A stretch of DNA of 64,000 bases from a virus. The position numbers were made by a program, and so were the translations under genes. The notes under the pieces were generated by a model, which searched no databases, had not been told where the DNA came from, and worked only from the letters and a program-made list of their open reading frames with translations. The stretch lies in the IMG/VR virus record IMGVR_UViG_3300043399_000509. One strand, given 5' to 3'. Position 1 is the first letter of the stretch; each line of letters begins with the position of its first letter. This document shows, one piece after another, positions 1-64,000 of the stretch.

Positions 1-753
1 GTCATCTTTACGAGATATTGTAATATTGAAAGCAAGCAGCAACATAACTGCCAGTGGATCAAATACAAATATCACCAATAGTATCACAAATCTTACTGCT
101 TTGTCAATGACTTCATTGGACGAATCCTCGTAGATAACCTCTGCGACATATTTGAGAGGACCTACTTCTGCTTCTAACTTTTTGACTTCAGCATCACCCT
201 TGATCTTTTCAATACGCATAGGCTTTAGTTCTTCAAGAAGTTTATTCTTTTGATCTACAAGCTCTTGGCGATTCTTCTTTTGTTCTTTAGAAGCAGAAAG
301 AGCAGATGTTCCGCTTTTCTTTTCAATGATCTTATTGATTGAATCGTCAATGACCTTGATTTGCTTATCAATATCAGCAATCTCCTCTTGTTTGAACTTT
401 ATTTGCTCATCAAGAATTGTTTGTCCGCTGGCTGCACCAGTCTCAATAGATACCTGATGTTCAATATGAGCACGAGACAGAAAACCAAAGATGCCCATTG
501 ATGTGATGCCCATAAGGACGACTATCGCTAATAGAAAATATGACTTCACCCTCCATTTGATATATGACCAGTTATGATATAACCAGGATACTGCGACAAG
601 TTTACCTATTTCAAGAATTGATCCCATAATAACAACTGGCCAAAACGCACCAGCAAAGATTGCTGTAAGACCGATGATGCTGTAATAAGCAGCAACACCA
701 GACAATGCCAACCCTGTTATTAGCACAAGGAAGGCTAAAATATTGTGTTTCAT
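1..753 (-). CDS. Conserved T4-like membrane protein with coiled-coil region (partial; 3' end outside window)
   Basis: Manual translation from ATG at 753: MKHNILAFLVLITGLALSGVAAYYSIIGLTAIFAGAFWPVVIMGSILEIGKL...GIFGFLSRAH...EVGPLKYVAE...IFVFDPLAVMLLLA. Several TM helices flank a coiled coil; the frame is open to the window edge. Confidence 0.8.
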   Translation of the reverse strand, partial: MKHNILAFLVLITGLALSGVAAYYSIIGLTAIFAGAFWPVVIMGSILEIGKLVAVSWLYHNWSYIKWRVKSYFLLAIVVLMGITSMGIFGFLSRAHIEHQVSIETGAASGQTILDEQIKFKQEEIADIDKQIKVIDDSINKIIEKKSGTSALSASKEQKKNRQELVDQKNKLLEELKPMRIEKIKGDAEVKKLEAEVGPLKYVAEVIYEDSSNEVIDKAVRFVILLVIFVFDPLAVMLLLAFNITISRKDD

Positions 754-785
754 GACACCCTTCTGTTGTATATGTTAGCTTTTAT

Positions 786-1535
786 TTATGTGAAAAAGTC
801 GTCTAATGATTGTGTGTTATTTTGTTCTACTAATCGCAGCATTTTGTTTCTTTTTCTTGATTCAAAACATTTTTTTACAGTTTCTGGATTCTTCATTCCA
901 TTATTAGCAGATAATTTTGCTCTTGCTTCTGGATTATTTTCGAAATATTGTTTTACTGATTTTGATACTTTCGCTCTTGATTCTGGGTTTTTCGAAGGAT
1001 GTTTATTTGGATTATCCTTATAATATTGTTTCATTGATTTCGATATATTTGCTCTTGCTTCTGGATTATCCTTATAATATTGTTTTATTGATTTTGATGT
1101 GTTTGCTCTTGCTTCTGGATTATCCTTATAATATTGTTTTACTGATTTTGATTTGTTTGCTCTTATTTCAGGTCTTTTCATAGGATTATTTTCACCAGTT
1201 ATGAAGAAAGGATGAACCATTTTTCCGGCAGTAGCATTTAGACAAGACCCTTTCCTATCTTTACCATACAATCCGTGTTTTTGCCAGCCTTCTTTTATAA
1301 GTTCAGGTTCTTCGTCTCTAAATGTCTCAAAGAACTCATCATACACACCATACTTCAATATCTCTTTTGTCTTCACATATGATTCATCTTTCCATAGGTC
1401 AGCATAGGTTGTTGGGCTTCCCATATAAGAATCTTCTTCCGGTAAACAATAGCAAGACCTAATACCAAAGTAATATAGTGGTCTTTGTCTCTTTTTCTTC
1501 AAAGTAATTTTGTAGAGATACACATATTTTGACAT
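786..1535 (-). CDS. Seg-like GIY-YIG homing endonuclease with repeated C-terminal DNA-binding units
   Basis: YVYLYKI...YYFGIR...YMGS N-terminus, GENNPMK motif and 18-aa repeats KQYYKDNPEARANxSKS. Start overlaps the gp43 stop (TAATG). Confidence 0.75.
   Translation of the reverse strand: MSKYVYLYKITLKKKRQRPLYYFGIRSCYCLPEEDSYMGSPTTYADLWKDESYVKTKEILKYGVYDEFFETFRDEEPELIKEGWQKHGLYGKDRKGSCLNATAGKMVHPFFITGENNPMKRPEIRANKSKSVKQYYKDNPEARANTSKSIKQYYKDNPEARANISKSMKQYYKDNPNKHPSKNPESRAKVSKSVKQYFENNPEARAKLSANNGMKNPETVKKCFESRKRNKMLRLVEQNNTQSLDDFFT
918..1165. repeat. Coding 54-bp tandem repeats inside the homing endonuclease
   Basis: The unit gctcttgcttctggattatccttataatattgttt... recurs at about 1051 and 1105, with degenerate copies on either side. 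Confidence 0.85.
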
Positions 1536-4084
1536 TACGAAAAGAAATCCTCCAGACTTGCTACTTTCTCAGTCTTCCAACCAATGCAATCAAGAATGAT
1601 TTTTAGTGGTTCAAGAAAACTCTTTTCAAACTGTGTATTATAGTCGATATACTTCTTTATGTCAAGGTCTTCTGGTATTGCCTGCGGAAATGATATCACA
1701 TTGCTTCTAATCGTGTTTGGCTCTTTTAGATAGATGAACTTGATCTTATCGGCATCCTTGATTAATGGATATTTCTTGGTTAGTTTCTTGGATTTGATGA
1801 GGTTATTATAAACAATAGACCCCCGAACATGAATAGGTGTACCCTTGGCATATGATCCAGTTTTATTGTCAGTATATGTATCAATACCGTTCACACCACG
1901 AGGAAACGCAATCTGGTCTTCTGGTAGATTAGTAAACTCTTTCCTAAAGGACTCAATGAACTCAATCATTTCATCTTCTGTCTTGGATAGCATAAAATCA
2001 ACAGAAGCAAGCAACTTTTCACGACAGGCTGAAGGTGTGGAACTTTTGATCATTTCAAGTCCCATAATCTTTACCTTGGGCTTTGTATATTCCACACCTT
2101 CGTTGTTGTATACATTTAGAATGTATCGTTTCTTTGCCGTCCAAATTCCTTTGTCCGCCAAGGCTTCTCGCTTCATAATCATCTTCTGTGCTAACGCATT
2201 AGTATATTCAGCAAGCTCATTATAAGACTTGTCAATATACGGCTGAATCTTATTTTCACAGACCTTATCCAAGAATGCGATAGTTTGTTTTGTTCCAGAA
2301 GACGGATTTGATGTAAGTACAGTTTTGCACACCAAGTCATCAAGAGATAGGTAAATTGAGTCAGTATCTGAGGCAATTACATAGTCCTTGTTAGATGATC
2401 CTAACACTCTATTTAGATAATCATTTAGTTTCTTTTCAATCCACCGAATAGCCAACTGACCAGATGTGGTAATGGCTGATGCCTGACGAACATCAAAGAA
2501 CCTGAAATATTGATTTCCCAAAGCACCATAGGCTGAGTTTAGACAAACTTTCTTAGCCAACTGGAGATTGTTGAAACGAGCGATTCTCTTTTCAATCTCG
2601 ATTCTCTTTTCTTTATCAGTTTCTTTTTCAAGTTCCTTCTTTGCTTCAATCGCTTTTTCTTTATACTTCGATCTGTCATTATACATAGTCTCCATAATAT
2701 GGGCAAGAAATCCCTGACCATCCACCTTGAACAACTGTCCATTTGGTGTGAGAGTAACACCAAGTTCTTTCAGGGCTCTTGTATCAACTTCTTTGTTGAG
2801 CATAGAATCAATGCTAATATTCTGCGAAATGATTTTACGCATTTCATTTGTGTAGTTTTCAGGCTCAATAAACTTGTCTGGACTAATATTGAACTGCATA
2901 ATCAAATGTGGATAAAGCGAGTTCAAGTCAAAGCTTGCCACCCAATTATGTAATCCAACCATAGGGTCTTTGACATATGCACCAACATATGCTTCATCCT
3001 TATCGTGTGATGTGATAGGAGGTAGAACCTTATGGTCTTTTCTTAGTTCATTGAAAATGATATTATCCCACATACGAACCTGGGCGAACACATCATCATA
3101 GTTTGATTTGCTGTCATATGCCAGAGTAAGAGCAAGGTCGATAAGCTTTAGTTTGTCGTCCAGCTTATCAACAAGCTCAACGTCACGAATATTATACTCA
3201 ATAAACTTTTGAAAATCTTCTTTGTATAGATTGTGCAGGTTACCGTATTCAGCATAGGATAACTTACGCTCACCAAGTTCTTCGTGGCAGATATGGTCTA
3301 ACTTATATGACTCTTGTGGTTTGAGAACAAATTTCTTATAGAGTTCAATATAATCCAGTGTACCAATACCCAGGAGAGAGTACGCAATCTGTTCCTTGCC
3401 CATAATATATGTGGTACGGTTTGTAACCTTATGCCAGGGAGAAAGTCTGTTCGCCTGTGTTTCACCAAGTATCTTTGTGATACGATTGATAAGATATGGA
3501 ATATCGAAGAACTTGATGTTCCATCCAGTTACAATATCTGGATAGTTCAAAGTCCAACGATCTAGGAATCTTTTGATGAGATCAATCTCGTCACTACATC
3601 TAACATATGTAACATCAGCACGATTATTAACAAACTCACCGCAGCCATATACAAAAATACCATCATGCATCCGGCAAGTAATAGCAGTAATAGATTCATT
3701 AGCCAATCCCGGATCAGGGAAGCCGTTTTCACTACCCACTTCGATATCGATGTTAGCAACATGTATTAAATTCTTATCCCAGTCTACATACGCATCTGCG
3801 TATAAATCAGAAATATACGCATACTCGTATTTTTGGTTTCCATAGACTTTGAAGTTGTCTACGTCCTTGTATTTATTGATAAAATCACGACAATCCCTGA
3901 TTGTCCCAGGCTTGATGCTGGACATATACTCACCAGAGATTGTCGTGTACTTTGTTGGTGTGTTAGTTCGTAGAAAAAAAGTTGGATGATAGTCCAACTT
4001 CTTCATTACTTTTCTACCGTTCTCAACCCCTCTATACAATATTTTAGAACCGTAGACTTGTACGTTAGTATAGAAGGATTGCAT
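1535..4084 (-). CDS. gp43: Family B DNA polymerase (T4 gp43)
   Basis: ExoI DIEV, SFDLNSLYPH, KVCLNSAYG, SDTDS and KKRY motifs; C-terminal clamp-binding peptide SLEDFFS. Confidence 0.98.
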   Translation of the reverse strand: MQSFYTNVQVYGSKILYRGVENGRKVMKKLDYHPTFFLRTNTPTKYTTISGEYMSSIKPGTIRDCRDFINKYKDVDNFKVYGNQKYEYAYISDLYADAYVDWDKNLIHVANIDIEVGSENGFPDPGLANESITAITCRMHDGIFVYGCGEFVNNRADVTYVRCSDEIDLIKRFLDRWTLNYPDIVTGWNIKFFDIPYLINRITKILGETQANRLSPWHKVTNRTTYIMGKEQIAYSLLGIGTLDYIELYKKFVLKPQESYKLDHICHEELGERKLSYAEYGNLHNLYKEDFQKFIEYNIRDVELVDKLDDKLKLIDLALTLAYDSKSNYDDVFAQVRMWDNIIFNELRKDHKVLPPITSHDKDEAYVGAYVKDPMVGLHNWVASFDLNSLYPHLIMQFNISPDKFIEPENYTNEMRKIISQNISIDSMLNKEVDTRALKELGVTLTPNGQLFKVDGQGFLAHIMETMYNDRSKYKEKAIEAKKELEKETDKEKRIEIEKRIARFNNLQLAKKVCLNSAYGALGNQYFRFFDVRQASAITTSGQLAIRWIEKKLNDYLNRVLGSSNKDYVIASDTDSIYLSLDDLVCKTVLTSNPSSGTKQTIAFLDKVCENKIQPYIDKSYNELAEYTNALAQKMIMKREALADKGIWTAKKRYILNVYNNEGVEYTKPKVKIMGLEMIKSSTPSACREKLLASVDFMLSKTEDEMIEFIESFRKEFTNLPEDQIAFPRGVNGIDTYTDNKTGSYAKGTPIHVRGSIVYNNLIKSKKLTKKYPLIKDADKIKFIYLKEPNTIRSNVISFPQAIPEDLDIKKYIDYNTQFEKSFLEPLKIILDCIGWKTEKVASLEDFFS

Positions 4085-4104
4085 TTTTCACCTTTTTGTA
4101 AAGA

Positions 4105-4416
4105 TTAGTCTGGCATCATAATCTTGGATGATGGCATTACAATACCACCAAAAATTGAGTTATACTGGTTGATAAACTCTTGAATAGGCTTCATTATAAG
4201 CAAAATATGATCTTTATCAAGGGTAAACTCTTTCTCATCAGAGAACTCAGCCCAAGGAGCAAGACCTACTGTTGGAGTCTTTGGATCAGCCTTACTAGGA
4301 ACAATGGCAATCCTAACCGGATTCTTAATCTTTAAGAAATTGCCACCATCCATAGTAACTTCAGTCAAAATTTCTTCAGTGTTTATTAACTTCAATAATC
4401 TAATGTCTAGTGCCAT
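4105..4416 (-). CDS. Conserved T4-like hypothetical protein (possible Sm-like beta fold)
   Basis: IRLLKLINTEEIL...KNPVRI...GLAPW...FINQYNSIFGGIV pattern; typical position upstream of gp43. Confidence 0.7.
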   Translation of the reverse strand: MALDIRLLKLINTEEILTEVTMDGGNFLKIKNPVRIAIVPSKADPKTPTVGLAPWAEFSDEKEFTLDKDHILLIMKPIQEFINQYNSIFGGIVMPSSKIMMPD

Positions 4417-4419
4417 ATA

Positions 4420-4626
4420 TTATACCTCTTCCATAACAAAGTCATATACACCAATAGTCATCCACTTTTCAGGAATCAGAGTCACCTTTGATCCTGATTC
4501 ATTCTGGTAGGTGTATGCATTTTCTCTATCCATAATCTTCACAATCTTCTCCCAGCGGCCATCAAATGCACGCTGGACCAATTGTGTTTCAAGGATTTCA
4601 CTTACAAGCATCCAATTTTCCTCCAA
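4420..4626 (-). CDS. Hypothetical protein
   Basis: 68-aa ORF tightly packed in the operon; start codon uncertain. Confidence 0.55.
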   Translation of the reverse strand: MEENWMLVSEILETQLVQRAFDGRWEKIVKIMDRENAYTYQNESGSKVTLIPEKWMTIGVYDFVMEEV

Positions 4627-4804
4627 TAAAGGCTTTCACTTCTTCATATTCATTACTAACATCCTGAACAGAACCATTGTTAAACCTTATGGTAAGGCTA
4701 CCAGGATTGTTTACTGATTGTGATATGCTAGTAATATGGTACTTATTGATTAGTATATACGATCCATCCACCCTTGTCAACTCAACAAAGTTGCTCATGT
4801 TCAC
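4598..4804 (-). CDS. FlbD/SwrD-like small protein
   Basis: FVELTRVDGSYILINKYHITSI...TIRFNNG...VSNEYEEV resembles the FlbD family pattern. Confidence 0.5.
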   Translation of the reverse strand: MNMSNFVELTRVDGSYILINKYHITSISQSVNNPGSLTIRFNNGSVQDVSNEYEEVKAFIGGKLDACK

Positions 4805-4971
4805 TTCTTTTTCCTTGGTGCTGCTGGTTTCTTTGTGGTTGATTGCTTCTTAACAAACTCAGGAACAATTGTCTGTTCTTCAGTTGGCTTGACTTCAATA
4901 TTCTCAACGGCTTCCTTTGCCTTTATCAGCCCTACTCCAATATAGTCCTTTACCTTATCCCAAAACGACAT
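4801..4971 (-). CDS. Hypothetical 56-aa protein with basic tail (not in ORF track)
   Basis: MSFWDKVKDYIGVGLIKAKEAVENIEVKPTEEQTIVPEFVKKQSTTKKPAAPRKKK; fills the gap and overlaps both neighbours. Confidence 0.6.
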   Translation of the reverse strand: MSFWDKVKDYIGVGLIKAKEAVENIEVKPTEEQTIVPEFVKKQSTTKKPAAPRKKK

Positions 4972-5839
4972 TTACTTTCTCCTTTATCTCTTTATATAAT
5001 TGTTGCTCACCCGAATATGTGATAAACTTATAATCACACTTTGTAGGTATATTGTATATATGGCAATCCTGTGGATTAGCACCAAAACAAATCATTTTTT
5101 TATTTGGGTCATTCACATTATCATCAATTAGACTAAACACAAAAGGTCCTGAACTTTTTCCAATAATCACATCACAAAATTTAGAAAGATATGCAATCTC
5201 ATTTAGATCAAAATCTTTCCTTTGATTTATATTATCTGTGAAGAATACATTTTGATTGTTAGAAATAAACTTATGTGTTGCAATAAAAATAACATTTGGA
5301 TTTTCATCAGCCATATGATTTATCATATCGGCCATGTTACCATTATACTGACATTGACCAGAAAGGCCAGGACCATTACTCAGTAGAACCTTCTTTTTAT
5401 CTTTATGAGTTTCTAAGAATGTGTCTTGTAATGAATGATCTAATTTATCAAAGTTGATTGTTAGTTTGTATTCATCAATATCCTTGATTTTTAGATTTGT
5501 TCCAAGATCATTATTCAAAGACTTATAGATTAGATCATACATCTTGTGCATAAAAAGAAGATTACATGCAGCTTCCTTTTCAAAGAAACTGAAATATGAT
5601 CCTACCCAAGTATTGATAAAAACTGCTGTATTGGTTGCGGCCAACTTACCATTTTGACCTAGAGGGAAGTTATTCCCAAATGATAATGGCTCACAATCAA
5701 TATCAAAAAGCACCTTTGGGCTATTGAAATGTGCATAGAAATACTTACCCTCTAGTTGGGACATAATGTCTTTTATAAAGGGTTTACTGAGAAACACATC
5801 ACCATTATGATAATGATTGAAGAATATAATATCCTTCAC
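4955..5839 (-). CDS. Putative glycosyltransferase (GT-B, GT9-like)
   Basis: N-terminal HNGDVF and C-terminal DLNEIAYLSKFCDVIIGKSSGP resemble GT9 motifs; lies in the sugar island. Confidence 0.55.
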   Translation of the reverse strand: MKDIIFFNHYHNGDVFLSKPFIKDIMSQLEGKYFYAHFNSPKVLFDIDCEPLSFGNNFPLGQNGKLAATNTAVFINTWVGSYFSFFEKEAACNLLFMHKMYDLIYKSLNNDLGTNLKIKDIDEYKLTINFDKLDHSLQDTFLETHKDKKKVLLSNGPGLSGQCQYNGNMADMINHMADENPNVIFIATHKFISNNQNVFFTDNINQRKDFDLNEIAYLSKFCDVIIGKSSGPFVFSLIDDNVNDPNKKMICFGANPQDCHIYNIPTKCDYKFITYSGEQQLYKEIKEKVNVVLG

Positions 5840-6183
5840 TGCTGAACACCCCTATAAATCTTTACTGAGTCTTCACGCAACGATCTACCCTTTGCAATAG
5901 AGTCATCAACAAGTAGATTGATTGCCTGTACAAGATTTGGCCGCTTCACCTTGAAGCAAATATCCAGCTTTCGCTTGATGTCTGCAACCTCACTGTCTGA
6001 CTTGGCTTCCTGAATGATATCTTCTAACATCCAGGTTCGAATGTGGAGAATGACAAGCTTTTCAATAATCTCTCCCAAGTTATCCGTCTTCACATATTCA
6101 ATCTCATTTGGGAGGTCTTGTTGAGATAAAATCTCATTTACCTTGTCTTTGATCAAGAAGTCAATCATTTCAGCAAAATCCAT
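5836..6183 (-). CDS. DUF4254-like protein
   Basis: DNLGEIIEKLVILHIRTWMLED...KRKLD...KRPNLVQAIN; this family is usually found beside glycosyltransferases. Confidence 0.6.
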   Translation of the reverse strand: MDFAEMIDFLIKDKVNEILSQQDLPNEIEYVKTDNLGEIIEKLVILHIRTWMLEDIIQEAKSDSEVADIKRKLDICFKVKRPNLVQAINLLVDDSIAKGRSLREDSVKIYRGVQQ

Positions 6184-6184
6184 T

Positions 6185-7348
6185 TTATAGTTCTCCTATA
6201 ATCTTATCTAATAGTTTTATATCGCTTTCTGTCACAAACTGATTATTCCCCACATATATGCCATTGCTATGAATGATATCAGCATTTGGAAACTGTGTTA
6301 GGTCAGTTACAAAATCTTTCAAGTATGGTTGCTTCAATAGATTTCCTGCAACGATAGGTCTATATTCAATATTATTCTCATTTAGCTTATTTGTCAATAT
6401 CTTTTTTGTGTCCTGGTTGCGACAAATAATAGGGAAACAGAAACTACTGTTGTTTGGGTGGTAATAGACTGGATATATTTTATCTGTATGTTTTGTCATG
6501 GCCAGATAAAATTCCATGTATCTTTTTCTTCTATTGTTGATAAATCCATCCAGTTTTTGAATTTGAGATAAACCAAGAACAGCAGCAATTTCTGTATTTC
6601 TAAAGTTATATCCATCTGTTACGAACAAGAAAGATGGTTCAATACCAGGGTTTTCTTTTTGAATGTCCTCAAAGTTATTAGAAAATCTGGACAAACCGTG
6701 TGATCTTTTCATCAACATCAAATCATACAACTTATCATTGTCGGTACAAACCATACCGCCTTCAATAGTTGACATGTGATGTCCAAAGTAGAAACTAAAG
6801 GTAGCACCTTGTGAGTTTGCTCCTACTCTATAACCATCCAAAGTTCTGGCACCATGAGATTCACATACATCATCCAAGAAGATAGCCTTTGGGAATATCT
6901 TCTTATATAGGCTTATATTAGCAGGAATGCCTAAAAGATGTGTGGTAAATACTATCTTGATATCAGGATGTTCTTCTGCAATCCTCTCCATATGATCAGC
7001 ATCAAAACTAAAATGTTTGAGACTTACATCACAGAATATTGGTGTGAATCCCAACTGAAATACAGGATTGATATTTGTAACCCAAGTACAGGCCGGAACA
7101 AGAACCTTATCACCATCCTTTAGTGAATAAAGTTCCTTGATAGCAGCCAATAAAAGAAAGTTGGCAGAGCTTCCAGAAGTCACAAAGACGGCATGTTTAC
7201 ACCCAAGCCAATAAGACCAAGCTTTCTCAAACTCCTCAACCTTTGGTCCTTGAGTAAACTTATTAGATTTCAAAACAAACTTGGCCAAGTTCCATCTGTC
7301 ACAGAAGGTTAGTGTATCCTTCATCAAAGGCCATTTATACTCTTTCAT
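6185..7348 (-). CDS. colD: PLP-dependent DegT-family enzyme, ColD-like GDP-4-keto-6-deoxymannose 3-dehydratase
   Basis: SGSSANFL, DDVCESHGA, FSFYFGHHMSTIEGG (His in place of the Schiff-base Lys), GYNFR and IEYRPIVAGN; adjacent to gmd and fcl. Confidence 0.75.
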   Translation of the reverse strand: MKEYKWPLMKDTLTFCDRWNLAKFVLKSNKFTQGPKVEEFEKAWSYWLGCKHAVFVTSGSSANFLLLAAIKELYSLKDGDKVLVPACTWVTNINPVFQLGFTPIFCDVSLKHFSFDADHMERIAEEHPDIKIVFTTHLLGIPANISLYKKIFPKAIFLDDVCESHGARTLDGYRVGANSQGATFSFYFGHHMSTIEGGMVCTDNDKLYDLMLMKRSHGLSRFSNNFEDIQKENPGIEPSFLFVTDGYNFRNTEIAAVLGLSQIQKLDGFINNRRKRYMEFYLAMTKHTDKIYPVYYHPNNSSFCFPIICRNQDTKKILTNKLNENNIEYRPIVAGNLLKQPYLKDFVTDLTQFPNADIIHSNGIYVGNNQFVTESDIKLLDKIIGEL

Positions 7349-8279
7349 ATGTATTCCTATTCTCTAAAAACCAATCAATTGTTGTCTTCAGGCCATCTTC
7401 AAGTGATGTCTTGGCTTTCCAACCCATAGCATCAAGCTTTGATGTGTCCAGTGCTCTGCGTGGAGTTCCATTAGGCTTTGATGTGTCCCAGACAATATTT
7501 CCTGTATAACCAACCAAACCAGCAATCATTTCAGCGAGTTCTTTGATTGAGATTTCTCTATTTGGACCAATGTTGATGATTTCTGGATCATCATATTTTT
7601 CCATGAGGAAGATGCTGGCATCAGCCATATCATCAGCATATAGAAACTCTCTGGTTGGTGTGCCGTCACCGAAGCAAATGACCTCAGGATCGTTATTCTC
7701 TTTTGCAGCAATGAAACGATTGATAAAGCTTGGAATGACATGGCATTGATTGACCCGGAAGTTATCATTGATACCATAAAGATTGTTGGGCATCACAGAT
7801 ACAGTCTTTAGCCCATACTGTTCTGTGTACTTCTTACACATAATGTAACCAGCAATCTTGGCAATGGAATAACTGATATTAGTTTCTTCCAACGGACCAG
7901 TCATCAAATATTCTTCCTTGATAGGAACAGGAGCAAGCTTGGGATAGATACAGGCTGAACCTAAGAACAAAAGTTTTCTTGCACCTTTGATTAGTGATGC
8001 ATCAATAATATTAGTCTGTATTAGTAGATTTTCACGAATGAAATCTGCTGGATTAGATTTGTTATAACCGATACCACCAACCTTGGCAGCGGCCAAGAAG
8101 ACATACTTGGGTTTATGATAGTCAAAGAAGTCATACACACGATCCTGATCTGTCAAATCAAGATACTTATGATCCATCGTGATAATGTTATCATAACCCT
8201 TTTGTTTTAGCTGCCTGACAAGTGCGGACCCAACCAAGCCTCTATGTCCTGCCACATATATTTTATCATTACTTTTCAT
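7335..8279 (-). CDS. fcl: GDP-L-fucose synthase / ColC-like epimerase-reductase
   Basis: GHRGLVGSA, LAAAKVGGI, FLGSACIYP, YSIAK, PNNLYG and GDGTPTREF motifs; start taken at MKSNDK. Confidence 0.93.
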   Translation of the reverse strand: MKSNDKIYVAGHRGLVGSALVRQLKQKGYDNIITMDHKYLDLTDQDRVYDFFDYHKPKYVFLAAAKVGGIGYNKSNPADFIRENLLIQTNIIDASLIKGARKLLFLGSACIYPKLAPVPIKEEYLMTGPLEETNISYSIAKIAGYIMCKKYTEQYGLKTVSVMPNNLYGINDNFRVNQCHVIPSFINRFIAAKENNDPEVICFGDGTPTREFLYADDMADASIFLMEKYDDPEIINIGPNREISIKELAEMIAGLVGYTGNIVWDTSKPNGTPRRALDTSKLDAMGWKAKTSLEDGLKTTIDWFLENRNTYERV

Positions 8280-8412
8280 CAAGGGCCTCATTCAAAAACT
8301 TTTGTATTTCCTGTAACTGCTTTCTATAATAATCTTGAACATAACCATCATTATATCCACTTTTCATTTCTGTGATCATTTTTCTAATCTCATATTCAAC
8401 ACTATTGTCCAT
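8269..8412 (-). CDS. Hypothetical 47-aa protein
   Basis: [47 protein letters not shown]; bridges gmd and fcl with short overlaps. Confidence 0.55.
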
Positions 8413-9406
8413 GAATAACCATATCCTCCACAAGTTGCTTGAATGTATGCTTTGGTTTCCAACCAAGAACTTTGTGGGCTTTGGACGCATCACCAAGAAG
8501 ACTTTCAACTTCAGCAGGTCTAAAATACTTGGGGTCAACACGAACTATTTCTTTACCTGTTCGCTTATCAATACCAACCTCATTCAAACCTTCGCCCTTC
8601 CATTCAATAAACATACCAAAGTATGGAGATGCTTCTTCCACAAACTGACGAACAGAATATTGTTCTCCGGTTGCGATGACATAATCATCTGGCTTATTTT
8701 GCTGGAGCATCAACCACATTGCTTCCACGAAGTCCTTGGCATGACCCCAATCTCGTTTGGCATTTAGATTACCAAGATAGAGACAATCCTGTCTGCCACT
8801 TGAAATTTGTGACAGACCACGAATGATCTTGCGTGTCACAAAGGTTTCACCACGACGAGGGCTTTCATGATTGAATAGAATGCCGGATGAGGCGTGCATA
8901 TTATATGCTTCACGGTAGTTCTTTACAATCCAGAAGCCATAAATCTTGGCAACACCATATGGTGATCGTGGATAGAAAGGTGTTGTTTCTTTCTGGGGTG
9001 TTTCCTGAACCAAACCATAAAGTTCTGATGTGGATGCCTGATAGAAGCGAGTATATTTTTCAAGCCCAAGAAGCCGGATTGCTTCAAGCATTCGTAACGT
9101 TCCAACAGCATCAACCTGTGCTGTATACTCAGGCATTTCAAACGATACCTTGACGTGAGATTGTGCACCAAGGTTATATACTTCATCGGGACGAGTCTCA
9201 CGCATAATACGAATAAGATTAGATGAGTCTGTCAAATCACCATAATGAAGCTTCAGTCTTGGGTAAATATGATCGATACGATCTGTGTTGATAAGTGATG
9301 CTCGCCGCACAATACCATGAACTTCATATCCTTTGGAGAGGAGCAGTTCAGCCAAATAAGAGCCATCCTGTCCAGTGATACCTGTAATCAATGCTACTTT
9401 ATTCAT
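8402..9406 (-). CDS. gmd: GDP-mannose 4,6-dehydratase
   Basis: [62 protein letters not shown] and RDWGHA. Confidence 0.97.
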
Positions 9407-9408
9407 AA

Positions 9409-10437
9409 TCAATCCTTCAATAACAAGTTCAGTTTATCTGAGTTTCTTTCAATGTTTATGGCTTCACATGTTGGGAATGGATTTGATGATGCAAAATCAT
9501 TGATAATGATGCGTCGGGCATGGTTCACATCCATTACCAAATCACAATCTCCAAAACCAAGGTCTTTCAGCATCTTATATGTCACATTTCTATATTGTGA
9601 AGGTCGGGCTGTCATAAACACAATCTTACATCCCCTACTCATATACTTATGAAGCGTCTCAACATTCTTTTGAATGGGGGTATATTGTTGTCTGTAATAG
9701 GAGTTCTTACCATGTGAACTTTGATTGTAGCACACAACACCATCCAGATCACATACTATAGTAGGTCTGTCATTGAAAGTCAACCATTCCTTTAATGTTC
9801 CAACATTTACATAGTTTGTAACAGTAGATGTTGTGAAAATATGTCCCTGAGAAATCATGTATCCAATGATATTTGATATAAAGAGTTCTTTACCAAAATC
9901 TTTTAGATTTTCATAGGCTTTCTTATATTCATCAACAGATGCAAACTGATATCCACCAACACAGAAGGTATCAGACACAACTTGCTTTTCTACAATATTA
10001 GTGATTGTACCCTGATCATTTTGAATGATATAACTCAAGGCAGCAACACCAGCAAGATTCATATTGTCTGTCAATGTAGATGTATAAACAACATTACCCT
10101 CAACTGTCTGCATATCAAAGAAACTATCACAGTCTCTTACCATGAATGGTCCTGTAATATCGGTTCGTAGTAAGGCTTGATAAACAGTTTCAGCAGGTCC
10201 GCTGGTGGGTGTTTCAAGAATGATGATGTCCACAATATCTCCCAAACAATCCAGAATGATCTGTTCGGCATCATACATCTTTACATGTTCTCTCAAAAGA
10301 ACAATGTGAATCTTACCCGGAGTTTTCATCAAAGCCCGTTCAACCATAAGCTTCTTTGAATAATCTGTTAGAAGATACTTTGGTCTCATGCCAGGAAATC
10401 TACTTGAAAGCCCAGCACACGGAACAATCACATCCAT
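9409..10437 (-). CDS. Sugar nucleotidyltransferase fused to a HAD phosphatase
   Basis: N-terminal [12 protein letters not shown]...PKYLL; C-terminal HAD motifs CDLDGV, FMTAR and IINDF. Confidence 0.8.
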
Positions 10438-11162
10438 AGTTTATTTACCTCATTTATAATATATTGTTTATCAAAATCATTTTTGCAATAGGGCAGAACC
10501 CTTAGTAACATTAGAATATTCATTTCATTTGTAATATTAATATATTGTAATGCTTGACGGATGACTAATAGTTTTTCTTCCGCTTTGTATTTTTCATGAC
10601 GAACAAACCATTTACAAATCAAATCCTGATTTAGTTTTGCCAAATCAAATACAATCGAATCATATTCACTTGTAATCAAATCAATGAAAACAAACCTATC
10701 GGCTTTCATATCGTAAAGAATGTTTTCTAATGTCAAATCTCCCAGATACTTGGTACTGAATACCATCCTTGGTAGTCTATCAATCAACATTTTTTTGGTA
10801 AATGGAAAGCTCCCAAAATCAATGTTTTCAAGTTTTTGATGATATGTTTGTGTGTAATCCTTGAACTGCCCATCATACAATAATGTATCAATGCTGTCAA
10901 GAAAAAAGTCTATAAGTTTATCTGGATTGTTATATGATAGATATGTTTTCATATCAAGCCCATGAATATATTCCATATCTAGTATATCACCAGATACCGA
11001 ATAAATCTTTGGTACATTTACAATACCAGAAAGGGATTGAAGTCTTTCAACATTTCTGGCAACATTACCTATCTTACGAACAAATAGTTTTTCACTGTCC
11101 TGTATAAGATAGACTTTGCTGCCAGAATGTCCTTGTAGTTCCTTTATTACTTTTTCTTCCAT
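10428..11162 (-). CDS. APH/choline-kinase-like phosphotransferase
   Basis: GHSG loop, VPKIY, MEYIHG, GDLTLENIL, FIDL and FDLAKL. Confidence 0.75.
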   Translation of the reverse strand: MEEKVIKELQGHSGSKVYLIQDSEKLFVRKIGNVARNVERLQSLSGIVNVPKIYSVSGDILDMEYIHGLDMKTYLSYNNPDKLIDFFLDSIDTLLYDGQFKDYTQTYHQKLENIDFGSFPFTKKMLIDRLPRMVFSTKYLGDLTLENILYDMKADRFVFIDLITSEYDSIVFDLAKLNQDLICKWFVRHEKYKAEEKLLVIRQALQYINITNEMNILMLLRVLPYCKNDFDKQYIINEVNKLWM

Positions 11163-11854
11163 AGGGGCATATCATCACGAATCAAACTATGTGGTGTTCC
11201 ATTATATAACCCTGGTGGAAACGGATTTTTCATATCAACATATATTAATCTTTCACCAACCAAACCATTATGGTGTAGATTAGCAGACATCATTTCTTCA
11301 CCATTCATTTGATATCCAATCTTATAATACGTCTCCATGTTGATATATGTAGACATGTACTGATTCATAACATACGACGAACCAAATGCAAACTGATCAT
11401 TTCCAAAGTCACGGGAGGGCACCATACGGCAGTTTGGAATGTATATTTTTGTTGGGTCTAGTTGATCAAATGGAATAGAAGAATTCAAAGCATAATCAAA
11501 TCTAGTTTTCACAACCCAATCATACTGCTGTGTCTTTACCTCATGGTCAATCTTATACAGACAGGATCGAAACATTGAATAATAGGCATATGCTGAACTT
11601 GATGCTGGAAACTTTACTGCATCAGGTGTGCGAGTATATTTGTTGTTTAGAACCTGTGAAAACACAAAGTATTCTTCTTCAACACCCTTTACTGGTTTAT
11701 ATAGATCAAATACATCATTGTTGTCATACACACCATTTTTCCAGGTGTGAATGAAAATATCACAATCATGATGATCAAGAAGATTTCGTTTTAGATATTC
11801 ATAACCTTGCTTATAGGCTCTGGGCTGACCAGAAATACATACCGCTATTCTCAT
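11147..11854 (-). CDS. Putative glycosyltransferase-like protein
   Basis: MRIAVCISGQPR...DIFIHTW...YDWVVKTRFD...NDQFAFG pattern seen in polysaccharide loci. Confidence 0.55.
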   Translation of the reverse strand: MRIAVCISGQPRAYKQGYEYLKRNLLDHHDCDIFIHTWKNGVYDNNDVFDLYKPVKGVEEEYFVFSQVLNNKYTRTPDAVKFPASSSAYAYYSMFRSCLYKIDHEVKTQQYDWVVKTRFDYALNSSIPFDQLDPTKIYIPNCRMVPSRDFGNDQFAFGSSYVMNQYMSTYINMETYYKIGYQMNGEEMMSANLHHNGLVGERLIYVDMKNPFPPGLYNGTPHSLIRDDMPLWKKK

Positions 11855-12717
11855 ATCACACCTTTATAAACATTATTCATAAACCATTTACTAAATCTAT
11901 TTGTATCGAGTTTATTATTTCTAGGATTTAGTACAGGCTTGTTCAACATATCATTATACTTATCATCGTTTTTATCAAGGTCTATGATAAAATCAATCAT
12001 GTCTTCATCACTATCAAAATCATGTCGATTGATAAATGCATCTGGATTGAAATCTATTTCTACTGTTGGACTTCCCCAATAGATTGGAATAGTTGAGCAG
12101 TATAATGCATGAAATATCTTCTCTGTCACATAACCAGGATATGATGAGTTCTCATAGCAAATATTGAACTTATGCTGTGCTAGAAAATGGAACTTGGATT
12201 TTTGAGCATTGATTCCATCTCTTGGTAGTACAAACCCTACATTGTTGAAAAGTGGTCCTCCACTATTCACTCTCTTATAGTTCGATATCCTATGAAAGAT
12301 ATTATTTCTTTCTTGACATCCACCATTAGCAACCACAAAACTACAAAACTGTTTTTGGTCAGTAGAATATAGTCTGCCCTGTCTAATATCAGGCAATCCA
12401 ATCTTCTTTAGATGAACCCAGTTATCCAATACATACAAAGGAAGTCTATAATGCCTTGAATCTTCCATATGATCAAAAGACAAGAAGAAATCGGCATTAT
12501 AGTTCCAAGGTCTTCGATTTTCACCTGTAAAGAATATCTTCACACAGTTATTATATTTTAGATTACTTTGACCAAAGGTTTCATCAGCAAAGATGAGATA
12601 TTCTGGATTCACATCATCTCTAACAATATCAAATGCTGAGGATAGAGTATCAATAAAGAACTCGTCCATTGTTGGAAAGTAGTCTGTGAATCCAAGTTTT
12701 AGTAATGGCTTTGTCAT
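11851..12717 (-). CDS. GT10 alpha-1,3/4-fucosyltransferase-like protein
   Basis: FFTGEN, FCSFVVAN, VNSGG and KFNICYENSSYPGYVTEKI...IPIYWG (GT10 motif). Confidence 0.9.
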   Translation of the reverse strand: MTKPLLKLGFTDYFPTMDEFFIDTLSSAFDIVRDDVNPEYLIFADETFGQSNLKYNNCVKIFFTGENRRPWNYNADFFLSFDHMEDSRHYRLPLYVLDNWVHLKKIGLPDIRQGRLYSTDQKQFCSFVVANGGCQERNNIFHRISNYKRVNSGGPLFNNVGFVLPRDGINAQKSKFHFLAQHKFNICYENSSYPGYVTEKIFHALYCSTIPIYWGSPTVEIDFNPDAFINRHDFDSDEDMIDFIIDLDKNDDKYNDMLNKPVLNPRNNKLDTNRFSKWFMNNVYKGVI

Positions 12718-13331
12718 ACTGTGTATACCGCATCTCTACCATGAATCATTATCTGCAACTTGTAACCTTTACTGTGTAGAAAACTATCAATGTCTGGTGT
12801 TGGGTCTTCTATTGTAATAACTGGTTTGTATTCATTGATTATGTTCTCTGCTCCATATAGGATATTCATCTCATATCCTTCAGTATCCAAAGCAATAAGA
12901 TCACATGAAGCCAAACACAAATCATCAATACGATATGTCGGTAGAAAAGATGATTCGGTTGGTCTTACAATGTTCATACCTTTGTTGTGTGCATTTGTTC
13001 TAAACACCTCAACAAGACCATTGGACTTTCCCAATGCACCTTGTGCCTTGATAACATTATCAGTTTGACAGTTCAATGTCAAACAAAAAAAGTTTAGTGG
13101 GTCTGGTTCAAAGGTATAGACAGTATCAAATGATTCGGCAAGTAATCTGGGGAATACTCCACAATAACCCCCAGCCTGAATAGCAACCCCTTTATTTTTT
13201 ACAAGTCTACTCCATACAGTGTTATATGCATCAAACCCTTCAAGGATTGATTCAAATGCAGTATCACCAATAATCTTCAACCATCGACGCTCACCGATAG
13301 TAACATTCTCAACCTGTTCTGCATATGACAT
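12714..13331 (-). CDS. FkbM-family methyltransferase
   Basis: IQAGGYCG, YTFEP, RIDDL and LIALDTEGYE. Confidence 0.85.
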   Translation of the reverse strand: MSYAEQVENVTIGERRWLKIIGDTAFESILEGFDAYNTVWSRLVKNKGVAIQAGGYCGVFPRLLAESFDTVYTFEPDPLNFFCLTLNCQTDNVIKAQGALGKSNGLVEVFRTNAHNKGMNIVRPTESSFLPTYRIDDLCLASCDLIALDTEGYEMNILYGAENIINEYKPVITIEDPTPDIDSFLHSKGYKLQIMIHGRDAVYTV

Positions 13332-13334
13332 GTA

Positions 13335-13940
13335 TTATGCCTTCACCCAAAATGAAACCTGATTTTTTGATCGTAGGAGTGGAATACGAATCTTATTTTC
13401 ATCCTTAAAGGATTTGATAGCATCATGGACATGAGGAACATGTGTATCATGTATAAAAATATAACCGCCCGATTTGATCTTGGGATACCAATCTTTTAAG
13501 TCTCGTTTGATACCATCATATGTATGATCCCCATCAAGTAAAACAAAGTCAAGGGACTCTTTACGAGAAGTCATAGCAGCCTTGTGTGAATCCATAACTT
13601 TTAGTTCATAACGATCCTTGTATGGTTCAAGGTTCTTTTCAGCAATAGTCTTATACTGATCCATATCTTCCTGACTTCTTACAGTTTCATAATCAGTATG
13701 GGGTTTATATGAATCAACCCCATATAGCATTTTGATATTTGGACATTCTTCCAGGAGAACATACGAAGATTCACCTTTGAGAACACCCACCTCCACACCA
13801 GTAATATCATCACCACGCATTCTCTTGATATATGGAACCATGGCATAGGCAGATAAGAATGTGAAAGGCCACAGTCCTGCTGACTTACATTCTTCAATAG
13901 AAAAAAACTCTGGATTACCAAGCATATCATACATCTCCAA
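13335..13940 (-). CDS. Class I SAM-dependent methyltransferase (Methyltransf_24-like)
   Basis: GVEVGVLKGES, YGVD, DFVLLDGDHTY and KSGGYIFIHD. Confidence 0.85.
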   Translation of the reverse strand: MEMYDMLGNPEFFSIEECKSAGLWPFTFLSAYAMVPYIKRMRGDDITGVEVGVLKGESSYVLLEECPNIKMLYGVDSYKPHTDYETVRSQEDMDQYKTIAEKNLEPYKDRYELKVMDSHKAAMTSRKESLDFVLLDGDHTYDGIKRDLKDWYPKIKSGGYIFIHDTHVPHVHDAIKSFKDENKIRIPLLRSKNQVSFWVKA

Positions 13941-14829
13941 ACTTTGATTTAATCCTGCTCACGAGTTCTGGAATACGATCCCACTGATGAACAACCACAA
14001 ATGGCTTATCATACTTATTGACGATTGTACCATCCTCTTTTATTGTTGGTTGAGTATCCTCATAGTACATATAATATTTCTTCCAGTTTTCTGGATTGTC
14101 CTTTATCGAACCACCAAGATCACCTGATCCAGCTTCCACAGCCTTTACTGATGTTCCAAGTTGAACTGCCCAGCCATCATCATTGGTTGTAAACCATGTA
14201 TCATTTAGAAATGGTTCTGTATTGATAAGGAAGTTATAAACAGCCTGATCAACAATAGAAATCTGTCGATTTACACTCATTTGGAAAATAAGAAGCATCA
14301 ACCCCTTGACATGCATCACATCTCCGGCAATAACACCAACATTGTTGATCATCTTGGTCTTGAGCTTATCATGGAAATATGGACCAAAGGTATCATAAAG
14401 ATTCTTATTGCCCCAAGGCTCAAACTGATATTGCATACCCTCTGATGATGCAACAAGAGAATGGAAAACCATTCCGTTTTCTAACCATGTGGATGGATTA
14501 TCCTGAAACACAACATCCCTAGTATCTGTTGTAATAACATTTCGATACTTATTACCATGAGTGTTCAAATAGTTCCACAAATAGAAAAATCTCTCGACAT
14601 GAGGAGCACCATTGTTGTGTGCAACCACATCACCATTTTCCTTTTGCTTACCATAAAGAGCAAGTTCAACACCATTCTCTGTAAGTTTATCAATTGTTGC
14701 CTTTGTCATATTTGTACCGACAATAGCAACATCACCAGTAAAGCCAGACTTACGAATAGAGTTTACCCAATACTTGAGTTTATCCCAATCATAACCAACG
14801 GCTGCACCAATAATCAAGTCTTTTTCCAA
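13927..14829 (-). CDS. Putative GT-A glycosyltransferase
   Basis: TTDTRDVVFQ (DxxD), INNVGVIAG, DQAVYNFL and VVHQWDR. Confidence 0.65.
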   Translation of the reverse strand: MEKDLIIGAAVGYDWDKLKYWVNSIRKSGFTGDVAIVGTNMTKATIDKLTENGVELALYGKQKENGDVVAHNNGAPHVERFFYLWNYLNTHGNKYRNVITTDTRDVVFQDNPSTWLENGMVFHSLVASSEGMQYQFEPWGNKNLYDTFGPYFHDKLKTKMINNVGVIAGDVMHVKGLMLLIFQMSVNRQISIVDQAVYNFLINTEPFLNDTWFTTNDDGWAVQLGTSVKAVEAGSGDLGGSIKDNPENWKKYYMYYEDTQPTIKEDGTIVNKYDKPFVVVHQWDRIPELVSRIKSKFGDV

Positions 14830-15563
14830 GGGTATTCTCCATTATGCTTTTGTTTCATTATTTCATTATACTTTGAGAAGATATCAATATCTCCACCATA
14901 TGCTTTATTCATGTCAGGTAGATTGTAGTTTAGAGTATGTAGACCAGTAGTATCATAGTTAGATTGATGTTTAACAAACGTGAAGAACCGGCGATCACCA
15001 CCCCAACCATAATGCCATATTTGGCATACATTTATGAACCATTCCCTTTTGAAGCAATATGATGATGTGTCAACCAGATGCTGAGTACCATCAGACCATG
15101 CTATGGGCCATCTTCCAATAGCCTCACAACAATCATCAGCCAAGTATTCATCGCCAACATATACTTTACGCAAGGAATAGGCAAAGTCAAGTTGTTTTTC
15201 TTCTATTGTATTGACAAGAGATTCAATATGATTTTCATCAAACCAGTTGTCTTCATCCAAAAATGCAATATAATCAGTATTGATTAGGTGTGGAAAAGCT
15301 GCATAGATACGGTGCCCATAGAAACCATTTGATCCCGTATTTTCAGGTAGAGTTGCAAACCGAACATATTCATCTTGGTTTAGATTTCGGGATTGCTCAA
15401 AAATATCTATTGTTTTCTGATAATGATGTGGTCCATCAATAACCAATAGATGATGAATATTTTTATAAGTTTGATTATGTACGCTTTGAATACATTTTAG
15501 TAGTTTATCATTACCAGTTGTTGGTGTTAGAACCGTAACTGACTTTTCTATTTTCAGTTCCAT
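14814..15563 (-). CDS. GT2-family glycosyltransferase
   Basis: VTVLTPT, SVHNQTY, LVIDG and YIAFLDEDN. Confidence 0.85.
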   Translation of the reverse strand: MELKIEKSVTVLTPTTGNDKLLKCIQSVHNQTYKNIHHLLVIDGPHHYQKTIDIFEQSRNLNQDEYVRFATLPENTGSNGFYGHRIYAAFPHLINTDYIAFLDEDNWFDENHIESLVNTIEEKQLDFAYSLRKVYVGDEYLADDCCEAIGRWPIAWSDGTQHLVDTSSYCFKREWFINVCQIWHYGWGGDRRFFTFVKHQSNYDTTGLHTLNYNLPDMNKAYGGDIDIFSKYNEIMKQKHNGEYPWKKT

Positions 15564-15566
15564 ATA

Positions 15567-16133
15567 TTACTCCGCATAGTGTAGGTAAGAACTCAATAAA
15601 AACTTTTCGCCTTTGATGACTGGACAGCCTTTATGTGGAAATAACCACATGGGTGGAAACATAAACACACTACCCTTGTTTGGTTTATTACTAATACCAA
15701 GAAGTGGAAAATCAGTATGACCACCTTCTTCAACATCATTGAGGTACCAGAAGAATACAAGGAATCTTTTGGCTGTTGAGTTGGAAACAGCATCAACATG
15801 AGTATCAAACTCATCAATGCCGTTAGCTTGATAATGCTTTATTCTAAACTCTTCAAAAGCATACTTTTCTGGCCAATAAGTAGTTTCTTCAGGCAAACGA
15901 GATTTATATTCATTGATAAGAGAGAATGACATGCCCATGATATAATCATGTATCACAGGATGAATCATTTGATGTTTGGTTAGATTTAGTTGAGTAAAGT
16001 TGGGTCTGGCTTTTTGATCATATCGTTCATGTAGTTGAGGGTTTGTACGAAACAAAGAAACCATCTCGTCACAAACCCTTGGGTCTAATGTATTATCTTT
16101 TGAGAAACAGAAATCACTCAATATTCTATTCAT
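15567..16133 (-). CDS. 2OG-Fe(II) oxygenase (prolyl-4-hydroxylase-like)
   Basis: HVD...FWYLNDVEEGGHTDF...FPHKG...K triad; start taken at MNRILS. Confidence 0.9.
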   Translation of the reverse strand: MNRILSDFCFSKDNTLDPRVCDEMVSLFRTNPQLHERYDQKARPNFTQLNLTKHQMIHPVIHDYIMGMSFSLINEYKSRLPEETTYWPEKYAFEEFRIKHYQANGIDEFDTHVDAVSNSTAKRFLVFFWYLNDVEEGGHTDFPLLGISNKPNKGSVFMFPPMWLFPHKGCPVIKGEKFLLSSYLHYAE

Positions 16134-16182
16134 AATAAAAAGCCTTTCACAGTCAATAGTATATAGTAATATTTTTACAGTA

Positions 16183-17055
16183 TCATAGTCTGGCGAACTG
16201 GAAATGCATCCAGTCGTAATTCCTTTCAATACCTAGTGAAATAGCACCTTCATCATATACAAATTCCCAGAACTTCTTGTATACTGGTCTTGCTAATGTA
16301 GCATTGCTGCGACCCCATTTCAACTGGTTATTATCAGGATCGATATCAACTGCGATACCCCAGGAATGCATTGACCATGCAGAACCGCCACGCATCTTAC
16401 GAACATTCAATGTGCCGCCCCACATATCAAGGCGAAGCTCACGAATCTTTTCCATACCATAATAATCAAGTGTACGCTGAAAGATTCGCTCCATATTGTC
16501 ATGAACTTTTCTGTGGCAGGACCATGAACGAACAGTTTGCTTTGGTTCCCAAGCAATACGCATTGGATATGGTAGATTTAGAGTTACCTGATTTGACCCA
16601 GGTTTACCATAAAATGATGTACAATCACTTTGTCTTGGCCAGTTTGATGCTGGTGTTTCTTTTACAGGCTTAGCTGTAGGAACAGGGGCAGGAGCAGGCT
16701 TTGCTCTGGCTTCATTGATATCTTCGATTCTATCCCGCCAAGTTGTAGCCAATTGTGCTGTGTATGCTTCTCGGGCATAGTTTGTCTGTGGGCCAACCAA
16801 CCCATCAATGTCTAATCCAGTTGAACCTTGAATCTTCATTGAACGATATACTGCTTGCTCAGCCGCAGTGGTGAGTCTCTTATTATTCCAACCCTTGGTA
16901 TCGATCTTATATGACTTCAATAGACTTTGAATAGCAGCAATTGTTGCCGCATCAATCTTGCCGTTAATATCACCATTATAGTGATTGTCAGCCTTTAGTA
17001 GAATTTGAATAGCAAAGTTGATATTCTCAACATGTTTTATTGTTGTGGTTGTCAT
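16183..17055 (-). CDS. Endolysin: peptidoglycan-binding domain plus M15 peptidase
   Basis: IDGLVGPQT PG-binding motif; RKMRGGSAWSMHSWGIAVD...DWMHFQ M15 Zn motifs. Confidence 0.85.
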   Translation of the reverse strand: MTTTTIKHVENINFAIQILLKADNHYNGDINGKIDAATIAAIQSLLKSYKIDTKGWNNKRLTTAAEQAVYRSMKIQGSTGLDIDGLVGPQTNYAREAYTAQLATTWRDRIEDINEARAKPAPAPVPTAKPVKETPASNWPRQSDCTSFYGKPGSNQVTLNLPYPMRIAWEPKQTVRSWSCHRKVHDNMERIFQRTLDYYGMEKIRELRLDMWGGTLNVRKMRGGSAWSMHSWGIAVDIDPDNNQLKWGRSNATLARPVYKKFWEFVYDEGAISLGIERNYDWMHFQFARL

Positions 17056-17116
17056 TGGCTTTCTTTTTCACTCCGTATGTTATAAATTCCCATTCCTCTA
17101 TAGTGTATGGTAACAT
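17027..17116 (-). CDS. Small 29-aa peptide overlapping the endolysin start
   Basis: AGGAGA RBS followed by MLPYTIEEWEFITYGVKKKANDNHNNKTC. Confidence 0.4.
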   Translation of the reverse strand: MLPYTIEEWEFITYGVKKKANDNHNNKTC

Positions 17117-17141
17117 TTTAGTTCTCCTGATATATATGAGA

Positions 17142-17168
17142 CGAAATAGGCGGGGTTTTACCCCCGCC
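17142..17168 (-). terminator. Probable intrinsic terminator after hsp20 and the lipoprotein
   Basis: GGCGGGG/CCCCGCC 7-bp stem followed by TATTTCG on the minus strand. Confidence 0.65.
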
Positions 17169-17177
17169 CATCTTTAC

Positions 17178-17324
17178 TTACTTTGCTGGCTCAGTCGTTG
17201 CTGGTGCAGTTACAGCAGGAGCATCCTTCTTTTCGGAGTTTCCATTTGTTACATCACCCTGTACCTTACAGGCACCAAGAGCAACAGCAGATAGTGCAGC
17301 AAGTGTAATTGCAAATAGACGCAT
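17178..17324 (-). CDS. Small lipoprotein, 48 aa (not in ORF track)
   Basis: MRLFAITLAALSAVALGA-C-KVQGDVTNGNSEKKDAPAVTAPATTEPAK: signal peptide II with lipobox LGAC; AAAGGA RBS. Confidence 0.75.
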   Translation of the reverse strand: MRLFAITLAALSAVALGACKVQGDVTNGNSEKKDAPAVTAPATTEPAK

Positions 17325-17343
17325 GATATAGTCCTTTCTCATA

Positions 17344-17889
17344 TTAGAGATTTAGATTTTCTAGTCGGTCTCTTTCTAGTGCATCCCGATCAAGATTACC
17401 AAGATTAACATTACCAATGTCAGCATTACCAAGGTCAACATGGAAAATTCTGCGTTCATTGATTTCAATCTTCTTAGCTTTCTTTGATTCAGGAATAAAT
17501 CGCTCAAGCCAAATCTTGAGCATTCCGTTGATAAGATCGGCATTCTTTACTTCAATTGTGTCAGCAAGAGTAAACTTGCGAGTGAAGGCCCGATCTGCAA
17601 TGCCCTTGAAAACATAATCATGTGTATCGTCTGTGGAAACAGAGCCTTTGATTGTAAGCACTCCATCTTCAAGCACAAGTTCAATGTCCTGTTTGCCAAA
17701 TCCGGCAACAGCCATTTCAATCACATAAGTGTTTTCTCCGGTCTTTTTGATATTGTATGGAGGATAGGAAGGAAGTTTGGCTAAGTTGGTGTGAAAGTCA
17801 CTCATCTTTTTGAAAACATCATCAAAGCCTACAGCACCCTTAGCAAAGTCATTTAGAAGTGATGTATTGAAAATATCTAGTTTAGTCAT
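17344..17889 (-). CDS. hsp20: Small heat-shock protein (Hsp20, IbpA-like)
   Basis: SYPPYNI, IEMAVAGF, KGIADRAFTRKFTLAD, NGML and the IEI motif; extra C-terminal tail. Confidence 0.95.
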   Translation of the reverse strand: MTKLDIFNTSLLNDFAKGAVGFDDVFKKMSDFHTNLAKLPSYPPYNIKKTGENTYVIEMAVAGFGKQDIELVLEDGVLTIKGSVSTDDTHDYVFKGIADRAFTRKFTLADTIEVKNADLINGMLKIWLERFIPESKKAKKIEINERRIFHVDLGNADIGNVNLGNLDRDALERDRLENLNL

Positions 17890-17992
17890 TGTTCATACTC
17901 CTTGAATAAGCGAGTTGTTTTTAGTTAGTTATTCTTCCGTTCGGCAAGAATGGGTGTTGGGTACGCAAAACCTTTTTAACCCCAACACCATT
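17890..17992 (-). promoter_or_regulatory. Structured hsp20 5' leader with a ROSE-like RNA thermometer hairpin
   Basis: CUC(G)CUU-auuc-AAGGAG hairpin (17914-17898) masks the SD; two further hairpins lie upstream. Confidence 0.7.
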
Positions 17993-17993
17993 A

Positions 17994-18022
17994 TATATAA
18001 CACATTTTATGTGGTTTGTCAA
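17994..18022 (-). promoter_or_regulatory. Sigma70-like promoter of hsp20
   Basis: TTGACA-N17-TATATA. Confidence 0.55.
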
Positions 18023-18026
18023 GTGG

Positions 18027-18332
18027 TTAGTAACAAAAAGTATCACCGCTTCCTTCAGCAGTTTGATTTTCAGTTGGAGCAAGATGTTTCGGGCTTGCAC
18101 AATCACTTGTTGTTTGATCCGGCCCATGAACAATGATATTCTTATTTTCTACAAATATTGTAGACCCTGTGGTGTTTGTTAAAGCACCACCCCCGTGTGT
18201 ATTTTTATCACCAACAACAGCCCAAAGTTGATTATTTACATAAACCGTGGATTGTCCTGTTACCACTGTTGTGGCACCACAAGCACGAGAATGGCCATGA
18301 ATGTGTGCTGCCTTTGCCATTATGAACCACAC
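18027..18332 (-). CDS. PAAR-domain spike tip protein (gp5.4-like)
   Basis: AAHIHGH..CG, STVYVNN...VGD..THG, GSTIFVENK and AEGSGDTF; the true start may be MAKAAH. Confidence 0.8.
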   Translation of the reverse strand: MWFIMAKAAHIHGHSRACGATTVVTGQSTVYVNNQLWAVVGDKNTHGGGALTNTTGSTIFVENKNIIVHGPDQTTSDCASPKHLAPTENQTAEGSGDTFCY

Positions 18333-18613
18333 CTACAAGTTCCACAACCACAATCACTCTTTTCATAATCGTCAGTTGTTTCTGTTTTTTTATGTGGGTT
18401 CAAATGAATAGAATCATCACCCTTGAGTACCAACTTTTCCTTGGCATGAATCTCAATGTTATCAGCATTGAAGTTCATTTTTTCCGATTCAAATCTCATT
18501 TCTTTAGCACCTACTACATCAACTGTGCCATCAGGATTGATAGTAACCGTAACACCATAGGCACTAAGAACTTCTTTTGAAGGTACCAAATATCGTAGAT
18601 TAGACTTTGGCAT
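18320..18613 (-). CDS. Hypothetical protein resembling a gp5/VgrG C-terminal beta-strand repeat, with Cys-rich tail
   Basis: Alternating beta repeats ending KGDDSIHLN, then CGCGTCRC. Confidence 0.5.
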   Translation of the reverse strand: MPKSNLRYLVPSKEVLSAYGVTVTINPDGTVDVVGAKEMRFESEKMNFNADNIEIHAKEKLVLKGDDSIHLNPHKKTETTDDYEKSDCGCGTCRCGS

Positions 18614-19121
18614 CTGCTTTTACTCCGGTTGAACCAAGACCGCCAACTCTATCTGTTCTTTGCTTTGGGGCCTCTGTTGTTTCTTCAATGATATATGAAA
18701 GACTTTTCACAAGTTCTGCCTGTGCAATTCTATCGCCATTTGAGATTCTAACCTTATTGCTTGATGTATTCTTTAGAATGATGAATGTTTCCTGGAAATA
18801 GTCTGAGTCAATCACAGCTTCAAGATTGGCAAGGACAATACCCTGCTTATATGAAAGACCAGATCGTGGATGAATACGAACAGAATGTCCTTTTGGAATA
18901 TCAAAGATAAGTCCTGTTGGAACAAGAACTCGGTCTCCAGGCATAATGGTTATTTCATTGTTACTGGTAAGCAAACCTTCAAAAGGTGTGTTTGTTTCTT
19001 TATATCCATTGTATGTCTGCTTACCAAAAAACTGGGCAGCAATATCAAAACATGCTGCTTCCTGTGTAGCAAATGATGGTAACTTGACTTCAGGATGAGT
19101 TTTATAAATCTTCAGTTTCAT
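18600..19121 (-). CDS. dut: Trimeric dUTPase
   Basis: AACFDI, VPTGL, PRSGL, VIDSDY, GDRIAQ and RVGGLGSTG. Confidence 0.93.
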   Translation of the reverse strand: MKLKIYKTHPEVKLPSFATQEAACFDIAAQFFGKQTYNGYKETNTPFEGLLTSNNEITIMPGDRVLVPTGLIFDIPKGHSVRIHPRSGLSYKQGIVLANLEAVIDSDYFQETFIILKNTSSNKVRISNGDRIAQAELVKSLSYIIEETTEAPKQRTDRVGGLGSTGVKADAKV

Positions 19122-19151
19122 TCATTTCTCCATAATAAAGTTTATGTATAG

Positions 19152-20495
19152 TTAAGTTATTTCTTCCCAATCAATAGTGGCAAAAATATCATCACCAGCC
19201 TTTGATGTCTGTGCCGCAATCATAAAGACTGTGTTAGTTCCATTGAAAGAGTTTCTTTCAAGCTGATATTTAAATAGTCCATCTCCAAGTTTTACTGGTG
19301 TTGATGCTTGGTTTGTCACAGTCACAAATCCAGAAACAAAGTCTGTGCCTCCTGTAAATGAGGCAGCATTGATATTATACTGAACCGATGAATCTGTTCC
19401 TCCACTTATCCACAATCCACCCGTAACATCGGCACCGACAACAACCTTATACTTTACGACTGAACCAGAAGCAGACGCAGCCGCAATATTTACATCCTTG
19501 GGAATAACAATAGCACCATCCCGTTCAGATTTCAAGCGAATACATACCACTGGATACCAAGTATCTGCTGATGCCAGATCATAACCTGTGTTCGCACCAT
19601 GACCAACCGATCTTGGACGACCTCTTAGGTCATAACCACCCTCTGAAATGACTGATGCACAAACAATACGAAGATTGCTGGCATTACTAGTGTTAGCGGT
19701 GTTCTGAATCTCTGCACGAACTGGTAAGCAGGCTGTTCCCATATAAGGAGCATCAAGAATATTGGCGTGATGGAATGAATGACAATGAATCAATCTACCG
19801 TTGATAACAAAGCCACACCGAACTGAACCCATACCAAGCCATTCAATATCAATAAACATGATCTGGGCCTTTGACATATCCAAAGTAAGACCAGATGGAT
19901 TACGATTTTGAACGGGCTGACCTTCAGTCCATGCACCTGTATTTGTGCCGTCAAGAGTATCAATATTCCAGTCAGCCTTGGCTACACGGATTTCCTGAAC
20001 TGTACCATTTGAGTTTGTGCGTTTCACAAAATAAAGATTGTGTCCGTCCTGCTCAATAAAGATACCGTTCTGTGTTCCAAAGTATCCATATCTTTGTCTC
20101 AGGCCAGTCTGGGCTGGTGCCATGACATAGGTCTGTAGAATCTGTAGAGACTTACCGGGCTGATATGCAAACACACGAGAAGACTCACGATAGACATAGG
20201 CACCATTTGATGTGCCAAGTGAGCAAATGATTGATGATGAGTTGGCATCATGTCTATAAGAACTATCAAAAGCAGAGTTGGCAGTATTGATCCTACCATT
20301 ATCCTGATAACGGTGGAAGGAATCAAAGAGAGTTAGTGGTTGTGAAATTCTGGCTCGACCGAAAGCATCAACAGCCATACCTGATGGATTTGCTCCACCA
20401 ATAACATTACCGTACTGATCTGCCAACATGACAGTTTCAAATAGGGTTTTTTCTTGTGGTAAGAACTGGTTGGTGTCTTTACGATACTGTGCCAT
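19152..20495 (-). CDS. Conserved virion structural protein (beta-rich)
   Basis: DAFGRARIS...YQPGKS...DIEWLGMGSVRCGF...SVISEGG...DWEEI family, common in T4-like phages. Confidence 0.6.
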   Translation of the reverse strand: MAQYRKDTNQFLPQEKTLFETVMLADQYGNVIGGANPSGMAVDAFGRARISQPLTLFDSFHRYQDNGRINTANSAFDSSYRHDANSSSIICSLGTSNGAYVYRESSRVFAYQPGKSLQILQTYVMAPAQTGLRQRYGYFGTQNGIFIEQDGHNLYFVKRTNSNGTVQEIRVAKADWNIDTLDGTNTGAWTEGQPVQNRNPSGLTLDMSKAQIMFIDIEWLGMGSVRCGFVINGRLIHCHSFHHANILDAPYMGTACLPVRAEIQNTANTSNASNLRIVCASVISEGGYDLRGRPRSVGHGANTGYDLASADTWYPVVCIRLKSERDGAIVIPKDVNIAAASASGSVVKYKVVVGADVTGGLWISGGTDSSVQYNINAASFTGGTDFVSGFVTVTNQASTPVKLGDGLFKYQLERNSFNGTNTVFMIAAQTSKAGDDIFATIDWEEIT

Positions 20496-20496
20496 T

Positions 20497-21210
20497 TTAT
20501 TCCGCTACCTTTTTGAGTTTGGCTTGTTTGCCCTGAACATGTATTCCACTAAACTCCACACCAGGATGAAGTTCTCGTAATGTTTGTCCTGATGGATTTG
20601 CTGCAACACCATGGATCGATGTGACATTTGCTGGATGATCATCATAACCTACAACCTTTTTGATTGTATGTCCTTGAGCACCAAGCCTACGAATAACCTT
20701 GTTTAGAGTTCGGGCTTTGTTTACATGGGTTGGATTCTTACCTTCATTGCCTGCTCTATGAAGATGAATCTTATCCATATCAAGACCCATTTGTTTCAAA
20801 GAACCAAGAAGAATATGGGGTTGCTGCATATCTGATCTGGCAGTAATGATATGGACATGATGGCCAGCATCAACAAGCCTTTGAGCATGACGGATCATCT
20901 TATGAATAGGAGAAGCAGACTCAGCAAACTTTTTAGAACTTGCAAACTCGCTGTAATCATATGAATGTCCTGGTTTTAGCTTATGGCTATTGTAACCGGA
21001 AGTAGAAAGAGTTTCTACTCTCTTACCATTCTCATCTTTCACATGAATCTTGGCACCTTTTTCTGGATCGTGATGGACGAGTGTATCATCCATATCAAAC
21101 CAGTGAAGATGTTCCTCTGGCTTTACTCCACCTTCAGGCTTGGTATACATGGCCTGAGTTAGTTTCTTCCTCAAAGATTCTTCTTCTAAAAATGCCTTGA
21201 ATGTTAGCAT
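20497..21210 (-). CDS. HAD-fold protein with a T4-like capsid-targeting N-terminus
   Basis: MLTFKAFLEEE leader; HAD motifs FDMDDTL, IITAR, K and YDD. Confidence 0.65.
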   Translation of the reverse strand: MLTFKAFLEEESLRKKLTQAMYTKPEGGVKPEEHLHWFDMDDTLVHHDPEKGAKIHVKDENGKRVETLSTSGYNSHKLKPGHSYDYSEFASSKKFAESASPIHKMIRHAQRLVDAGHHVHIITARSDMQQPHILLGSLKQMGLDMDKIHLHRAGNEGKNPTHVNKARTLNKVIRRLGAQGHTIKKVVGYDDHPANVTSIHGVAANPSGQTLRELHPGVEFSGIHVQGKQAKLKKVAE

Positions 21211-21621
21211 TTAGGATGCTTCCCTTTTCTTTTTGCCTATTGTGTATTTCTGCACCAAGTTCCATTCACCCTTTTCTTTATGAGAGATAATCTTGATTTG
21301 TGAAATAGGGACTGTTGGTGATTTGCTTTTTTCCTCATCAACAAGATCAACCAATTCCCATTCGTGAAGAAGATTGGCTATTGTATTTCTTCGGGCCACA
21401 TCTTCTTCTGTAAAATCAGAACTCTTTCCATCCAATAAAAATAACTCTTTAAAATGAAGAATGTAATACTTAGATTGTTTGTGTAGAATATGACAGCTTT
21501 GATATAGTGTCTTTTCTTTACGTGAAGAAATTCCAATCCTGGACAGTGTTTCTCTCACCTTTAGAAAGTCATCAGGCTCTACGAGTTTCACTTCTATTAG
21601 TTCGTTTAGATTCAATGCCAT
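21211..21621 (-). CDS. regA: Translational repressor RegA
   Basis: DDFLKVRETLSRIGI, LYQSCHILHK, HFKELF and RRNTIA. Confidence 0.96.
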   Translation of the reverse strand: MALNLNELIEVKLVEPDDFLKVRETLSRIGISSRKEKTLYQSCHILHKQSKYYILHFKELFLLDGKSSDFTEEDVARRNTIANLLHEWELVDLVDEEKSKSPTVPISQIKIISHKEKGEWNLVQKYTIGKKKREAS

Positions 21622-21997
21622 TATTCAATCCACCCTTATGTATCCTTTTTCTTAGGTCATCGACTTGTTCTTTCGATAGCAAGGTCATAACAACTCTGGC
21701 TTTCTCGTCCGAGTATTTATAATACTCTTTGATAACCTCTAGGTCTTCTACCTTTTCCCTTTTGAGCCATTTTTGATATGGTCTTTTGTAAGGTCTGACT
21801 ATATTTAGCAAATAAGAATATTGCATGGTTTTATCAGTATTGGGTAGCATATTCATTTGATTAGCATACATAACACAATCCATATGTTGTGAAAGAGCCT
21901 TATTCACAACATATGGAACATAGTCTTTTTCATTATCAAGACAAGGTTTCTTGGTCTGTAGAATAGAGGGAATAAGTTCTTTGAATAGGTCTGTCAT
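21572..21997 (-). CDS. gp62: Clamp loader small subunit (gp62)
   Basis: YVPYVVNKALSQHMDCVMYANQMN...IKEYYKYSDEKA...KGG; start taken at MTDLF. Confidence 0.9.
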   Translation of the reverse strand: MTDLFKELIPSILQTKKPCLDNEKDYVPYVVNKALSQHMDCVMYANQMNMLPNTDKTMQYSYLLNIVRPYKRPYQKWLKREKVEDLEVIKEYYKYSDEKARVVMTLLSKEQVDDLRKRIHKGGLNNGIESKRTNRSETRRA

Positions 21998-22883
21998 TTT
22001 TATCACTATCCAATCTTGATGAGTATAATAAAATCTCTTTAGCTTTTTTAGCTTCTTTTTTACCATCACTAGTTGTTGATCTTCTACCAGCAGTATAAAC
22101 TATATCATACATCTCGTGATGGAGTCCTCCCATATTATCTTCATAGAATGAATCATTTGTATCTCTATTACAATAATAGACTAGATGACCTTCATTATCA
22201 GCCTTCTTAGAAAAATCAATCAGTTTTTTGTGATCATCGTCTGTAAAAGTTTGGCCGTATTGAGTATACGAGTTTCTATAGGGTGGGTCAAAAAAGAAAA
22301 AACATTTTCCTTTTAGTTTTGAGCAACAGTCTTTCCAATCTCCAGAATAAATATCAACATTTTGAAGAAACTCGTGCCATTCTATAACATTTCTCTTGTC
22401 ATAAACATGGTTTTTTTGGTTTAACAAACCTGCTGGTGTTGCAAATCTCCCATTAGAATCTTTCATTGTTTGAAAGATTCCATTGAATGCAGTCTTCATC
22501 AAAAAGTATAGAGTAGCAGACTCTTTTGTTGGAGTGAGTGTAGTGTAGTGTTTAGTGTAAATATCTCTTATTTCATAAAAGAATGCCTTGCGGTCAGTTT
22601 TATTCAATGACAAATATTTGTTTGACAGGATATCACAATCTTCAATAAAACTTTGTACATCATTTTTAATCGTTCTATAAAGATTCATAATCTCGGTATT
22701 GATATCATTAATAACAAACTTTACTCCTGAAGGTCTTTTTGATGCAATATGAATCGTCATCGCCCCACCACCAAAGAATGGTTCAACATATGTATCATAA
22801 TCTTGATATGGGATACCAGGAGATATTTGATACTTGATGATCATTTTGTTCTTACCGCCTGCCCACATATACAATGGCTTCAT
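21936..22883 (-). CDS. dam: Dam/D12-class DNA adenine methyltransferase
   Basis: WAGGK, YVEPFFGGGA, INDIN and FFDPPY. Confidence 0.88.
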   Translation of the reverse strand: MKPLYMWAGGKNKMIIKYQISPGIPYQDYDTYVEPFFGGGAMTIHIASKRPSGVKFVINDINTEIMNLYRTIKNDVQSFIEDCDILSNKYLSLNKTDRKAFFYEIRDIYTKHYTTLTPTKESATLYFLMKTAFNGIFQTMKDSNGRFATPAGLLNQKNHVYDKRNVIEWHEFLQNVDIYSGDWKDCCSKLKGKCFFFFDPPYRNSYTQYGQTFTDDDHKKLIDFSKKADNEGHLVYYCNRDTNDSFYEDNMGGLHHEMYDIVYTAGRRSTTSDGKKEAKKAKEILLYSSRLDSDKNDRPIQRTYSLYSTDQETLS

Positions 22884-23443
22884 TCGAGTCCACTTTCTGT
22901 TATTACATTTATCATATATTGCTTTATTTCTTCTCTAGTAAATCCGACAGGACTAATAATCCAAGACTGACCATATTTATAAAGGATGTTTGTTTTTTTA
23001 TTGTTATCTTCCATCATTAAAAATGTTTTTGCGAAACGAGTACAATAAGAATCTTCATCAAATCCTTCACGGGAACCAAATGTTACATAACGAATATTTC
23101 CAAAAAGATATTTTGAGATACTATAATTTTTTGACCATCTTTCAATAGCATTACCACCCCTACCCTGCTTTTTGGCTTCAAAAATGCCCACTACATTACC
23201 ATTTTTATACCAAATGCCCCCATCTGGCACAAATCCTATTTCAATACCTTTACTCTTGAGTAAAGATTTATCAAGAGATTTAGAATATGTATACCCAAGA
23301 TGGGAAATTTCTTTATATATTTCTTCTCTAAGTTCTTTTAATGTACTATCCAAAGATTTGGCATGAATATCAGTCGCAACTGTTCCTTTTTGGATGCCTC
23401 CTTTAAATATATCATCTCTTTGAGATGCAGTTTCCATTTTCAA
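22880..23443 (-). CDS. EcoRI-family restriction endonuclease-like protein
   Basis: PDGG...EAKKQG catalytic PD-(D/E)xK motif and GNAIERWSKN, matching EcoRI GNAIERSHKN. Confidence 0.7.
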   Translation of the reverse strand: MKMETASQRDDIFKGGIQKGTVATDIHAKSLDSTLKELREEIYKEISHLGYTYSKSLDKSLLKSKGIEIGFVPDGGIWYKNGNVVGIFEAKKQGRGGNAIERWSKNYSISKYLFGNIRYVTFGSREGFDEDSYCTRFAKTFLMMEDNNKKTNILYKYGQSWIISPVGFTREEIKQYMINVITESGLE

Positions 23444-23447
23444 TTTC

Positions 23448-24386
23448 CTATTTTATCTCACATTCAACCATGATTTCTGTTAGACATGCAACCATGTTGA
23501 TCTCTTGGTCTGCCACAAATGCAGCCTGATACTGATACTTACCCAAGATCACCACTGCAATAGGAATACTATCAGGTTTTAGGTATTCTGTCAAGCCCTC
23601 GTATATCTTACGAAAAATCCTAGAAGAATCAATATCAGAGTTCATCACAACCCATTTACGCATTGCTGTGAAGTCTTTGTTCTTAATGCTCTTAATGAGT
23701 TCATCCAAGTTTCGAACATTGCTGATCTGTGCCAGAACACCAGCATCAATGTTTCCGCCCGATGCATATCGTTGAATTTCATTTAGAGTACGACGATAAT
23801 CAGGAAAGAACTTTTCAACGATCTTTACAAGAACAGTCTTATCATATGTGATATTCTCTGTTGATAGAATTGTCATAAGACGCTTTAGAAAAGCCAAGGC
23901 CATCTTCGGCTTCTCATCCGATTTCAATGTAAAGTCAATAACAGAACATCTGGAATGCAAGGCATCAATCAAACGGGACTTGAAGTTACATGTAAGAATG
24001 AACGAACAGTTTGTTGAAAACTCCTCAATAGCACCACGTAGGGCAGCCTGTGCTTCTGGTGTGATATAGTCTGCCTCATCAAGAATGATGACCTTACGTC
24101 CACCAGATATTGAAACAGTGGATGCGTAGGACTTGATCTTGACACGCAGGGTATCAATACCTCGCTCATCAGAAGAGTTGATGAAAAGAGGATTGATACC
24201 TAGTTCATTACACATGGCCAGGGCAATAGTAGTCTTACCCACACCTGCTGTTCCTGTCAGCATCAGGTTTGGAATATTTCCTGATTTGACATATGACTCA
24301 AATGTATTTTTTAGACGGTCAGGTAAAATACAATCGGCCACTTTATGTGGCCGATATTTTTCTACAAAAAGATATTCCTCAGTCAT
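23448..24386 (-). CDS. gp44: Clamp loader large subunit (gp44)
   Basis: EKYRP, GTAGVGKT, ILDEAD, HSRC and FPDYRR. Confidence 0.96.
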   Translation of the reverse strand: MTEEYLFVEKYRPHKVADCILPDRLKNTFESYVKSGNIPNLMLTGTAGVGKTTIALAMCNELGINPLFINSSDERGIDTLRVKIKSYASTVSISGGRKVIILDEADYITPEAQAALRGAIEEFSTNCSFILTCNFKSRLIDALHSRCSVIDFTLKSDEKPKMALAFLKRLMTILSTENITYDKTVLVKIVEKFFPDYRRTLNEIQRYASGGNIDAGVLAQISNVRNLDELIKSIKNKDFTAMRKWVVMNSDIDSSRIFRKIYEGLTEYLKPDSIPIAVVILGKYQYQAAFVADQEINMVACLTEIMVECEIK

Positions 24387-24643
24387 TACGATAGAACCTC
24401 GTTATAAAACGTCTCAAATGCATCATTCTGTTCAACCTCATCCTTGAAGTTGGCCTTATGATACACCTTGGCTAGTCGCCGCACAACCTTTTTATCGAGT
24501 GTTAGTTCTTCAGTTACCTTGTTGATAATCTCTTTTTGTAGATCACGCTCTGCTTCAATGCGTGTCATGGAGTTTGACATTTCCTGAATTGCATCACGCA
24601 GCTTCTTACGATCTTCAGTTGATAGTGAGTTCACAGTTGACAT
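24386..24643 (-). CDS. dsbA: dsDNA-binding protein (T4 DsbA / GapR-like)
   Basis: LRDAIQEMSNSMTRIEAERD...KKVVRRLAKVYHK...FETFY. Confidence 0.7.
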   Translation of the reverse strand: MSTVNSLSTEDRKKLRDAIQEMSNSMTRIEAERDLQKEIINKVTEELTLDKKVVRRLAKVYHKANFKDEVEQNDAFETFYNEVLS

Positions 24644-24656
24644 GATATATTATCTC

Positions 24657-25316
24657 CTACTTAATCGCTTCGAACGCATTGAAGTATGTGATCTTCCGTG
24701 TCTTGGATTTGAACCGGGCAAACATAGGAAGCTTGATATCTACAGTATAATCATCAGATAGTAGTTTGATATTCTCGGTTTTGATAGTAGCAATAAAATC
24801 ATCACCTGAATATTCACCAATACTTGTCTTTGCACTGTTACATGTATCATCCTTACGGTCATGAACAATAAGTGTGAGTTCACCATTCTTACCCTGAACA
24901 GAAAGATGTGGTAGATTGTTCATTGACGCAATACGCAGAAGTTTTGTTAGAGTTGCCTTTGGTAGATCAAAAGACACATTTGGATTTTGAACAGTTAGAC
25001 TCTTATCCTCGGGTGGTGTCTTGATCAACTCAGGACTACATGCATAGTAGGTTAGATTTAGAGAACCATCATCAAGAGTAACCTTCTTATCATCAAAGGT
25101 TAGCTCTGGTGAGTTTAAGGCTGAGATATTTCCAATAAAATGATTTAGGTCATACACAGCAAACTTGGATGGAAAGGTATCCTCAAACTCAGCCTCAGCC
25201 ATGATGCTATGATCTTCTGAGATTGTCTTTTGAATATTACCCTTTAGAAAAACAACACCTGTATTGATCGTGGAAAAGTTCTTCATTACAGTCATAGTAT
25301 AGTCGCTTAGTTTCAT
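24657..25316 (-). CDS. gp45: Sliding clamp (gp45)
   Basis: MKLSDYTMTVMKNFSTINTG...FAVYDLNHF...ENIKLL..DY.V; upstream of gp44. Confidence 0.94.
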   Translation of the reverse strand: MKLSDYTMTVMKNFSTINTGVVFLKGNIQKTISEDHSIMAEAEFEDTFPSKFAVYDLNHFIGNISALNSPELTFDDKKVTLDDGSLNLTYYACSPELIKTPPEDKSLTVQNPNVSFDLPKATLTKLLRIASMNNLPHLSVQGKNGELTLIVHDRKDDTCNSAKTSIGEYSGDDFIATIKTENIKLLSDDYTVDIKLPMFARFKSKTRKITYFNAFEAIK

Positions 25317-25332
25317 ATCAAATCTCCTTGAC

Positions 25333-25968
25333 TTATTTGTTCACATTACCACATCCACGGAATACAGTCAACATATATTCGATGTTGGTTTCAAGTTGTT
25401 CCTTTGATCCATCATTGTATAAATGATAGTGGAAGTGCTGCCCAATCCAGGCCCATTCAGAAAGATGAATGTCTGGATGCCTTTTGTACATTTCAAACTT
25501 TTCACTTATGTTATGATCATATGCTGTGTCGTACCATTCAGGATCAGGACCACGAATAACACGGACCACAAATCCACCCTTTCTTTTGATGAAATCAATC
25601 TCATTTGGAAATCTCACATCAGTGATGACAACATTTTCTATACCATCAATCTTGCGTTCCAAAGAATCAATCCAGATATTGTTCCCCAGAACATCACGAC
25701 AAGCCTCTGTTCCAAAGAACTGTAATGCCCATCGTGGAGTTATTTCACGCCTGAACTTGGCACTCCAGAATGCATCTGCTTTTTCTCTAAAGGCTCTACT
25801 TTCATCTGTATCACCTTCCAAAAGGTGCCGTGGCCATCCAAAGATGGAAGCCACAGCGTCTTTTAGATTATCAGCAAATGCTACTTTTTGAAAGCCAAAC
25901 TTTGATACAAGAACATCACCTGCGGTCCCTTTCCCCGAACCAGCAAAACCAACAACACCTAGTATCAT
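25333..25968 (-). CDS. gp1: Deoxynucleoside monophosphate kinase (gp1)
   Basis: GFAGSGKGT, AFADNLK, TPRWALQFFGTE, ITDVRFPNE and HLSE. Confidence 0.92.
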   Translation of the reverse strand: MILGVVGFAGSGKGTAGDVLVSKFGFQKVAFADNLKDAVASIFGWPRHLLEGDTDESRAFREKADAFWSAKFRREITPRWALQFFGTEACRDVLGNNIWIDSLERKIDGIENVVITDVRFPNEIDFIKRKGGFVVRVIRGPDPEWYDTAYDHNISEKFEMYKRHPDIHLSEWAWIGQHFHYHLYNDGSKEQLETNIEYMLTVFRGCGNVNK

Positions 25969-25977
25969 ATCAACCTC

Positions 25978-26796
25978 TTATAGCGAACCAGTTAATGATG
26001 CGATTCTTGGCATATCACCAGGGAACTCATAAGTTCCAATGTGGCCAGTCTTCATCCAAGGACACAACCAAACCTTACCGCCAATGGCTCTCCAATACTG
26101 ACAGAACATATAGTCTTCACTCAAGTATCGATGTGAATCTGGATCAATGATTGTATCAAAGAATGCATGGATATATCTTGAACCATCAAAGTTGGCTTGG
26201 CCGATATGATCTGGCTTATAGTTTAGATGTGGATATTCTTCCTTGAACTTTTCAAAGACTTCACGCTTCACCATCATAAAGCCTGTACCGATTTCCATAA
26301 CTTCTAGTGGTTCGGTTACTTTAAACTGTTTTGTGCCAGGAACAGGATTGAAAACATAGTCACCTGTCAGTCCAGATAAATCTGATGGATTCCATTTTGA
26401 ATCATCAAAGTTGGGATCAGCAAGAACTTTCTTTGAAGCCTTCCATACCTGATTCCAATTTAAACTCTTTTTTGGATAGGGTGCACCAACAATTTCTTTG
26501 TCGAGTGCCAGGAGTGCCAGGACATCCTCTGGATTGAAATGAATGTCTGAGTCGATAAAAAGTAGATGTGTGAAACCAGAACGTAGAAACTCGTCTACCA
26601 GATAGTTTCTTGCTCGGGTGATTAGGCTTTCATTGAATAGGAATGAGAATCGAATCTCAATACCATACTTCATTGCAACTGTTTGAAGGTCGAGGCAGGA
26701 CTTCATATAAAGTCCGTGGTTGAAGCCACCATACATAGGTGTCGCAATAAACAACTTACACTTCCTTAGGTCTTCAACTTTGATAGATAGTTCCAT
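25978..26796 (-). CDS. GT-A fold glycosyltransferase-like protein
   Basis: LFIATPMYGG, ESLITRARN, FIDSD, GTGFM and SEDYMFC. Confidence 0.7.
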   Translation of the reverse strand: MELSIKVEDLRKCKLFIATPMYGGFNHGLYMKSCLDLQTVAMKYGIEIRFSFLFNESLITRARNYLVDEFLRSGFTHLLFIDSDIHFNPEDVLALLALDKEIVGAPYPKKSLNWNQVWKASKKVLADPNFDDSKWNPSDLSGLTGDYVFNPVPGTKQFKVTEPLEVMEIGTGFMMVKREVFEKFKEEYPHLNYKPDHIGQANFDGSRYIHAFFDTIIDPDSHRYLSEDYMFCQYWRAIGGKVWLCPWMKTGHIGTYEFPGDMPRIASLTGSL

Positions 26797-26857
26797 ACTA
26801 CACATTCTCCATTCTGTATCATTATATCGGGAGTGCCATCCCGCTAGTATATATGTG

Positions 26858-26891
26858 CGAAAATAGGGCCAGCGGTTTGCCAGCCCTATTT
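26858..26891 (-). terminator. Probable terminator after the AAA ATPase
   Basis: AAATAGGGC...GCCCTATTT inverted repeat, with TTTT at the base on the minus strand. Confidence 0.55.
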
Positions 26892-26908
26892 CTTTTAGAC
26901 TTTATTTC

Positions 26909-28225
26909 TTAGAAAGGAATCTCATCTGGTGTTGTCATCTTTACTGGAACCGTGACTGTGTACTGAAATGATGCTGCATCATAAAGAATTGTATTCAACA
27001 AGCCTACATCAACAGTACCTGAACCATCAGCAAACTGCCAAGTACCACCTACATTAGAAACGACTTTCTTTTCAGTGGTTGGCTGTGCTGCTGGAGCAGG
27101 AGCACCAATGGTCTCGTCAATCTTTTTGTACAAGTCCATAAACGAGTTCTTAGTATCAACATCAAACCGATTGAGACACAACTGAATTGCCTTTTCACGG
27201 TTGCCCTTGAAGATTGCAAAGGCTTCGCAGATGTGAACCAGACGACGAGTCGAAATGATTTCTGAGATTGCACCTTCGGCAAAAGTCTTACGAACAATCT
27301 CAGCCCAAGTCACAAGCTTCTCAACAAACTTGTCATCGGCCATACCAGACTTGGCAAGCACTGCGTTTAGAATCTTTGCCTCAGTCTTTGCATTGGGATA
27401 TTCCTGTTCCATTGTAACAGAGAAACGCTCAAGGAACGCTTCGTTCATAACGTTGGTGCCGATAAAGCGACCATCATCAGAACCCTTACCCTTTGTATTG
27501 GCCGTGGCAACGATATTGAAGCCAGTAGCAGGGGCAACATACTTGTTGATCTTCTTTAGATAGATGCCCTTACCTTCAAGGATAGGCTGGAGACACATCA
27601 GCTTGTTAGAACCAAGATCAACCTCGTCAAGCAGTAGAAGTGCACCACGTTCCATTGCGACAATGACCGGACCATTCTGCCATACGGTCTTACCGTCAAT
27701 CAAACGGAAGCCGCCGATCAAATCGTCTTCATCAGTTTCAATCGTAATGTTGACACGGATGCACTCACGCTTTTCGGCAGCACAAACCTGTTCAACCATC
27801 ATTGTCTTACCGTTACCAGATAGGCCGGTGATATACAGGGGATAGAACTTACGAGAAGCAATGATAGAACGAACATCCTTGAAATGACCGAACGGAACAT
27901 AACCAGCAACCTTTTCAGGCACAAGCGACACTTCGGTCGTTACGGTGGAATCAGACTTTACCAAAGAAAGAGCCATATTTACGGTTGCCTCATTATCCAT
28001 TGTTACAGGGGCGGGTGTTACTACTGGTGCGGCAGCAACAGGGCCAGAGAGAGAATACACACCACGAGAAACACGCAGGGTGGAATCATTCAAAAGCCAC
28101 GTAGGTAAACCAATACCAGATTCCTTACATACTTCGGTAACCTGCTGCCGAGTAATACTTGTAATAGTACCATACTTTGCGGCAACAGCATCAGTAAACT
28201 TTTGACGGTCAACAGTCTTAGCCAT
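26909..28225 (-). CDS. cobS: CobS-like MoxR-type AAA+ ATPase
   Basis: GLSGNGKT, ETDEDDLIGGF, LLLDE, ATANTKGKG, NEAFLERF and ISTRRL; start taken at MAKTVD. Confidence 0.9.
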   Translation of the reverse strand: MAKTVDRQKFTDAVAAKYGTITSITRQQVTEVCKESGIGLPTWLLNDSTLRVSRGVYSLSGPVAAAPVVTPAPVTMDNEATVNMALSLVKSDSTVTTEVSLVPEKVAGYVPFGHFKDVRSIIASRKFYPLYITGLSGNGKTMMVEQVCAAEKRECIRVNITIETDEDDLIGGFRLIDGKTVWQNGPVIVAMERGALLLLDEVDLGSNKLMCLQPILEGKGIYLKKINKYVAPATGFNIVATANTKGKGSDDGRFIGTNVMNEAFLERFSVTMEQEYPNAKTEAKILNAVLAKSGMADDKFVEKLVTWAEIVRKTFAEGAISEIISTRRLVHICEAFAIFKGNREKAIQLCLNRFDVDTKNSFMDLYKKIDETIGAPAPAAQPTTEKKVVSNVGGTWQFADGSGTVDVGLLNTILYDAASFQYTVTVPVKMTTPDEIPF

Positions 28226-28257
28226 CTTTAGAACCTTTCTCTCATCATCATAAGAAT

Positions 28258-28286
28258 AATATATCACAGTGAAACGGGAAAGTCAA
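28258..28286 (-). promoter_or_regulatory. Sigma70-like early promoter of cobS
   Basis: TTGACT-N17-TATATT with an extended -10 TGn. Confidence 0.65.
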
Positions 28287-28320
28287 GGGCTGATTTTATC
28301 AATGTTTTCAGCCCTTGACT
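28281..28320. repeat. 13-bp perfect inverted repeat
   Basis: AGTCAAGGGCTGA-N14-TCAGCCCTTGACT. Confidence 0.85.
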
Positions 28321-28327
28321 AGTTGAC

Positions 28328-30532
28328 CTATGCAACCCGACAAACCTTATCCATAAACTTGGACAGTAGCACTCGGTTTACAGTTTTCTTTTCGGCAAAC
28401 TTGATAAAGGCACTTGCGAGTCTCTGTTTGGATATGCCAGGGGCAACAGACTCAAACTTATCAGCCGATTTAGTTTGAGTGTTGATGATGTAGTAATCAT
28501 CATAGCCCTTGCTTGAAATTGCAATGTAACCGTTATCACTCCACTGTTTCTTATTCTCAGCATTGTATGGATCAAGCAAGTAACCAGCATTACGCAATGA
28601 ACCACTATGAAGATAGAAGCCAATAACATTACTTTGTGTTCGATCCTTGAGAATTTTCAACAAGGTATCAGTCATAACCTGACCGTGCATACTATTGATG
28701 TTATATGACTTCTTCATAACGGTATCATTTAAAATATACATATTACCCTTTGGTTTGTGGGGCAAGTATGTTCTGCTTTGATCGTGGTAACCAGTAATAG
28801 AATCCGATCCACCATCAGTCAAGAAAATGGTATTCACACCCTGCAACTTATTCTTTTTACGGAAGTCATTGACGATAGTTTCGGCAACAACAATCGCTTG
28901 GTTGAGCGGTGTGGATTCCATCTTATCACAAGGATAGTAAAGCCTATTCGTTGCGTGAGCAAACAGGATTTCAAATGCCTTGTTTAGAGTAGAGGTGTTC
29001 ATCCGTGAAGATAGGATGTTTCGCAGTTTGAAGTTATGAAATGTGATATCGTTTGTTTTATAATCAAACTGCTTACTAAATCTTTCCTGTGAGTCGGCTT
29101 CACGGAACAGATACACATCAAAAGGAATCTGCACTCGCTTACAGAACATCACAAGAGACATTAGCTGCTTCATTGTATATTCAATGTTATAGACCATTGA
29201 ACCTGACCAATCAAGGAACATACAGAAGCCATAGTTTTTACCCTCGGGCACTACCGATGTACGACGGAAAATATCATCATTGTACTTGTATGAAAACATC
29301 TTGTTTGTGTCAATAACACCAGTCTTAGCAATACGAGTGCGAGAGTAAGCATCGGCACGTTTCTTCATTTCAAACTCTTTGACCATGAAAGAGATTGAGT
29401 CGTTTTCCTTTTGCTTGAATGTCACAAAGTTTTTCTGGGCACTCTGTACACTAGTCCAGTTAGACTTGTAACGAGCATACTCCTTTTCCATTTGTGGAAT
29501 AACAACAGAGAAGTCATCAACAATGTTTTTGATATCATACTTTGGAATCGTCAAATAGACATAGTTGACATCATCATTACGAACAATGGTATCCAAGTTT
29601 TTGTTAGCGGCTTTTTCAGTTTCGCTATCTGGGATATCGTTTTCTGTTGAATCAAATGACCCACCAACCTCACTATTCTTGCTTGGCTTTGACTTTACTT
29701 TTGATTCAGTTTCATCGTCACCAGATTCTGAGTCTGCGTCACCATCGCCTTCATCACCATCAGCAACATCATCAGATTCATCGTCACCATCAGTGCTAAC
29801 ACTTCCAATACCATCATCAGAGTCATTGCTATCCTCACCATCACCATCAACATCTTCATAGTCAAAGTCCATATCATCTTCATCAACTTCATCTAACTCA
29901 ATGTCATCAGATGCAGTTTGACTCTTGATCTTATTGGCATCAAGACAGAACTTATAAACATCTTCGGTCAATGCAATCACATCTTCAAATGTTTCGGCAT
30001 TGTCAATACGATTGACGAAAACCATTTCAGGGGCAGAAAACTTGATACCAAGTAATACGCCACCCTTGAAGTACATATTGAGACGATCAATAAAATTGAA
30101 AGAGTTTACATCCTTACCAAGCGTACCAAAGAAATTGCGTTCAAACAATTCCTTATAGCCAGCAACATAGTTGCGGCGTGAACCAGGATAACGACGCTTT
30201 TGACGCTTGTCGATACGAGCATCTTCAATGACGTTCATAAAGTTTTTGATGGCACCCCTTGCCTTATCAGGGTTTTCAGGGTGATACTTTTTCGCAATGG
30301 CATTGATATGTTCAATCCAGGCATCACCCGGAGTGTCCAAAGCGTGGCCCGTTTCGTGAACCACAAGCATATCATACAAGTCATCAGAAATATTCTGCCA
30401 TACAGGTAGAATAAGGTTGCGATTCTTTACATCAAAAGAGGCAGTCTTTGCACCGGGACTATGCATAACAGTAATATTTTCAGTGGCCAATAGTCGGGCC
30501 AACTGAGATTTGATTTGATTTGTTGCGGTCAT
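28328..30532 (-). CDS. cobT: CobT-like protein: HExxH domain, acidic linker and vWA domain
   Basis: HETGH, NVIEDARI, D/E-rich linker and vWA MIDAS motifs LDWSGSM...STPLN...FLTDG. Confidence 0.85.
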   Translation of the reverse strand: MTATNQIKSQLARLLATENITVMHSPGAKTASFDVKNRNLILPVWQNISDDLYDMLVVHETGHALDTPGDAWIEHINAIAKKYHPENPDKARGAIKNFMNVIEDARIDKRQKRRYPGSRRNYVAGYKELFERNFFGTLGKDVNSFNFIDRLNMYFKGGVLLGIKFSAPEMVFVNRIDNAETFEDVIALTEDVYKFCLDANKIKSQTASDDIELDEVDEDDMDFDYEDVDGDGEDSNDSDDGIGSVSTDGDDESDDVADGDEGDGDADSESGDDETESKVKSKPSKNSEVGGSFDSTENDIPDSETEKAANKNLDTIVRNDDVNYVYLTIPKYDIKNIVDDFSVVIPQMEKEYARYKSNWTSVQSAQKNFVTFKQKENDSISFMVKEFEMKKRADAYSRTRIAKTGVIDTNKMFSYKYNDDIFRRTSVVPEGKNYGFCMFLDWSGSMVYNIEYTMKQLMSLVMFCKRVQIPFDVYLFREADSQERFSKQFDYKTNDITFHNFKLRNILSSRMNTSTLNKAFEILFAHATNRLYYPCDKMESTPLNQAIVVAETIVNDFRKKNKLQGVNTIFLTDGGSDSITGYHDQSRTYLPHKPKGNMYILNDTVMKKSYNINSMHGQVMTDTLLKILKDRTQSNVIGFYLHSGSLRNAGYLLDPYNAENKKQWSDNGYIAISSKGYDDYYIINTQTKSADKFESVAPGISKQRLASAFIKFAEKKTVNRVLLSKFMDKVCRVA

Positions 30533-30557
30533 AATGTCCTCTCACAAGTTATACATA

Positions 30558-30613
30558 ATAATAACACAGCCAAAATGAAATCGCAACATACAAAAATGCA
30601 TGGCTGCTATGCA
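30558..30613 (-). promoter_or_regulatory. Early promoter with upstream palindromic box
   Basis: TTGCGA-N17-TATTAT; GCATAGCAGCCATGC lies 11 nt upstream of the -35. Confidence 0.6.
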
Positions 30614-30615
30614 AA

Positions 30616-30819
30616 TCATACTTTGGGTAATCGCACTTTCATCATTTGCGATGATGACATATCCCTGGGTGGAACCTTTGTAAGCTTCCAGGGTGTCCAC
30701 TTGTATCCAAAACGTGGATCACGGTACTGTGATCGTCTAAACCACTTACCATCCTTATTTTGAACATGGTGTGATTGTGATGTGTAGTCCATAGAATAAG
30801 TTGTATAAACTATATACAT
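30616..30819 (-). CDS. Hypothetical early protein
   Basis: 67-aa ORF with GGAGG RBS downstream of a promoter. Confidence 0.6.
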   Translation of the reverse strand: MYIVYTTYSMDYTSQSHHVQNKDGKWFRRSQYRDPRFGYKWTPWKLTKVPPRDMSSSQMMKVRLPKV

Positions 30820-30852
30820 TTGTCTACGACCTCCATCAGCGATTATGTAAGT

Positions 30853-30922
30853 ATATTACCACCATCCAACCCAAAATTCAATAAATGATAATGCATAGCA
30901 GCCATGCTAAAAACGCATAGCT
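30853..30922 (-). promoter_or_regulatory. Early promoter with upstream palindromic box
   Basis: TTGAAT-N17-TAATAT; GCATGGCTGCTATGC lies 11 nt upstream of the -35. Confidence 0.6.
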
Positions 30923-30931
30923 ACATACAAC

Positions 30932-31123
30932 TCAGGCTTCCCAAGCCCCATGTATTACACACCAGTCAGCAATACATTTCTCTTTTGTAATAAGAGAACT
31001 ACGTTCACCAAACTTGCGAATCATTCTGTGTCGCCAATGATGCCAGTACAACTCCAAAATCTCATCCTCGGTTTTATACACAAGTTCTGGGGCACCGGGC
31101 TCATTATAGCAATAAGTTTTCAT
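30932..31123 (-). CDS. Hypothetical protein
   Basis: 63 aa; TEDEIL..YW...CIADWCVIHGAW pattern; GAGG RBS. Confidence 0.65.
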   Translation of the reverse strand: MKTYCYNEPGAPELVYKTEDEILELYWHHWRHRMIRKFGERSSLITKEKCIADWCVIHGAWEA

Positions 31124-31308
31124 TTATCAACCTCTAAACTTTTGTCTAATAATGCTTCTACAAGATTTGTGTATTCTTTTAGAATTTCTGCTTTTTTGTT
31201 GACAACGATCCACACATTTCTATTTTTTGCGTGGACCAATGCCAAGTCTCCTTTTTTACCTAAAAGGAAGCAATCTTGTGTAAGCATATCAAACTTCATT
31301 ATTGCCAA
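31120..31308 (-). CDS. Hypothetical protein
   Basis: 62-aa ORF overlapping its neighbours. Confidence 0.5.
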   Translation of the reverse strand: MAIMKFDMLTQDCFLLGKKGDLALVHAKNRNVWIVVNKKAEILKEYTNLVEALLDKSLEVDK

Positions 31309-31520
31309 CCTGTATCAAAGTCATCAACAAACCAAGAGTTATAGAATGTTCTACGCTTTTGAGACATAGGTGGAGTGAAGTCAATCTTATCGAAAGAAAC
31401 GGCAGACTTACAACAAGTACAGGTACCAATATACATAACCATTTCGTTTTTCTTTATGGCTGGATAATAACTCCAGCTATGATAGTTGAAAAAACAGGCT
31501 ATTCTTCTTAGAAATCTCAT
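31299..31520 (-). CDS. Hypothetical small Cys/His protein
   Basis: MRFLRRIACFFNYHSW...CTCC; ATGA overlap with the PiT stop. Confidence 0.5.
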   Translation of the reverse strand: MRFLRRIACFFNYHSWSYYPAIKKNEMVMYIGTCTCCKSAVSFDKIDFTPPMSQKRRTFYNSWFVDDFDTGWQ

Positions 31521-32512
31521 ACCGTGAACTCCATAGCTAAGAACCAGAATGCATAGGCTAACAACGCAGAACAGGGAATAGTAAGAATCCAGGCAACCAC
31601 AATATCTCGTGCTTTCTTCCATTTTACTTTTGGTTCGGGCTCGCTGGCACCTACACCAAGAATAGCACCTGTGATTGTGTGAGTTGTGCTAACAGGAATA
31701 CCAACAGCACTGGCAACAAATAACATACCACTACCACCAGCCTCAGCACAGAAACCCTGTTTACAGTTTAGACTTGTAAGTTTGAAACCAAGTGTTTGTA
31801 CGATCTTCCATCCACCAGCAAGAGTACCAAGACCCATAACAGTAAATGAAACAAAAACAACCCACATTGGAATAGCATCTTCTTTTGTGAGATAACCACC
31901 AGCAATAAGGATTAGAAAGATAATACCTGCTGTCTTTTGGGCATCATTGGCACCGTGTCCCATTGAATAACACGCCGCTGAAACCAACTGTAGTCTTTTG
32001 AACCATTTGTTTGTGATTGGTGTATCTTTTGGAAACATATTTCGCATTGCTGTATGAATACCAGCACCAAGAATAAATCCAATCATTGGAGCAACGACAA
32101 TAAATGCCAGAATGGGATAGAACCCAGGAAGAACCGCACCTGTACCAAAAGAAGGTACAGCAGCACCAATCAAACCACCAATCAAGGCGTGTGATGAACT
32201 TGTTGGCATTGCCAAATACCAAGTAATCATATTCCAGGTAATAGCACCCATCAAACAACCAAACACAACTTGTAGGGTGATTGCTTCAGGGGTGATAATA
32301 CCTTTACCCATTGTTGCTGCTACTTTGAGCGAAATGAAAAACATAACAATAAAATTAAAAAATGCTGCCATACAGACAGCTTGAAGTGGTGTTAATGTTT
32401 TTGTTGCCACGACTGTTGCGATACTATTAGCAGCATCGTGGAATCCATTTGTGAAGTCAAATATCAGGGCGATAATGACTAGTGCACACGTTATATAAAA
32501 TACTGTATCCAT
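31517..32512 (-). CDS. pit: Inorganic phosphate transporter (PiT/PHO4 family)
   Basis: NGFHDAANSIAT, PTSSSHALIGG, HGANDAQK and PVSTTH; multiple TM helices. Confidence 0.95.
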   Translation of the reverse strand: MDTVFYITCALVIIALIFDFTNGFHDAANSIATVVATKTLTPLQAVCMAAFFNFIVMFFISLKVAATMGKGIITPEAITLQVVFGCLMGAITWNMITWYLAMPTSSSHALIGGLIGAAVPSFGTGAVLPGFYPILAFIVVAPMIGFILGAGIHTAMRNMFPKDTPITNKWFKRLQLVSAACYSMGHGANDAQKTAGIIFLILIAGGYLTKEDAIPMWVVFVSFTVMGLGTLAGGWKIVQTLGFKLTSLNCKQGFCAEAGGSGMLFVASAVGIPVSTTHTITGAILGVGASEPEPKVKWKKARDIVVAWILTIPCSALLAYAFWFLAMEFTV

Positions 32513-32520
32513 AAAATCCT

Positions 32521-32976
32521 CTATTTTTTTCTACACCAATCAGTTGACTTTTTTTCGCCGTGATATTCAACTGCATGGCCTTTTTCAATCATTAGTTTAC
32601 TAAGATATTTACCATCAATCTCCAAGTCTCCCAAAACTCTACCTCCATACTTGTCCCACTTTTTCAAGTGAATCTTTACATCCTTTGCCTTAGATAATGT
32701 TTCTTCAACAAACTGTTTGGCAGCAATGGATTTCAAGTCTTCAAGTTTACATTTGGCAAGAATGCCTTTCTCTGGTGTATCAATACCAAGAACTCTCAGA
32801 TTTAGTTTTTGATTTAGTTCTTTGGGTAAAAATGGTGCTTCAATCTCAATCGTGTCGCCGTCTATCACTCTATTGATTGGATAAGAATATGTTCCAGGTA
32901 TTTGTACAAAATGACTTAGAACTGCCAGGGTAGCAGTAGCAGCAACGGCTGTCAATGTGGTTTTATTTTCTTTCAT
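32521..32976 (-). CDS. Thermonuclease (SNase) family protein with hydrophobic N-terminus
   Basis: RVIDGDT, RVLGIDTPE, DKYGGRVLG and GHA. Confidence 0.9.
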   Translation of the reverse strand: MKENKTTLTAVAATATLAVLSHFVQIPGTYSYPINRVIDGDTIEIEAPFLPKELNQKLNLRVLGIDTPEKGILAKCKLEDLKSIAAKQFVEETLSKAKDVKIHLKKWDKYGGRVLGDLEIDGKYLSKLMIEKGHAVEYHGEKKSTDWCRKK

Positions 32977-32978
32977 TC

Positions 32979-34694
32979 CTATGATATTATCCTACTGAAG
33001 TTTTTCACTTTTCCAAACTTATATACTTTTTTGAACTTATCAATGAGTGAGTCTGTTTTGTGGCTGATGATAAGAACATTGGTATCCCCAACCAGCGACC
33101 ACATAATCTTTAAAAACTCATCTGTGCCATTGGCATCCAAAGAACCATCAAAGACCTCATCAAAGATAAGTAGATTGGTACTGGCACTGTTTCTTAGTTT
33201 TGCTATTGATCGCCAAGCCATAAGAATGGCAAGGTCTATACGAAACTTTTCACCCTCACTGAAGTTTTGATAACTAAACTCATCTCTGTATCTGGACTTT
33301 ATTGTTTCTTCAAACTGTTCGTTGATATTGAAGTTCACAAAGAAACCCATATCCAGCAGGTATTTATTGATCTGTTTATTGATGATAGGCAGATACTGCT
33401 TGATGATTTTGGTTTTGATACCGCCATCCTTGAGTAGTTGTGCGGCTGTATCAATATACTTTCTTTCTTCAAAGAGTTCAGTCTTTTCATTATAAAGACT
33501 CGATAGTTCGTTTGTGATCTTATCAAGTTCTGCCTGACTGCTTTGAGATAGAGTATCAGCCTGTGATATATTATCGGCCTGTGCTTTCAGGGTCTTTATG
33601 TTGGAGTTGATATAGACAATATTGGATTTGATCTGGGCTTGCTTTTCTCTCAGTTTGGATGCTTTCTGTAGCTTTGATTCAATCTCATTCAGTTCATCCA
33701 CAACAGCAGACATTTGCTTGGCAATATCAGCAAGACCAGTTTTCAACTTGCCTATGTGTTCATTATGCGAACATATCTTGTTAGACTTGAATGTCTCATC
33801 CAAGTTTTGCTGACAGGTAGGGCAGGTAACATTCTCACCCAGAAACTTTACTTCACCCTCATATCTATTGAGATTGGTTGAAATCTGAGATTGAAGTGTG
33901 ATAAGTTTTTTGTGCTTATTCTTCAACTTGAACTGAGCCGTTGTTTCATCCAATAGACTATCGTGTTCTTTGGTAATTGTTTCCAAATCAGCAGTATACT
34001 TCTCAATAGCCTCTTTGTTTTCAGCAATAAGAGTTTCAATGTCTTTAATTTTGGAGGCATTATTTTCTTTTAGATTTTCCAGTGTCTTTTCTACAAAGAC
34101 CTTTGAATCTTCCTTTGACTTGATTTCAATCTTGTTCTTTTCAATGTTTTCTTTGTTGGCTTGAAGTTTCTGCTTTACAATACCAGACATCACAGAAAAT
34201 ACTTGAATATCAAGCAGGTCTTCAATCACAGCCCGTCTATCAGCAGGAGTCAACTGCATAAATGGTGTGAATGATGCTGATCCAAGAATAACAATCTGGC
34301 AGAATGTCTTGTAGTTCATCCGCAAAATGAACTTTTCAAGGTAGTCCTGGTAATCCTTGGATGCTGAGTCTTGGTTGATAAAGACACCATCACAATGTAT
34401 TTCAAATATAGTGGGTTTGATTCCCCTGATGATTTTATACTTCTTATTGTTTGTGGAAAATTCAATCTCAACCACACAGTTCTTCTCATTGATAGAATTA
34501 CATAGTTGTGGTTTATTGATCTTCCTGAACGGCTTACCAAACAAAACAAAGCATAGAGCATCCAGGATTGTTGATTTCCCAGCTCCATTTTCACCAATAA
34601 TCAAGGCATTTGAATACTTGTTTAGTTCAATTTCCGTAAAGACATTACCAGTTGATAACAAGTTCTTCCAGCGGATTTTTTCGAATACGATCAT
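32979..34694 (-). CDS. gp46: Recombination exonuclease ATPase subunit (gp46, SbcC/Rad50-like)
   Basis: GENGAGKST, CPTC hook, FSEGEK, DEVFDGSLD and ISH. Confidence 0.96.
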   Translation of the reverse strand: MIVFEKIRWKNLLSTGNVFTEIELNKYSNALIIGENGAGKSTILDALCFVLFGKPFRKINKPQLCNSINEKNCVVEIEFSTNNKKYKIIRGIKPTIFEIHCDGVFINQDSASKDYQDYLEKFILRMNYKTFCQIVILGSASFTPFMQLTPADRRAVIEDLLDIQVFSVMSGIVKQKLQANKENIEKNKIEIKSKEDSKVFVEKTLENLKENNASKIKDIETLIAENKEAIEKYTADLETITKEHDSLLDETTAQFKLKNKHKKLITLQSQISTNLNRYEGEVKFLGENVTCPTCQQNLDETFKSNKICSHNEHIGKLKTGLADIAKQMSAVVDELNEIESKLQKASKLREKQAQIKSNIVYINSNIKTLKAQADNISQADTLSQSSQAELDKITNELSSLYNEKTELFEERKYIDTAAQLLKDGGIKTKIIKQYLPIINKQINKYLLDMGFFVNFNINEQFEETIKSRYRDEFSYQNFSEGEKFRIDLAILMAWRSIAKLRNSASTNLLIFDEVFDGSLDANGTDEFLKIMWSLVGDTNVLIISHKTDSLIDKFKKVYKFGKVKNFSRIIS

Positions 34695-34885
34695 ACTTTT
34701 CTATCTATTGTGAGATTATTGTCTATACGAATATGTTTGTTGTTCCAGGTCCAACATTCACCTGTCTCTTGTTGAAAGCATACCCAAAGCAAATCAATTT
34801 CCAAGCCATAGTCAATAAGAAAGTGTGCTACTGCTTTTCCTTTGGGTGTTATCATCATCAAAGGTGGATTCAATTGTATCATCAT
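34691..34885 (-). CDS. Conserved hypothetical protein
   Basis: QLNPP...TPKG...IDYG...W...TGECW; lies between gp47 and gp46. Confidence 0.65.
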   Translation of the reverse strand: MMIQLNPPLMMITPKGKAVAHFLIDYGLEIDLLWVCFQQETGECWTWNNKHIRIDNNLTIDRKV

Positions 34886-35961
34886 TATTCAATATGTTCA
34901 CTTTCCAATGCTTCAGCATATATGTTTTTCATATAAGACTTCATTCTACCATTATCAATATTCAAAGTCAAGCCATCAATATACTTGTTCAATAGTGTTG
35001 GTGTATCCTGTGCCTGATCCACAACCTCATCATCATTATCTATGATAGTAGAAATGTCTTCAACGATTGATATGTCCACTGGTGATACAGCATAGAGTTT
35101 ATCCAACAGTAAATCAAAGGCATATGGATTTGTTCTGTTAGAGCATAGGACTTTGATATAACAATGGGCATACTCACTATAATCTGTTGATTGGATATGC
35201 TTCAACATATCTGGTTCTTTTACATCATCATATTCAATCGTTTTGAATATTCTGTGTGGATTACGAATAAACTCAAACTTCTTTGTTTCAGTATCAAAGA
35301 CTGTAAATCCACGGGGATCGCCATAGTCTGCCCAGGTATGTTCAGTAAAGGCACCAAGATAATGAATATTGCCTTGTGATGATTTAGAATGATAATGACC
35401 AGAAAACACCAAGTCAAAGTCTTTGAAAATACTTCTATCATCACCGTGATCTGAGACAATACCCTTGAATAACTGAAATCCAGTTATTTCAAAATGACCC
35501 ATCAAAATCTTGGAAGATGTTGTCTTTATTGTGTCATAACTTTGTTTGGAATTTGACGGACAAATCCAAGGCATAAGTTGTATTTCAACACCATCAATAT
35601 CAATAAGTTCTGGTTCTGTAAAGGTAAGAATATTTTGATACTTACCTTTCACAATTTCATCCAATGAGTTCACAGTATGAAGATCACGATAGTATTGATC
35701 GTGATTACCAGCAATGATATATGTCGCAATACCTCTCTTATCCAAAGGAATAAGAAATTCTTCTCGGGCAGTCTTTGCTGTCAAGAAGTTCAAATGCTTT
35801 CTGCGATCAAACAAATCACCAAGATGAATGACTGTCTCTATCTCATTATCATCAATATATTGAAAGAACCATTTGAAAGACTTTTTGAAGTAATCAAGAA
35901 ATACTGGTGAATCATTTCTTACTCCAAGATGTGTATCTGTTATGATGGCAATCTTAGTCAT
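34885..35961 (-). CDS. gp47: Recombination endonuclease subunit (gp47, Mre11-like)
   Basis: TDTHLG, HLGDLFD, GNHD and SGHYH. Confidence 0.96.
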   Translation of the reverse strand: MTKIAIITDTHLGVRNDSPVFLDYFKKSFKWFFQYIDDNEIETVIHLGDLFDRRKHLNFLTAKTAREEFLIPLDKRGIATYIIAGNHDQYYRDLHTVNSLDEIVKGKYQNILTFTEPELIDIDGVEIQLMPWICPSNSKQSYDTIKTTSSKILMGHFEITGFQLFKGIVSDHGDDRSIFKDFDLVFSGHYHSKSSQGNIHYLGAFTEHTWADYGDPRGFTVFDTETKKFEFIRNPHRIFKTIEYDDVKEPDMLKHIQSTDYSEYAHCYIKVLCSNRTNPYAFDLLLDKLYAVSPVDISIVEDISTIIDNDDEVVDQAQDTPTLLNKYIDGLTLNIDNGRMKSYMKNIYAEALESEHIE

Positions 35962-36142
35962 GATCTCTATAAATTTTCCACAGGTCTTTTTCTAACTCAA
36001 TAATTCTTTTGTTGGCATCATATAAAGCCTGATGAAGAATATCCAACTCAGTTGCCGCCTTTTGAAGTAGCTGATTTCTTTCTTCAACCTTTTTATCATT
36101 TGTGATAACAACAAGTTCAAGGAGTTGTTTTTGAATAGACAT
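35954..36142 (-). CDS. Hypothetical coiled-coil protein
   Basis: 62-aa ORF in the operon. Confidence 0.55.
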   Translation of the reverse strand: MSIQKQLLELVVITNDKKVEERNQLLQKAATELDILHQALYDANKRIIELEKDLWKIYRDHD

Positions 36143-36153
36143 GTCTGGTGTTC

Positions 36154-36396
36154 CTATAACTTACTCTGGAGATTTATTTTTTCCATAAGTAGGGCCTGAT
36201 TTTGCTGGGTAAGTTCTTTGATCTGTTCATTGTTTGATAGAATGTGTGCATGAGTTCGATATAGTTCAGCCCACTCCAACAAACCATTTTCAAAGTATGT
36301 CTGTGCTAATGACATAGCACAGTTTTTACAAATCAAGGGACCACCACAGTTTACACCAGGACCCAAATCTTCTTCTTGTTGAGTTTCTTCGGTCAT
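36154..36396 (-). CDS. Hypothetical protein
   Basis: 80-aa ORF containing CKNC. Confidence 0.55.
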   Translation of the reverse strand: MTEETQQEEDLGPGVNCGGPLICKNCAMSLAQTYFENGLLEWAELYRTHAHILSNNEQIKELTQQNQALLMEKINLQSKL

Positions 36397-36605
36397 GCCT
36401 TCTTCCTCTTTGGAGGGAACTTACCCATGTTTGCCATATTGACCTGATTGTCATACTTTTGAATGGCCTTGGTGATCTCTCTATTGATTGCATCCAGTCG
36501 TAGGCGATAGTTGCCTCTCAGGTATACATTGTCTCTTTCGTTTAGCATACCATCAATAATATGCTGAATTTGAAAAGGAATGTTTGTTGTATCTTTCGTT
36601 TCCAT
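36393..36605 (-). CDS. Hypothetical protein
   Basis: 70-aa ORF with ATGA overlap. Confidence 0.6.
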   Translation of the reverse strand: METKDTTNIPFQIQHIIDGMLNERDNVYLRGNYRLRLDAINREITKAIQKYDNQVNMANMGKFPPKRKKA

Positions 36606-36609
36606 ATCT

Positions 36610-36804
36610 TTACTCGTCCTTTTTATTGGTAAGAAAATACCCCAGATAAAACCAAAACAAATAGATTGATGTATTCACCAAAATGACAAGATAGTCATTA
36701 CCAATGACGTACTTGATTTGAAATAGGGTAGTTATCATAAAAAATGATGCAGCACTACAAACGAGTAGTACTGCCATAAAGATATTATATATGTAAGTTT
36801 TCAT
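36610..36804 (-). CDS. Hypothetical two-TM membrane protein
   Basis: Two hydrophobic stretches and a charged C-terminus. Confidence 0.55.
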   Translation of the reverse strand: MKTYIYNIFMAVLLVCSAASFFMITTLFQIKYVIGNDYLVILVNTSIYLFWFYLGYFLTNKKDE

Positions 36805-36806
36805 GT

Positions 36807-37382
36807 TTATTTCTCAAAAAATGCTTCTAGGTTACTCTTTGTCTGTTTACGCTTCTGTTTCTTTACTCTTTCTTTTTCTTCAAACTTTGACATAAACTGA
36901 TTGATGTTATCGTACATTTGACTAGGCATTATATGTGAATCGCTGTCGTCTGTCAATAGCGAAAGATCATGTATGTTTGTGATTGTTTCTTGGAAGTTCT
37001 TGTAGATTGTGTATCTGTTCTTTTCTTCTTTGTATATTCTACGAAGGAAAGCATAATAAATCACCTGAGTAAAGTATGCAAAGGGGTTCTGTCCTCTACC
37101 AGATACAGGGTCTACATAGTCTGGATTGTAGTCCTTGAAATACAATAAACAGTTTTCGACACCATCGGCAATCATTTCATCTCTGAAAGAATAATTTATG
37201 AAACATGGCTTGGTTGATAACTTTTCTGCAATTTTACAAATACACTCACCTATGTAGTTTGAAATCTTTGGGTCTTCCTTACCTGCTTCTCTGGCCTCTT
37301 TGAGTTCTTTATGATATTTGACAATCTCATCATAAAATTTCTTGTTGTCTATGTATTGTGTTCTTCTTTTTGTAGCCTTCAT
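36807..37382 (-). CDS. gp55: Late transcription sigma factor (gp55)
   Basis: YIDNKKF, FINYSFRDEMIADGVENC, NPFAYFTQ..YYAFLRRI; clamp peptide NLEAFF. Confidence 0.95.
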   Translation of the reverse strand: MKATKRRTQYIDNKKFYDEIVKYHKELKEAREAGKEDPKISNYIGECICKIAEKLSTKPCFINYSFRDEMIADGVENCLLYFKDYNPDYVDPVSGRGQNPFAYFTQVIYYAFLRRIYKEEKNRYTIYKNFQETITNIHDLSLLTDDSDSHIMPSQMYDNINQFMSKFEEKERVKKQKRKQTKSNLEAFFEK

Positions 37383-37394
37383 GCACTTTTCCTC

Positions 37395-37422
37395 TTGACA
37401 AGCCTTGACAACCCTATATAAT
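37395..37422 (+). promoter_or_regulatory. Consensus sigma70 promoter, antisense to the surrounding genes
   Basis: TTGACA(37395)-N16-TATAAT(37417); a second TTGACA at 37405. Confidence 0.6.
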
Positions 37423-37483
37423 CGCTGTGTGGCGGTTTCAATGAATATCTTTAGTTATCTTATATGTTCTCTATGATTCTCTC

Positions 37484-37771
37484 TTAGACATTAGTTAGTG
37501 CTTTCATCTTCTTGATCTGCTTCTCTAATATAGGTCCTCTATCAGGCCACTTGATCATTGGTTTAGTGTTATCCTTGTTTAGGTTCTCCAATAGAGGTAG
37601 GAATATCTTTTGTACTGCATGTAGTCTCATCTTCAAGTCATCAACCTGTTCTTGTAATGATGAATACTCAGGGTTTAGTTCTATGATTTCTTCTTCATTA
37701 GCAAATGTAAATCCAAAGTCACTATCACTATCATCCATCTCAAGATAGTTATTCTTTTTCATCTCAGCCAT
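37484..37771 (-). CDS. Conserved hypothetical protein
   Basis: DFGFTF...LPLLENL...IKWPDR pattern. Confidence 0.65.
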   Translation of the reverse strand: MAEMKKNNYLEMDDSDSDFGFTFANEEEIIELNPEYSSLQEQVDDLKMRLHAVQKIFLPLLENLNKDNTKPMIKWPDRGPILEKQIKKMKALTNV

Positions 37772-38241
37772 TAGTGTAGAGTCCTTTTGTTCTTGGTTAG
37801 AGTTTCTATTGCTTGTTTGATATAATCAAGTTCATCCTCAACAAGACCATCCCCTATATCATTAGATTCTGCTTCACCTTCTGTGATATTGGAATGTTCT
37901 TCATCTAACTTTACCACATCCTTTGTTTTATCTAATCTATATAAAGCCTCATAGTAGTAATCAGCCATTTGTGTTGAAGGAATACATGAGGTGATGACAT
38001 CCTTTGGTTTTACAATAAATTCCTGAGTAGAACATATCTTAGGAAATACCCATTCAATCAAAGATAGCATAAGACTTCCAGGTCTCTCCCCCACCATGTA
38101 AACTACCTTTAGAGGATTGATTAGAACATAGTGTTCTTTGGAGTTTTCTTCTACCATAAGGATTTCACATAGAACATCCTCACCTGTTGATAGTCTAATA
38201 AATCTTAGAGGAGATTCTTCATCAGTATTAGCTTCATTCAT
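37771..38241 (-). CDS. Conserved hypothetical protein downstream of uvsW
   Basis: IRLSTGEDV...NPLKV...W...YY; ends KRTLH. Confidence 0.7.
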   Translation of the reverse strand: MNEANTDEESPLRFIRLSTGEDVLCEILMVEENSKEHYVLINPLKVVYMVGERPGSLMLSLIEWVFPKICSTQEFIVKPKDVITSCIPSTQMADYYYEALYRLDKTKDVVKLDEEHSNITEGEAESNDIGDGLVEDELDYIKQAIETLTKNKRTLH

Positions 38242-38259
38242 ATCAATGTATTTCCTTTA

Positions 38260-39738
38260 CTACTTTTTTAGTTCTATCTTATATACCTTGAATGAAAACT
38301 TTTCTTCTGCATAGATTTTTATTCGATCAGAGAAATGCTTCAAGGTGTAGTTTTCATGTTTCTTCCATCGCATATCATCGGCAATATCAAAGAGAACTGC
38401 TGATGTTTTTGTCTGGGATAATCTTAGACCACGGCCTATGGATTGTAGGTTTCTTACCCTTGACTTTGATGGGGAAGCGAATATAATGTTGTGTAGATTC
38501 TTGATGTTCACTCCTGTACTATAAACTCCAAAGGATGCAACAATAATGGCATTTGTTTCTGTTTCAACCAGTTGTCTTATTTCTTCCCTGGTATCAACAT
38601 CAACATTACCATGAATAAAGAATATCTTTCTGCCATCTGGATTATTACTTGTCAAGATATCATACAGTATTTTACCATGCTTTTCAACATATTGATACAG
38701 AATAAGTGTATTACCATTTAAAGAAGATGCAAGGTTTATTATGAACTTGTTTCTGGCTTCATTTAGTACCAGATATTCTATCTCTTGTTGATAAGTATAG
38801 TCCTTGTACATCTTACATATATCGTCAGGATGTTTCAATAGCAAACATTTGATTGACATATCTGCTATGTGTTTTGCATCCATGAGTTCTTTGGTTGTCA
38901 CACTCTTTTTGACAGGACCAAACAAACCTTCAAGGACTAACTTATGAGTTTTTGTACCATCCAGTGTGCCAGTGGTACCTATACGATACTTTGCATTTAC
39001 CAGATTTGTCATTATGTCTGTAAGGGACTTGGCCTTGAATAGATGTGCCTCGTCTCCTATCACCGCATCAAACTGTCTAAAATACTCCTTATGGACTTTA
39101 TACAACGATTGCCATGTCGATATAGTGATAGGGCAATCCGATTGCTTATCCTGTCCAGAATATATCCTATGTACGAGAGCATTTGAATCGAACCCATAAT
39201 CAGCGAAATCAGTAGCCAACTGACTAACAAGAGAAATATTAGGAACAATGATAAGAGTTCTCCTATGACCGAGAGCATCGTGTAAATACCTCAAAATAAG
39301 ATAGATGATAAGACTCTTGCCAGATGAAGTAGGACTAAGAAGCATAACCCTGCGGTTACGAATGCAATAGACAAAACTGTCCACCTGATAATCTCTGGGA
39401 GTATATTTGATGTTGAGGGTTTTGATAAAGTCTTGGGCTTCTTTGACGGAAAATTCAGTATTGTATTCTTCGTTCTCATAGTCACATCTATACCCCCTGT
39501 CTTTACAAATCTTAAAAATATGCGGGACAAGACCACGATATATCTGTTTGTTTGTGATGTTGAAAAGTCTTATTTTTCCATCCCAAAGTTTTGCTCTGTA
39601 TTGTGGAGTAAACTGATAACCAGGAACATGGAAAGTGAAGGCATCCTTTATCTCGTGTGCTAGACCTTCTTCACAATCAATCTTTACAAAGGCTTCGTTT
39701 ATATTTTTGATTGTTATTTTACTGTCTTCACTATCCAT
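38260..39738 (-). CDS. uvsW: UvsW RNA-DNA/DNA helicase
   Basis: WDGKIRLF, SPTSSGKS, DEAH, TGTL and QSIGRGLR. Confidence 0.96.
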   Translation of the reverse strand: MDSEDSKITIKNINEAFVKIDCEEGLAHEIKDAFTFHVPGYQFTPQYRAKLWDGKIRLFNITNKQIYRGLVPHIFKICKDRGYRCDYENEEYNTEFSVKEAQDFIKTLNIKYTPRDYQVDSFVYCIRNRRVMLLSPTSSGKSLIIYLILRYLHDALGHRRTLIIVPNISLVSQLATDFADYGFDSNALVHRIYSGQDKQSDCPITISTWQSLYKVHKEYFRQFDAVIGDEAHLFKAKSLTDIMTNLVNAKYRIGTTGTLDGTKTHKLVLEGLFGPVKKSVTTKELMDAKHIADMSIKCLLLKHPDDICKMYKDYTYQQEIEYLVLNEARNKFIINLASSLNGNTLILYQYVEKHGKILYDILTSNNPDGRKIFFIHGNVDVDTREEIRQLVETETNAIIVASFGVYSTGVNIKNLHNIIFASPSKSRVRNLQSIGRGLRLSQTKTSAVLFDIADDMRWKKHENYTLKHFSDRIKIYAEEKFSFKVYKIELKK

Positions 39739-40183
39739 TTGGTCTCATTATCTTTTCCCAATCGACTATTGATTTCAACTGCCAAGTCCTATTATTGATT
39801 TCTTTGATGATGGCATTACAATAGTCAACAATCTCGTCATGTATAACTTTTCTAAGCAGTAGTTTGTTTAGTTCTTCATCTCCCTCCAGATACAACCCAA
39901 TCTCTTTACCTAGCTTCTTTTCAAATGGTTCAAGATTGTATTTTTGTAGGTCTTCCAGGTTATTTAGGTCGCCTTTATAATACTCATACTTTATGCGTTT
40001 TAGTTTGGTATAGTCGGCCATGATTTTGTTTGACATCAGCCTGTGATATGATAGTATGTTTAGATACTTGGAATGGAGCTTAGGTATTCTTGCAAGTTCT
40101 TTTGCTGCTTCTGTTTCATCAATGGATGAATCATTGAGCCATTCTTCTGTAAGATCATCAAGTTTTACTGGTGGTTTTAGCAT
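39731..40183 (-). CDS. uvsY: Recombination mediator UvsY
   Basis: DSSID...IPKLHSKYL...YYKG...INNRTWQLKS.VDW. Confidence 0.9.
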   Translation of the reverse strand: MLKPPVKLDDLTEEWLNDSSIDETEAAKELARIPKLHSKYLNILSYHRLMSNKIMADYTKLKRIKYEYYKGDLNNLEDLQKYNLEPFEKKLGKEIGLYLEGDEELNKLLLRKVIHDEIVDYCNAIIKEINNRTWQLKSIVDWEKIMRPNG

Positions 40184-40219
40184 TATATGTACCCATAATA
40201 TATTAGTATGTAATTATCA

Positions 40220-40248
40220 CATATACAGTATAGCTATACCATTGTCAA
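40220..40248 (-). promoter_or_regulatory. Sigma70-like promoter of uvsY
   Basis: TTGACA-N17-TATATG; the spacer contains the palindrome GTATAGCTATAC (40228-40239). Confidence 0.5.
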
Positions 40249-40761
40249 GCGAGTAATCTTATAATAATCATATCTAAACACAATATCTGCTGAAAGAATA
40301 GTATCTGCTGTATCTGCTGTACTAAAGTTGATTGAACTTAGAGATACAGGATGGCAGTTATAGAACTGCACACGAATATTATTGATATTGGCGTTGGTGT
40401 TTATTGTCAAAATAGCATCATGGTATAGTTTTTTGTTTGGGTCATAGAACTTTTTATATTGATCATATGACTCAGGTTTTGTTAGGGCATTTAACCAATC
40501 GAGTGTTTCTTCCCATACCTTAAGGTCTTCATCAATGATGGCGGTAACGCTTAGTTGGTCATAGACAAGTTTGTCTCCATGTCGATACATGTTTGCAAAC
40601 GGAGAAGGCACAGTAACAGCAGAAGTTGATACTCCAGGTATTTGTACTGATGTGCAGAAGTATGTAAGGAATGGCATTGTAGCAAACGAAAAGGTATATT
40701 TCGTTGGCTGTAGAAATGATGTATTCTTTGGGATTCTGCTTAGTATTGTTTCTGTTGTCAT
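40234..40761 (-). CDS. gp3: Tail tube terminator / sheath stabilizer (gp3)
   Basis: FLQPTKY.F...YFC..V.IPG...GDKL.YD.L...IDEDL..W...F.NC.PVSLS...FRY. Confidence 0.88.
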   Translation of the reverse strand: MTTETILSRIPKNTSFLQPTKYTFSFATMPFLTYFCTSVQIPGVSTSAVTVPSPFANMYRHGDKLVYDQLSVTAIIDEDLKVWEETLDWLNALTKPESYDQYKKFYDPNKKLYHDAILTINTNANINNIRVQFYNCHPVSLSSINFSTADTADTILSADIVFRYDYYKITRLTMV

Positions 40762-40790
40762 ATGCTATTCCAATTGATACAGTATAGACC

Positions 40791-40798
40791 TATTTATA
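40791..40798 (-). promoter_or_regulatory. T4 late promoter (gp3)
   Basis: TATAAATA. Confidence 0.8.
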
Positions 40799-40807
40799 TT
40801 ACACCAT

Positions 40808-40834
40808 AAAAAAACAGGGGCCAAAGCCCCTGTT
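40808..40834 (-). terminator. Intrinsic terminator after gp23
   Basis: AACAGGGGC-TTTG-GCCCCTGTT followed by a T run. Confidence 0.85.
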
Positions 40835-40864
40835 CCTATTCTTACTTTCCAAGTCTCCCACAGA

Positions 40865-42199
40865 TTATGTGAGATTACGGACCCGGAAAATTCTGTAGTA
40901 AACGTTTGAACGGTCCTTGATAACGCCGAGACCAGCGGTAGCACCTTCAGCGAATGGGTTTGCGACCATGCCGTAGCGGGTCTTAAAGCCAATCTTGGGC
41001 TGGAAGGTATCTTGACCGATAGCACGAACCATCTGGAGAGGAACGTAGGGGCAATAGAAGATGCCAGCGTCATAGGGTGATGTGCCCTTATAACCAACGG
41101 TGCAGAGTTCGTCGCCGTTAGCAGAACCACCGAAGTAAGGATCGATGTAGACCTTTACACGGCCATGTAGTGTACCAGCAAAGGTATTGCCGGTGTCGTC
41201 AACCTGTAGGTTAGCCTGTAGAGCAGGTGTATAGTCAAGAACACCAGCCATAGCAAGAGCGGATGCAACGTCTGAAGAAACGATTAGAACGTTGCCTTTG
41301 CCACGACGGGTTGCCTTGGCGATAGCGTTACATTCACGCTCGATCTGGAATACAAGACCCTTGAACTTTTCAACTGACCAACGGCCATTTGAGTCTGTAT
41401 CGAGGTCGAATGTACCAGCAGTTGTAACACCGTACTGAGCACCAATGATGGCTGAACCGTAGATTGTACGGACAACTTCACGGTTGATTTCAGCAAGGAT
41501 TTCGGTTGACAGAATGTTGGCTAACTCTGTCTCAGCATCTAGGCCGTGAACAGCCTTGAGGTCCTGAGCAAGTTCCATGGTGTATTCTGCCTTTAGAGCA
41601 CGGGTACGAGCGGAGACTGTAACCTTGTCGATTGAGAATGCCATTTCAGCAAACTGGTTAGTACCAGAATCACCAAGACCTTCACCCTGAGCGGTTGTCA
41701 TACCATTAGCCCAACCATAGGCAGAGTTGCCTGTAGCAAGATCAAATACAGGGTTTGTGTTAGAAGCAGAACCAATAACAGAGCCGTTAGCACCAAGAGC
41801 GTTTGTGCCAGAGAATGCTGTGTTAGCTTCTGTGTAGAAAGCTTCTGTGCCGTTCTGTGCCTTGTACTTTGAACGCATTGCGAAGATTAGTCCGGTTGGA
41901 CCAGTCATTGGCTGAACGCCGCAGATGTCATAGGCAATGAGGTTGGGGAGAGCACGACGAACAAGTGAAATGAGGATTGGGTCATATGAACCAAGGTTAG
42001 CATTTCCTGAACCCATACCACCAGAGAAGTTGGTAGGAGCAGATTCGTTTAGCTGGCGTGATTCTTCAGCCATAGCACGTTCCTGGTTTTCAAGAACGAT
42101 TGCTGTGACAGCACGCTTGTAGGGGTCTTTGATTTGAGAGAGACCATCATGGTCAAGAACTGGTGACCACTTTGACTCTAGTTGCTCGGTTAGATACAT
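40865..42199 (-). CDS. gp23: Major capsid protein (gp23)
   Basis: ICGVQPMTGPTGLIFAMR, RALKAEYTMELAQDLKAVHGLDAE and FQPKIGFKTRYG. Confidence 0.99.
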   Translation of the reverse strand: MYLTEQLESKWSPVLDHDGLSQIKDPYKRAVTAIVLENQERAMAEESRQLNESAPTNFSGGMGSGNANLGSYDPILISLVRRALPNLIAYDICGVQPMTGPTGLIFAMRSKYKAQNGTEAFYTEANTAFSGTNALGANGSVIGSASNTNPVFDLATGNSAYGWANGMTTAQGEGLGDSGTNQFAEMAFSIDKVTVSARTRALKAEYTMELAQDLKAVHGLDAETELANILSTEILAEINREVVRTIYGSAIIGAQYGVTTAGTFDLDTDSNGRWSVEKFKGLVFQIERECNAIAKATRRGKGNVLIVSSDVASALAMAGVLDYTPALQANLQVDDTGNTFAGTLHGRVKVYIDPYFGGSANGDELCTVGYKGTSPYDAGIFYCPYVPLQMVRAIGQDTFQPKIGFKTRYGMVANPFAEGATAGLGVIKDRSNVYYRIFRVRNLT

Positions 42200-42241
42200 T
42201 TTAGTTATTCTCCTTTATGGAATCTATCTATTCTATAGATA

Positions 42242-42249
42242 TATTTATA
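42242..42249 (-). promoter_or_regulatory. T4 late promoter (gp23)
   Basis: TATAAATA. Confidence 0.85.
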
Positions 42250-42255
42250 TTTCTG

Positions 42256-43572
42256 TTACTTTGGTAAAGATTTACCAAGAACCTTGACATATCTTGCCAT
42301 GGGGCCTTGTAATTCTTCTGAGATCATACCTTTTGTGTCATCAACGGCAGAATCAAAATAGTTTGTGGTCTTTACTGATGTTGGGAAATAACTTTCCTTT
42401 AGAGTATGGACCTTGTTTGCGAAATCATCGGTAGTTATAAACTCGATGTTTTCACATAGAGAGCGTAGTCTTTCGGCCTGGGTGACTGTTAGGTCTGAGC
42501 ACACATCAGCAACAATCTCTGACTTTCTGGACTCTGAAATCATCTTTGTTAGAGAGATATTGTTTTCAATTTCTTCGTTCAAACGAGCTTCAAGTTCTTC
42601 AACCTTTGAACCAAGATTTTCAACAACATTTACCTTTTCTTCAGGGATGTCGATATAATGCTCGGCAAAAAGGTTACGGAGACCTGAGATAAATTCTTCG
42701 GTTAACTCAGTGCGAAGACCTGCTTCAATGGCAATCTCATTTTCAGAAACCCATTGTTCAACAACATATGACAGATAATCATTTACCTGCTCTGTTAGTT
42801 CAGCACGGATATTGGCAACTTCTTCTTCAAGAGAAGCAGCATAGGCTTCTTCAAGAACAGAAACTTCTTCGTTTACACGAACTGATACTGCTGATTCAAA
42901 GATTGTCTCAGCCTTTGAACGGAAGTCTTCAGAAAGATTTTCACCAGCAAGAAGGGCATCAACATGCTCTTTCATCATCTTCTTACGGTCTTCCTTCTTA
43001 TCTTCATCTTCTTCGTCCTCACTTTCGTCTTCATCCTCATCTTCACCATCTTCCTTGTCTTCTTCCTTGTCTTCATGATACTTTTCAGAGACAAGTTCAA
43101 AGTTCTCGTCGATGGCCTGTTGAATTTCTTCTTCAGTTAGACCTTGAGCAATACATTCATCAATGAATGCTTCAAGTTCTTCTGTAATCTCAATTTCTTC
43201 TTCAAGATTTTCACCATCATCTTCCATTTCTTCAGCCATTGTAGAAGCCTTCATAGGTTCGGCTGGAACAGCGGCCTGTGCAGACTTGCTTGAATCCTTC
43301 TTTGACTTGGTAGCAGCCTTTGCAGAGGGAGGAACATCTGTGTTGTTTACAAGAGCAGGACCAAGGTCTTCATAGTCCTCTGAATCGGGAGGATTTGAAC
43401 CAGGGTTTGCAAATGGGGCTTCGGCCTTACCAGGACGTAGTGATGCCTTGGCAGGTGTTAGTGTCTTGGCGTCACGATCAAATGAACCAAACTGATCTGG
43501 TGAAACGGAAGGATAAGCACCTTCCTCTTTCATTAGAATAGCCTTTGCTGTTTCTGTTAGGGATTTTCCCAT
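42256..43572 (-). CDS. gp22: Prohead core scaffold protein (gp22)
   Basis: Very acidic; LSEDFRSKAETIFESAV, YLSYVVEQW..EN..AIE.GLR and LKESYF. Confidence 0.92.
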   Translation of the reverse strand: MGKSLTETAKAILMKEEGAYPSVSPDQFGSFDRDAKTLTPAKASLRPGKAEAPFANPGSNPPDSEDYEDLGPALVNNTDVPPSAKAATKSKKDSSKSAQAAVPAEPMKASTMAEEMEDDGENLEEEIEITEELEAFIDECIAQGLTEEEIQQAIDENFELVSEKYHEDKEEDKEDGEDEDEDESEDEEDEDKKEDRKKMMKEHVDALLAGENLSEDFRSKAETIFESAVSVRVNEEVSVLEEAYAASLEEEVANIRAELTEQVNDYLSYVVEQWVSENEIAIEAGLRTELTEEFISGLRNLFAEHYIDIPEEKVNVVENLGSKVEELEARLNEEIENNISLTKMISESRKSEIVADVCSDLTVTQAERLRSLCENIEFITTDDFANKVHTLKESYFPTSVKTTNYFDSAVDDTKGMISEELQGPMARYVKVLGKSLPK

Positions 43573-43600
43573 AATTGATTACTCCTTTATTTGGTATATC

Positions 43601-43608
43601 TATTTATA
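43601..43608 (-). promoter_or_regulatory. T4 late promoter (gp22)
   Basis: TATAAATA. Confidence 0.85.
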
Positions 43609-43612
43609 TATT

Positions 43613-44263
43613 TTACAATTTTGAAATGTAGTTCTCGAATAGTTTCAGAGCTACAGCCTCAATGTCGGATTTACTCGCTTGTTTGATCATTCTTTTTGCA
43701 CGATCAAACTCCAATTCTTTCCATTTTCCATTCTCAAAAATCCATTCTTTGTTTTCACATATGCCCTGGACAAATGCGTCTGGGGCAGATGGGTCTGCAA
43801 CAATATCGGCTGCTGTAGCCAACTTGAAATCATCCTGAACTAGTTGGTATCCATTGTGTGGTTTTAGAGACCCTACGCCTCTTGTAGATACACCTAATTG
43901 AACGCCACCGTCCAAAAGACCTTTCACAATATTACCCATATTTGTGTCAAGTATCTTGGCCTTACCGATGAAGTTTGTTCCATCGGGTTTTAGGCTTGTA
44001 ATCATATGAGAAACCCGGTCAAGGTTTATCGAAGGTGTGTCTGGATGTCCTAACTCACCCAGAGCACGATTCTTTGTAACATATTCCTTGTTATATCTTT
44101 CAACCTCTTTACGAAGAGTATCGAAAGGATAAACTCTACCATTACGGTTTTGTTTTTCGGCCTGCATAAAAACACCTTCAATCACATAGGATTTCTTCTT
44201 GGTGCCTTTATCTTCTGTAATAAGAACTTTTACGTCCTGAATTTCTTCTTTGATGAGCTTCAT
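43613..44263 (-). CDS. gp21: Prohead protease (gp21)
   Basis: NRNGRVYP, ALGELGHP, GVSTRGVGSL and DIVADPSAPDA. Confidence 0.96.
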   Translation of the reverse strand: MKLIKEEIQDVKVLITEDKGTKKKSYVIEGVFMQAEKQNRNGRVYPFDTLRKEVERYNKEYVTKNRALGELGHPDTPSINLDRVSHMITSLKPDGTNFIGKAKILDTNMGNIVKGLLDGGVQLGVSTRGVGSLKPHNGYQLVQDDFKLATAADIVADPSAPDAFVQGICENKEWIFENGKWKELEFDRAKRMIKQASKSDIEAVALKLFENYISKL

Positions 44264-44270
44264 TGTTTCT

Positions 44271-44510
44271 CTATCCTAGTCTTTCTCTTTTCTGTAAAGA
44301 ACGCTTTCTTTTTCTTATGATTTGGGCCATTTTTCTTTTGCGTTTGCGTGAACCTTTTTTGGCACCGAGTTTTCTTTTTCTTCTTTCAGCGGCAGACATT
44401 CTTGTTAGTTGTCCGTCCTGTATTTTCATGCCAGGGACATTAGAAACTTTCTTTCTACGCTCAACCTTGCCTTTGCGAATACGAAGTTTTATAAGTTTAA
44501 CTCTTGCCAT
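44271..44510 (-). CDS. gp68: Prohead core protein, gp68-like (highly basic)
   Basis: K/R-rich RMSAAERRKRK...RKRKRSLQKRERLG resembles the gp68 C-terminus; directly upstream of gp21. Confidence 0.65.
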   Translation of the reverse strand: MARVKLIKLRIRKGKVERRKKVSNVPGMKIQDGQLTRMSAAERRKRKLGAKKGSRKRKRKMAQIIRKRKRSLQKRERLG

Positions 44511-44515
44511 ATTAT

Positions 44516-45598
44516 TTACTCTTTAAAAGGAATTTCATCGCCAATTTTCTTTTTCCAATCAATAGGCTTATTGGGTTCAGGGTCTTTGATTCCTGCTTTT
44601 CCTCTTTCATGTTGTGCAATGGCTCTTTTTTCTTGGGCCTGCAAATCTTCAATTCTCTTTTTTGCTTCGGCACCTATTCGAGCAGATTTAGCCATTCTTT
44701 CAACATACTTAGGGTCTTTCATTTTCTCTTTTTCATTAAGATGTGCTCTAATATGATTTTCGAAGTCTGTTCTAACACTGGGGTGTAGTTTTTCCCAAGA
44801 ACTGCCTGTCATATGAATCCAAGGCTGCTTTTTATTCTCTACACCAGACACAAGACTATGCATGTGTTTTGCTGCTGTTGTTACATCTGTGCCTTTTTCA
44901 TTGACTGCTTTGCCTGCTGCTCTTCTAAAATAATCATCTTTTCTTTCTTTATAGTCTCTAATTTTTTCACCACCCAGAGTAGCAGCATTTATTTCAGCAT
45001 CTCTCATATCACCATATGATTCTTCTGCACCCAAAGTTTTCTTGGCTTCCTTACCAAATCTTTCTCTTTCAACATTTGATTCTGTGAGACCTCTGCGTTG
45101 TCTCCATATAGAAGGAAGAATCATCTCACCTGTTGCTGTATGGACTTTACCATCAGGCCAGACAACAGCCTCATTGAATTGATGGGCAGCAACAATCTTT
45201 TTCATCTCATGAAGTTTAGATTTCAGCACATCTGTGATCTCTTGTTCAAGAAGATTATTTGCAAGGTCATAGTTCTTATTGATGATATGATCTACTGCTT
45301 CCGCCAACTTTTTGTTTTCTGTTGATGTCTTTTTCATTTTTTGTCCTTGCCTTATTGCCCTTCTTGTGCCGATTACCTTACTTGCTAAAACTGAACCTGG
45401 AATGAGAACTGCTGGTTTTGTTCCCCCTAGGGTGTATCCAACAGCGGCAGCTTGTGCCACATCTGCCATTGCATCCTTAAATCTTTTACTTCTAGGAACA
45501 CCTTGTCCTGAATAATCTTTTTTGGTTACTCCTAGGACAGAGCCCAGAGCTTTTGCTGTATTCTTACCAAACTTTTCTTCTAGTTTCTTCTTTGACAT
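44516..45598 (-). CDS. Hypothetical prohead/internal head protein
   Basis: Central gp67-like helix (VDHIINKNY...KLHEMKKIVA); several xxE sites that could be gp21 cleavage points. Confidence 0.6.
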   Translation of the reverse strand: MSKKKLEEKFGKNTAKALGSVLGVTKKDYSGQGVPRSKRFKDAMADVAQAAAVGYTLGGTKPAVLIPGSVLASKVIGTRRAIRQGQKMKKTSTENKKLAEAVDHIINKNYDLANNLLEQEITDVLKSKLHEMKKIVAAHQFNEAVVWPDGKVHTATGEMILPSIWRQRRGLTESNVERERFGKEAKKTLGAEESYGDMRDAEINAATLGGEKIRDYKERKDDYFRRAAGKAVNEKGTDVTTAAKHMHSLVSGVENKKQPWIHMTGSSWEKLHPSVRTDFENHIRAHLNEKEKMKDPKYVERMAKSARIGAEAKKRIEDLQAQEKRAIAQHERGKAGIKDPEPNKPIDWKKKIGDEIPFKE

Positions 45599-45599
45599 A

Positions 45600-46097
45600 T
45601 TACACAATACCTGCCATATTGAATGCAGTTGGGTCTGCTGTTTGACCTGCATCGTATGATGTTGAATCTTTTCTTACATCTACAAATAGTGTGATTGCAT
45701 CATTTGATGTTGGGCTTACTAATGTATAAAGAATACCTTTGGTATTTGCCGCTGGGCTTGTGATGACAGCATTGTCACCAGATGTTCCTGTTAGATTGTA
45801 ATCAAATGAACCAGACTTGAATGAAACGATATCTGTGTTTGCATCATTTTGCCATCCAAGGATACCATATCCTGATACCATACCGGAATGACCGTATACT
45901 CTTTTGATTGATACTGAGTATGATGGTTTTGGATTTGTATTTGATATTTGGCCTGTACTGTTTATTGCATATGCCAAATCAGAGAATGTAATAAGACTTG
46001 CATTTGCAGTGGCAGTACCATCTGGAATGATAACATACTTTAGTAATGCTCTTTTGTTATTATCTATTAGTTTTTGTAATGATACTTTGTTTGCCAT
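45600..46097 (-). CDS. Hypothetical virion protein
   Basis: 165-aa beta-rich ORF in the head cluster. Confidence 0.6.
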   Translation of the reverse strand: MANKVSLQKLIDNNKRALLKYVIIPDGTATANASLITFSDLAYAINSTGQISNTNPKPSYSVSIKRVYGHSGMVSGYGILGWQNDANTDIVSFKSGSFDYNLTGTSGDNAVITSPAANTKGILYTLVSPTSNDAITLFVDVRKDSTSYDAGQTADPTAFNMAGIV

Positions 46098-46101
46098 CTG
46101 T

Positions 46102-47382
46102 TTAGTGCCTTATTACAAAGTTGATTGCTTGCTTGAATGTGGTTGCGTTCTCGTTTAGCATTTTTGAGAACTTCTTTTTGTTTTTAGTATTTAGGCTTTC
46201 ATAAACCTGCAATACCTTTTTTGCTACTCGATTATTTAGATTGATAGTTGAATCATTTTCATTGAAGGTCATTTCATATGAGTTGATGTCATTTTCAACA
46301 ATATGCTTGATTTTGTCGAGGTTTGTTTCTTCTCTATATAATCTATCAGCATTATACTTATCTTGTGCACTAATAGTTGATCTTTGTCTGGATGGATCAC
46401 CCACTTTTTCTCTTGGATCAAGAGTGAACGCATATTCTCTCTTACCAGACATCTCTTGGCCGACTTTTTCAGCACGACCAATAGCAGCATCAGCACCTGT
46501 TACTGCGTCAACAGCGGCAGTTAATCCTGCACCTGCTGCTGCACCTAAACCTGCACCTGCGGATGAAGCCTTACCACCTTTTCCCCTTTTAGCAATATCT
46601 CTTGCTTTCTTTGCTTTTTTAGAAATATCTCTTGCTTTCTTTGCTTTTTTAGCAGCGTCATAGGCTTTTTTCGCAATAGAAGCACCTCTTGCCAATAGTC
46701 CTGCCCCTGCTCTTAAAGCAGCCCCACCTAATATTGGAGCGATTAATGGTGCAACTTCATCTAGTTGATGATGCTCTCTTAGAGAAGATACTTTTTGTCT
46801 AAATGATTCGGTTACAGCAGTTGGTTTTGGTGTAACTTCTGTTGCTTTCTTTTTTCTAATGTCCTTGATTTTTGCCATAACATTTTTCAATGCAAGAGCA
46901 TGACTTACACCCAACTTTCTGGAAGTTGACATATCAGATGCCTTGATCATTTGCTTGGCCATATTATAGGCAACTTTTCTTTCCTCTGGAGGAAGGTTCA
47001 TAATCTGTGAGGGAGTAAGTTTTCTTACAACTTTTCTCAGTCCACGTCTTTCAGGCTGTTCTTCCTTGGCAGCTTTATATTGAGCAGCTATTGCAGGATA
47101 TTTTTTTAACAAAGCATCATATGTGTTATCATCCTTGGGTTTTCTTGCCTCATTTAGAGGTGATCCCAGAACATCAGACTTTGGACCAAATGGAATAGAC
47201 ACATACTTGTCTAATGCCTGTGAATAATATAGAACAACCTTTTGATTATCAGGATACACTCTAATAGCCTTTCTTTTTAGAACAAGAACAACAGGAACTT
47301 CTTTATCTGATGGATATCCAGCAGGTCTTCTCTTATCAAACTTAGATAGATGATCTTTGGGTGTTCTTGATTCAGAAGACAT
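46102..47382 (-). CDS. Hypothetical internal head protein
   Basis: VLVLKRKAIRVYPD..KV.LYY....DKY.SIP N-domain, LDE followed by a Gly/Ala hydrophobic segment, conserved-looking C-domain. Confidence 0.6.
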   Translation of the reverse strand: MSSESRTPKDHLSKFDKRRPAGYPSDKEVPVVLVLKRKAIRVYPDNQKVVLYYSQALDKYVSIPFGPKSDVLGSPLNEARKPKDDNTYDALLKKYPAIAAQYKAAKEEQPERRGLRKVVRKLTPSQIMNLPPEERKVAYNMAKQMIKASDMSTSRKLGVSHALALKNVMAKIKDIRKKKATEVTPKPTAVTESFRQKVSSLREHHQLDEVAPLIAPILGGAALRAGAGLLARGASIAKKAYDAAKKAKKARDISKKAKKARDIAKRGKGGKASSAGAGLGAAAGAGLTAAVDAVTGADAAIGRAEKVGQEMSGKREYAFTLDPREKVGDPSRQRSTISAQDKYNADRLYREETNLDKIKHIVENDINSYEMTFNENDSTINLNNRVAKKVLQVYESLNTKNKKKFSKMLNENATTFKQAINFVIRH

Positions 47383-47396
47383 GCTTAATATCCGTT

Positions 47397-47555
47397 TTAT
47401 TCTTGGGTTGGATTTTCAAAAATATTTTGAGCGAGTGTTGTTTTCATTTCTTCGATCTTCTCAAGAGCCTTCTCTGAAAGAACACTATTGATAGATGATC
47501 TCATACCTTCCAGATTGCTTTCAAGAATACAATCCAATGCTTTTTCAATACTCAT
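47397..47555 (-). CDS. gp67: Prohead core protein, gp67-like (52 aa, not in ORF track)
   Basis: MSIEKALDCILESNLEGMRSSINSVLSEKALEKIEEMKTTLAQKYFENPTQE; follows gp20, with GAGGAG RBS and a late promoter. Confidence 0.7.
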   Translation of the reverse strand: MSIEKALDCILESNLEGMRSSINSVLSEKALEKIEEMKTTLAQNIFENPTQE

Positions 47556-47591
47556 GTGATGTTATGCTCCTCTATACTATGTGTAATAATA

Positions 47592-47599
47592 TATTTATA
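47592..47599 (-). promoter_or_regulatory. T4 late promoter (gp67 cluster)
   Basis: TATAAATA overlapping the gp20 stop. Confidence 0.75.
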
Positions 47600-49322
47600 T
47601 TTCATTAGTATTATCATCTGCTAACATTACTTTTTCTGTTGCTGATTGCTTTTTCTTCTTTGTTGTTGCTTTTTTACTCTCTTGTTTTGGCTGCTGCTGT
47701 TGTTGTGTAGGGGCAGCAGGAGGTGGTATTGGTTGTCCAGGTGCTGGTGGAGGTGCAGGCTGTCCAGGTTGTGGTGCCATGGGCTGTTGCATGATTGGTG
47801 TTCCAAACTGATCTACAGGAACAGGATTGCCAAACTGGTCTGTTGGTACTGGTGGAGATTCATTTTGAATCTGGGCATCAATCTCTTGAATTTCTTCATC
47901 AGTCAAATGAAGAACATTTTTACGAACCCATTCCATTGAATAATATCGACCAACATATGGATCAACAAGTTGTAAAATAGAAACTCTGTTTGTTAGGAGT
48001 TCTGCTTCTTTTAGTTCATTGAAGTTATTGTCTTTTTTGAAGTCATACCAGATGTCTTCCTTGAATAGCTGCCATTCTTCTTCAGTGCAAATCTTCTTCA
48101 ATACAAGTTGTACTCTAAGAAGATCATCAAACATGGTTGAGAACTTATTTCTCAATCTTTGTACAAACTTTGTAAACTTCAACTCATCTCTGGTGATTTC
48201 TGTTGTTCTTCCGAGTGAAAATCCTTGGTTTTGTTCCAGTCTTGACATAGGAACACCAAGAGCCTTGTATAGTTTTTTCTCAAAGTATTTGACATCTTCA
48301 AGTTCGCCTAGGTTTTGACCACCAGGAAGGGTTGTGATTTCTGTGCCCTTACCACCTTCACGACGGGGTAGCCAAAAATCTTCAAGCATGGAAAGATGCT
48401 TACGATCATCACGAATCTCACCTGTGGTGCTATCATAAACAAGTTTATTGCGATACTTGACCATGATATCTCTTAGATACTGGTCTGCTTTTACTGTTGG
48501 CATATTACCAACATCGATATAGAAGATTCTGCGTTCAGGAGCACGAGATAGCCTGTAAATAACAGTTGCATCTTCAATCATACGCAACTGGTTTAGTGGC
48601 TTGATCGCCTTATGTAAATATGAGAGAACCATTGCTCTCTTGGCATCCATCAAACCTGAATTGACATTTACGATTGAATCTGTTGCAATGCGAGTTCCAA
48701 GGTTAGAATGTGCCCCAATAACACCACGTTCATTATACAAATAATATTCTTTTTGTTGCTTGATTACTTCCATGCCAGTCTTAGGGTCTTTGGTCTTTTG
48801 AATCTCACGAATCTTACGAATGCGGCGTGGGTCTATGTATCGTAGTTCCTGAATACCCAAGGCAGGATTTACTTCATTGATAACAATATGATAGAACATT
48901 CTTCCGTCGATATACCATCTTCTAAAGATGTCATGACCCATGTTACCAAAGTTTAGAAGTCTAAGTATATTATCAAACTCTTCATTGATCTTATTTTTTA
49001 CATTCTGTGAAATCTTTAGATCATCCATATTGAGTTCAACAGAATGACCGGCATCATCCATGATAATTGCTTCATTGACTATTTCATCAATTGCAGTCTC
49101 AAGTTCAGGCTGCATAGACATTTCACGGTAACGAGTAACAAGTTCAATTTCATTTCTTACAACACCATCAAGGTCAACATATGTTCCATAGTAAGCACCA
49201 GATTGTATGGTGACTGCACCATCATCATTCTGTGGTAGAGCAAATGTTTTTTGTTGTTCTGCTGTCTTAGGGTTTTCTTGTGGCTTACGTCCTATCTCAA
49301 ACCCAAAAAGTGTTATCGCCAT
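47595..49322 (-). CDS. gp20: Portal vertex protein (gp20) with Pro/Gln-rich C-terminal extension
   Basis: YLHKAIKPLNQLRMIEDA.VIYR..RAPERRIFYIDVGN, EDFWLPRREGGKGTEITTLPGG and RDELKF. Confidence 0.98.
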   Translation of the reverse strand: MAITLFGFEIGRKPQENPKTAEQQKTFALPQNDDGAVTIQSGAYYGTYVDLDGVVRNEIELVTRYREMSMQPELETAIDEIVNEAIIMDDAGHSVELNMDDLKISQNVKNKINEEFDNILRLLNFGNMGHDIFRRWYIDGRMFYHIVINEVNPALGIQELRYIDPRRIRKIREIQKTKDPKTGMEVIKQQKEYYLYNERGVIGAHSNLGTRIATDSIVNVNSGLMDAKRAMVLSYLHKAIKPLNQLRMIEDATVIYRLSRAPERRIFYIDVGNMPTVKADQYLRDIMVKYRNKLVYDSTTGEIRDDRKHLSMLEDFWLPRREGGKGTEITTLPGGQNLGELEDVKYFEKKLYKALGVPMSRLEQNQGFSLGRTTEITRDELKFTKFVQRLRNKFSTMFDDLLRVQLVLKKICTEEEWQLFKEDIWYDFKKDNNFNELKEAELLTNRVSILQLVDPYVGRYYSMEWVRKNVLHLTDEEIQEIDAQIQNESPPVPTDQFGNPVPVDQFGTPIMQQPMAPQPGQPAPPPAPGQPIPPPAAPTQQQQQPKQESKKATTKKKKQSATEKVMLADDNTNEI

Positions 49323-49373
49323 AATTTATCCAGCCTTCTTTATGTTACTGATCATTATATATAGTTGTCGTTA

Positions 49374-49412
49374 TTATACACCATATGAGATCACTTCTCA
49401 TATGGTGTATAA
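49374..49412. repeat. 17-bp perfect inverted repeat between gp19 and gp20
   Basis: TTATACACCATATGAGA-TCACT-TCTCATATGGTGTATAA. Confidence 0.9.
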
Positions 49413-49433
49413 ACTTTTTCTGCCATAATATTA

Positions 49434-50042
49434 TTATGGAATGATTGGAAGAATTGGACTTGTTGTGACATTTGCACCAAGAGTATCTGTGGTTGGTCCG
49501 TTTGAACCACCAGCCCACTCCCACCATTGATATGCAAAGGTTACAGCATATTCTTCAATGGTATCATTAGCACCCCAATCAAGTTCAATTGGAGAAAGGT
49601 CTATTGGGAACATACCAATAAACTTATACTTCTTAGAAGGTGTGCCATCCTTATTGAATTGTGTAACGTAACCGTCCTGTTGATATCCACCATCACCCTT
49701 GGTGAATGCTGGATTTCTTAGGTTTCCGCTATGTGAGTTCATACCACTCATCCACTTTTCAAAAGCATCACGAATGGTAAAATCTTCATCATTGATAATG
49801 GTTACTGTCCATTCTGTAAACTGACGATTGCCAGCAAACTTTAGTTCACGACCAAAGTAAAACTGAGGAATCTGGTTTACTGTTGAACCAGGAAGCTGAG
49901 CAGCACGAGCCATAAATGAAAACTGTGTCTGTGCTCCTCCACCAGCAGTTAGTGTGGGAAAAGTTAGATCACACTGAAATAAATTAGGACGGGCACCGTC
50001 ATAATTCATCTGTGCTCTAAATTCTTGTACTTTGAAAGCCAT
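49434..50042 (-). CDS. gp19: Tail tube protein (gp19)
   Basis: GARPNLF, AAQLPGS, AGNRQF.EWTVTIINDEDF and FP..LS.IELDW. Confidence 0.96.
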   Translation of the reverse strand: MAFKVQEFRAQMNYDGARPNLFQCDLTFPTLTAGGGAQTQFSFMARAAQLPGSTVNQIPQFYFGRELKFAGNRQFTEWTVTIINDEDFTIRDAFEKWMSGMNSHSGNLRNPAFTKGDGGYQQDGYVTQFNKDGTPSKKYKFIGMFPIDLSPIELDWGANDTIEEYAVTFAYQWWEWAGGSNGPTTDTLGANVTTSPILPIIP

Positions 50043-50068
50043 TTTAGTAAAACTCCTTGTTATGTGAC

Positions 50069-50076
50069 TATTTATA
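50069..50076 (-). promoter_or_regulatory. T4 late promoter (gp19)
   Basis: TATAAATA. Confidence 0.85.
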
Positions 50077-50084
50077 TACTAATA

Positions 50085-51788
50085 TTAGAATTTACCAACA
50101 ATTTCTTCAAATGCAACACCAGTTCTAACAGCCACGAAGTTGAGCTGAATGTAGTTGATGCTACGAGCAGGCTTGATATAAATGTCACCGATAAACTCGT
50201 TACGATCAATAACTTCAGGAGTATTATTTGTTGTATCGCAAACAACCTTGAAATCGTAGATACCACGACGACCCTGTACGTCACGAAGGAATGGCTCAAC
50301 TAGTGCAACAAATTGTGCTCTGGTGAATTCATCGTTGAACTCAAAGAGTGAGTACTTGGCAGCACGGGCAATAGCTTTTTCAAGAACAATGAATAGACGA
50401 CGAACGTTGATACGATCAAACGCAGATGGTTTAGCCTGCATTGTCTTATCACCATAAAGGACAACACCTTCACCTGGGAACGAAACAACAGGATTGATGC
50501 CATTCTTATAAAGTTCGTCACGGTCTGTCTTGTCTGGATTCCAGGCAAGTTTTACAACATTCTTGATCTGACCACGGTTGAAACCAGCGGGTGAATACCA
50601 AGGATCACGGTCAAAGTCTGTACGAACACAAAGACCGGCAATATCAGCATTAAGAGGAACCCAACGATATACATTGTTATACTTATCAAACTGATACTTC
50701 CAACCAGAATCCATGACGGCATATGAGGTTGATCTCTGGATTGTGGCATTTCTGTATGCAACAGCATCTTCGGCTTCATCACCAATATTGTTTACAACAT
50801 CGGCTCTTTCGGGTGAGATAAAAGCAACACAATCTTTTCTATATTCAACAAGATTATCAATAACGTGTTGAACAACATTTGAAGATGCAGCACCAGTAAC
50901 AACAAGAGAAATATCAACTTCTTCAGAGTTTCTAAACTTATCATATGCTAGATTGATATTACCATCGGTTGGTGAAGCGTCAATGCCACCAGCAAGAGAT
51001 GCTGTATATGAGTTATTGTCCTGAATAAATGTTGTATTAGATGCTGCTGATCCCCAGTTCATATTTGCTGCGGGTTCATTTGGCTTATTGATAACATAAA
51101 CATAACGTGAACGATCATTAATAACATTTACATAATAATTGCTTGAACCATCATCATTCGTAGCATCAACAGCCTTAGAAACATAACCAAATTTTTCAAG
51201 AACAGTATTGGAACTACCTGTGAATTTTCCATCTTCATCAACAATGATAATATGCATTTCATCATTTGCTGATCTATTTGCAACACCATATGTTGATGTC
51301 CCTGGAACACCATTAAATTCTTCTGTATATTCCCAGGAAGAATACGCATTTGAGTTTGCAGATGCGAAAACAGATATCTTTAGAGAGTTTCCTAATGATC
51401 CGGGATATCTTGCGGCAAACTGACCGTAAGTATTGGATGCTGATAGATCAAGATATTCTATCTCATATTGATCTCTATTTTTGATTAGAATACCATTAGC
51501 ATTTGAGGTTGCATTTTTAGCAACAGAAGTATTAGCTGCACGGACAACCTTTAGGTTCTGTCCATAAGCCAAGAAGTTTGCAGCAGAGAAAAATGATGTA
51601 AATGTATCATTTGTGGGTTTGCCAAAAGTATTGACAAGTTCAACTTCATTGCTTAGTGTTACAATAGCGTCAACTGGACCCCAGACGAAATTTCCAACAA
51701 AAGCACCTTCTGTGGTGCCAACTGATGGAACAATCGTGGTTAGGTCATACTCTTTGACATAGACGCCTGGTGAAAGGTAAAAAGCCAT
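50085..51788 (-). CDS. gp18: Tail sheath protein (gp18)
   Basis: SPGVYVKEYDLT, PWYSPAGFNRG, SAFDRINVRRLF and IKPARSINYI.LNFVA. Confidence 0.98.
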   Translation of the reverse strand: MAFYLSPGVYVKEYDLTTIVPSVGTTEGAFVGNFVWGPVDAIVTLSNEVELVNTFGKPTNDTFTSFFSAANFLAYGQNLKVVRAANTSVAKNATSNANGILIKNRDQYEIEYLDLSASNTYGQFAARYPGSLGNSLKISVFASANSNAYSSWEYTEEFNGVPGTSTYGVANRSANDEMHIIIVDEDGKFTGSSNTVLEKFGYVSKAVDATNDDGSSNYYVNVINDRSRYVYVINKPNEPAANMNWGSAASNTTFIQDNNSYTASLAGGIDASPTDGNINLAYDKFRNSEEVDISLVVTGAASSNVVQHVIDNLVEYRKDCVAFISPERADVVNNIGDEAEDAVAYRNATIQRSTSYAVMDSGWKYQFDKYNNVYRWVPLNADIAGLCVRTDFDRDPWYSPAGFNRGQIKNVVKLAWNPDKTDRDELYKNGINPVVSFPGEGVVLYGDKTMQAKPSAFDRINVRRLFIVLEKAIARAAKYSLFEFNDEFTRAQFVALVEPFLRDVQGRRGIYDFKVVCDTTNNTPEVIDRNEFIGDIYIKPARSINYIQLNFVAVRTGVAFEEIVGKF

Positions 51789-51861
51789 TTTTATACACTC
51801 CTTTGTGTAGGATTGGTTATAGTTATAATTCTTACCTTACTATTTAGAATTTTGGGTATTT

Positions 51862-53538
51862 TCAAAGTTTATGTTTATTGCTGAGAATATCAAATTCGAC
51901 CATATCGAATGGGTATCTACTTTTTCTATCGGTAACCCAAACATCACCATCAGCATCAATATTCCTATCAAAAGGATCATCAAGACCATTATCAATAAGA
52001 CCAAAGGGAATAATGTCCTGATCCATAACATTCAATTGTTCTTGTTGTAGAGATTGTCTTATGTCATTATTAATATTTTCTTTGAAGTATCTTTGAGCAG
52101 TCAACCATCCAAAATGGACTAAAGTCATGGCTAAATCATCCGTATTACCTTCTTCTGCCTTGAATGTTTTCTTATCGGCAGAGAAAGTTGTCAGTTCCAT
52201 GATTGTGTCAGCATCATTGATTATAAGCTTATCAGACTCAATAAGAGTTTTGAGATTCGCACAGCCAGTAATCTTTGTCTGGTGTGTGGTTTTTAGACCA
52301 TAGGCAATCTTTTTCTTGAATCCAGGTGAATGTTGCTGACCCTGCTTACCCTTCATTTCAATTTTGATTAGGTTTTCATAGGCAAGCTCATGATGCAAAA
52401 TATCAGCAACCTGTAGACCGATTGAATTGATTTCTACAAGAACAAAAGCTTCATTATATTTTTGAGCCGCCTGTAAGATTACGGTTGGAAACAAGAGAGG
52501 GGTAATGGCATTGTTTCTATACTTGGCTACTAATCTATAAGGAATAGATGTCACATCAATAATAGAGAATGCAGAATAATCCAGATTTTGACCTTCTGCC
52601 ACATCAACTGTCATACAATAAGTATGTCCAGGCTCGGGTTCTTTATGAACATCAAGACAGCCATCTGTATAAAGTGGATTATGCCAGACAAGAGATGATA
52701 GTTTTGCAGGATGGATTAGGGTGTTTGTTGAACCAATAAAGTCGCACTCAAACTCTTGACGAAATTGGTCGGCAGATGTGTTACGAATGGTCTGTTCTTT
52801 CCATGCTTCATCACGACCAGGAACCATAGACCAATGAATTTCAATAGGTTTATAATCTGACCTTTTCTCAACTGCATCGTTCCACATTCTATAAAATAGG
52901 TTCAACCCATTTGGTGTTGAAACGATGATGACCTTTGTTGTCTTACCAGAAGAAATGGTGGGATAGGTAGACATGAAGAACGCTTCGGCAATATTATTAG
53001 GCACGAACGCAAACTCGTCCAAGAATATGATGTTGAATGATCGACCACGAACAGAACTGCCTGATGTTGAATCTGCTATTGCTCTTGATCCATTGGAAAG
53101 CTCTATAGAACCCTTGTTCCATTCAACCACTCCTTGCTGTAAGAACTTGGGTAAGTATTCAAATGCAAGCTGCAATCTTCCCATGATTTCACGGGCTGTT
53201 GCCGACTTGTTGGCAAGAATAGCAACATTATAGTTTTCGTTGAAAAGAACAGAATGCAGCAAATATGCAACAGATGTTGTTGTTTTACCTACCTGTCGGG
53301 GAAGTTTACAAATAGAGAATCGTTCATCATGAAACGATTGAAGCATGTCCTTTTGAAAATCCCACATCTCAAAGGGCATAAGACCTTTATCAACGTTGAT
53401 GATTTTCATGTAGGTTGTGGCAAAATATACAGGATCGTTGGCACACTTAATAAACTCATCTATCTCTTTTTGGGTGAAAGTGTGCTTGTAATCGGACCTC
53501 GGTAAGTTTGGATTATTGTTATAGCCTTTAGATGCCAT
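51862..53538 (-). CDS. gp17: Terminase large subunit (gp17)
   Basis: PRQVGKTT, FLDEFAF, IVSTPNG, QEFEC, VDVAEG..DYS and DDLAM. Confidence 0.98.
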   Translation of the reverse strand: MASKGYNNNPNLPRSDYKHTFTQKEIDEFIKCANDPVYFATTYMKIINVDKGLMPFEMWDFQKDMLQSFHDERFSICKLPRQVGKTTTSVAYLLHSVLFNENYNVAILANKSATAREIMGRLQLAFEYLPKFLQQGVVEWNKGSIELSNGSRAIADSTSGSSVRGRSFNIIFLDEFAFVPNNIAEAFFMSTYPTISSGKTTKVIIVSTPNGLNLFYRMWNDAVEKRSDYKPIEIHWSMVPGRDEAWKEQTIRNTSADQFRQEFECDFIGSTNTLIHPAKLSSLVWHNPLYTDGCLDVHKEPEPGHTYCMTVDVAEGQNLDYSAFSIIDVTSIPYRLVAKYRNNAITPLLFPTVILQAAQKYNEAFVLVEINSIGLQVADILHHELAYENLIKIEMKGKQGQQHSPGFKKKIAYGLKTTHQTKITGCANLKTLIESDKLIINDADTIMELTTFSADKKTFKAEEGNTDDLAMTLVHFGWLTAQRYFKENINNDIRQSLQQEQLNVMDQDIIPFGLIDNGLDDPFDRNIDADGDVWVTDRKSRYPFDMVEFDILSNKHKL

Positions 53539-53988
53539 TTACTTGTTTTTCTTTTTCACTTTTTCTATACTTAGATTTTGAGGTTTTGATTCTGGTTTTA
53601 GTGTCACTTCATTTTCATATGGATTATTAAATCTATTTTGCATTGTAGCGTGCCAATCGATGTCTGAGTGATGAACATCAGCACTTACGGTATGTGTGTG
53701 ATTTCCTGTGTTTATTACATCTGGGGACCAATGTGTGCCAAGATTTTTGGTATTTACCTGACGACCTTTAGATATTTTAAGAGTTCTATTGAGTCTAATG
53801 AAACCATCCTTATTTATTTTTGACTTTAAATCTCTCACAACACTCTTATGATAGTTTTCTGGAGAAGATGCGTCATAACCCATTTCTTTAGCCTCATCAG
53901 CATAAAATGGAAGTTCATCTCCTTTTATTTGTTTGTATGTTGGTATCTTAAGTTTTTCTTCTGTAATAAAATCTTTGAACGATTTCAT
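53539..53988 (-). CDS. Putative internal head protein with ADP-ribosyltransferase-like motifs
   Basis: MKSFKDFITEE capsid-targeting leader; LNR / GTHWS / ENEV order resembles the R-S-E ART fold. Confidence 0.5.
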   Translation of the reverse strand: MKSFKDFITEEKLKIPTYKQIKGDELPFYADEAKEMGYDASSPENYHKSVVRDLKSKINKDGFIRLNRTLKISKGRQVNTKNLGTHWSPDVINTGNHTHTVSADVHHSDIDWHATMQNRFNNPYENEVTLKPESKPQNLSIEKVKKKNK

Positions 53989-54173
53989 TTGTTTTCTAAT
54001 CTCTCCCAGACCTTATCAAATACAGCATCCTCACCTTTGAGGAATGATAGATTGATGCTATGATTTTTAGTTATGGTTAGTAACTCTGTATAAAAAGATT
54101 CCCTTGATTCTTCAGGGATATGTTTTATGATCAAATAAAGTAGCTCGTGAAAAAGTGTTACTACACAAGACAT
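53985..54173 (-). CDS. Hypothetical protein
   Basis: 62-aa ORF between gp16 and gp17. Confidence 0.5.
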   Translation of the reverse strand: MSCVVTLFHELLYLIIKHIPEESRESFYTELLTITKNHSINLSFLKGEDAVFDKVWERLENK

Positions 54174-54176
54174 TCT

Positions 54177-54611
54177 TTACTCCTTATTCTTTATCTGCTT
54201 TAGTAAATCACTTGTTGTTCCAACAAATACTGCCTTTTCAACTGTGATTGCCCCTTCATCAACCTTCTTTTTACCAGCATCGGTTAGCATATCTTTCTTT
54301 TTCTTTTGAAGGTCATACAACTGATTAGAAGTTTCGGCCACAGTTTTCATCATCTGGGCTAATACCTCATATGCTCTGGGATGCTCTGTATTACGAGCCA
54401 AAGCAATCATTTCGTCAATAACAACATCACCATTCTTTACGATGTTTCTGAGGGTATCACGAGTGAGATTGTAATCATCTTCAATATGATCGCCTGTTAT
54501 CTTTTCAGGCTTATGTAGAGGCATAATCTCCTGTTTTGTTTCAGGTTTTGATATCTCTACTGGAAGCCCAAGTAACTCACTCATTTTCTTGTCAAGGTCA
54601 TTCATAATCAT
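54177..54611 (-). CDS. gp16: Terminase small subunit (gp16)
   Basis: DDYNLTRDTL, EHPRAYEV and AVFVGTTSDLLK. Confidence 0.92.
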   Translation of the reverse strand: MIMNDLDKKMSELLGLPVEISKPETKQEIMPLHKPEKITGDHIEDDYNLTRDTLRNIVKNGDVVIDEMIALARNTEHPRAYEVLAQMMKTVAETSNQLYDLQKKKKDMLTDAGKKKVDEGAITVEKAVFVGTTSDLLKQIKNKE

Positions 54612-55618
54612 TCCTCAGTTTCAGGCCATTCTTTAATCTGCACATCATATCCAAAATCATCTCCAGGTTCGGCATCTATTGGATCAGGTTCAACTGTAAT
54701 CTGGGCAAGCTTGATGGGGGTTGCATCAAAACTAGCTATTTGATATACAGCATTTGTTGATACTGCACGGATAGTATTGTTTACTGTAAAGTTTCCTTGG
54801 ACAGCACCAAGAACAAGTTTATCAAGTTCTGGGCTATAATCATTCACGAGACCATATGCAGTTGCTGTGTCAAATCTGTCCCCTTGATAAACAGTATCGC
54901 TCATAATGAACTTTCCGTTGCCAGAACCAAGATTTATCTTGGTAATATAACCACGAACCAGATTTGGATCGTTGAAGATGTTTGCGATAGACTTGCGAAT
55001 AATCTTTGGTTTGGAAATAGGACCAAAGAAGTATCCCTTTACTGTAAAGGTCAAAGTCCAGTATACATATCTAACTGAATCATTATCACCTTCATACTGA
55101 ACGTTTTGCTGAACACTATTGAGTAGTATTGGAATATCCTTTAGAAATCCAAGTTCTGTTACAGGATTTATTGTGACTGTGTAATCAGGATTGAAATATG
55201 GAAGTATTTGTTCTACAATATGAGCACCATCATCTATGGTCTTGCTGTATACATTGACCTCAAACGAAATATCATAGGGCACACCCATATATTGTGAGGC
55301 AACTCTGGATGAAGAATCAGCAGCGGCAATCTTTAGTAGAGAAGATTGTTTTCTGCTTGGATCATATGAAATATTGGTTATCTCAAAAGACATTCTTGGT
55401 AGGATAGCCTGAACATCTCTATACAGGTCAGGGTCAGAGTTTAGACGAGTAACCATTTTGTCTTTTGGTGCATAGATAATAGGCACCTTGAACCTGGATA
55501 CTTCTACATTATTGTCTTTACTTTGATAACGAACAACGACAATATTATTGAAAATATTACCCATTATAATGACATATTTTCTTAGAAGCTTATAATAGAA
55601 ATGTGTATTGCTTAGCGT
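54608..55618 (-). CDS. gp15: Tail sheath stabilizer / tail terminator (gp15); probable ACG start
   Basis: HFY...RKYVI.MG.IFNNI, VPI.YAPK.K, LPRMSFE, QILPYFNP and W.L.F..KG..FGP. The conserved N-terminus extends upstream of the first ATG (55564). Confidence 0.9.
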   Translation of the reverse strand, partial: TLSNTHFYYKLLRKYVIIMGNIFNNIVVVRYQSKDNNVEVSRFKVPIIYAPKDKMVTRLNSDPDLYRDVQAILPRMSFEITNISYDPSRKQSSLLKIAAADSSSRVASQYMGVPYDISFEVNVYSKTIDDGAHIVEQILPYFNPDYTVTINPVTELGFLKDIPILLNSVQQNVQYEGDNDSVRYVYWTLTFTVKGYFFGPISKPKIIRKSIANIFNDPNLVRGYITKINLGSGNGKFIMSDTVYQGDRFDTATAYGLVNDYSPELDKLVLGAVQGNFTVNNTIRAVSTNAVYQIASFDATPIKLAQITVEPDPIDAEPGDDFGYDVQIKEWPETEE

Positions 55619-55637
55619 GACACAGACTCCTTTACGA

Positions 55638-56285
55638 TTACTTCATATTTAGGTTAGATGGATGGTCCTTTGGTCTATTTTTGGCTATCTCACTAAGTTT
55701 CTTTTTAGTTTCTTGTGAAACTGGTTTGCGAACACGATTTTTCGCTTTTTCACTCATTTTAGTTTTAGATTCTTCTGTATGGGATTTTCCAAAAAAAGGA
55801 TTCTTTTCTCCCATATGAGATTTGGATATTTTATTACAAGTTTCTTCTGTTATTATTTGCTTGGCTCTTTTTTCTTTGATTCTTTTCTTTGATTCTTCTG
55901 TATGGAATTTTCCTTTTATCCAAGGTGTTTTGCCAAACATTGGATTGTTTTTTCCTAAGTTTCTTTCTTTCATGCTTAGGATTTTTGATTGACTTTGAGA
56001 CCAATGACCAAAATGTCTATTCGATAGGTTATAATATTTTTTACCAAGTTGATCATCAGGTATCAGCGAAAGCCATCTATATTCTTCTTCTAACATTACA
56101 TTTCTATCAATGTTTCTTTTTATTATTCTTCTTTTGAAATCATTTGGCCTTCTTCGATACGCTTCACGCATTCTTTTAGACGAACATACATAACCATCAT
56201 TTTCTGTTCCATAGTGACATCCTATATAATACATTTTACGCTTTTTATCGAACCAAATATAAATAAATCCCGACTTTTCCATCAT
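55638..56285 (-). CDS. Seg-like GIY-YIG homing endonuclease with NUMOD3 repeats
   Basis: GFIYIW.D....MYYIGCH.G...DGY.CSS, EEE..WL, YYN and GKNNPMFGK / HTEESK repeats. Confidence 0.88.
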   Translation of the reverse strand: MMEKSGFIYIWFDKKRKMYYIGCHYGTENDGYVCSSKRMREAYRRRPNDFKRRIIKRNIDRNVMLEEEYRWLSLIPDDQLGKKYYNLSNRHFGHWSQSQSKILSMKERNLGKNNPMFGKTPWIKGKFHTEESKKRIKEKRAKQIITEETCNKISKSHMGEKNPFFGKSHTEESKTKMSEKAKNRVRKPVSQETKKKLSEIAKNRPKDHPSNLNMK

Positions 56286-56312
56286 ACTCTCCTAATAAAA
56301 TAGACTATGATG

Positions 56313-56320
56313 TATTTATA
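56313..56320 (-). promoter_or_regulatory. T4 late promoter of the homing endonuclease
   Basis: TATAAATA, followed by an RBS-masking hairpin arm. Confidence 0.75.
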
Positions 56321-56328
56321 AAATCGTG

Positions 56329-57201
56329 TCAGTTAGGCATTCCAAATGGGTTTTGTTCCATAACGGAAATAAGGGTATTTGCTTCTGTTTGAATCTGTTT
56401 GTTGTCAAACATGTCGTAATAGACATAATCACCCATAGTATCACTGGTAGAAACAGACCTTACAGTATTGGATGTATTTCCAACAAGATTTGCTGTTGTG
56501 GAGAAAGTTCCCTTGACATCCACCAGATATATCTTGCTGTTGGATGGGTCCCAGTTGGATACCTTGGCAGAAGCATTTGCTGTTGAATATGAAAGCCCTT
56601 GATAGACCTGCTCACCAATAAAGTAGTTTCCAGAGCCACCAAGTTGAAGTTCTATTGTATATGACACAGTATCCTCAACATCATCAATAACATCAACTCC
56701 TGTGTTAAACTTCTCATTAGAAGAACGATAGGTTTCACATCGTAGTTCGTATACATAAGGAACTTTATATCCTTTAGTGAAAAATAGTAGTTCTTCTTCG
56801 ACAAACTTAATTTCAAATATTTTGTTCATTACAGGAACAAATAATAGATCACCTTCCCGTGGTCTTATAGTTATGTTGGTTGGAATATTCTTATCAAACA
56901 TTCTTTTTGCCACGATAAAGTTTGAGTTTTCACGGACCTCAAGACCAAACTTAGAGAAGAAATCACCCCCCCCTTCATATCCATCAACATTGGCAATATA
57001 CATTTCAATGAGATATGCTTTTTCAAACTTGGATTGCATATTCTCACCAAAGATGACATCTGTGTCATCCCAATCTTCTCTGGGCATATAGTAGATATCG
57101 TGGCCATTCATACGAATAGATTCAACTAATAAATCCTCAAACAAAAATTGCTCTGAGGACTTTCTACCAGGAAATGGTCTAAAATAATGGTTAGTTGCCA
57201 A
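56329..57201 (-). CDS. gp14: Neck protein gp14
   Basis: ATNHYF, ESIRMNGHD.YYMPR, FFSKFGLE, RPREGDL, FEIKFVE and NPFG; TTG start at 57201 after AAGGA. Confidence 0.92.
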   Translation of the reverse strand: MATNHYFRPFPGRKSSEQFLFEDLLVESIRMNGHDIYYMPREDWDDTDVIFGENMQSKFEKAYLIEMYIANVDGYEGGGDFFSKFGLEVRENSNFIVAKRMFDKNIPTNITIRPREGDLLFVPVMNKIFEIKFVEEELLFFTKGYKVPYVYELRCETYRSSNEKFNTGVDVIDDVEDTVSYTIELQLGGSGNYFIGEQVYQGLSYSTANASAKVSNWDPSNSKIYLVDVKGTFSTTANLVGNTSNTVRSVSTSDTMGDYVYYDMFDNKQIQTEANTLISVMEQNPFGMPN

Positions 57202-57586
57202 GATTTTTATTCCTTCTTCTTTCCCAATATAGTTTTCTCGCAATAGACATTTTTTGTTTGGTCTCTAAAGATGCTTTATGACCTTTGAGTTTTCCCTTTT
57301 GAGCCTTACTCATCTTTTGTTTAGATTCTTCTGTGTGCTTTTTTCCATATAAAGGATTATTACTGCCAGACACATCTTTATGATTTTTAGATATTTTTTT
57401 CCTAGATTCTATGCTTAGACCTTTTTTATTCTTTATAGATACATCAGGTCTTTCATTATATTGTTCTTTCATTATTTTTGATGAACATATATAGCCATCA
57501 TTAGTTGATCCTTTATGAGAACCAACATAAAGTTTATTTGTTTTATGGTCTGTCCAACAATATACAAATGCTTCTTTTTCAACCAT
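57191..57586 (-). pseudogene. Internally deleted Seg-like GIY-YIG homing endonuclease
   Basis: AFVYCWTD...LYVGSHKG...DGYICSS...ERPD jumps directly to NUMOD3 repeats; the Glu helix and Asn motif seen in the neighbouring HEG are missing. Confidence 0.6.
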
Positions 57587-57591
57587 ATATT

Positions 57592-58335
57592 TTATCCAAC
57601 ATAAAAACCCAAAGGCTCCTCATAAGTATTTCTAATGAGTTGTTCCAAATCTTGTATTTCTTGAACTGCCTCATCATATATCTGTTGACCATTCATCATT
57701 ATACCACCTGGAAGTTGCATACCCTGGAACTTCTTCATGTTGGTTCCCCACTGACGCTTCATGTAGGCAACACCAAGCCTTTTTAGCATTCGATCATTCC
57801 ATACATCAGGATAGGTACTTGGATCAAGAATAATATAACCTTCAATGATGATATATTCATTTACCTGAATATCATATGACCAATCCCAATCAATATAAAG
57901 CTTATTTGAATGTCTGGTGAACCGAATAGGTGTCTCTCCAGAGAACAACATGTCCAGTGTACGGATATGTTGTTGAGTTAGAACATAGTTAACATATGAT
58001 GTTGATGTAAAGTCATATAGTTCATGTAGACGAAGTTGGTATCTCAGGTCAAACATATTGACTGAGGCATTGGTCGATCCAACAGGGAAGATTCGAGTAA
58101 CACCTATGATATTATCGGTGATAGGAATGAACTTGTCGTCTTTATTTTGTTGGGTGATCTGGTGTTTTAGATACCAGCGTTCAACTCCATCAAAATGAAA
58201 GTCTTGGTAATATTGCAAAGCCATATCAACACAATCATCAACCTGATCATCATCAATGTTGATATCCAAGACTGGTGCCCCAAGTTGTCTTAAGCACCAA
58301 TCTTTATATTGTTCTCTTGTTGTTGGAATAGCCAC
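57592..58335 (-). CDS. gp13: Neck protein gp13
   Basis: CLRQLGAPV..INI.DDQ, FHFDG and KRQWGTNMKKF.G.QLPGG...NGQ.IY; GTG start. Confidence 0.95.
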   Translation of the reverse strand: MAIPTTREQYKDWCLRQLGAPVLDINIDDDQVDDCVDMALQYYQDFHFDGVERWYLKHQITQQNKDDKFIPITDNIIGVTRIFPVGSTNASVNMFDLRYQLRLHELYDFTSTSYVNYVLTQQHIRTLDMLFSGETPIRFTRHSNKLYIDWDWSYDIQVNEYIIIEGYIILDPSTYPDVWNDRMLKRLGVAYMKRQWGTNMKKFQGMQLPGGIMMNGQQIYDEAVQEIQDLEQLIRNTYEEPLGFYVG

Positions 58336-58372
58336 CCTTATTATCCCTTATAAAATGTTTCATTTATATTTA

Positions 58373-58756
58373 TTATCCTAATGCAATAGCAAGTGCAACC
58401 GCAGCAGCAAGAGCGGCATTTGCTGTATTATATGCTGTATTAGCCTGAGAAAAAGCAGGTGTGATATTAGCTGTTATAGTAAAAGAATCATTGAGAGCAT
58501 TGGCAGATAGTATAATATTTTCCCCACCACCAATGGATAGAATATCATCTTTTATATCTGCTACAAGAAATGTTCCACCGACATTGACAGTATTATAATA
58601 AAATCCAGCTCCAGATAGTTCAGTAATAGCACCATTTGCTGCTTTATAAAACAGTTTACCATCAGCATAGTTTATGGCTAACTCACCATTCGCCAAAGAC
58701 GATGGTGAACTTCCGGGAATAGCAGATTTTTTTAGTGCGATTACTGTATTAGCCAT
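58373..58756 (-). CDS. Virion structural protein (fiber-associated)
   Basis: MANTVIALKKS...PSSL.NGELAINYADGKLFYK; ends ALAIALG. Confidence 0.65.
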   Translation of the reverse strand: MANTVIALKKSAIPGSSPSSLANGELAINYADGKLFYKAANGAITELSGAGFYYNTVNVGGTFLVADIKDDILSIGGGENIILSANALNDSFTITANITPAFSQANTAYNTANAALAAAVALAIALG

Positions 58757-59232
58757 TAGAAGTCATTTATTTCCAATAAGTCGGTGGGTTGTTCTGTTTT
58801 TTCAACCAGAAGCACCTCAGCCTTTGGTGTTGCCTTTTGCTTTTTTCTATTTATATTAGCTGGTTGATTTATGACTTCTTCTATTCTTTTATTGAGATTT
58901 GATATGGTCTCATCTTTTTCATTTATGATTCTTTTCATTTCTGTAATCTGAGATATCAAAGAGTCCATATGTGAGACCTTATTTCTCATTGCATTGAATT
59001 GTTCTTCCCATTTACGGGCATCATCCTTAGCTTTATTATATTCAAAATCAGCTTTTTTATTGTCTTCAACCTGATTTCGCAAGGAAGCAATCAACTCATC
59101 TTTTTCACGGATAAGTTCATTAGATACTTTGACCTGTGTTTTTAGTTGAAGTGTGGTTGCCAAGTATTCATGGATTGTTCCAACAGCAGTATCAATATAG
59201 GCATTGACGTATTTAGTTTGTGTGTCACTCAT
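58756..59232 (-). CDS. Hypothetical coiled-coil protein
   Basis: Heptad-rich 158-aa ORF. Confidence 0.65.
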   Translation of the reverse strand: MSDTQTKYVNAYIDTAVGTIHEYLATTLQLKTQVKVSNELIREKDELIASLRNQVEDNKKADFEYNKAKDDARKWEEQFNAMRNKVSHMDSLISQITEMKRIINEKDETISNLNKRIEEVINQPANINRKKQKATPKAEVLLVEKTEQPTDLLEINDF

Positions 59233-59276
59233 TTTTATTCACCATTATATTATCCTTTATATTTTAAATATGTTGC

Positions 59277-60710
59277 TTAGAACGATCCTCCGTCAAGATG
59301 GGAGAAAGCAGGTGCACCAGCCGCTGTTGCAGTTAGAACCTGACCTTCTGTACCGGCTGCTGTTACCTTGATTGGTCCTGTTGTATTACCATAGAGCACA
59401 CCATTTTGTGTAAATGATGTCATCCCTGTACCACCATATAGAACATCAATAGTGCTAGCATTCCATGTACCAGCAGAAATAATACCAATACCAGTGATTC
59501 CTGTGTAAGAACCGGAAATTCTACCAGATGGAACTGTTCCTGTTGACAGATAAGAGGCATTGGCTGCATTTACATTGGCTGTGTTTGCAAAATCAAAGGC
59601 CGCATTAGCTACAGAATGGGCAGAGTTGGCAAATGCATAAGAAGCGTTAGCAGTTTCATGAGCTGTATTTGCATGTGTTCTTGCTGTATTGGCCTGTACA
59701 AATCCTGCATTGGCAGTTTTATATGCAGCATTGGCATGAACAAAAGAAACATTAGCATGTGTGAATGCAGCATTTGCATGAACAAATGTATCTGTAATCC
59801 AAGAGATTGCATTTACACCACCGAGTTTTAGATTACTTGTGATGAGGTCGGCATTTAAAACAGCAATGGTAAATCCATTTGCTGTTGGATCAATATGATT
59901 ACCGTCCGCTTCCTGGTCATACCCATAAAATAGATAGTATTCTTTTGAGGTATGTTCACGGTACAAACCAGTATGAACATTTGATCCAGTGGCGTTGACA
60001 TAATTTGCAATAAACCCAATATCAACAGCATCGGTTGTATAATTATTACCAGCAAGATATAGTAGTGGATCAGAAATACGAAGAGTTTCAGTATTTGCAA
60101 ATATTGTGTTACCTGTAAGGAATAAAGTTCCTGTGATAGTTACTGAACCATCAATTGTACCACCATTAGCCGAGAACCTAGTATTAGCAAAACTATAAGC
60201 ATCATTGGCTTGAGTAAACGCTGCATTTGCATGAATAAATGACGCATTGGCTGTTTCATGAGCTGTATTTGCATGTGTTCTTGCTGTATTGGCCTGTACA
60301 AATCCTGCATTTGCCGTAGAATGAGCAACATTAGCATGTGTATAAGAAGTATTGGCTTGCTCAAATGCAGCATTTGCATGAACGAAAGAAGCATTAGCCG
60401 TTTCATGTGCTGTATTGGCATGAGTGCGTGCTGTATTGGCTTGATCAAATGCTGCATTAGCCTGTGTAAATACAGCAGCATTATTGCCTGTATTTGCTGC
60501 CTCAAAGGCCGCATTTGCTTGTGCAAAAGCTTGACTTGTTAGGTCTGTCCAATATTGTCCACCAACTTCAACAACACCATTACCAGAGGTATTACCAAGA
60601 AAGAGTTTACCTGAAAGATAGGAGTATGCTGGTTCAGCCGCCGAAAGAGAACCATTGGCGGGTGTTGCCGTGGCATTCGATCTTTTGATTTGTATAACTG
60701 TGTTTGCCAT
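59277..60710 (-). CDS. Fiber-like structural protein with heptad (A-F-x-x-A-N-x) coiled-coil repeats
   Basis: MANTVIQIKRS N-domain, repeated AFxQANT/AHxTANA units, YGGTG and a C-terminal DGGSF. Confidence 0.75.
   Translation of the reverse strand: MANTVIQIKRSNATATPANGSLSAAEPAYSYLSGKLFLGNTSGNGVVEVGGQYWTDLTSQAFAQANAAFEAANTGNNAAVFTQANAAFDQANTARTHANTAHETANASFVHANAAFEQANTSYTHANVAHSTANAGFVQANTARTHANTAHETANASFIHANAAFTQANDAYSFANTRFSANGGTIDGSVTITGTLFLTGNTIFANTETLRISDPLLYLAGNNYTTDAVDIGFIANYVNATGSNVHTGLYREHTSKEYYLFYGYDQEADGNHIDPTANGFTIAVLNADLITSNLKLGGVNAISWITDTFVHANAAFTHANVSFVHANAAYKTANAGFVQANTARTHANTAHETANASYAFANSAHSVANAAFDFANTANVNAANASYLSTGTVPSGRISGSYTGITGIGIISAGTWNASTIDVLYGGTGMTSFTQNGVLYGNTTGPIKVTAAGTEGQVLTATAAGAPAFSHLDGGSF
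59653..60311. repeat. 59-bp perfect direct repeat, 600 bp apart
   Basis: gtttcatgagctgtatttgcatgtgttcttgctgtattggcctgtacaaatcctgcatt at 59653-59711 and 60253-60311. Confidence 0.85.
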
Positions 60711-60713
60711 GAC

Positions 60714-60947
60714 CTAAAAGGTTCCTCCTGATATATTGGGCAAAATCTTTATTACATATTTTCCACTGACTTCATCATAAACAAGAGTTTCATTATTATC
60801 TGGGTCAGAAGCATCCACATCTGAAAGGCTGGACAAAGTTCCGGCATTTTCTGGTATAATACCAACAGTGCGAATCTGCGTTCTTTGTTGATTATTTATA
60901 CTTATTCGGTTCTTTGATGGTGAAACAACTGTGACTTTGACTGCCAT
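60714..60947 (-). CDS. Small structural protein
   Basis: LSSLSDVD...TLVYD...GKY; ends GGTF. Confidence 0.65.
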   Translation of the reverse strand: MAVKVTVVSPSKNRISINNQQRTQIRTVGIIPENAGTLSSLSDVDASDPDNNETLVYDEVSGKYVIKILPNISGGTF

Positions 60948-60952
60948 ATGTT

Positions 60953-61294
60953 TTATACCTTGGTAACGCTGGGAGTGACAGTGATAATACCTTCAAGCAC
61001 ACGAGTTGTTACATTATTATTATCCACTGCTTTGACATCAAATAAATATCTTCCGGGCTTCAGATTGGCGGTGTTGGCTGCTGGTAGTGATAGTGTTATT
61101 TCACCATTGGATGCATTTGTTACGGTACAAATAAGATTGGCTGAAGCATTGGTTGAATAATAGGACCGTCGAAGTTGTGATGTGACTGTATAGTTGGCTA
61201 CATTTATAGGCGTGTTTGTCACATCATCAGTTAGATTGATGACATTATTGAATGTTGCATTTTGGTCCATGTATAGTTCTACAAAAGCACTCAA
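60953..61294 (-). CDS. Conserved Ig-like virion protein
   Basis: DQNATF...QLRRSY.S...GEITLSL....TANLKPGRY.FDV...RVLEG.ITVTP.VT; TTG start. Confidence 0.7.
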   Translation of the reverse strand: MSAFVELYMDQNATFNNVINLTDDVTNTPINVANYTVTSQLRRSYYSTNASANLICTVTNASNGEITLSLPAANTANLKPGRYLFDVKAVDNNNVTTRVLEGIITVTPSVTKV

Positions 61295-61300
61295 AGTCTT

Positions 61301-61738
61301 TTACCTTCCTGCTGCTGAACGGAAAAAATCGTCAATATCATCAGATGTTGCACCAGATGCAGTCATAATCTGGTTTAGTAGTGGGTTAGAGCGTAGGTAG
61401 GTATCTGCTGCAAAATCTGTTTCAGCAATGATTCTTTCATTTCCATCAGATATTGCATCAAAAATAGATTGAATCATCGCTGGTGGAATACCTGTTCTAG
61501 TCATATCTAGGGCTTCTTGTGGTGTGATAAGGGATCGTTCTCTCAGTTCAATAGCACATTGCCGACGAGTGATTGATTGTGGTACAGGAGGTGGTGGCGG
61601 AATGTATGGTTCAGGTTGGTTGCCTTTAGATAACCACAACAAGTATTCCTGATAATCCCTGTTACCGCCATCAAAAGGAATAAAGGCATTGTCTGTTGTG
61701 CGATGTACTGTTGTTGGTGATGATGTTAGTTTGTACAT
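61301..61738 (-). CDS. Tail fiber assembly/chaperone-like protein
   Basis: DNAFIPFD.GNRDYQEYL.W...GN.P, VPQSITRRQ and IDDFF..A. Confidence 0.65.
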   Translation of the reverse strand: MYKLTSSPTTVHRTTDNAFIPFDGGNRDYQEYLLWLSKGNQPEPYIPPPPPVPQSITRRQCAIELRERSLITPQEALDMTRTGIPPAMIQSIFDAISDGNERIIAETDFAADTYLRSNPLLNQIMTASGATSDDIDDFFRSAAGR

Positions 61739-61750
61739 AATGTTTATTCC

Positions 61751-62845
61751 TTATAATTCTGCTGATGCTGCCCAATGAAAAGACGCTCGAGATTGAGCTG
61801 TACCTTGTGTGTAAATCTTAAATCCAGAAGTTCCGATATTATCTACAGCAATGGGAGTAGTATTGTTAATTATTGAATCTCTTGTATATCTAGACGCATT
61901 ACCTACTGCATCCCATATAGTCATTGACGGAGCCACACGTTTAGAAACAGCAAATCGCACTCTCGCTGGACTGTTTGCGGCTATATAAAAATCCTCTATA
62001 GAATCTGTCAAGCCAAGATTGCTGCCTGGAACAGTGGTTACACTATAACTCTGTTCATAATACCTCTGACACAACTGCAACTCCACACCCGGTGGTCGAA
62101 CCTCAAACGGTGTGGCTACCGATCCAGCCTCAAGTTGAACCTGTGCAATATCAAAAGTACCGGATTGTTGTCCCAGTGAGTTTGTGCGAGAGTTGAAGTT
62201 AGACCCAGCATCAAACCAGAAGATTAAAATCAGTACGTCATTATTATCTGTGCCTAATGTTTTACCAGAGATTGATGGAATATTGGCTGTAATCATAAAC
62301 TTTTTCCATGAAGTTGTAAGGGCACAAGTTGTTACACCAATAGCAGTCACAGCAGATGATGGTGAACCTCCTGTACCAAAGGTTTGAGCAAACTCAACAG
62401 CAATATTTTTAGAGGCATCAGCCTTTGCCCAAAAAGACAGGGTTGCTGTTTGACCAGCCAGTGTTCTAACAGATTCAATACGTTGATCAAAACGAACATA
62501 ATTGGCAGCATTGGCTACAGATGTTACAACTGTTCTATGAAAATAAGATGGTTCGTTGGGTACATCCGTCTGCCCTAAAGTAAACGTTTGTCGGGACACA
62601 TTAGCTGTTGATCCAACTCGGGGATGATTCCACCTATCCGCACAATACTGTACGTTAAGAACATCCGTAAAGCTTGTACCTCTTTGCCAATAGTCAAAGT
62701 TACCATTGATGACTTTGTTTCTAAATGAGGCTACTGGTGAGACCGCAGAACCACCTGCTGACACAACATTGGCTGATACATTGCCCGTGGTCACAATGCT
62801 GATGTTATTTGCTACGCTACCTGTTGTAATATATGATAATGGCAT
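61751..62845 (-). CDS. Tail fiber protein
   Basis: FRNKVINGNFDYWQRG, ADRW, QVQLEAGSVATPFE.R...ELQLCQRYY and ASAEL. Confidence 0.8.
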   Translation of the reverse strand: MPLSYITTGSVANNISIVTTGNVSANVVSAGGSAVSPVASFRNKVINGNFDYWQRGTSFTDVLNVQYCADRWNHPRVGSTANVSRQTFTLGQTDVPNEPSYFHRTVVTSVANAANYVRFDQRIESVRTLAGQTATLSFWAKADASKNIAVEFAQTFGTGGSPSSAVTAIGVTTCALTTSWKKFMITANIPSISGKTLGTDNNDVLILIFWFDAGSNFNSRTNSLGQQSGTFDIAQVQLEAGSVATPFEVRPPGVELQLCQRYYEQSYSVTTVPGSNLGLTDSIEDFYIAANSPARVRFAVSKRVAPSMTIWDAVGNASRYTRDSIINNTTPIAVDNIGTSGFKIYTQGTAQSRASFHWAASAEL

Positions 62846-62860
62846 TGTCTGTTCAGTTCC

Positions 62861-64000
62861 TTAGTTGTTCGTCATACTATTTAGTTTTTTCTTCAAGGTT
62901 TCTACCTCAATCGATAGTTCTTGTACAGCCTTGATCAGTATCGGATAGGTCTTCATTGGGTCTGCTTCCCATTTATCGGGGTTTTCTTTATGAACCAGAC
63001 GAGTATAGTCATGTGAGTTGAACTGGTTTTCAACCTCATCAAGTTCCTGTGCAATGAATCCAAGGTCTTTGCGACCCTTGAATGTACCATCCCGGCGATT
63101 CCAATCAAATCGGACAGGTCTGAGTGCAGTGATAAAGTCAAGACCATAGGGTACAGGTTCAATATTGGTCTTATCCCGAGCATCAGACAGTGATGAGATT
63201 GTGGTGTCATTGCAGCGAAGGTTATCAACAGAGGCATTACCAAGTGTGAAAGTATTGTTTGATGTGGCGGTTGGTGGTTCAGCATTAAAACCAAGACAGG
63301 TATTATTAGTACCTGTGGTGATTGTATCTCCTGATTGAGAACCAACTGCTGTGTTTTGGACACCTGTGGTGTTGGAATATAGTGTACCAATACCAACAGC
63401 CGTATTAAGACCACCTATTGTATTACTGAATAATGCTTCACGACCAACTGCTGTGTTATTGCTACCTGTGGTGCTGGAGTTTAGTGCATTTATACCAACT
63501 GCTGTGTTATATGTGCCTATGGTGTTATTGTATAGTGCTTGATCACCAACTGCCGTATTAAAAGAACCAGTTGTGTTAAAACGTAATGATACTCTACCCA
63601 ACGCTGTGTTGTATTCACCAGTTGTGCTATCTCGTAATGCATAACCACCAAATGCCGTGTTAAAACGGGCTGTTGTGTTGGAAAATAAAGTCTCTATTCC
63701 AACTGCTGTGTTTTGGATGCCTGTGGTGTTGGAATATAGTGCATTCATACCAACTGCTGTGTTTTCGGTGCCTGTGGTGTTGGTATATAGTGCTGCCTGA
63801 CCAACTGCTGTGTTATTGGTGCCTATGGTGTTGGAGAGCAGTGCTGCATAACCAACTGCTGTGTTATTGGTGCCTGTGGTGTTGGTATATAGTGCTGCCT
63901 GACCAACTGCTGTGTTATTGGTGCCTATGGTGTTGGAGAGCAGTGCTGCATAACCAACTGCTGTGTTATTGGTGCCTGTGGTGTTGGTATATAGTGCTGC
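62861..64000 (-). CDS. Fiber/adhesin with 17-aa beta-solenoid repeats and a C-terminal S74-type intramolecular chaperone (partial; 5' end outside window)
   Basis: NTAVG..AL..NT.G repeats; SDARDKTNI...GLDFI..LRPV.F.W...GFIAQE...LIKAVQEL. The frame is open to 64000. Confidence 0.85.
   Translation of the reverse strand, partial: AALYTNTTGTNNTAVGYAALLSNTIGTNNTAVGQAALYTNTTGTNNTAVGYAALLSNTIGTNNTAVGQAALYTNTTGTENTAVGMNALYSNTTGIQNTAVGIETLFSNTTARFNTAFGGYALRDSTTGEYNTALGRVSLRFNTTGSFNTAVGDQALYNNTIGTYNTAVGINALNSSTTGSNNTAVGREALFSNTIGGLNTAVGIGTLYSNTTGVQNTAVGSQSGDTITTGTNNTCLGFNAEPPTATSNNTFTLGNASVDNLRCNDTTISSLSDARDKTNIEPVPYGLDFITALRPVRFDWNRRDGTFKGRKDLGFIAQELDEVENQFNSHDYTRLVHKENPDKWEADPMKTYPILIKAVQELSIEVETLKKKLNSMTNN
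63767..64000. repeat. Perfect 102-bp coding tandem repeat (two 51-bp sub-units), at least 2.3 copies
   Basis: The unit starts at 63767, 63869 and 63971. Confidence 0.9.

Follow-up and report, generated by a model that had tools for sequence, protein, structure and literature searches.

A two-module glycan island with a predicted GDP-L-colitose route in a T4-like freshwater phage, possibly acting on the host envelope

Our analysis indicates that the glycan island of a T4-like freshwater phage consists of two mobile modules, A (g13–g06) and B (g05–g01), joined as a mosaic, and that module B would provide a route to GDP-L-colitose, the activated form of a rare sugar. As the best explanation, held with a little less than even confidence, we propose that these soluble enzymes build a short decorated oligosaccharide at the cytoplasmic side on a lipid-linked glycan of the host envelope; that this acceptor is an LPS/LOS-type glycan, remodeled by the phage, is a similarly tentative assignment. 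If true, infected cells would show an altered surface, with possible effects on superinfection, on grazing, or on how progeny adsorb to debris or infected cells.

Table 1. Genes of the island and the upstream hairpin, with positions in the window.
Feature	Coordinates	Strand	Assignment
g01, 294 aa	4955..5839	-	GT-B, GT9-like fold; no Pfam family
g02, 115 aa	5836..6183	-	DUF4254-like small protein; PF14063
g03, 387 aa	6185..7348	-	ColD-type PMP-dependent GDP-4-keto-6-deoxy-D-mannose 3-dehydratase (predicted)
g04, 318 aa	7335..8291	-	GDP-L-fucose synthase family epimerase/reductase; read as ColC and/or Fcl
g05, 336 aa	8402..9412	-	Gmd, GDP-mannose 4,6-dehydratase; likely ATG start 9406
g06, 342 aa	9409..10437	-	Sugar-phosphate nucleotidyltransferase (1-230) + small capless HAD phosphatase (222-342) fusion
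g07, 244 aa	10428..11162	-	Putative small-molecule kinase, APH/choline-kinase/RIO superfamily
g08, 235 aa	11147..11854	-	DUF7796 protein; PF25072, phrog_13607
g09, 288 aa	11851..12717	-	GT10 alpha-1,3-fucosyltransferase-family enzyme; PF00852 + PF18025
g10, 205 aa	12714..13331	-	FkbM-family methyltransferase; PF05050 + TIGR01444
g11, 201 aa	13335..13940	-	Methyltransf_24/TylF-type O-methyltransferase; PF13578, PF05711, weak RMNT_CmcI
g12, 300 aa	13927..14829	-	Retaining-type GT-A (predicted); no Pfam family
g13, 249 aa	14814..15563	-	GT2 glycosyltransferase; PF00535
g14, 220 aa (188 aa from ATG 16133)	15567..16229	-	P4H-type 2OG-Fe(II) oxygenase; PF13640, phrog_61
GC-rich hairpin + T-rich tail	17149..17168	-	Just upstream of lysin gene

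The window, the whole stretch of 64,000 nucleotides that was analyzed, derives from a complete 156-kb phage genome assembled from a freshwater metagenome. The island comprises 14 minus-strand genes (4955–16229), all real ORFs running in the same direction and mostly overlapping; 13–14 of them count as intact, tightly packed island genes, with junctions of −16 to +3 nt and a 110-nt gap between the Gmd and Fcl genes as the sole exception. The first-pass annotation had listed about 14 overlapping or coupled genes of these enzyme types, and all ORFs and classes were borne out, g01 and g12 by fold. Its placement of the island next to gp43 is correct as to the region, the slot being flanked by hsp20 (hsp20/dUTPase) and gp43 in the replication/early part of the genome, but an Sm-like gene and three small ORFs (4105–4971) intervene. 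Family searches showed no flippase, polymerase or ligase family, and 19-residue hydrophobicity windows confirmed that no island protein has a TM segment; the one window with TM-like hydrophobicity is an internal charged stretch of g12. The recognizable glycan genes of the complete genome are those of the island only, including its single GT2 gene and both of its SDR sugar enzymes. The description as self-contained holds in part: no gene was recognizable for GDP-mannose synthesis (no PF00483 match), carrier initiation or export, and host functions or a soluble acceptor would therefore be required. Relative to the sister phage L015, dN/dS amounts to 0.03–0.19 (genes with computable dS), so the island genes, whose catalytic motifs are intact, are by sequence criteria functional and under purifying selection, with no sign of the decay considered earlier.

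Eleven T4-type late-promoter motifs (TATAAATA) are present in the window, 27–43 nt upstream of head and tail genes, and none in the island; a missing motif of this kind is a weak indicator of expression timing. A scan for sigma70-type promoters performed no better than chance. The hairpin upstream of the lysin gene likely marks the upstream boundary of the transcription unit containing the island. Membership of the 2OG oxygenase g14 in the glycan line, with which it had been listed before, appears doubtful because conservation of the island does not extend to this gene: among 80 ColD loci, just one had a homologue (22% identity), and it is missing from the L015 island, where the lysin gene abuts GT2. 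Translation of g14 probably starts at ATG 16133 and not at TTG 16229.

Within module B, Gmd (g05) scored 569 bits against the equivalog model TIGR01472 (cut-off 415) and 514 bits against PF16363, and shares 97% amino acid identity with its L015 counterpart (dN/dS 0.034). The best solved relative of g03 is E. coli ColD (2gms, 196 bits, versus 89 bits for perosamine synthase); ColD His188 aligns with a His of g03 (GHH in g03, SHH in ColD), and G189, H190 and H191 are invariant across 22 viral homologues. This alignment identifies g03 as a true ColD type, in which His replaces the Schiff-base Lys. For g04, the score against NF047922 (419 bits) was below the cut-off of 500, the match to E. coli GFS (1bsv) reached 314 bits with S107, C109, Y136, K140 and H179 all kept, and an Fcl-like homologue adjoins ColD in 77 of 80 viral loci. 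Since a true ColD type stands beside Gmd and an Fcl/ColC-type enzyme, we infer a GDP-L-colitose route: Gmd would convert GDP-mannose to GDP-4-keto-6-deoxymannose, g03 would strip the 3-hydroxyl from this intermediate, and g04 would epimerize and reduce the product to GDP-L-colitose. Acting on the intermediate untouched by ColD, g04 would yield GDP-L-fucose, which is probably made too. The earlier proposal of a cytoplasmic line for a multi-sugar, O-methylated deoxyhexose glycan was upheld for each enzyme class, with the deoxyhexose refined to the 3,6-dideoxyhexose colitose, probably plus fucose.

The DUF4254 gene (g02; 27.5 bits against PF14063, cut-off 27) directly follows ColD in all 56 loci possessing it, and its family alignment shows 62% mean column identity with 35 invariant columns; it is a highly conserved, so far unexplained companion of ColD. 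Its 2377 relatives are nameless except for two clusters designated 'predicted phosphoribosyltransferase' by JGI, and two publications were found to mention DUF4254, once each.

The candidate colitosyl/fucosyl transferase g01 has no Pfam match even at E ≤ 10. Its AF2 model (pLDDT 92.5) has a GT-B fold, matched best by heptosyltransferases of GT9: Foldseek returned 3tov (1e-8), WaaF, WaaC and TibC, and VIA Z scores were 15.5 for WaaF and 3tov, 14.2 for WaaC and 13.0 for TibC (other GT-B enzymes ≤12.2), a likeness of fold only, as the sequence-level link to GT9 is not significant. The g01 family comprises 1045 cluster representatives (E ≤ 1e-3), mainly viral and metagenomic, and a natural g01–GT25 fusion protein exists. 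We infer that colitose and fucose would be transferred by g01 and by g09, which has both GT10 domains and the donor-binding motif YENSSYPGYVTEK. The hexoses would be added in module A by the GT2 enzyme g13 (PF00535, 1e-12; DED motif) and by g12, which its AF2 model (pLDDT 91.4) shows to have a GT6-like, retaining-type GT-A fold, with GT6 alpha-1,3-GalT/ABO on top of the Foldseek list (2e-9), LgtC and UGGT lower down, and T101, D102, R104 and D105 invariant. O-methyl groups may derive from the FkbM-type g10, in the island clade carried otherwise by L015 only, and the TylF-type g11 (PF13578, 8.5e-18). In the fusion protein g06, HAD Pfam matches cover residues 226–298, and the NTase half shows a weak Pfam match (NTP_transf_3, E 0.013) and a profile match (1.4e-9) to 4evw, an NDP-sugar pyrophosphorylase of solved structure. 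The fusion, with conserved GLSxRF and DIDG motifs, is retained in 7 phages, and the family is mostly viral. The putative kinase g07, with weak Pfam matches to APH, EcKL and RIO1, weak profile matches to Rio2 and LicA choline-kinase, and invariant K30, G141-D142...N147 and D161, is always accompanied by g06 and g08. The latter (PF25072, 33.9 bits) belongs to a virus-enriched family that travels with g06 and g07, had no PDB relative in a profile search, and its domain is in the Atlas also fused to sulfotransferase or P-loop kinase families. Conceivably, g07 and g06 activate one further residue or substituent, which g08 might place.

Two separate modules are indicated by locus L156, which has g13, g12, g11, g08, g07 and g06 with Gmd and ColD absent within the ~10 kb examined on that side, and by many viral loci that have only Gmd-Fcl-ColD-DUF4254(-g01). 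Gmd-Fcl-ColD-DUF4254 recurs across uncultured viral contigs, and the gene that follows is variable: g01 is the commonest (33 of 56 loci), a few other loci have a GT10 or RXYLT1-like gene after ColD/DUF4254, and non-transferase or unknown genes occur there as well. In S-CAM7, a cultured phage, a GT11 gene comes after the same three genes, Gmd-Fcl-ColD. GT11 is the family to which the colitosyltransferase of E. coli O55 belongs, and the position behind ColD/DUF4254 thus appears to behave as a transferase slot, though with non-transferase occupants too. Synteny comparison found the complete gene order kept in about ten related phages, the hsp20–gp43 slot empty in more distant relatives and the modules apart, at differing genome positions, in relatives. 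Compared gene by gene with the sister phage, the island shows identities between 38% and 97%, with just 38% for g01 versus 71% for gp43, and transferases are swapped for unrelated families among close relatives.

A host-envelope acceptor could be lipid A-core (LOS-type) or else an undecaprenyl-linked unit; host machinery would flip and export the finished glycan. Such an acceptor is favored by the nearest folds and families, which are of the LPS-core/LOS type: WaaC/WaaF-like g01, GT25 and HtrL_YibB in sister islands (E. coli htrL adjoins waaF-waaC), and the natural g01–GT25 fusion. In LPS-core/LOS assembly, lipid A-core is elongated by soluble enzymes of GT9, GT8, GT25 and GT10 and then flipped by host MsbA. 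This kind of assembly does not depend on flippase, polymerase or ligase genes within the locus, and their absence, previously read as favoring virion proteins, is equally expected here. Also in line with this acceptor are the position of the island between hsp20/dUTPase and gp43 without a late motif and the fact that, to our knowledge, colitose occurs in nature only in LPS and related surface glycans. Host-envelope remodeling is also the standard hypothesis for such phage clusters in the literature (PMC1079782, PMC9602691, PMC12801897). It is weakened by the strictly lytic look of the phage, as the gain from re-dressing a doomed cell is not evident. Furthermore, the acceptor cannot be read from family affinity, since TibC is a GT9-fold protein glycosylator and other phages have turned LPS-type GTs to the glycosylation of DNA (10.1101/2023.12.21.572611).

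A lytic phage would benefit directly from modifying its own particle, and the colitose/fucose-containing, O-methylated glycan might be built autonomously in the cytoplasm on capsid, tail or fiber proteins, a possibility to which we assign appreciable weight, well below an even chance; the glycan would then, with the same reservation, shield the particle or tune adsorption. Virion proteins had been put forward as the most plausible target and stay a serious rival. This rival accommodates that every enzyme is soluble, that a carrier-lipid initiating transferase and an export gene are absent, and that the GT9-fold family contains TibC; moreover, Gmd-Fcl-ColD-GT11 of S-CAM7 lies ~4.3 kb upstream of a tail-fiber gene in the same gene run, which at the same time weakens the host-envelope reading. 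Chloroviruses and some mycobacteriophages glycosylate their virions with their own enzymes, and chlorovirus PBCV-1, which reportedly encodes Gmd and GDP-fucose synthase and decorates its capsid protein with methylated deoxy sugars, provides a precedent. Less compatible with a virion acceptor are the location in the replication/early region with a terminator hairpin upstream and no late-promoter motif, and the transferase swaps and low conservation of g01 relative to gp43, which fit less easily with a protein acceptor that is conserved and inherited together with them. Neither a sequon nor a candidate acceptor protein was identified.

The separability of the modules, the wide identity range and the many loci with Gmd-Fcl-ColD-DUF4254 lacking a recognizable GT within 9.6 kb might also mean that there is no single product, the independently acquired genes acting on host capsule, EPS, S-layer, flagellar glycans or small molecules, or mainly redirecting the GDP-mannose pool. 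We consider this unlikely in view of the single orientation and tight translational coupling of all 13–14 genes and the full gene order kept in related phages; a dideoxy sugar nucleotide made but never transferred would have no obvious use. Finally, glycosylation of a hydroxylated pyrimidine in DNA, as in T4, RB69 and TET-associated clusters, is highly improbable despite the adjoining 2OG oxygenase and the precedent of LPS-related phage GT-A and GT-B enzymes that glycosylate DNA (10.1101/2023.12.21.572611, PMC13326640), as the complete genome lacks a thymidylate-synthase-family gene (hmC, hmU or 5hoC synthase) and a C5 cytosine methyltransferase, g14 is P4H-type and not TET/JBP besides not being conserved with the island, and T4 beta-glucosyltransferase is not among the g01 Foldseek and VIA matches listed.

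Compared with known systems, the island shares with PBCV-1 and the mycobacteriophages virus-encoded soluble GTs and, on the virion reading, would share cytoplasmic assembly independent of host export; with PBCV-1 it also has virus-encoded Gmd/GMER and methyltransferases in common. The families differ, however, no A064R-like enzyme was recognized, and nothing was found that ties the island to structural genes or to late expression. LOS/LPS outer-core loci, the model for the preferred host-envelope acceptor, employ WaaC/WaaF (GT9), LgtC/WaaJ (GT8), Lic2A/LgtB (GT25), H. pylori FucT (GT10) and LicA/LicC. The island resembles them, at the fold or family level only, in its mix of soluble GTs, in a kinase/nucleotidyltransferase pair for a substituent and in doing without a flippase, polymerase or ligase of its own; genes for heptose or Kdo were not seen within it. 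With the GDP-L-colitose pathway of E. coli O55/O111 (Gmd, ColD/WbdK, ColC, GT11) it has Gmd, a His188-type ColD and an adjoining GFS-family enzyme in common; here, however, the genes sit in a phage genome rather than in a wzx- and wzy-containing O-antigen locus, ManB and ManC genes are absent, an extra DUF4254 gene lies between ColD and the transferase, and the latter would be a GT9-fold protein and/or GT10 instead of GT11.

Large aquatic phages were already known to carry islands of this general type, and reports of 'LPS' clusters in T4-like cyanophages go back to 2005 (PMC1079782, PMC3037559, PMC9602691, PMC12801897), so that the system is not undescribed as the first-pass annotation had supposed. 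We found no publication naming a colitose route in phages; no cultured phage record contains the DUF4254 gene or the GT9-fold g01, and for the g06 fusion the phage records yielded a single distant match, from an uncultured marine virus. The phage itself is probably not a cyanophage, because psbA is absent and gp43 is only ~51% identical to that of cyanomyophages; its 156-kb genome is also smaller than those of the cyanophages said to carry such clusters (>200 kb). Nevertheless, the 'LPS'/cell-wall clusters of cyanomyophages (P-SSM2, S-SM2, S-SSM7, S-SCSM1, S-SCSM2R, S-CAM7) are similar in forming a multi-gene block in a variable region of a T4-like backbone and in combining sugar-nucleotide enzymes with soluble GTs (GT2, GT10, GT11, GT25, Gmd, Fcl) without export genes, and S-CAM7 and ACG-2014f carry Gmd-Fcl-ColD at 52–53% identity to the island.

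The glycan island is a genuine, selected and mosaic accessory locus made up of at least two mobile modules, as follows from the separate occurrence of these modules, a variable slot, identities that differ gene by gene and low dN/dS values. It consists of 14 ORFs with junctions of -16 to +3 nt, the one exception being a gap of 110 nt between the genes for GDP-mannose 4,6-dehydratase (Gmd, g05) and the Fcl/ColC-type enzyme (g04). Profile searches (Pfam/NCBIfam) supported a 2OG-FeII_Oxy_3 oxygenase (g14), a GT2 transferase (g13), a Methyltransf_24/TylF (g11) and an FkbM (g10) methyltransferase, a GT10 protein with both domains (g09), a DUF7796 protein (g08), a weak APH-type kinase (g07), a HAD domain (in the NTase-HAD fusion g06), Gmd, an Fcl-family SDR, a DegT-family enzyme (g03) and DUF4254 (g02), and no TM-like segment was found in any island protein. 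The inventory of enzymes in the first-pass annotation was thus correct in families, folds and the absence of TM segments, and the genes are intact rather than decaying, with dN/dS at 0.03-0.19 relative to the sister phage L015 wherever dS was computable. Since the rest of the complete genome encodes neither a further GT2 nor a further SDR sugar enzyme, and a canonical NTP_transferase is missing, the island is the phage's only recognisable glycan locus. In the gap between Gmd and g04, the only sizeable one of the island, a short frame with an ATG start extends into the beginning of g04.

The window corresponds to bases 92382-156381 of a 156,381-bp IMG/VR virus record that has terminal repeats and is rated 100% complete. 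The phage is a T4-like myovirus that encodes gp43, gp23 as the major head protein, a scaffold protein and proteins of the tail tube. The nearest cultured phages by gp43 are cyanomyophages, at only ~51% identity, psbA (PF00124) gave no match in the complete genome with a positive control genome, and the stretch is present in two public runs labelled freshwater metagenome, both of one sample that probably was its source; for these reasons, the host is probably a freshwater heterotroph. A third public run, labelled marine, contains 42% of the words of the stretch, and no RNA run containing it is listed among the public runs.

One module, g05-g01, comprises Gmd, the Fcl/ColC-type enzyme, the ColD-type enzyme g03, the DUF4254-like protein and the transferase g01; the other spans g13-g06. 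In the former, Gmd passed the equivalog cut-off of TIGR01472 (569 versus 415 bits). The best match of g03 was E. coli ColD (2gms, 196 bits), compared with 114 bits for the CDP-sugar dehydrase E1 and 89 for perosamine synthase. Its GHH aligned under the SHH of ColD, with the first His at the position of ColD His188, which replaces the Schiff-base Lys and is the residue that was mutated in the deposited structures H188N and H188K; H190 and H191 of g03 are invariant across 22 viral homologues. As a member of the GFS family, g04 has kept all catalytic residues of E. coli GDP-fucose synthase (S107, C109, Y136, K140, H179), its score lying below the Fcl equivalog cut-off (419 versus 500 bits), and a g04-type gene adjoins ColD in 77 of the best 80 viral loci. 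In view of the ColD His signature, the GFS residues and this adjacency, Gmd, the ColD-type enzyme and g04 would constitute a route to GDP-L-colitose. By acting on the 4-keto-6-deoxymannose intermediate, g04 could also give rise to GDP-L-fucose, and, judging from the enzyme families, GDP-colitose and GDP-fucose are likely both products. In E. coli O55, the dedicated colitosyltransferase is a GT11 enzyme. The island has Gmd and a ColD-type enzyme in common with the O55 colitose pathway, but no GT11 was detected among its proteins by Pfam; candidate colitosyltransferases are g01 (GT9 fold) and g09 (GT10). The latter combines the N- and C-terminal FucT domains (PF18025, 4.6e-17; PF00852, 7.3e-18) and carries the donor motif YENSSYPGYVTEK, of the FENSxxxxYxTEK type. 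In the cultured phage S-CAM7, a GT11 gene directly follows the Gmd-Fcl-ColD triad, a position equivalent to the island's transferase slot.

ColD has relatives on no fewer than 406 IMG/VR contigs. Of the 80 best loci, 77 have Gmd and Fcl as adjacent genes, and in 56 of the 80 the gene behind ColD is DUF4254-like. Genes resembling g01 are found in 42-44 loci and accompany DUF4254 in 33 of those 56. Where DUF4254 is not followed by g01, the next gene encodes an uncharacterised protein of ~230 aa in ~20 loci and elsewhere a second DegT enzyme, an RXYLT1-like GT-B or a GT10. Because the gene after DUF4254 varies in this way, it is ColD and no particular transferase that DUF4254 is tied to; the position behind DUF4254 is variable and often occupied by a transferase. 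In ~10 contigs of phages with 63-71% gp43 identity, the whole island is flanked in the same way, by hsp20/dUTPase at one end and by small ORFs, an Sm-like gene and gp43 at the other. The slot is empty in relatives with 55-57% gp43 identity, as hsp20 lies only ~2-4 kb from gp43, and it holds different sugar genes in other close relatives. On the viral contig L156, g13, g12, g11, g08, g07 and g06 are found on the opposite side of gp43, with Gmd and ColD absent from the ~10 kb fetched. In the comparison with L015, identities were 97% for Gmd, 86% for g12, 81% for g06, 63% for ColD, 48% for g08 and 38% for g01, versus 71% for gp43; single island genes have evidently been swapped without regard to the backbone.

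Coordinates of the features discussed, in the window or on the viral contig named
Sequence	Position	Strand	Feature
window	1535-4084		gp43
window	4420-4971	-	small ORFs of 68, 68 and 56 aa between island and Sm-like gene
window	4955-16229	-	island, from g14 (16229) down to g01 (4955)
window	4955-15563		stretch compared with L015
L015	888-12382		counterpart in the sister phage
window	8292-8401		gap between Gmd and g04
window	17149-17168		GC hairpin following the 54-aa ORF
window	17178-17342	-	54-aa ORF between hsp20 and M15 endolysin
window	21211-21621		translation-repressor homologue
window	21714-60900	coding	ten of the 11 copies of TATAAATA in this stretch
window	21936-22883		DNA methyltransferase
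window	40865-42199		major head protein
window	42256-43572		scaffold protein
L020	14830-17508		SLH-OprB porin gene, then PstS
L056	12599-15000		extra genes after g01

One of the three small ORFs beside the island (s1) is conserved at 50-77% next to gp43 in most close relatives and at 38% in two more distant loci, and another (s3) has a lysine-rich tail. The 54-aa ORF on the hsp20 side, with a signal peptide and a lipobox (ALGAC), could encode an o-spanin-like or an exclusion lipoprotein. On the 159-kb viral contig L020, a porin gene of cyanobacterial type is situated two genes downstream of the colitose cassette, separated from it by a 521-aa ORF and GT25; this phage-borne outer-membrane porin may merit its own study.

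Within the cassette, g02 is the best conserved small protein (62% mean column identity, 35 invariant residues). It passed the PF14063 gathering cut-off marginally (27.5 versus 27 bits), and PF14063 is also the precomputed annotation of many of its close relatives. The DUF4254-like family is unnamed and has more than 2000 proteins; in 185,579 species genomes it gave three matches, all on MAG contigs that may be binned phage contigs, and even there PF14063 scores barely reach the threshold. The model of g01 (AF2, pLDDT 92.5) has a GT-B fold with GT9 heptosyltransferases as its best structural matches: VIA Z scores were 15.5 for WaaF and 3tov, 14.2 for WaaC and 13.0 for TibC, as opposed to 12.2 or less for other GT-B families, and Foldseek gave 1e-8 against GT9 structures. 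At the sequence level, g01 had no Pfam match even at E<=10, and a profile search of PDB sequences was empty; hhalign of the g01 family with E. coli WaaC and WaaF was not significant (E 0.15 and 0.24) and aligned only HNGDVF of g01 with SMGDVL of WaaC and IIGKSSGP with IVTNDSGL of WaaF. In WaaC and WaaF, the N-terminal GD is the catalytic and the C-terminal SG the donor-binding motif; G13, D14, S230 and G231 are invariant in the g01 family. No heptose-pathway gene was recognised in the island, and the genomic linkage points to a GDP-deoxyhexose rather than ADP-heptose as the donor of g01. The family numbers ~1000 clusters. Fusion proteins with a g01-like domain exist (P0311, P0287, P0326), one of 1151 aa joining it to a GT25 domain and others to a ~250-aa domain homologous to the 521-aa ORF after g01 in L020; Pfam on nine longer or fused family members returned a single match, GT25. 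For g12, the model (AF2, pLDDT 91.4) resembles retaining-type GT-A enzymes of the GT6 alpha-1,3-GalT/ABO kind, with LgtC and UGGT ranked lower; the TD-RD motif is invariant among homologues, and a profile search of PDB sequences gave no match.

In the second module, g08 always occurs alongside g06 and g07; its profile returned only noise from PDB sequences. The NTase half of g06 matched NTP_transf_3 weakly and a solved NDP-sugar pyrophosphorylase by profile (1.4e-9); the NTase-HAD family is mostly viral, and the fusion is kept in seven phages together with GLSxRF and DIDG motifs. In the kinase g07, the Lys, GD...N and Asp motifs typical of active APH/choline-kinase-type enzymes are invariant, with weak profile matches to Rio2 and LicA alone among PDB sequences. 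A kinase, a phosphatase and an NTase represent the logic of NDP-heptose-type or LicA/LicC-type activation, which g07 and g06 would match by analogy. Although clearly speculative, a mutase-independent route to GDP-mannose, with g07 as anomeric kinase, the HAD part of g06 as distal phosphatase and its NTase part completing the pathway, would fit the gene order; however, the ~10 kb fetched from L156 include g06-g08 but no Gmd, and the substrate is not fixed by any family evidence. The 2OG oxygenase g14 appears to belong to neither module: just one of the 80 ColD loci has a homologue (22% identical), and the lysin gene of L015 directly adjoins GT2. A Skp1-like scheme of prolyl hydroxylation by g14 followed by glycosylation was dropped, as g14 is not conserved with the island. 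Near sister islands, differing 2OG oxygenases recur at positions that are never fixed; at L056 and related loci, the extra genes after g01 encode a 2OG-FeII_Oxy_5 oxygenase and a 562-aa HtrL_YibB-domain protein.

As to the acceptor, the sequence offering mere indirect clues for a choice between host envelope and virion proteins, we lean tentatively, at a little under even chances, towards remodelling of the host envelope. The families of the island would, by analogy, be those of LPS-core/LOS assembly: g01 has a WaaC/WaaF-like fold, sister islands carry GT25 and HtrL_YibB, and a g01-like domain is naturally fused to GT25 in one protein, with htrL adjoining waaF-waaC in E. coli. The first-pass annotation had argued for virions mainly from the missing flippase, polymerase and ligase; this argument falls, because LPS-core assembly requires none of its own either. 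Gene timing was counted for the envelope as well. The late-promoter motif TATAAATA occurs in 11 copies versus 4.8 expected, ten of them on the coding strand. Some copies lie at 27-43 nt upstream of the genes for the major head protein, the scaffold and two tail-tube proteins, others ~90 nt upstream of the translation-repressor homologue and the DNA methyltransferase, so that the phage plainly uses T4-type late promoters. The region from 4000 to 21700 has no copy, and upstream of the lysin-island unit lies a terminator hairpin. A scan for sigma70-type promoters and terminators across 4000-18200 gave counts not above those of shuffled sequence and was hence of no use for timing.

Virion proteins are a somewhat less probable acceptor that we nevertheless take seriously, since TibC exemplifies a GT9 fold acting on proteins, the S-CAM7 cassette lies ~4.3 kb upstream of a tail-fibre gene, and a lytic phage gains directly from modifying its own particles; the location between hsp20/dUTPase and gp43, devoid of the late motif and not beside structural genes, speaks against it. 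To our knowledge, colitose has so far been known only from bacterial LPS. We consider doubtful the fuller proposal of an autonomous virion glycosylation system in a T4-like phage of a freshwater heterotroph, with colitose-capped structural proteins, a viral core cassette of ColD and DUF4254 plus a variable transferase, and DUF4254 as a novel factor, specific to viruses, in making or transferring colitose. Some other acceptor, or no single product, is improbable. Phage DNA is by far the least credible acceptor: the hydroxylated base to which a sugar could be attached arises by two known routes, from a ThyA-family gene or a C5 cytosine methyltransferase (with TET/5mYOX) (PMC13326640; 10.1101/2023.12.21.572611), and thymidylate synthase (PF00303) and C5 cytosine methyltransferase (PF00145) are both absent from the complete genome with both controls positive; the search with the TET/JBP profile PF12851, for which the control genome gave no match, carries no weight.

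The island had been put forward as a candidate for an undescribed kind of system, which it is not: 'LPS' gene clusters of T4-like cyanophages have been described since 2005 (PMC1079782), their function being still untested (PMC3037559, PMC9602691, PMC12801897), and a review asks whether such sugar-gene clusters are merely 'stuffer DNA' (PMC3037559). Peculiar to the present island are the T4-like backbone of 156 kb, probably not that of a cyanophage, together with the ColD-DUF4254 cassette and its variable next gene, the clear two-module mosaic structure, and the g01 family and DUF4254-like gene, neither of which had a match in any cultured phage record. Among the literature matches listed for colitose and phage, which concerned host O-antigens and unrelated topics, there was no phage-encoded colitose pathway. 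For twenty years, sugar-gene clusters have been on record from large aquatic phages; the island shows such clusters to be intact, under purifying selection and exchanged between phages module by module. With ColD on so many contigs and DUF4254 behind it in most of the best loci, the Gmd-Fcl/ColC-ColD-DUF4254 cassette is widespread and the colitose route appears to be common in phages of cyanobacteria and heterotrophs, while the GT9-fold g01 family and the DUF4254-like family gain a testable context. The acceptor question is open to experiment, since the Gmd-Fcl-ColD triad is also present in two Synechococcus phages available in culture, S-CAM7 and ACG-2014f. Compared with the virion glycosylation systems of PBCV-1 and mycobacteriophages, for which linkage to structural genes serves as a criterion, the island stands apart from such genes. 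From the 'LPS'/CWSM clusters of T4-like cyanomyophages it differs in that its phage, without psbA and with gp43 at ~51%, is probably not a cyanophage; it resembles them in being a multi-gene block of sugar-nucleotide enzymes and glycosyltransferases set into a variable part of a T4-like genome.
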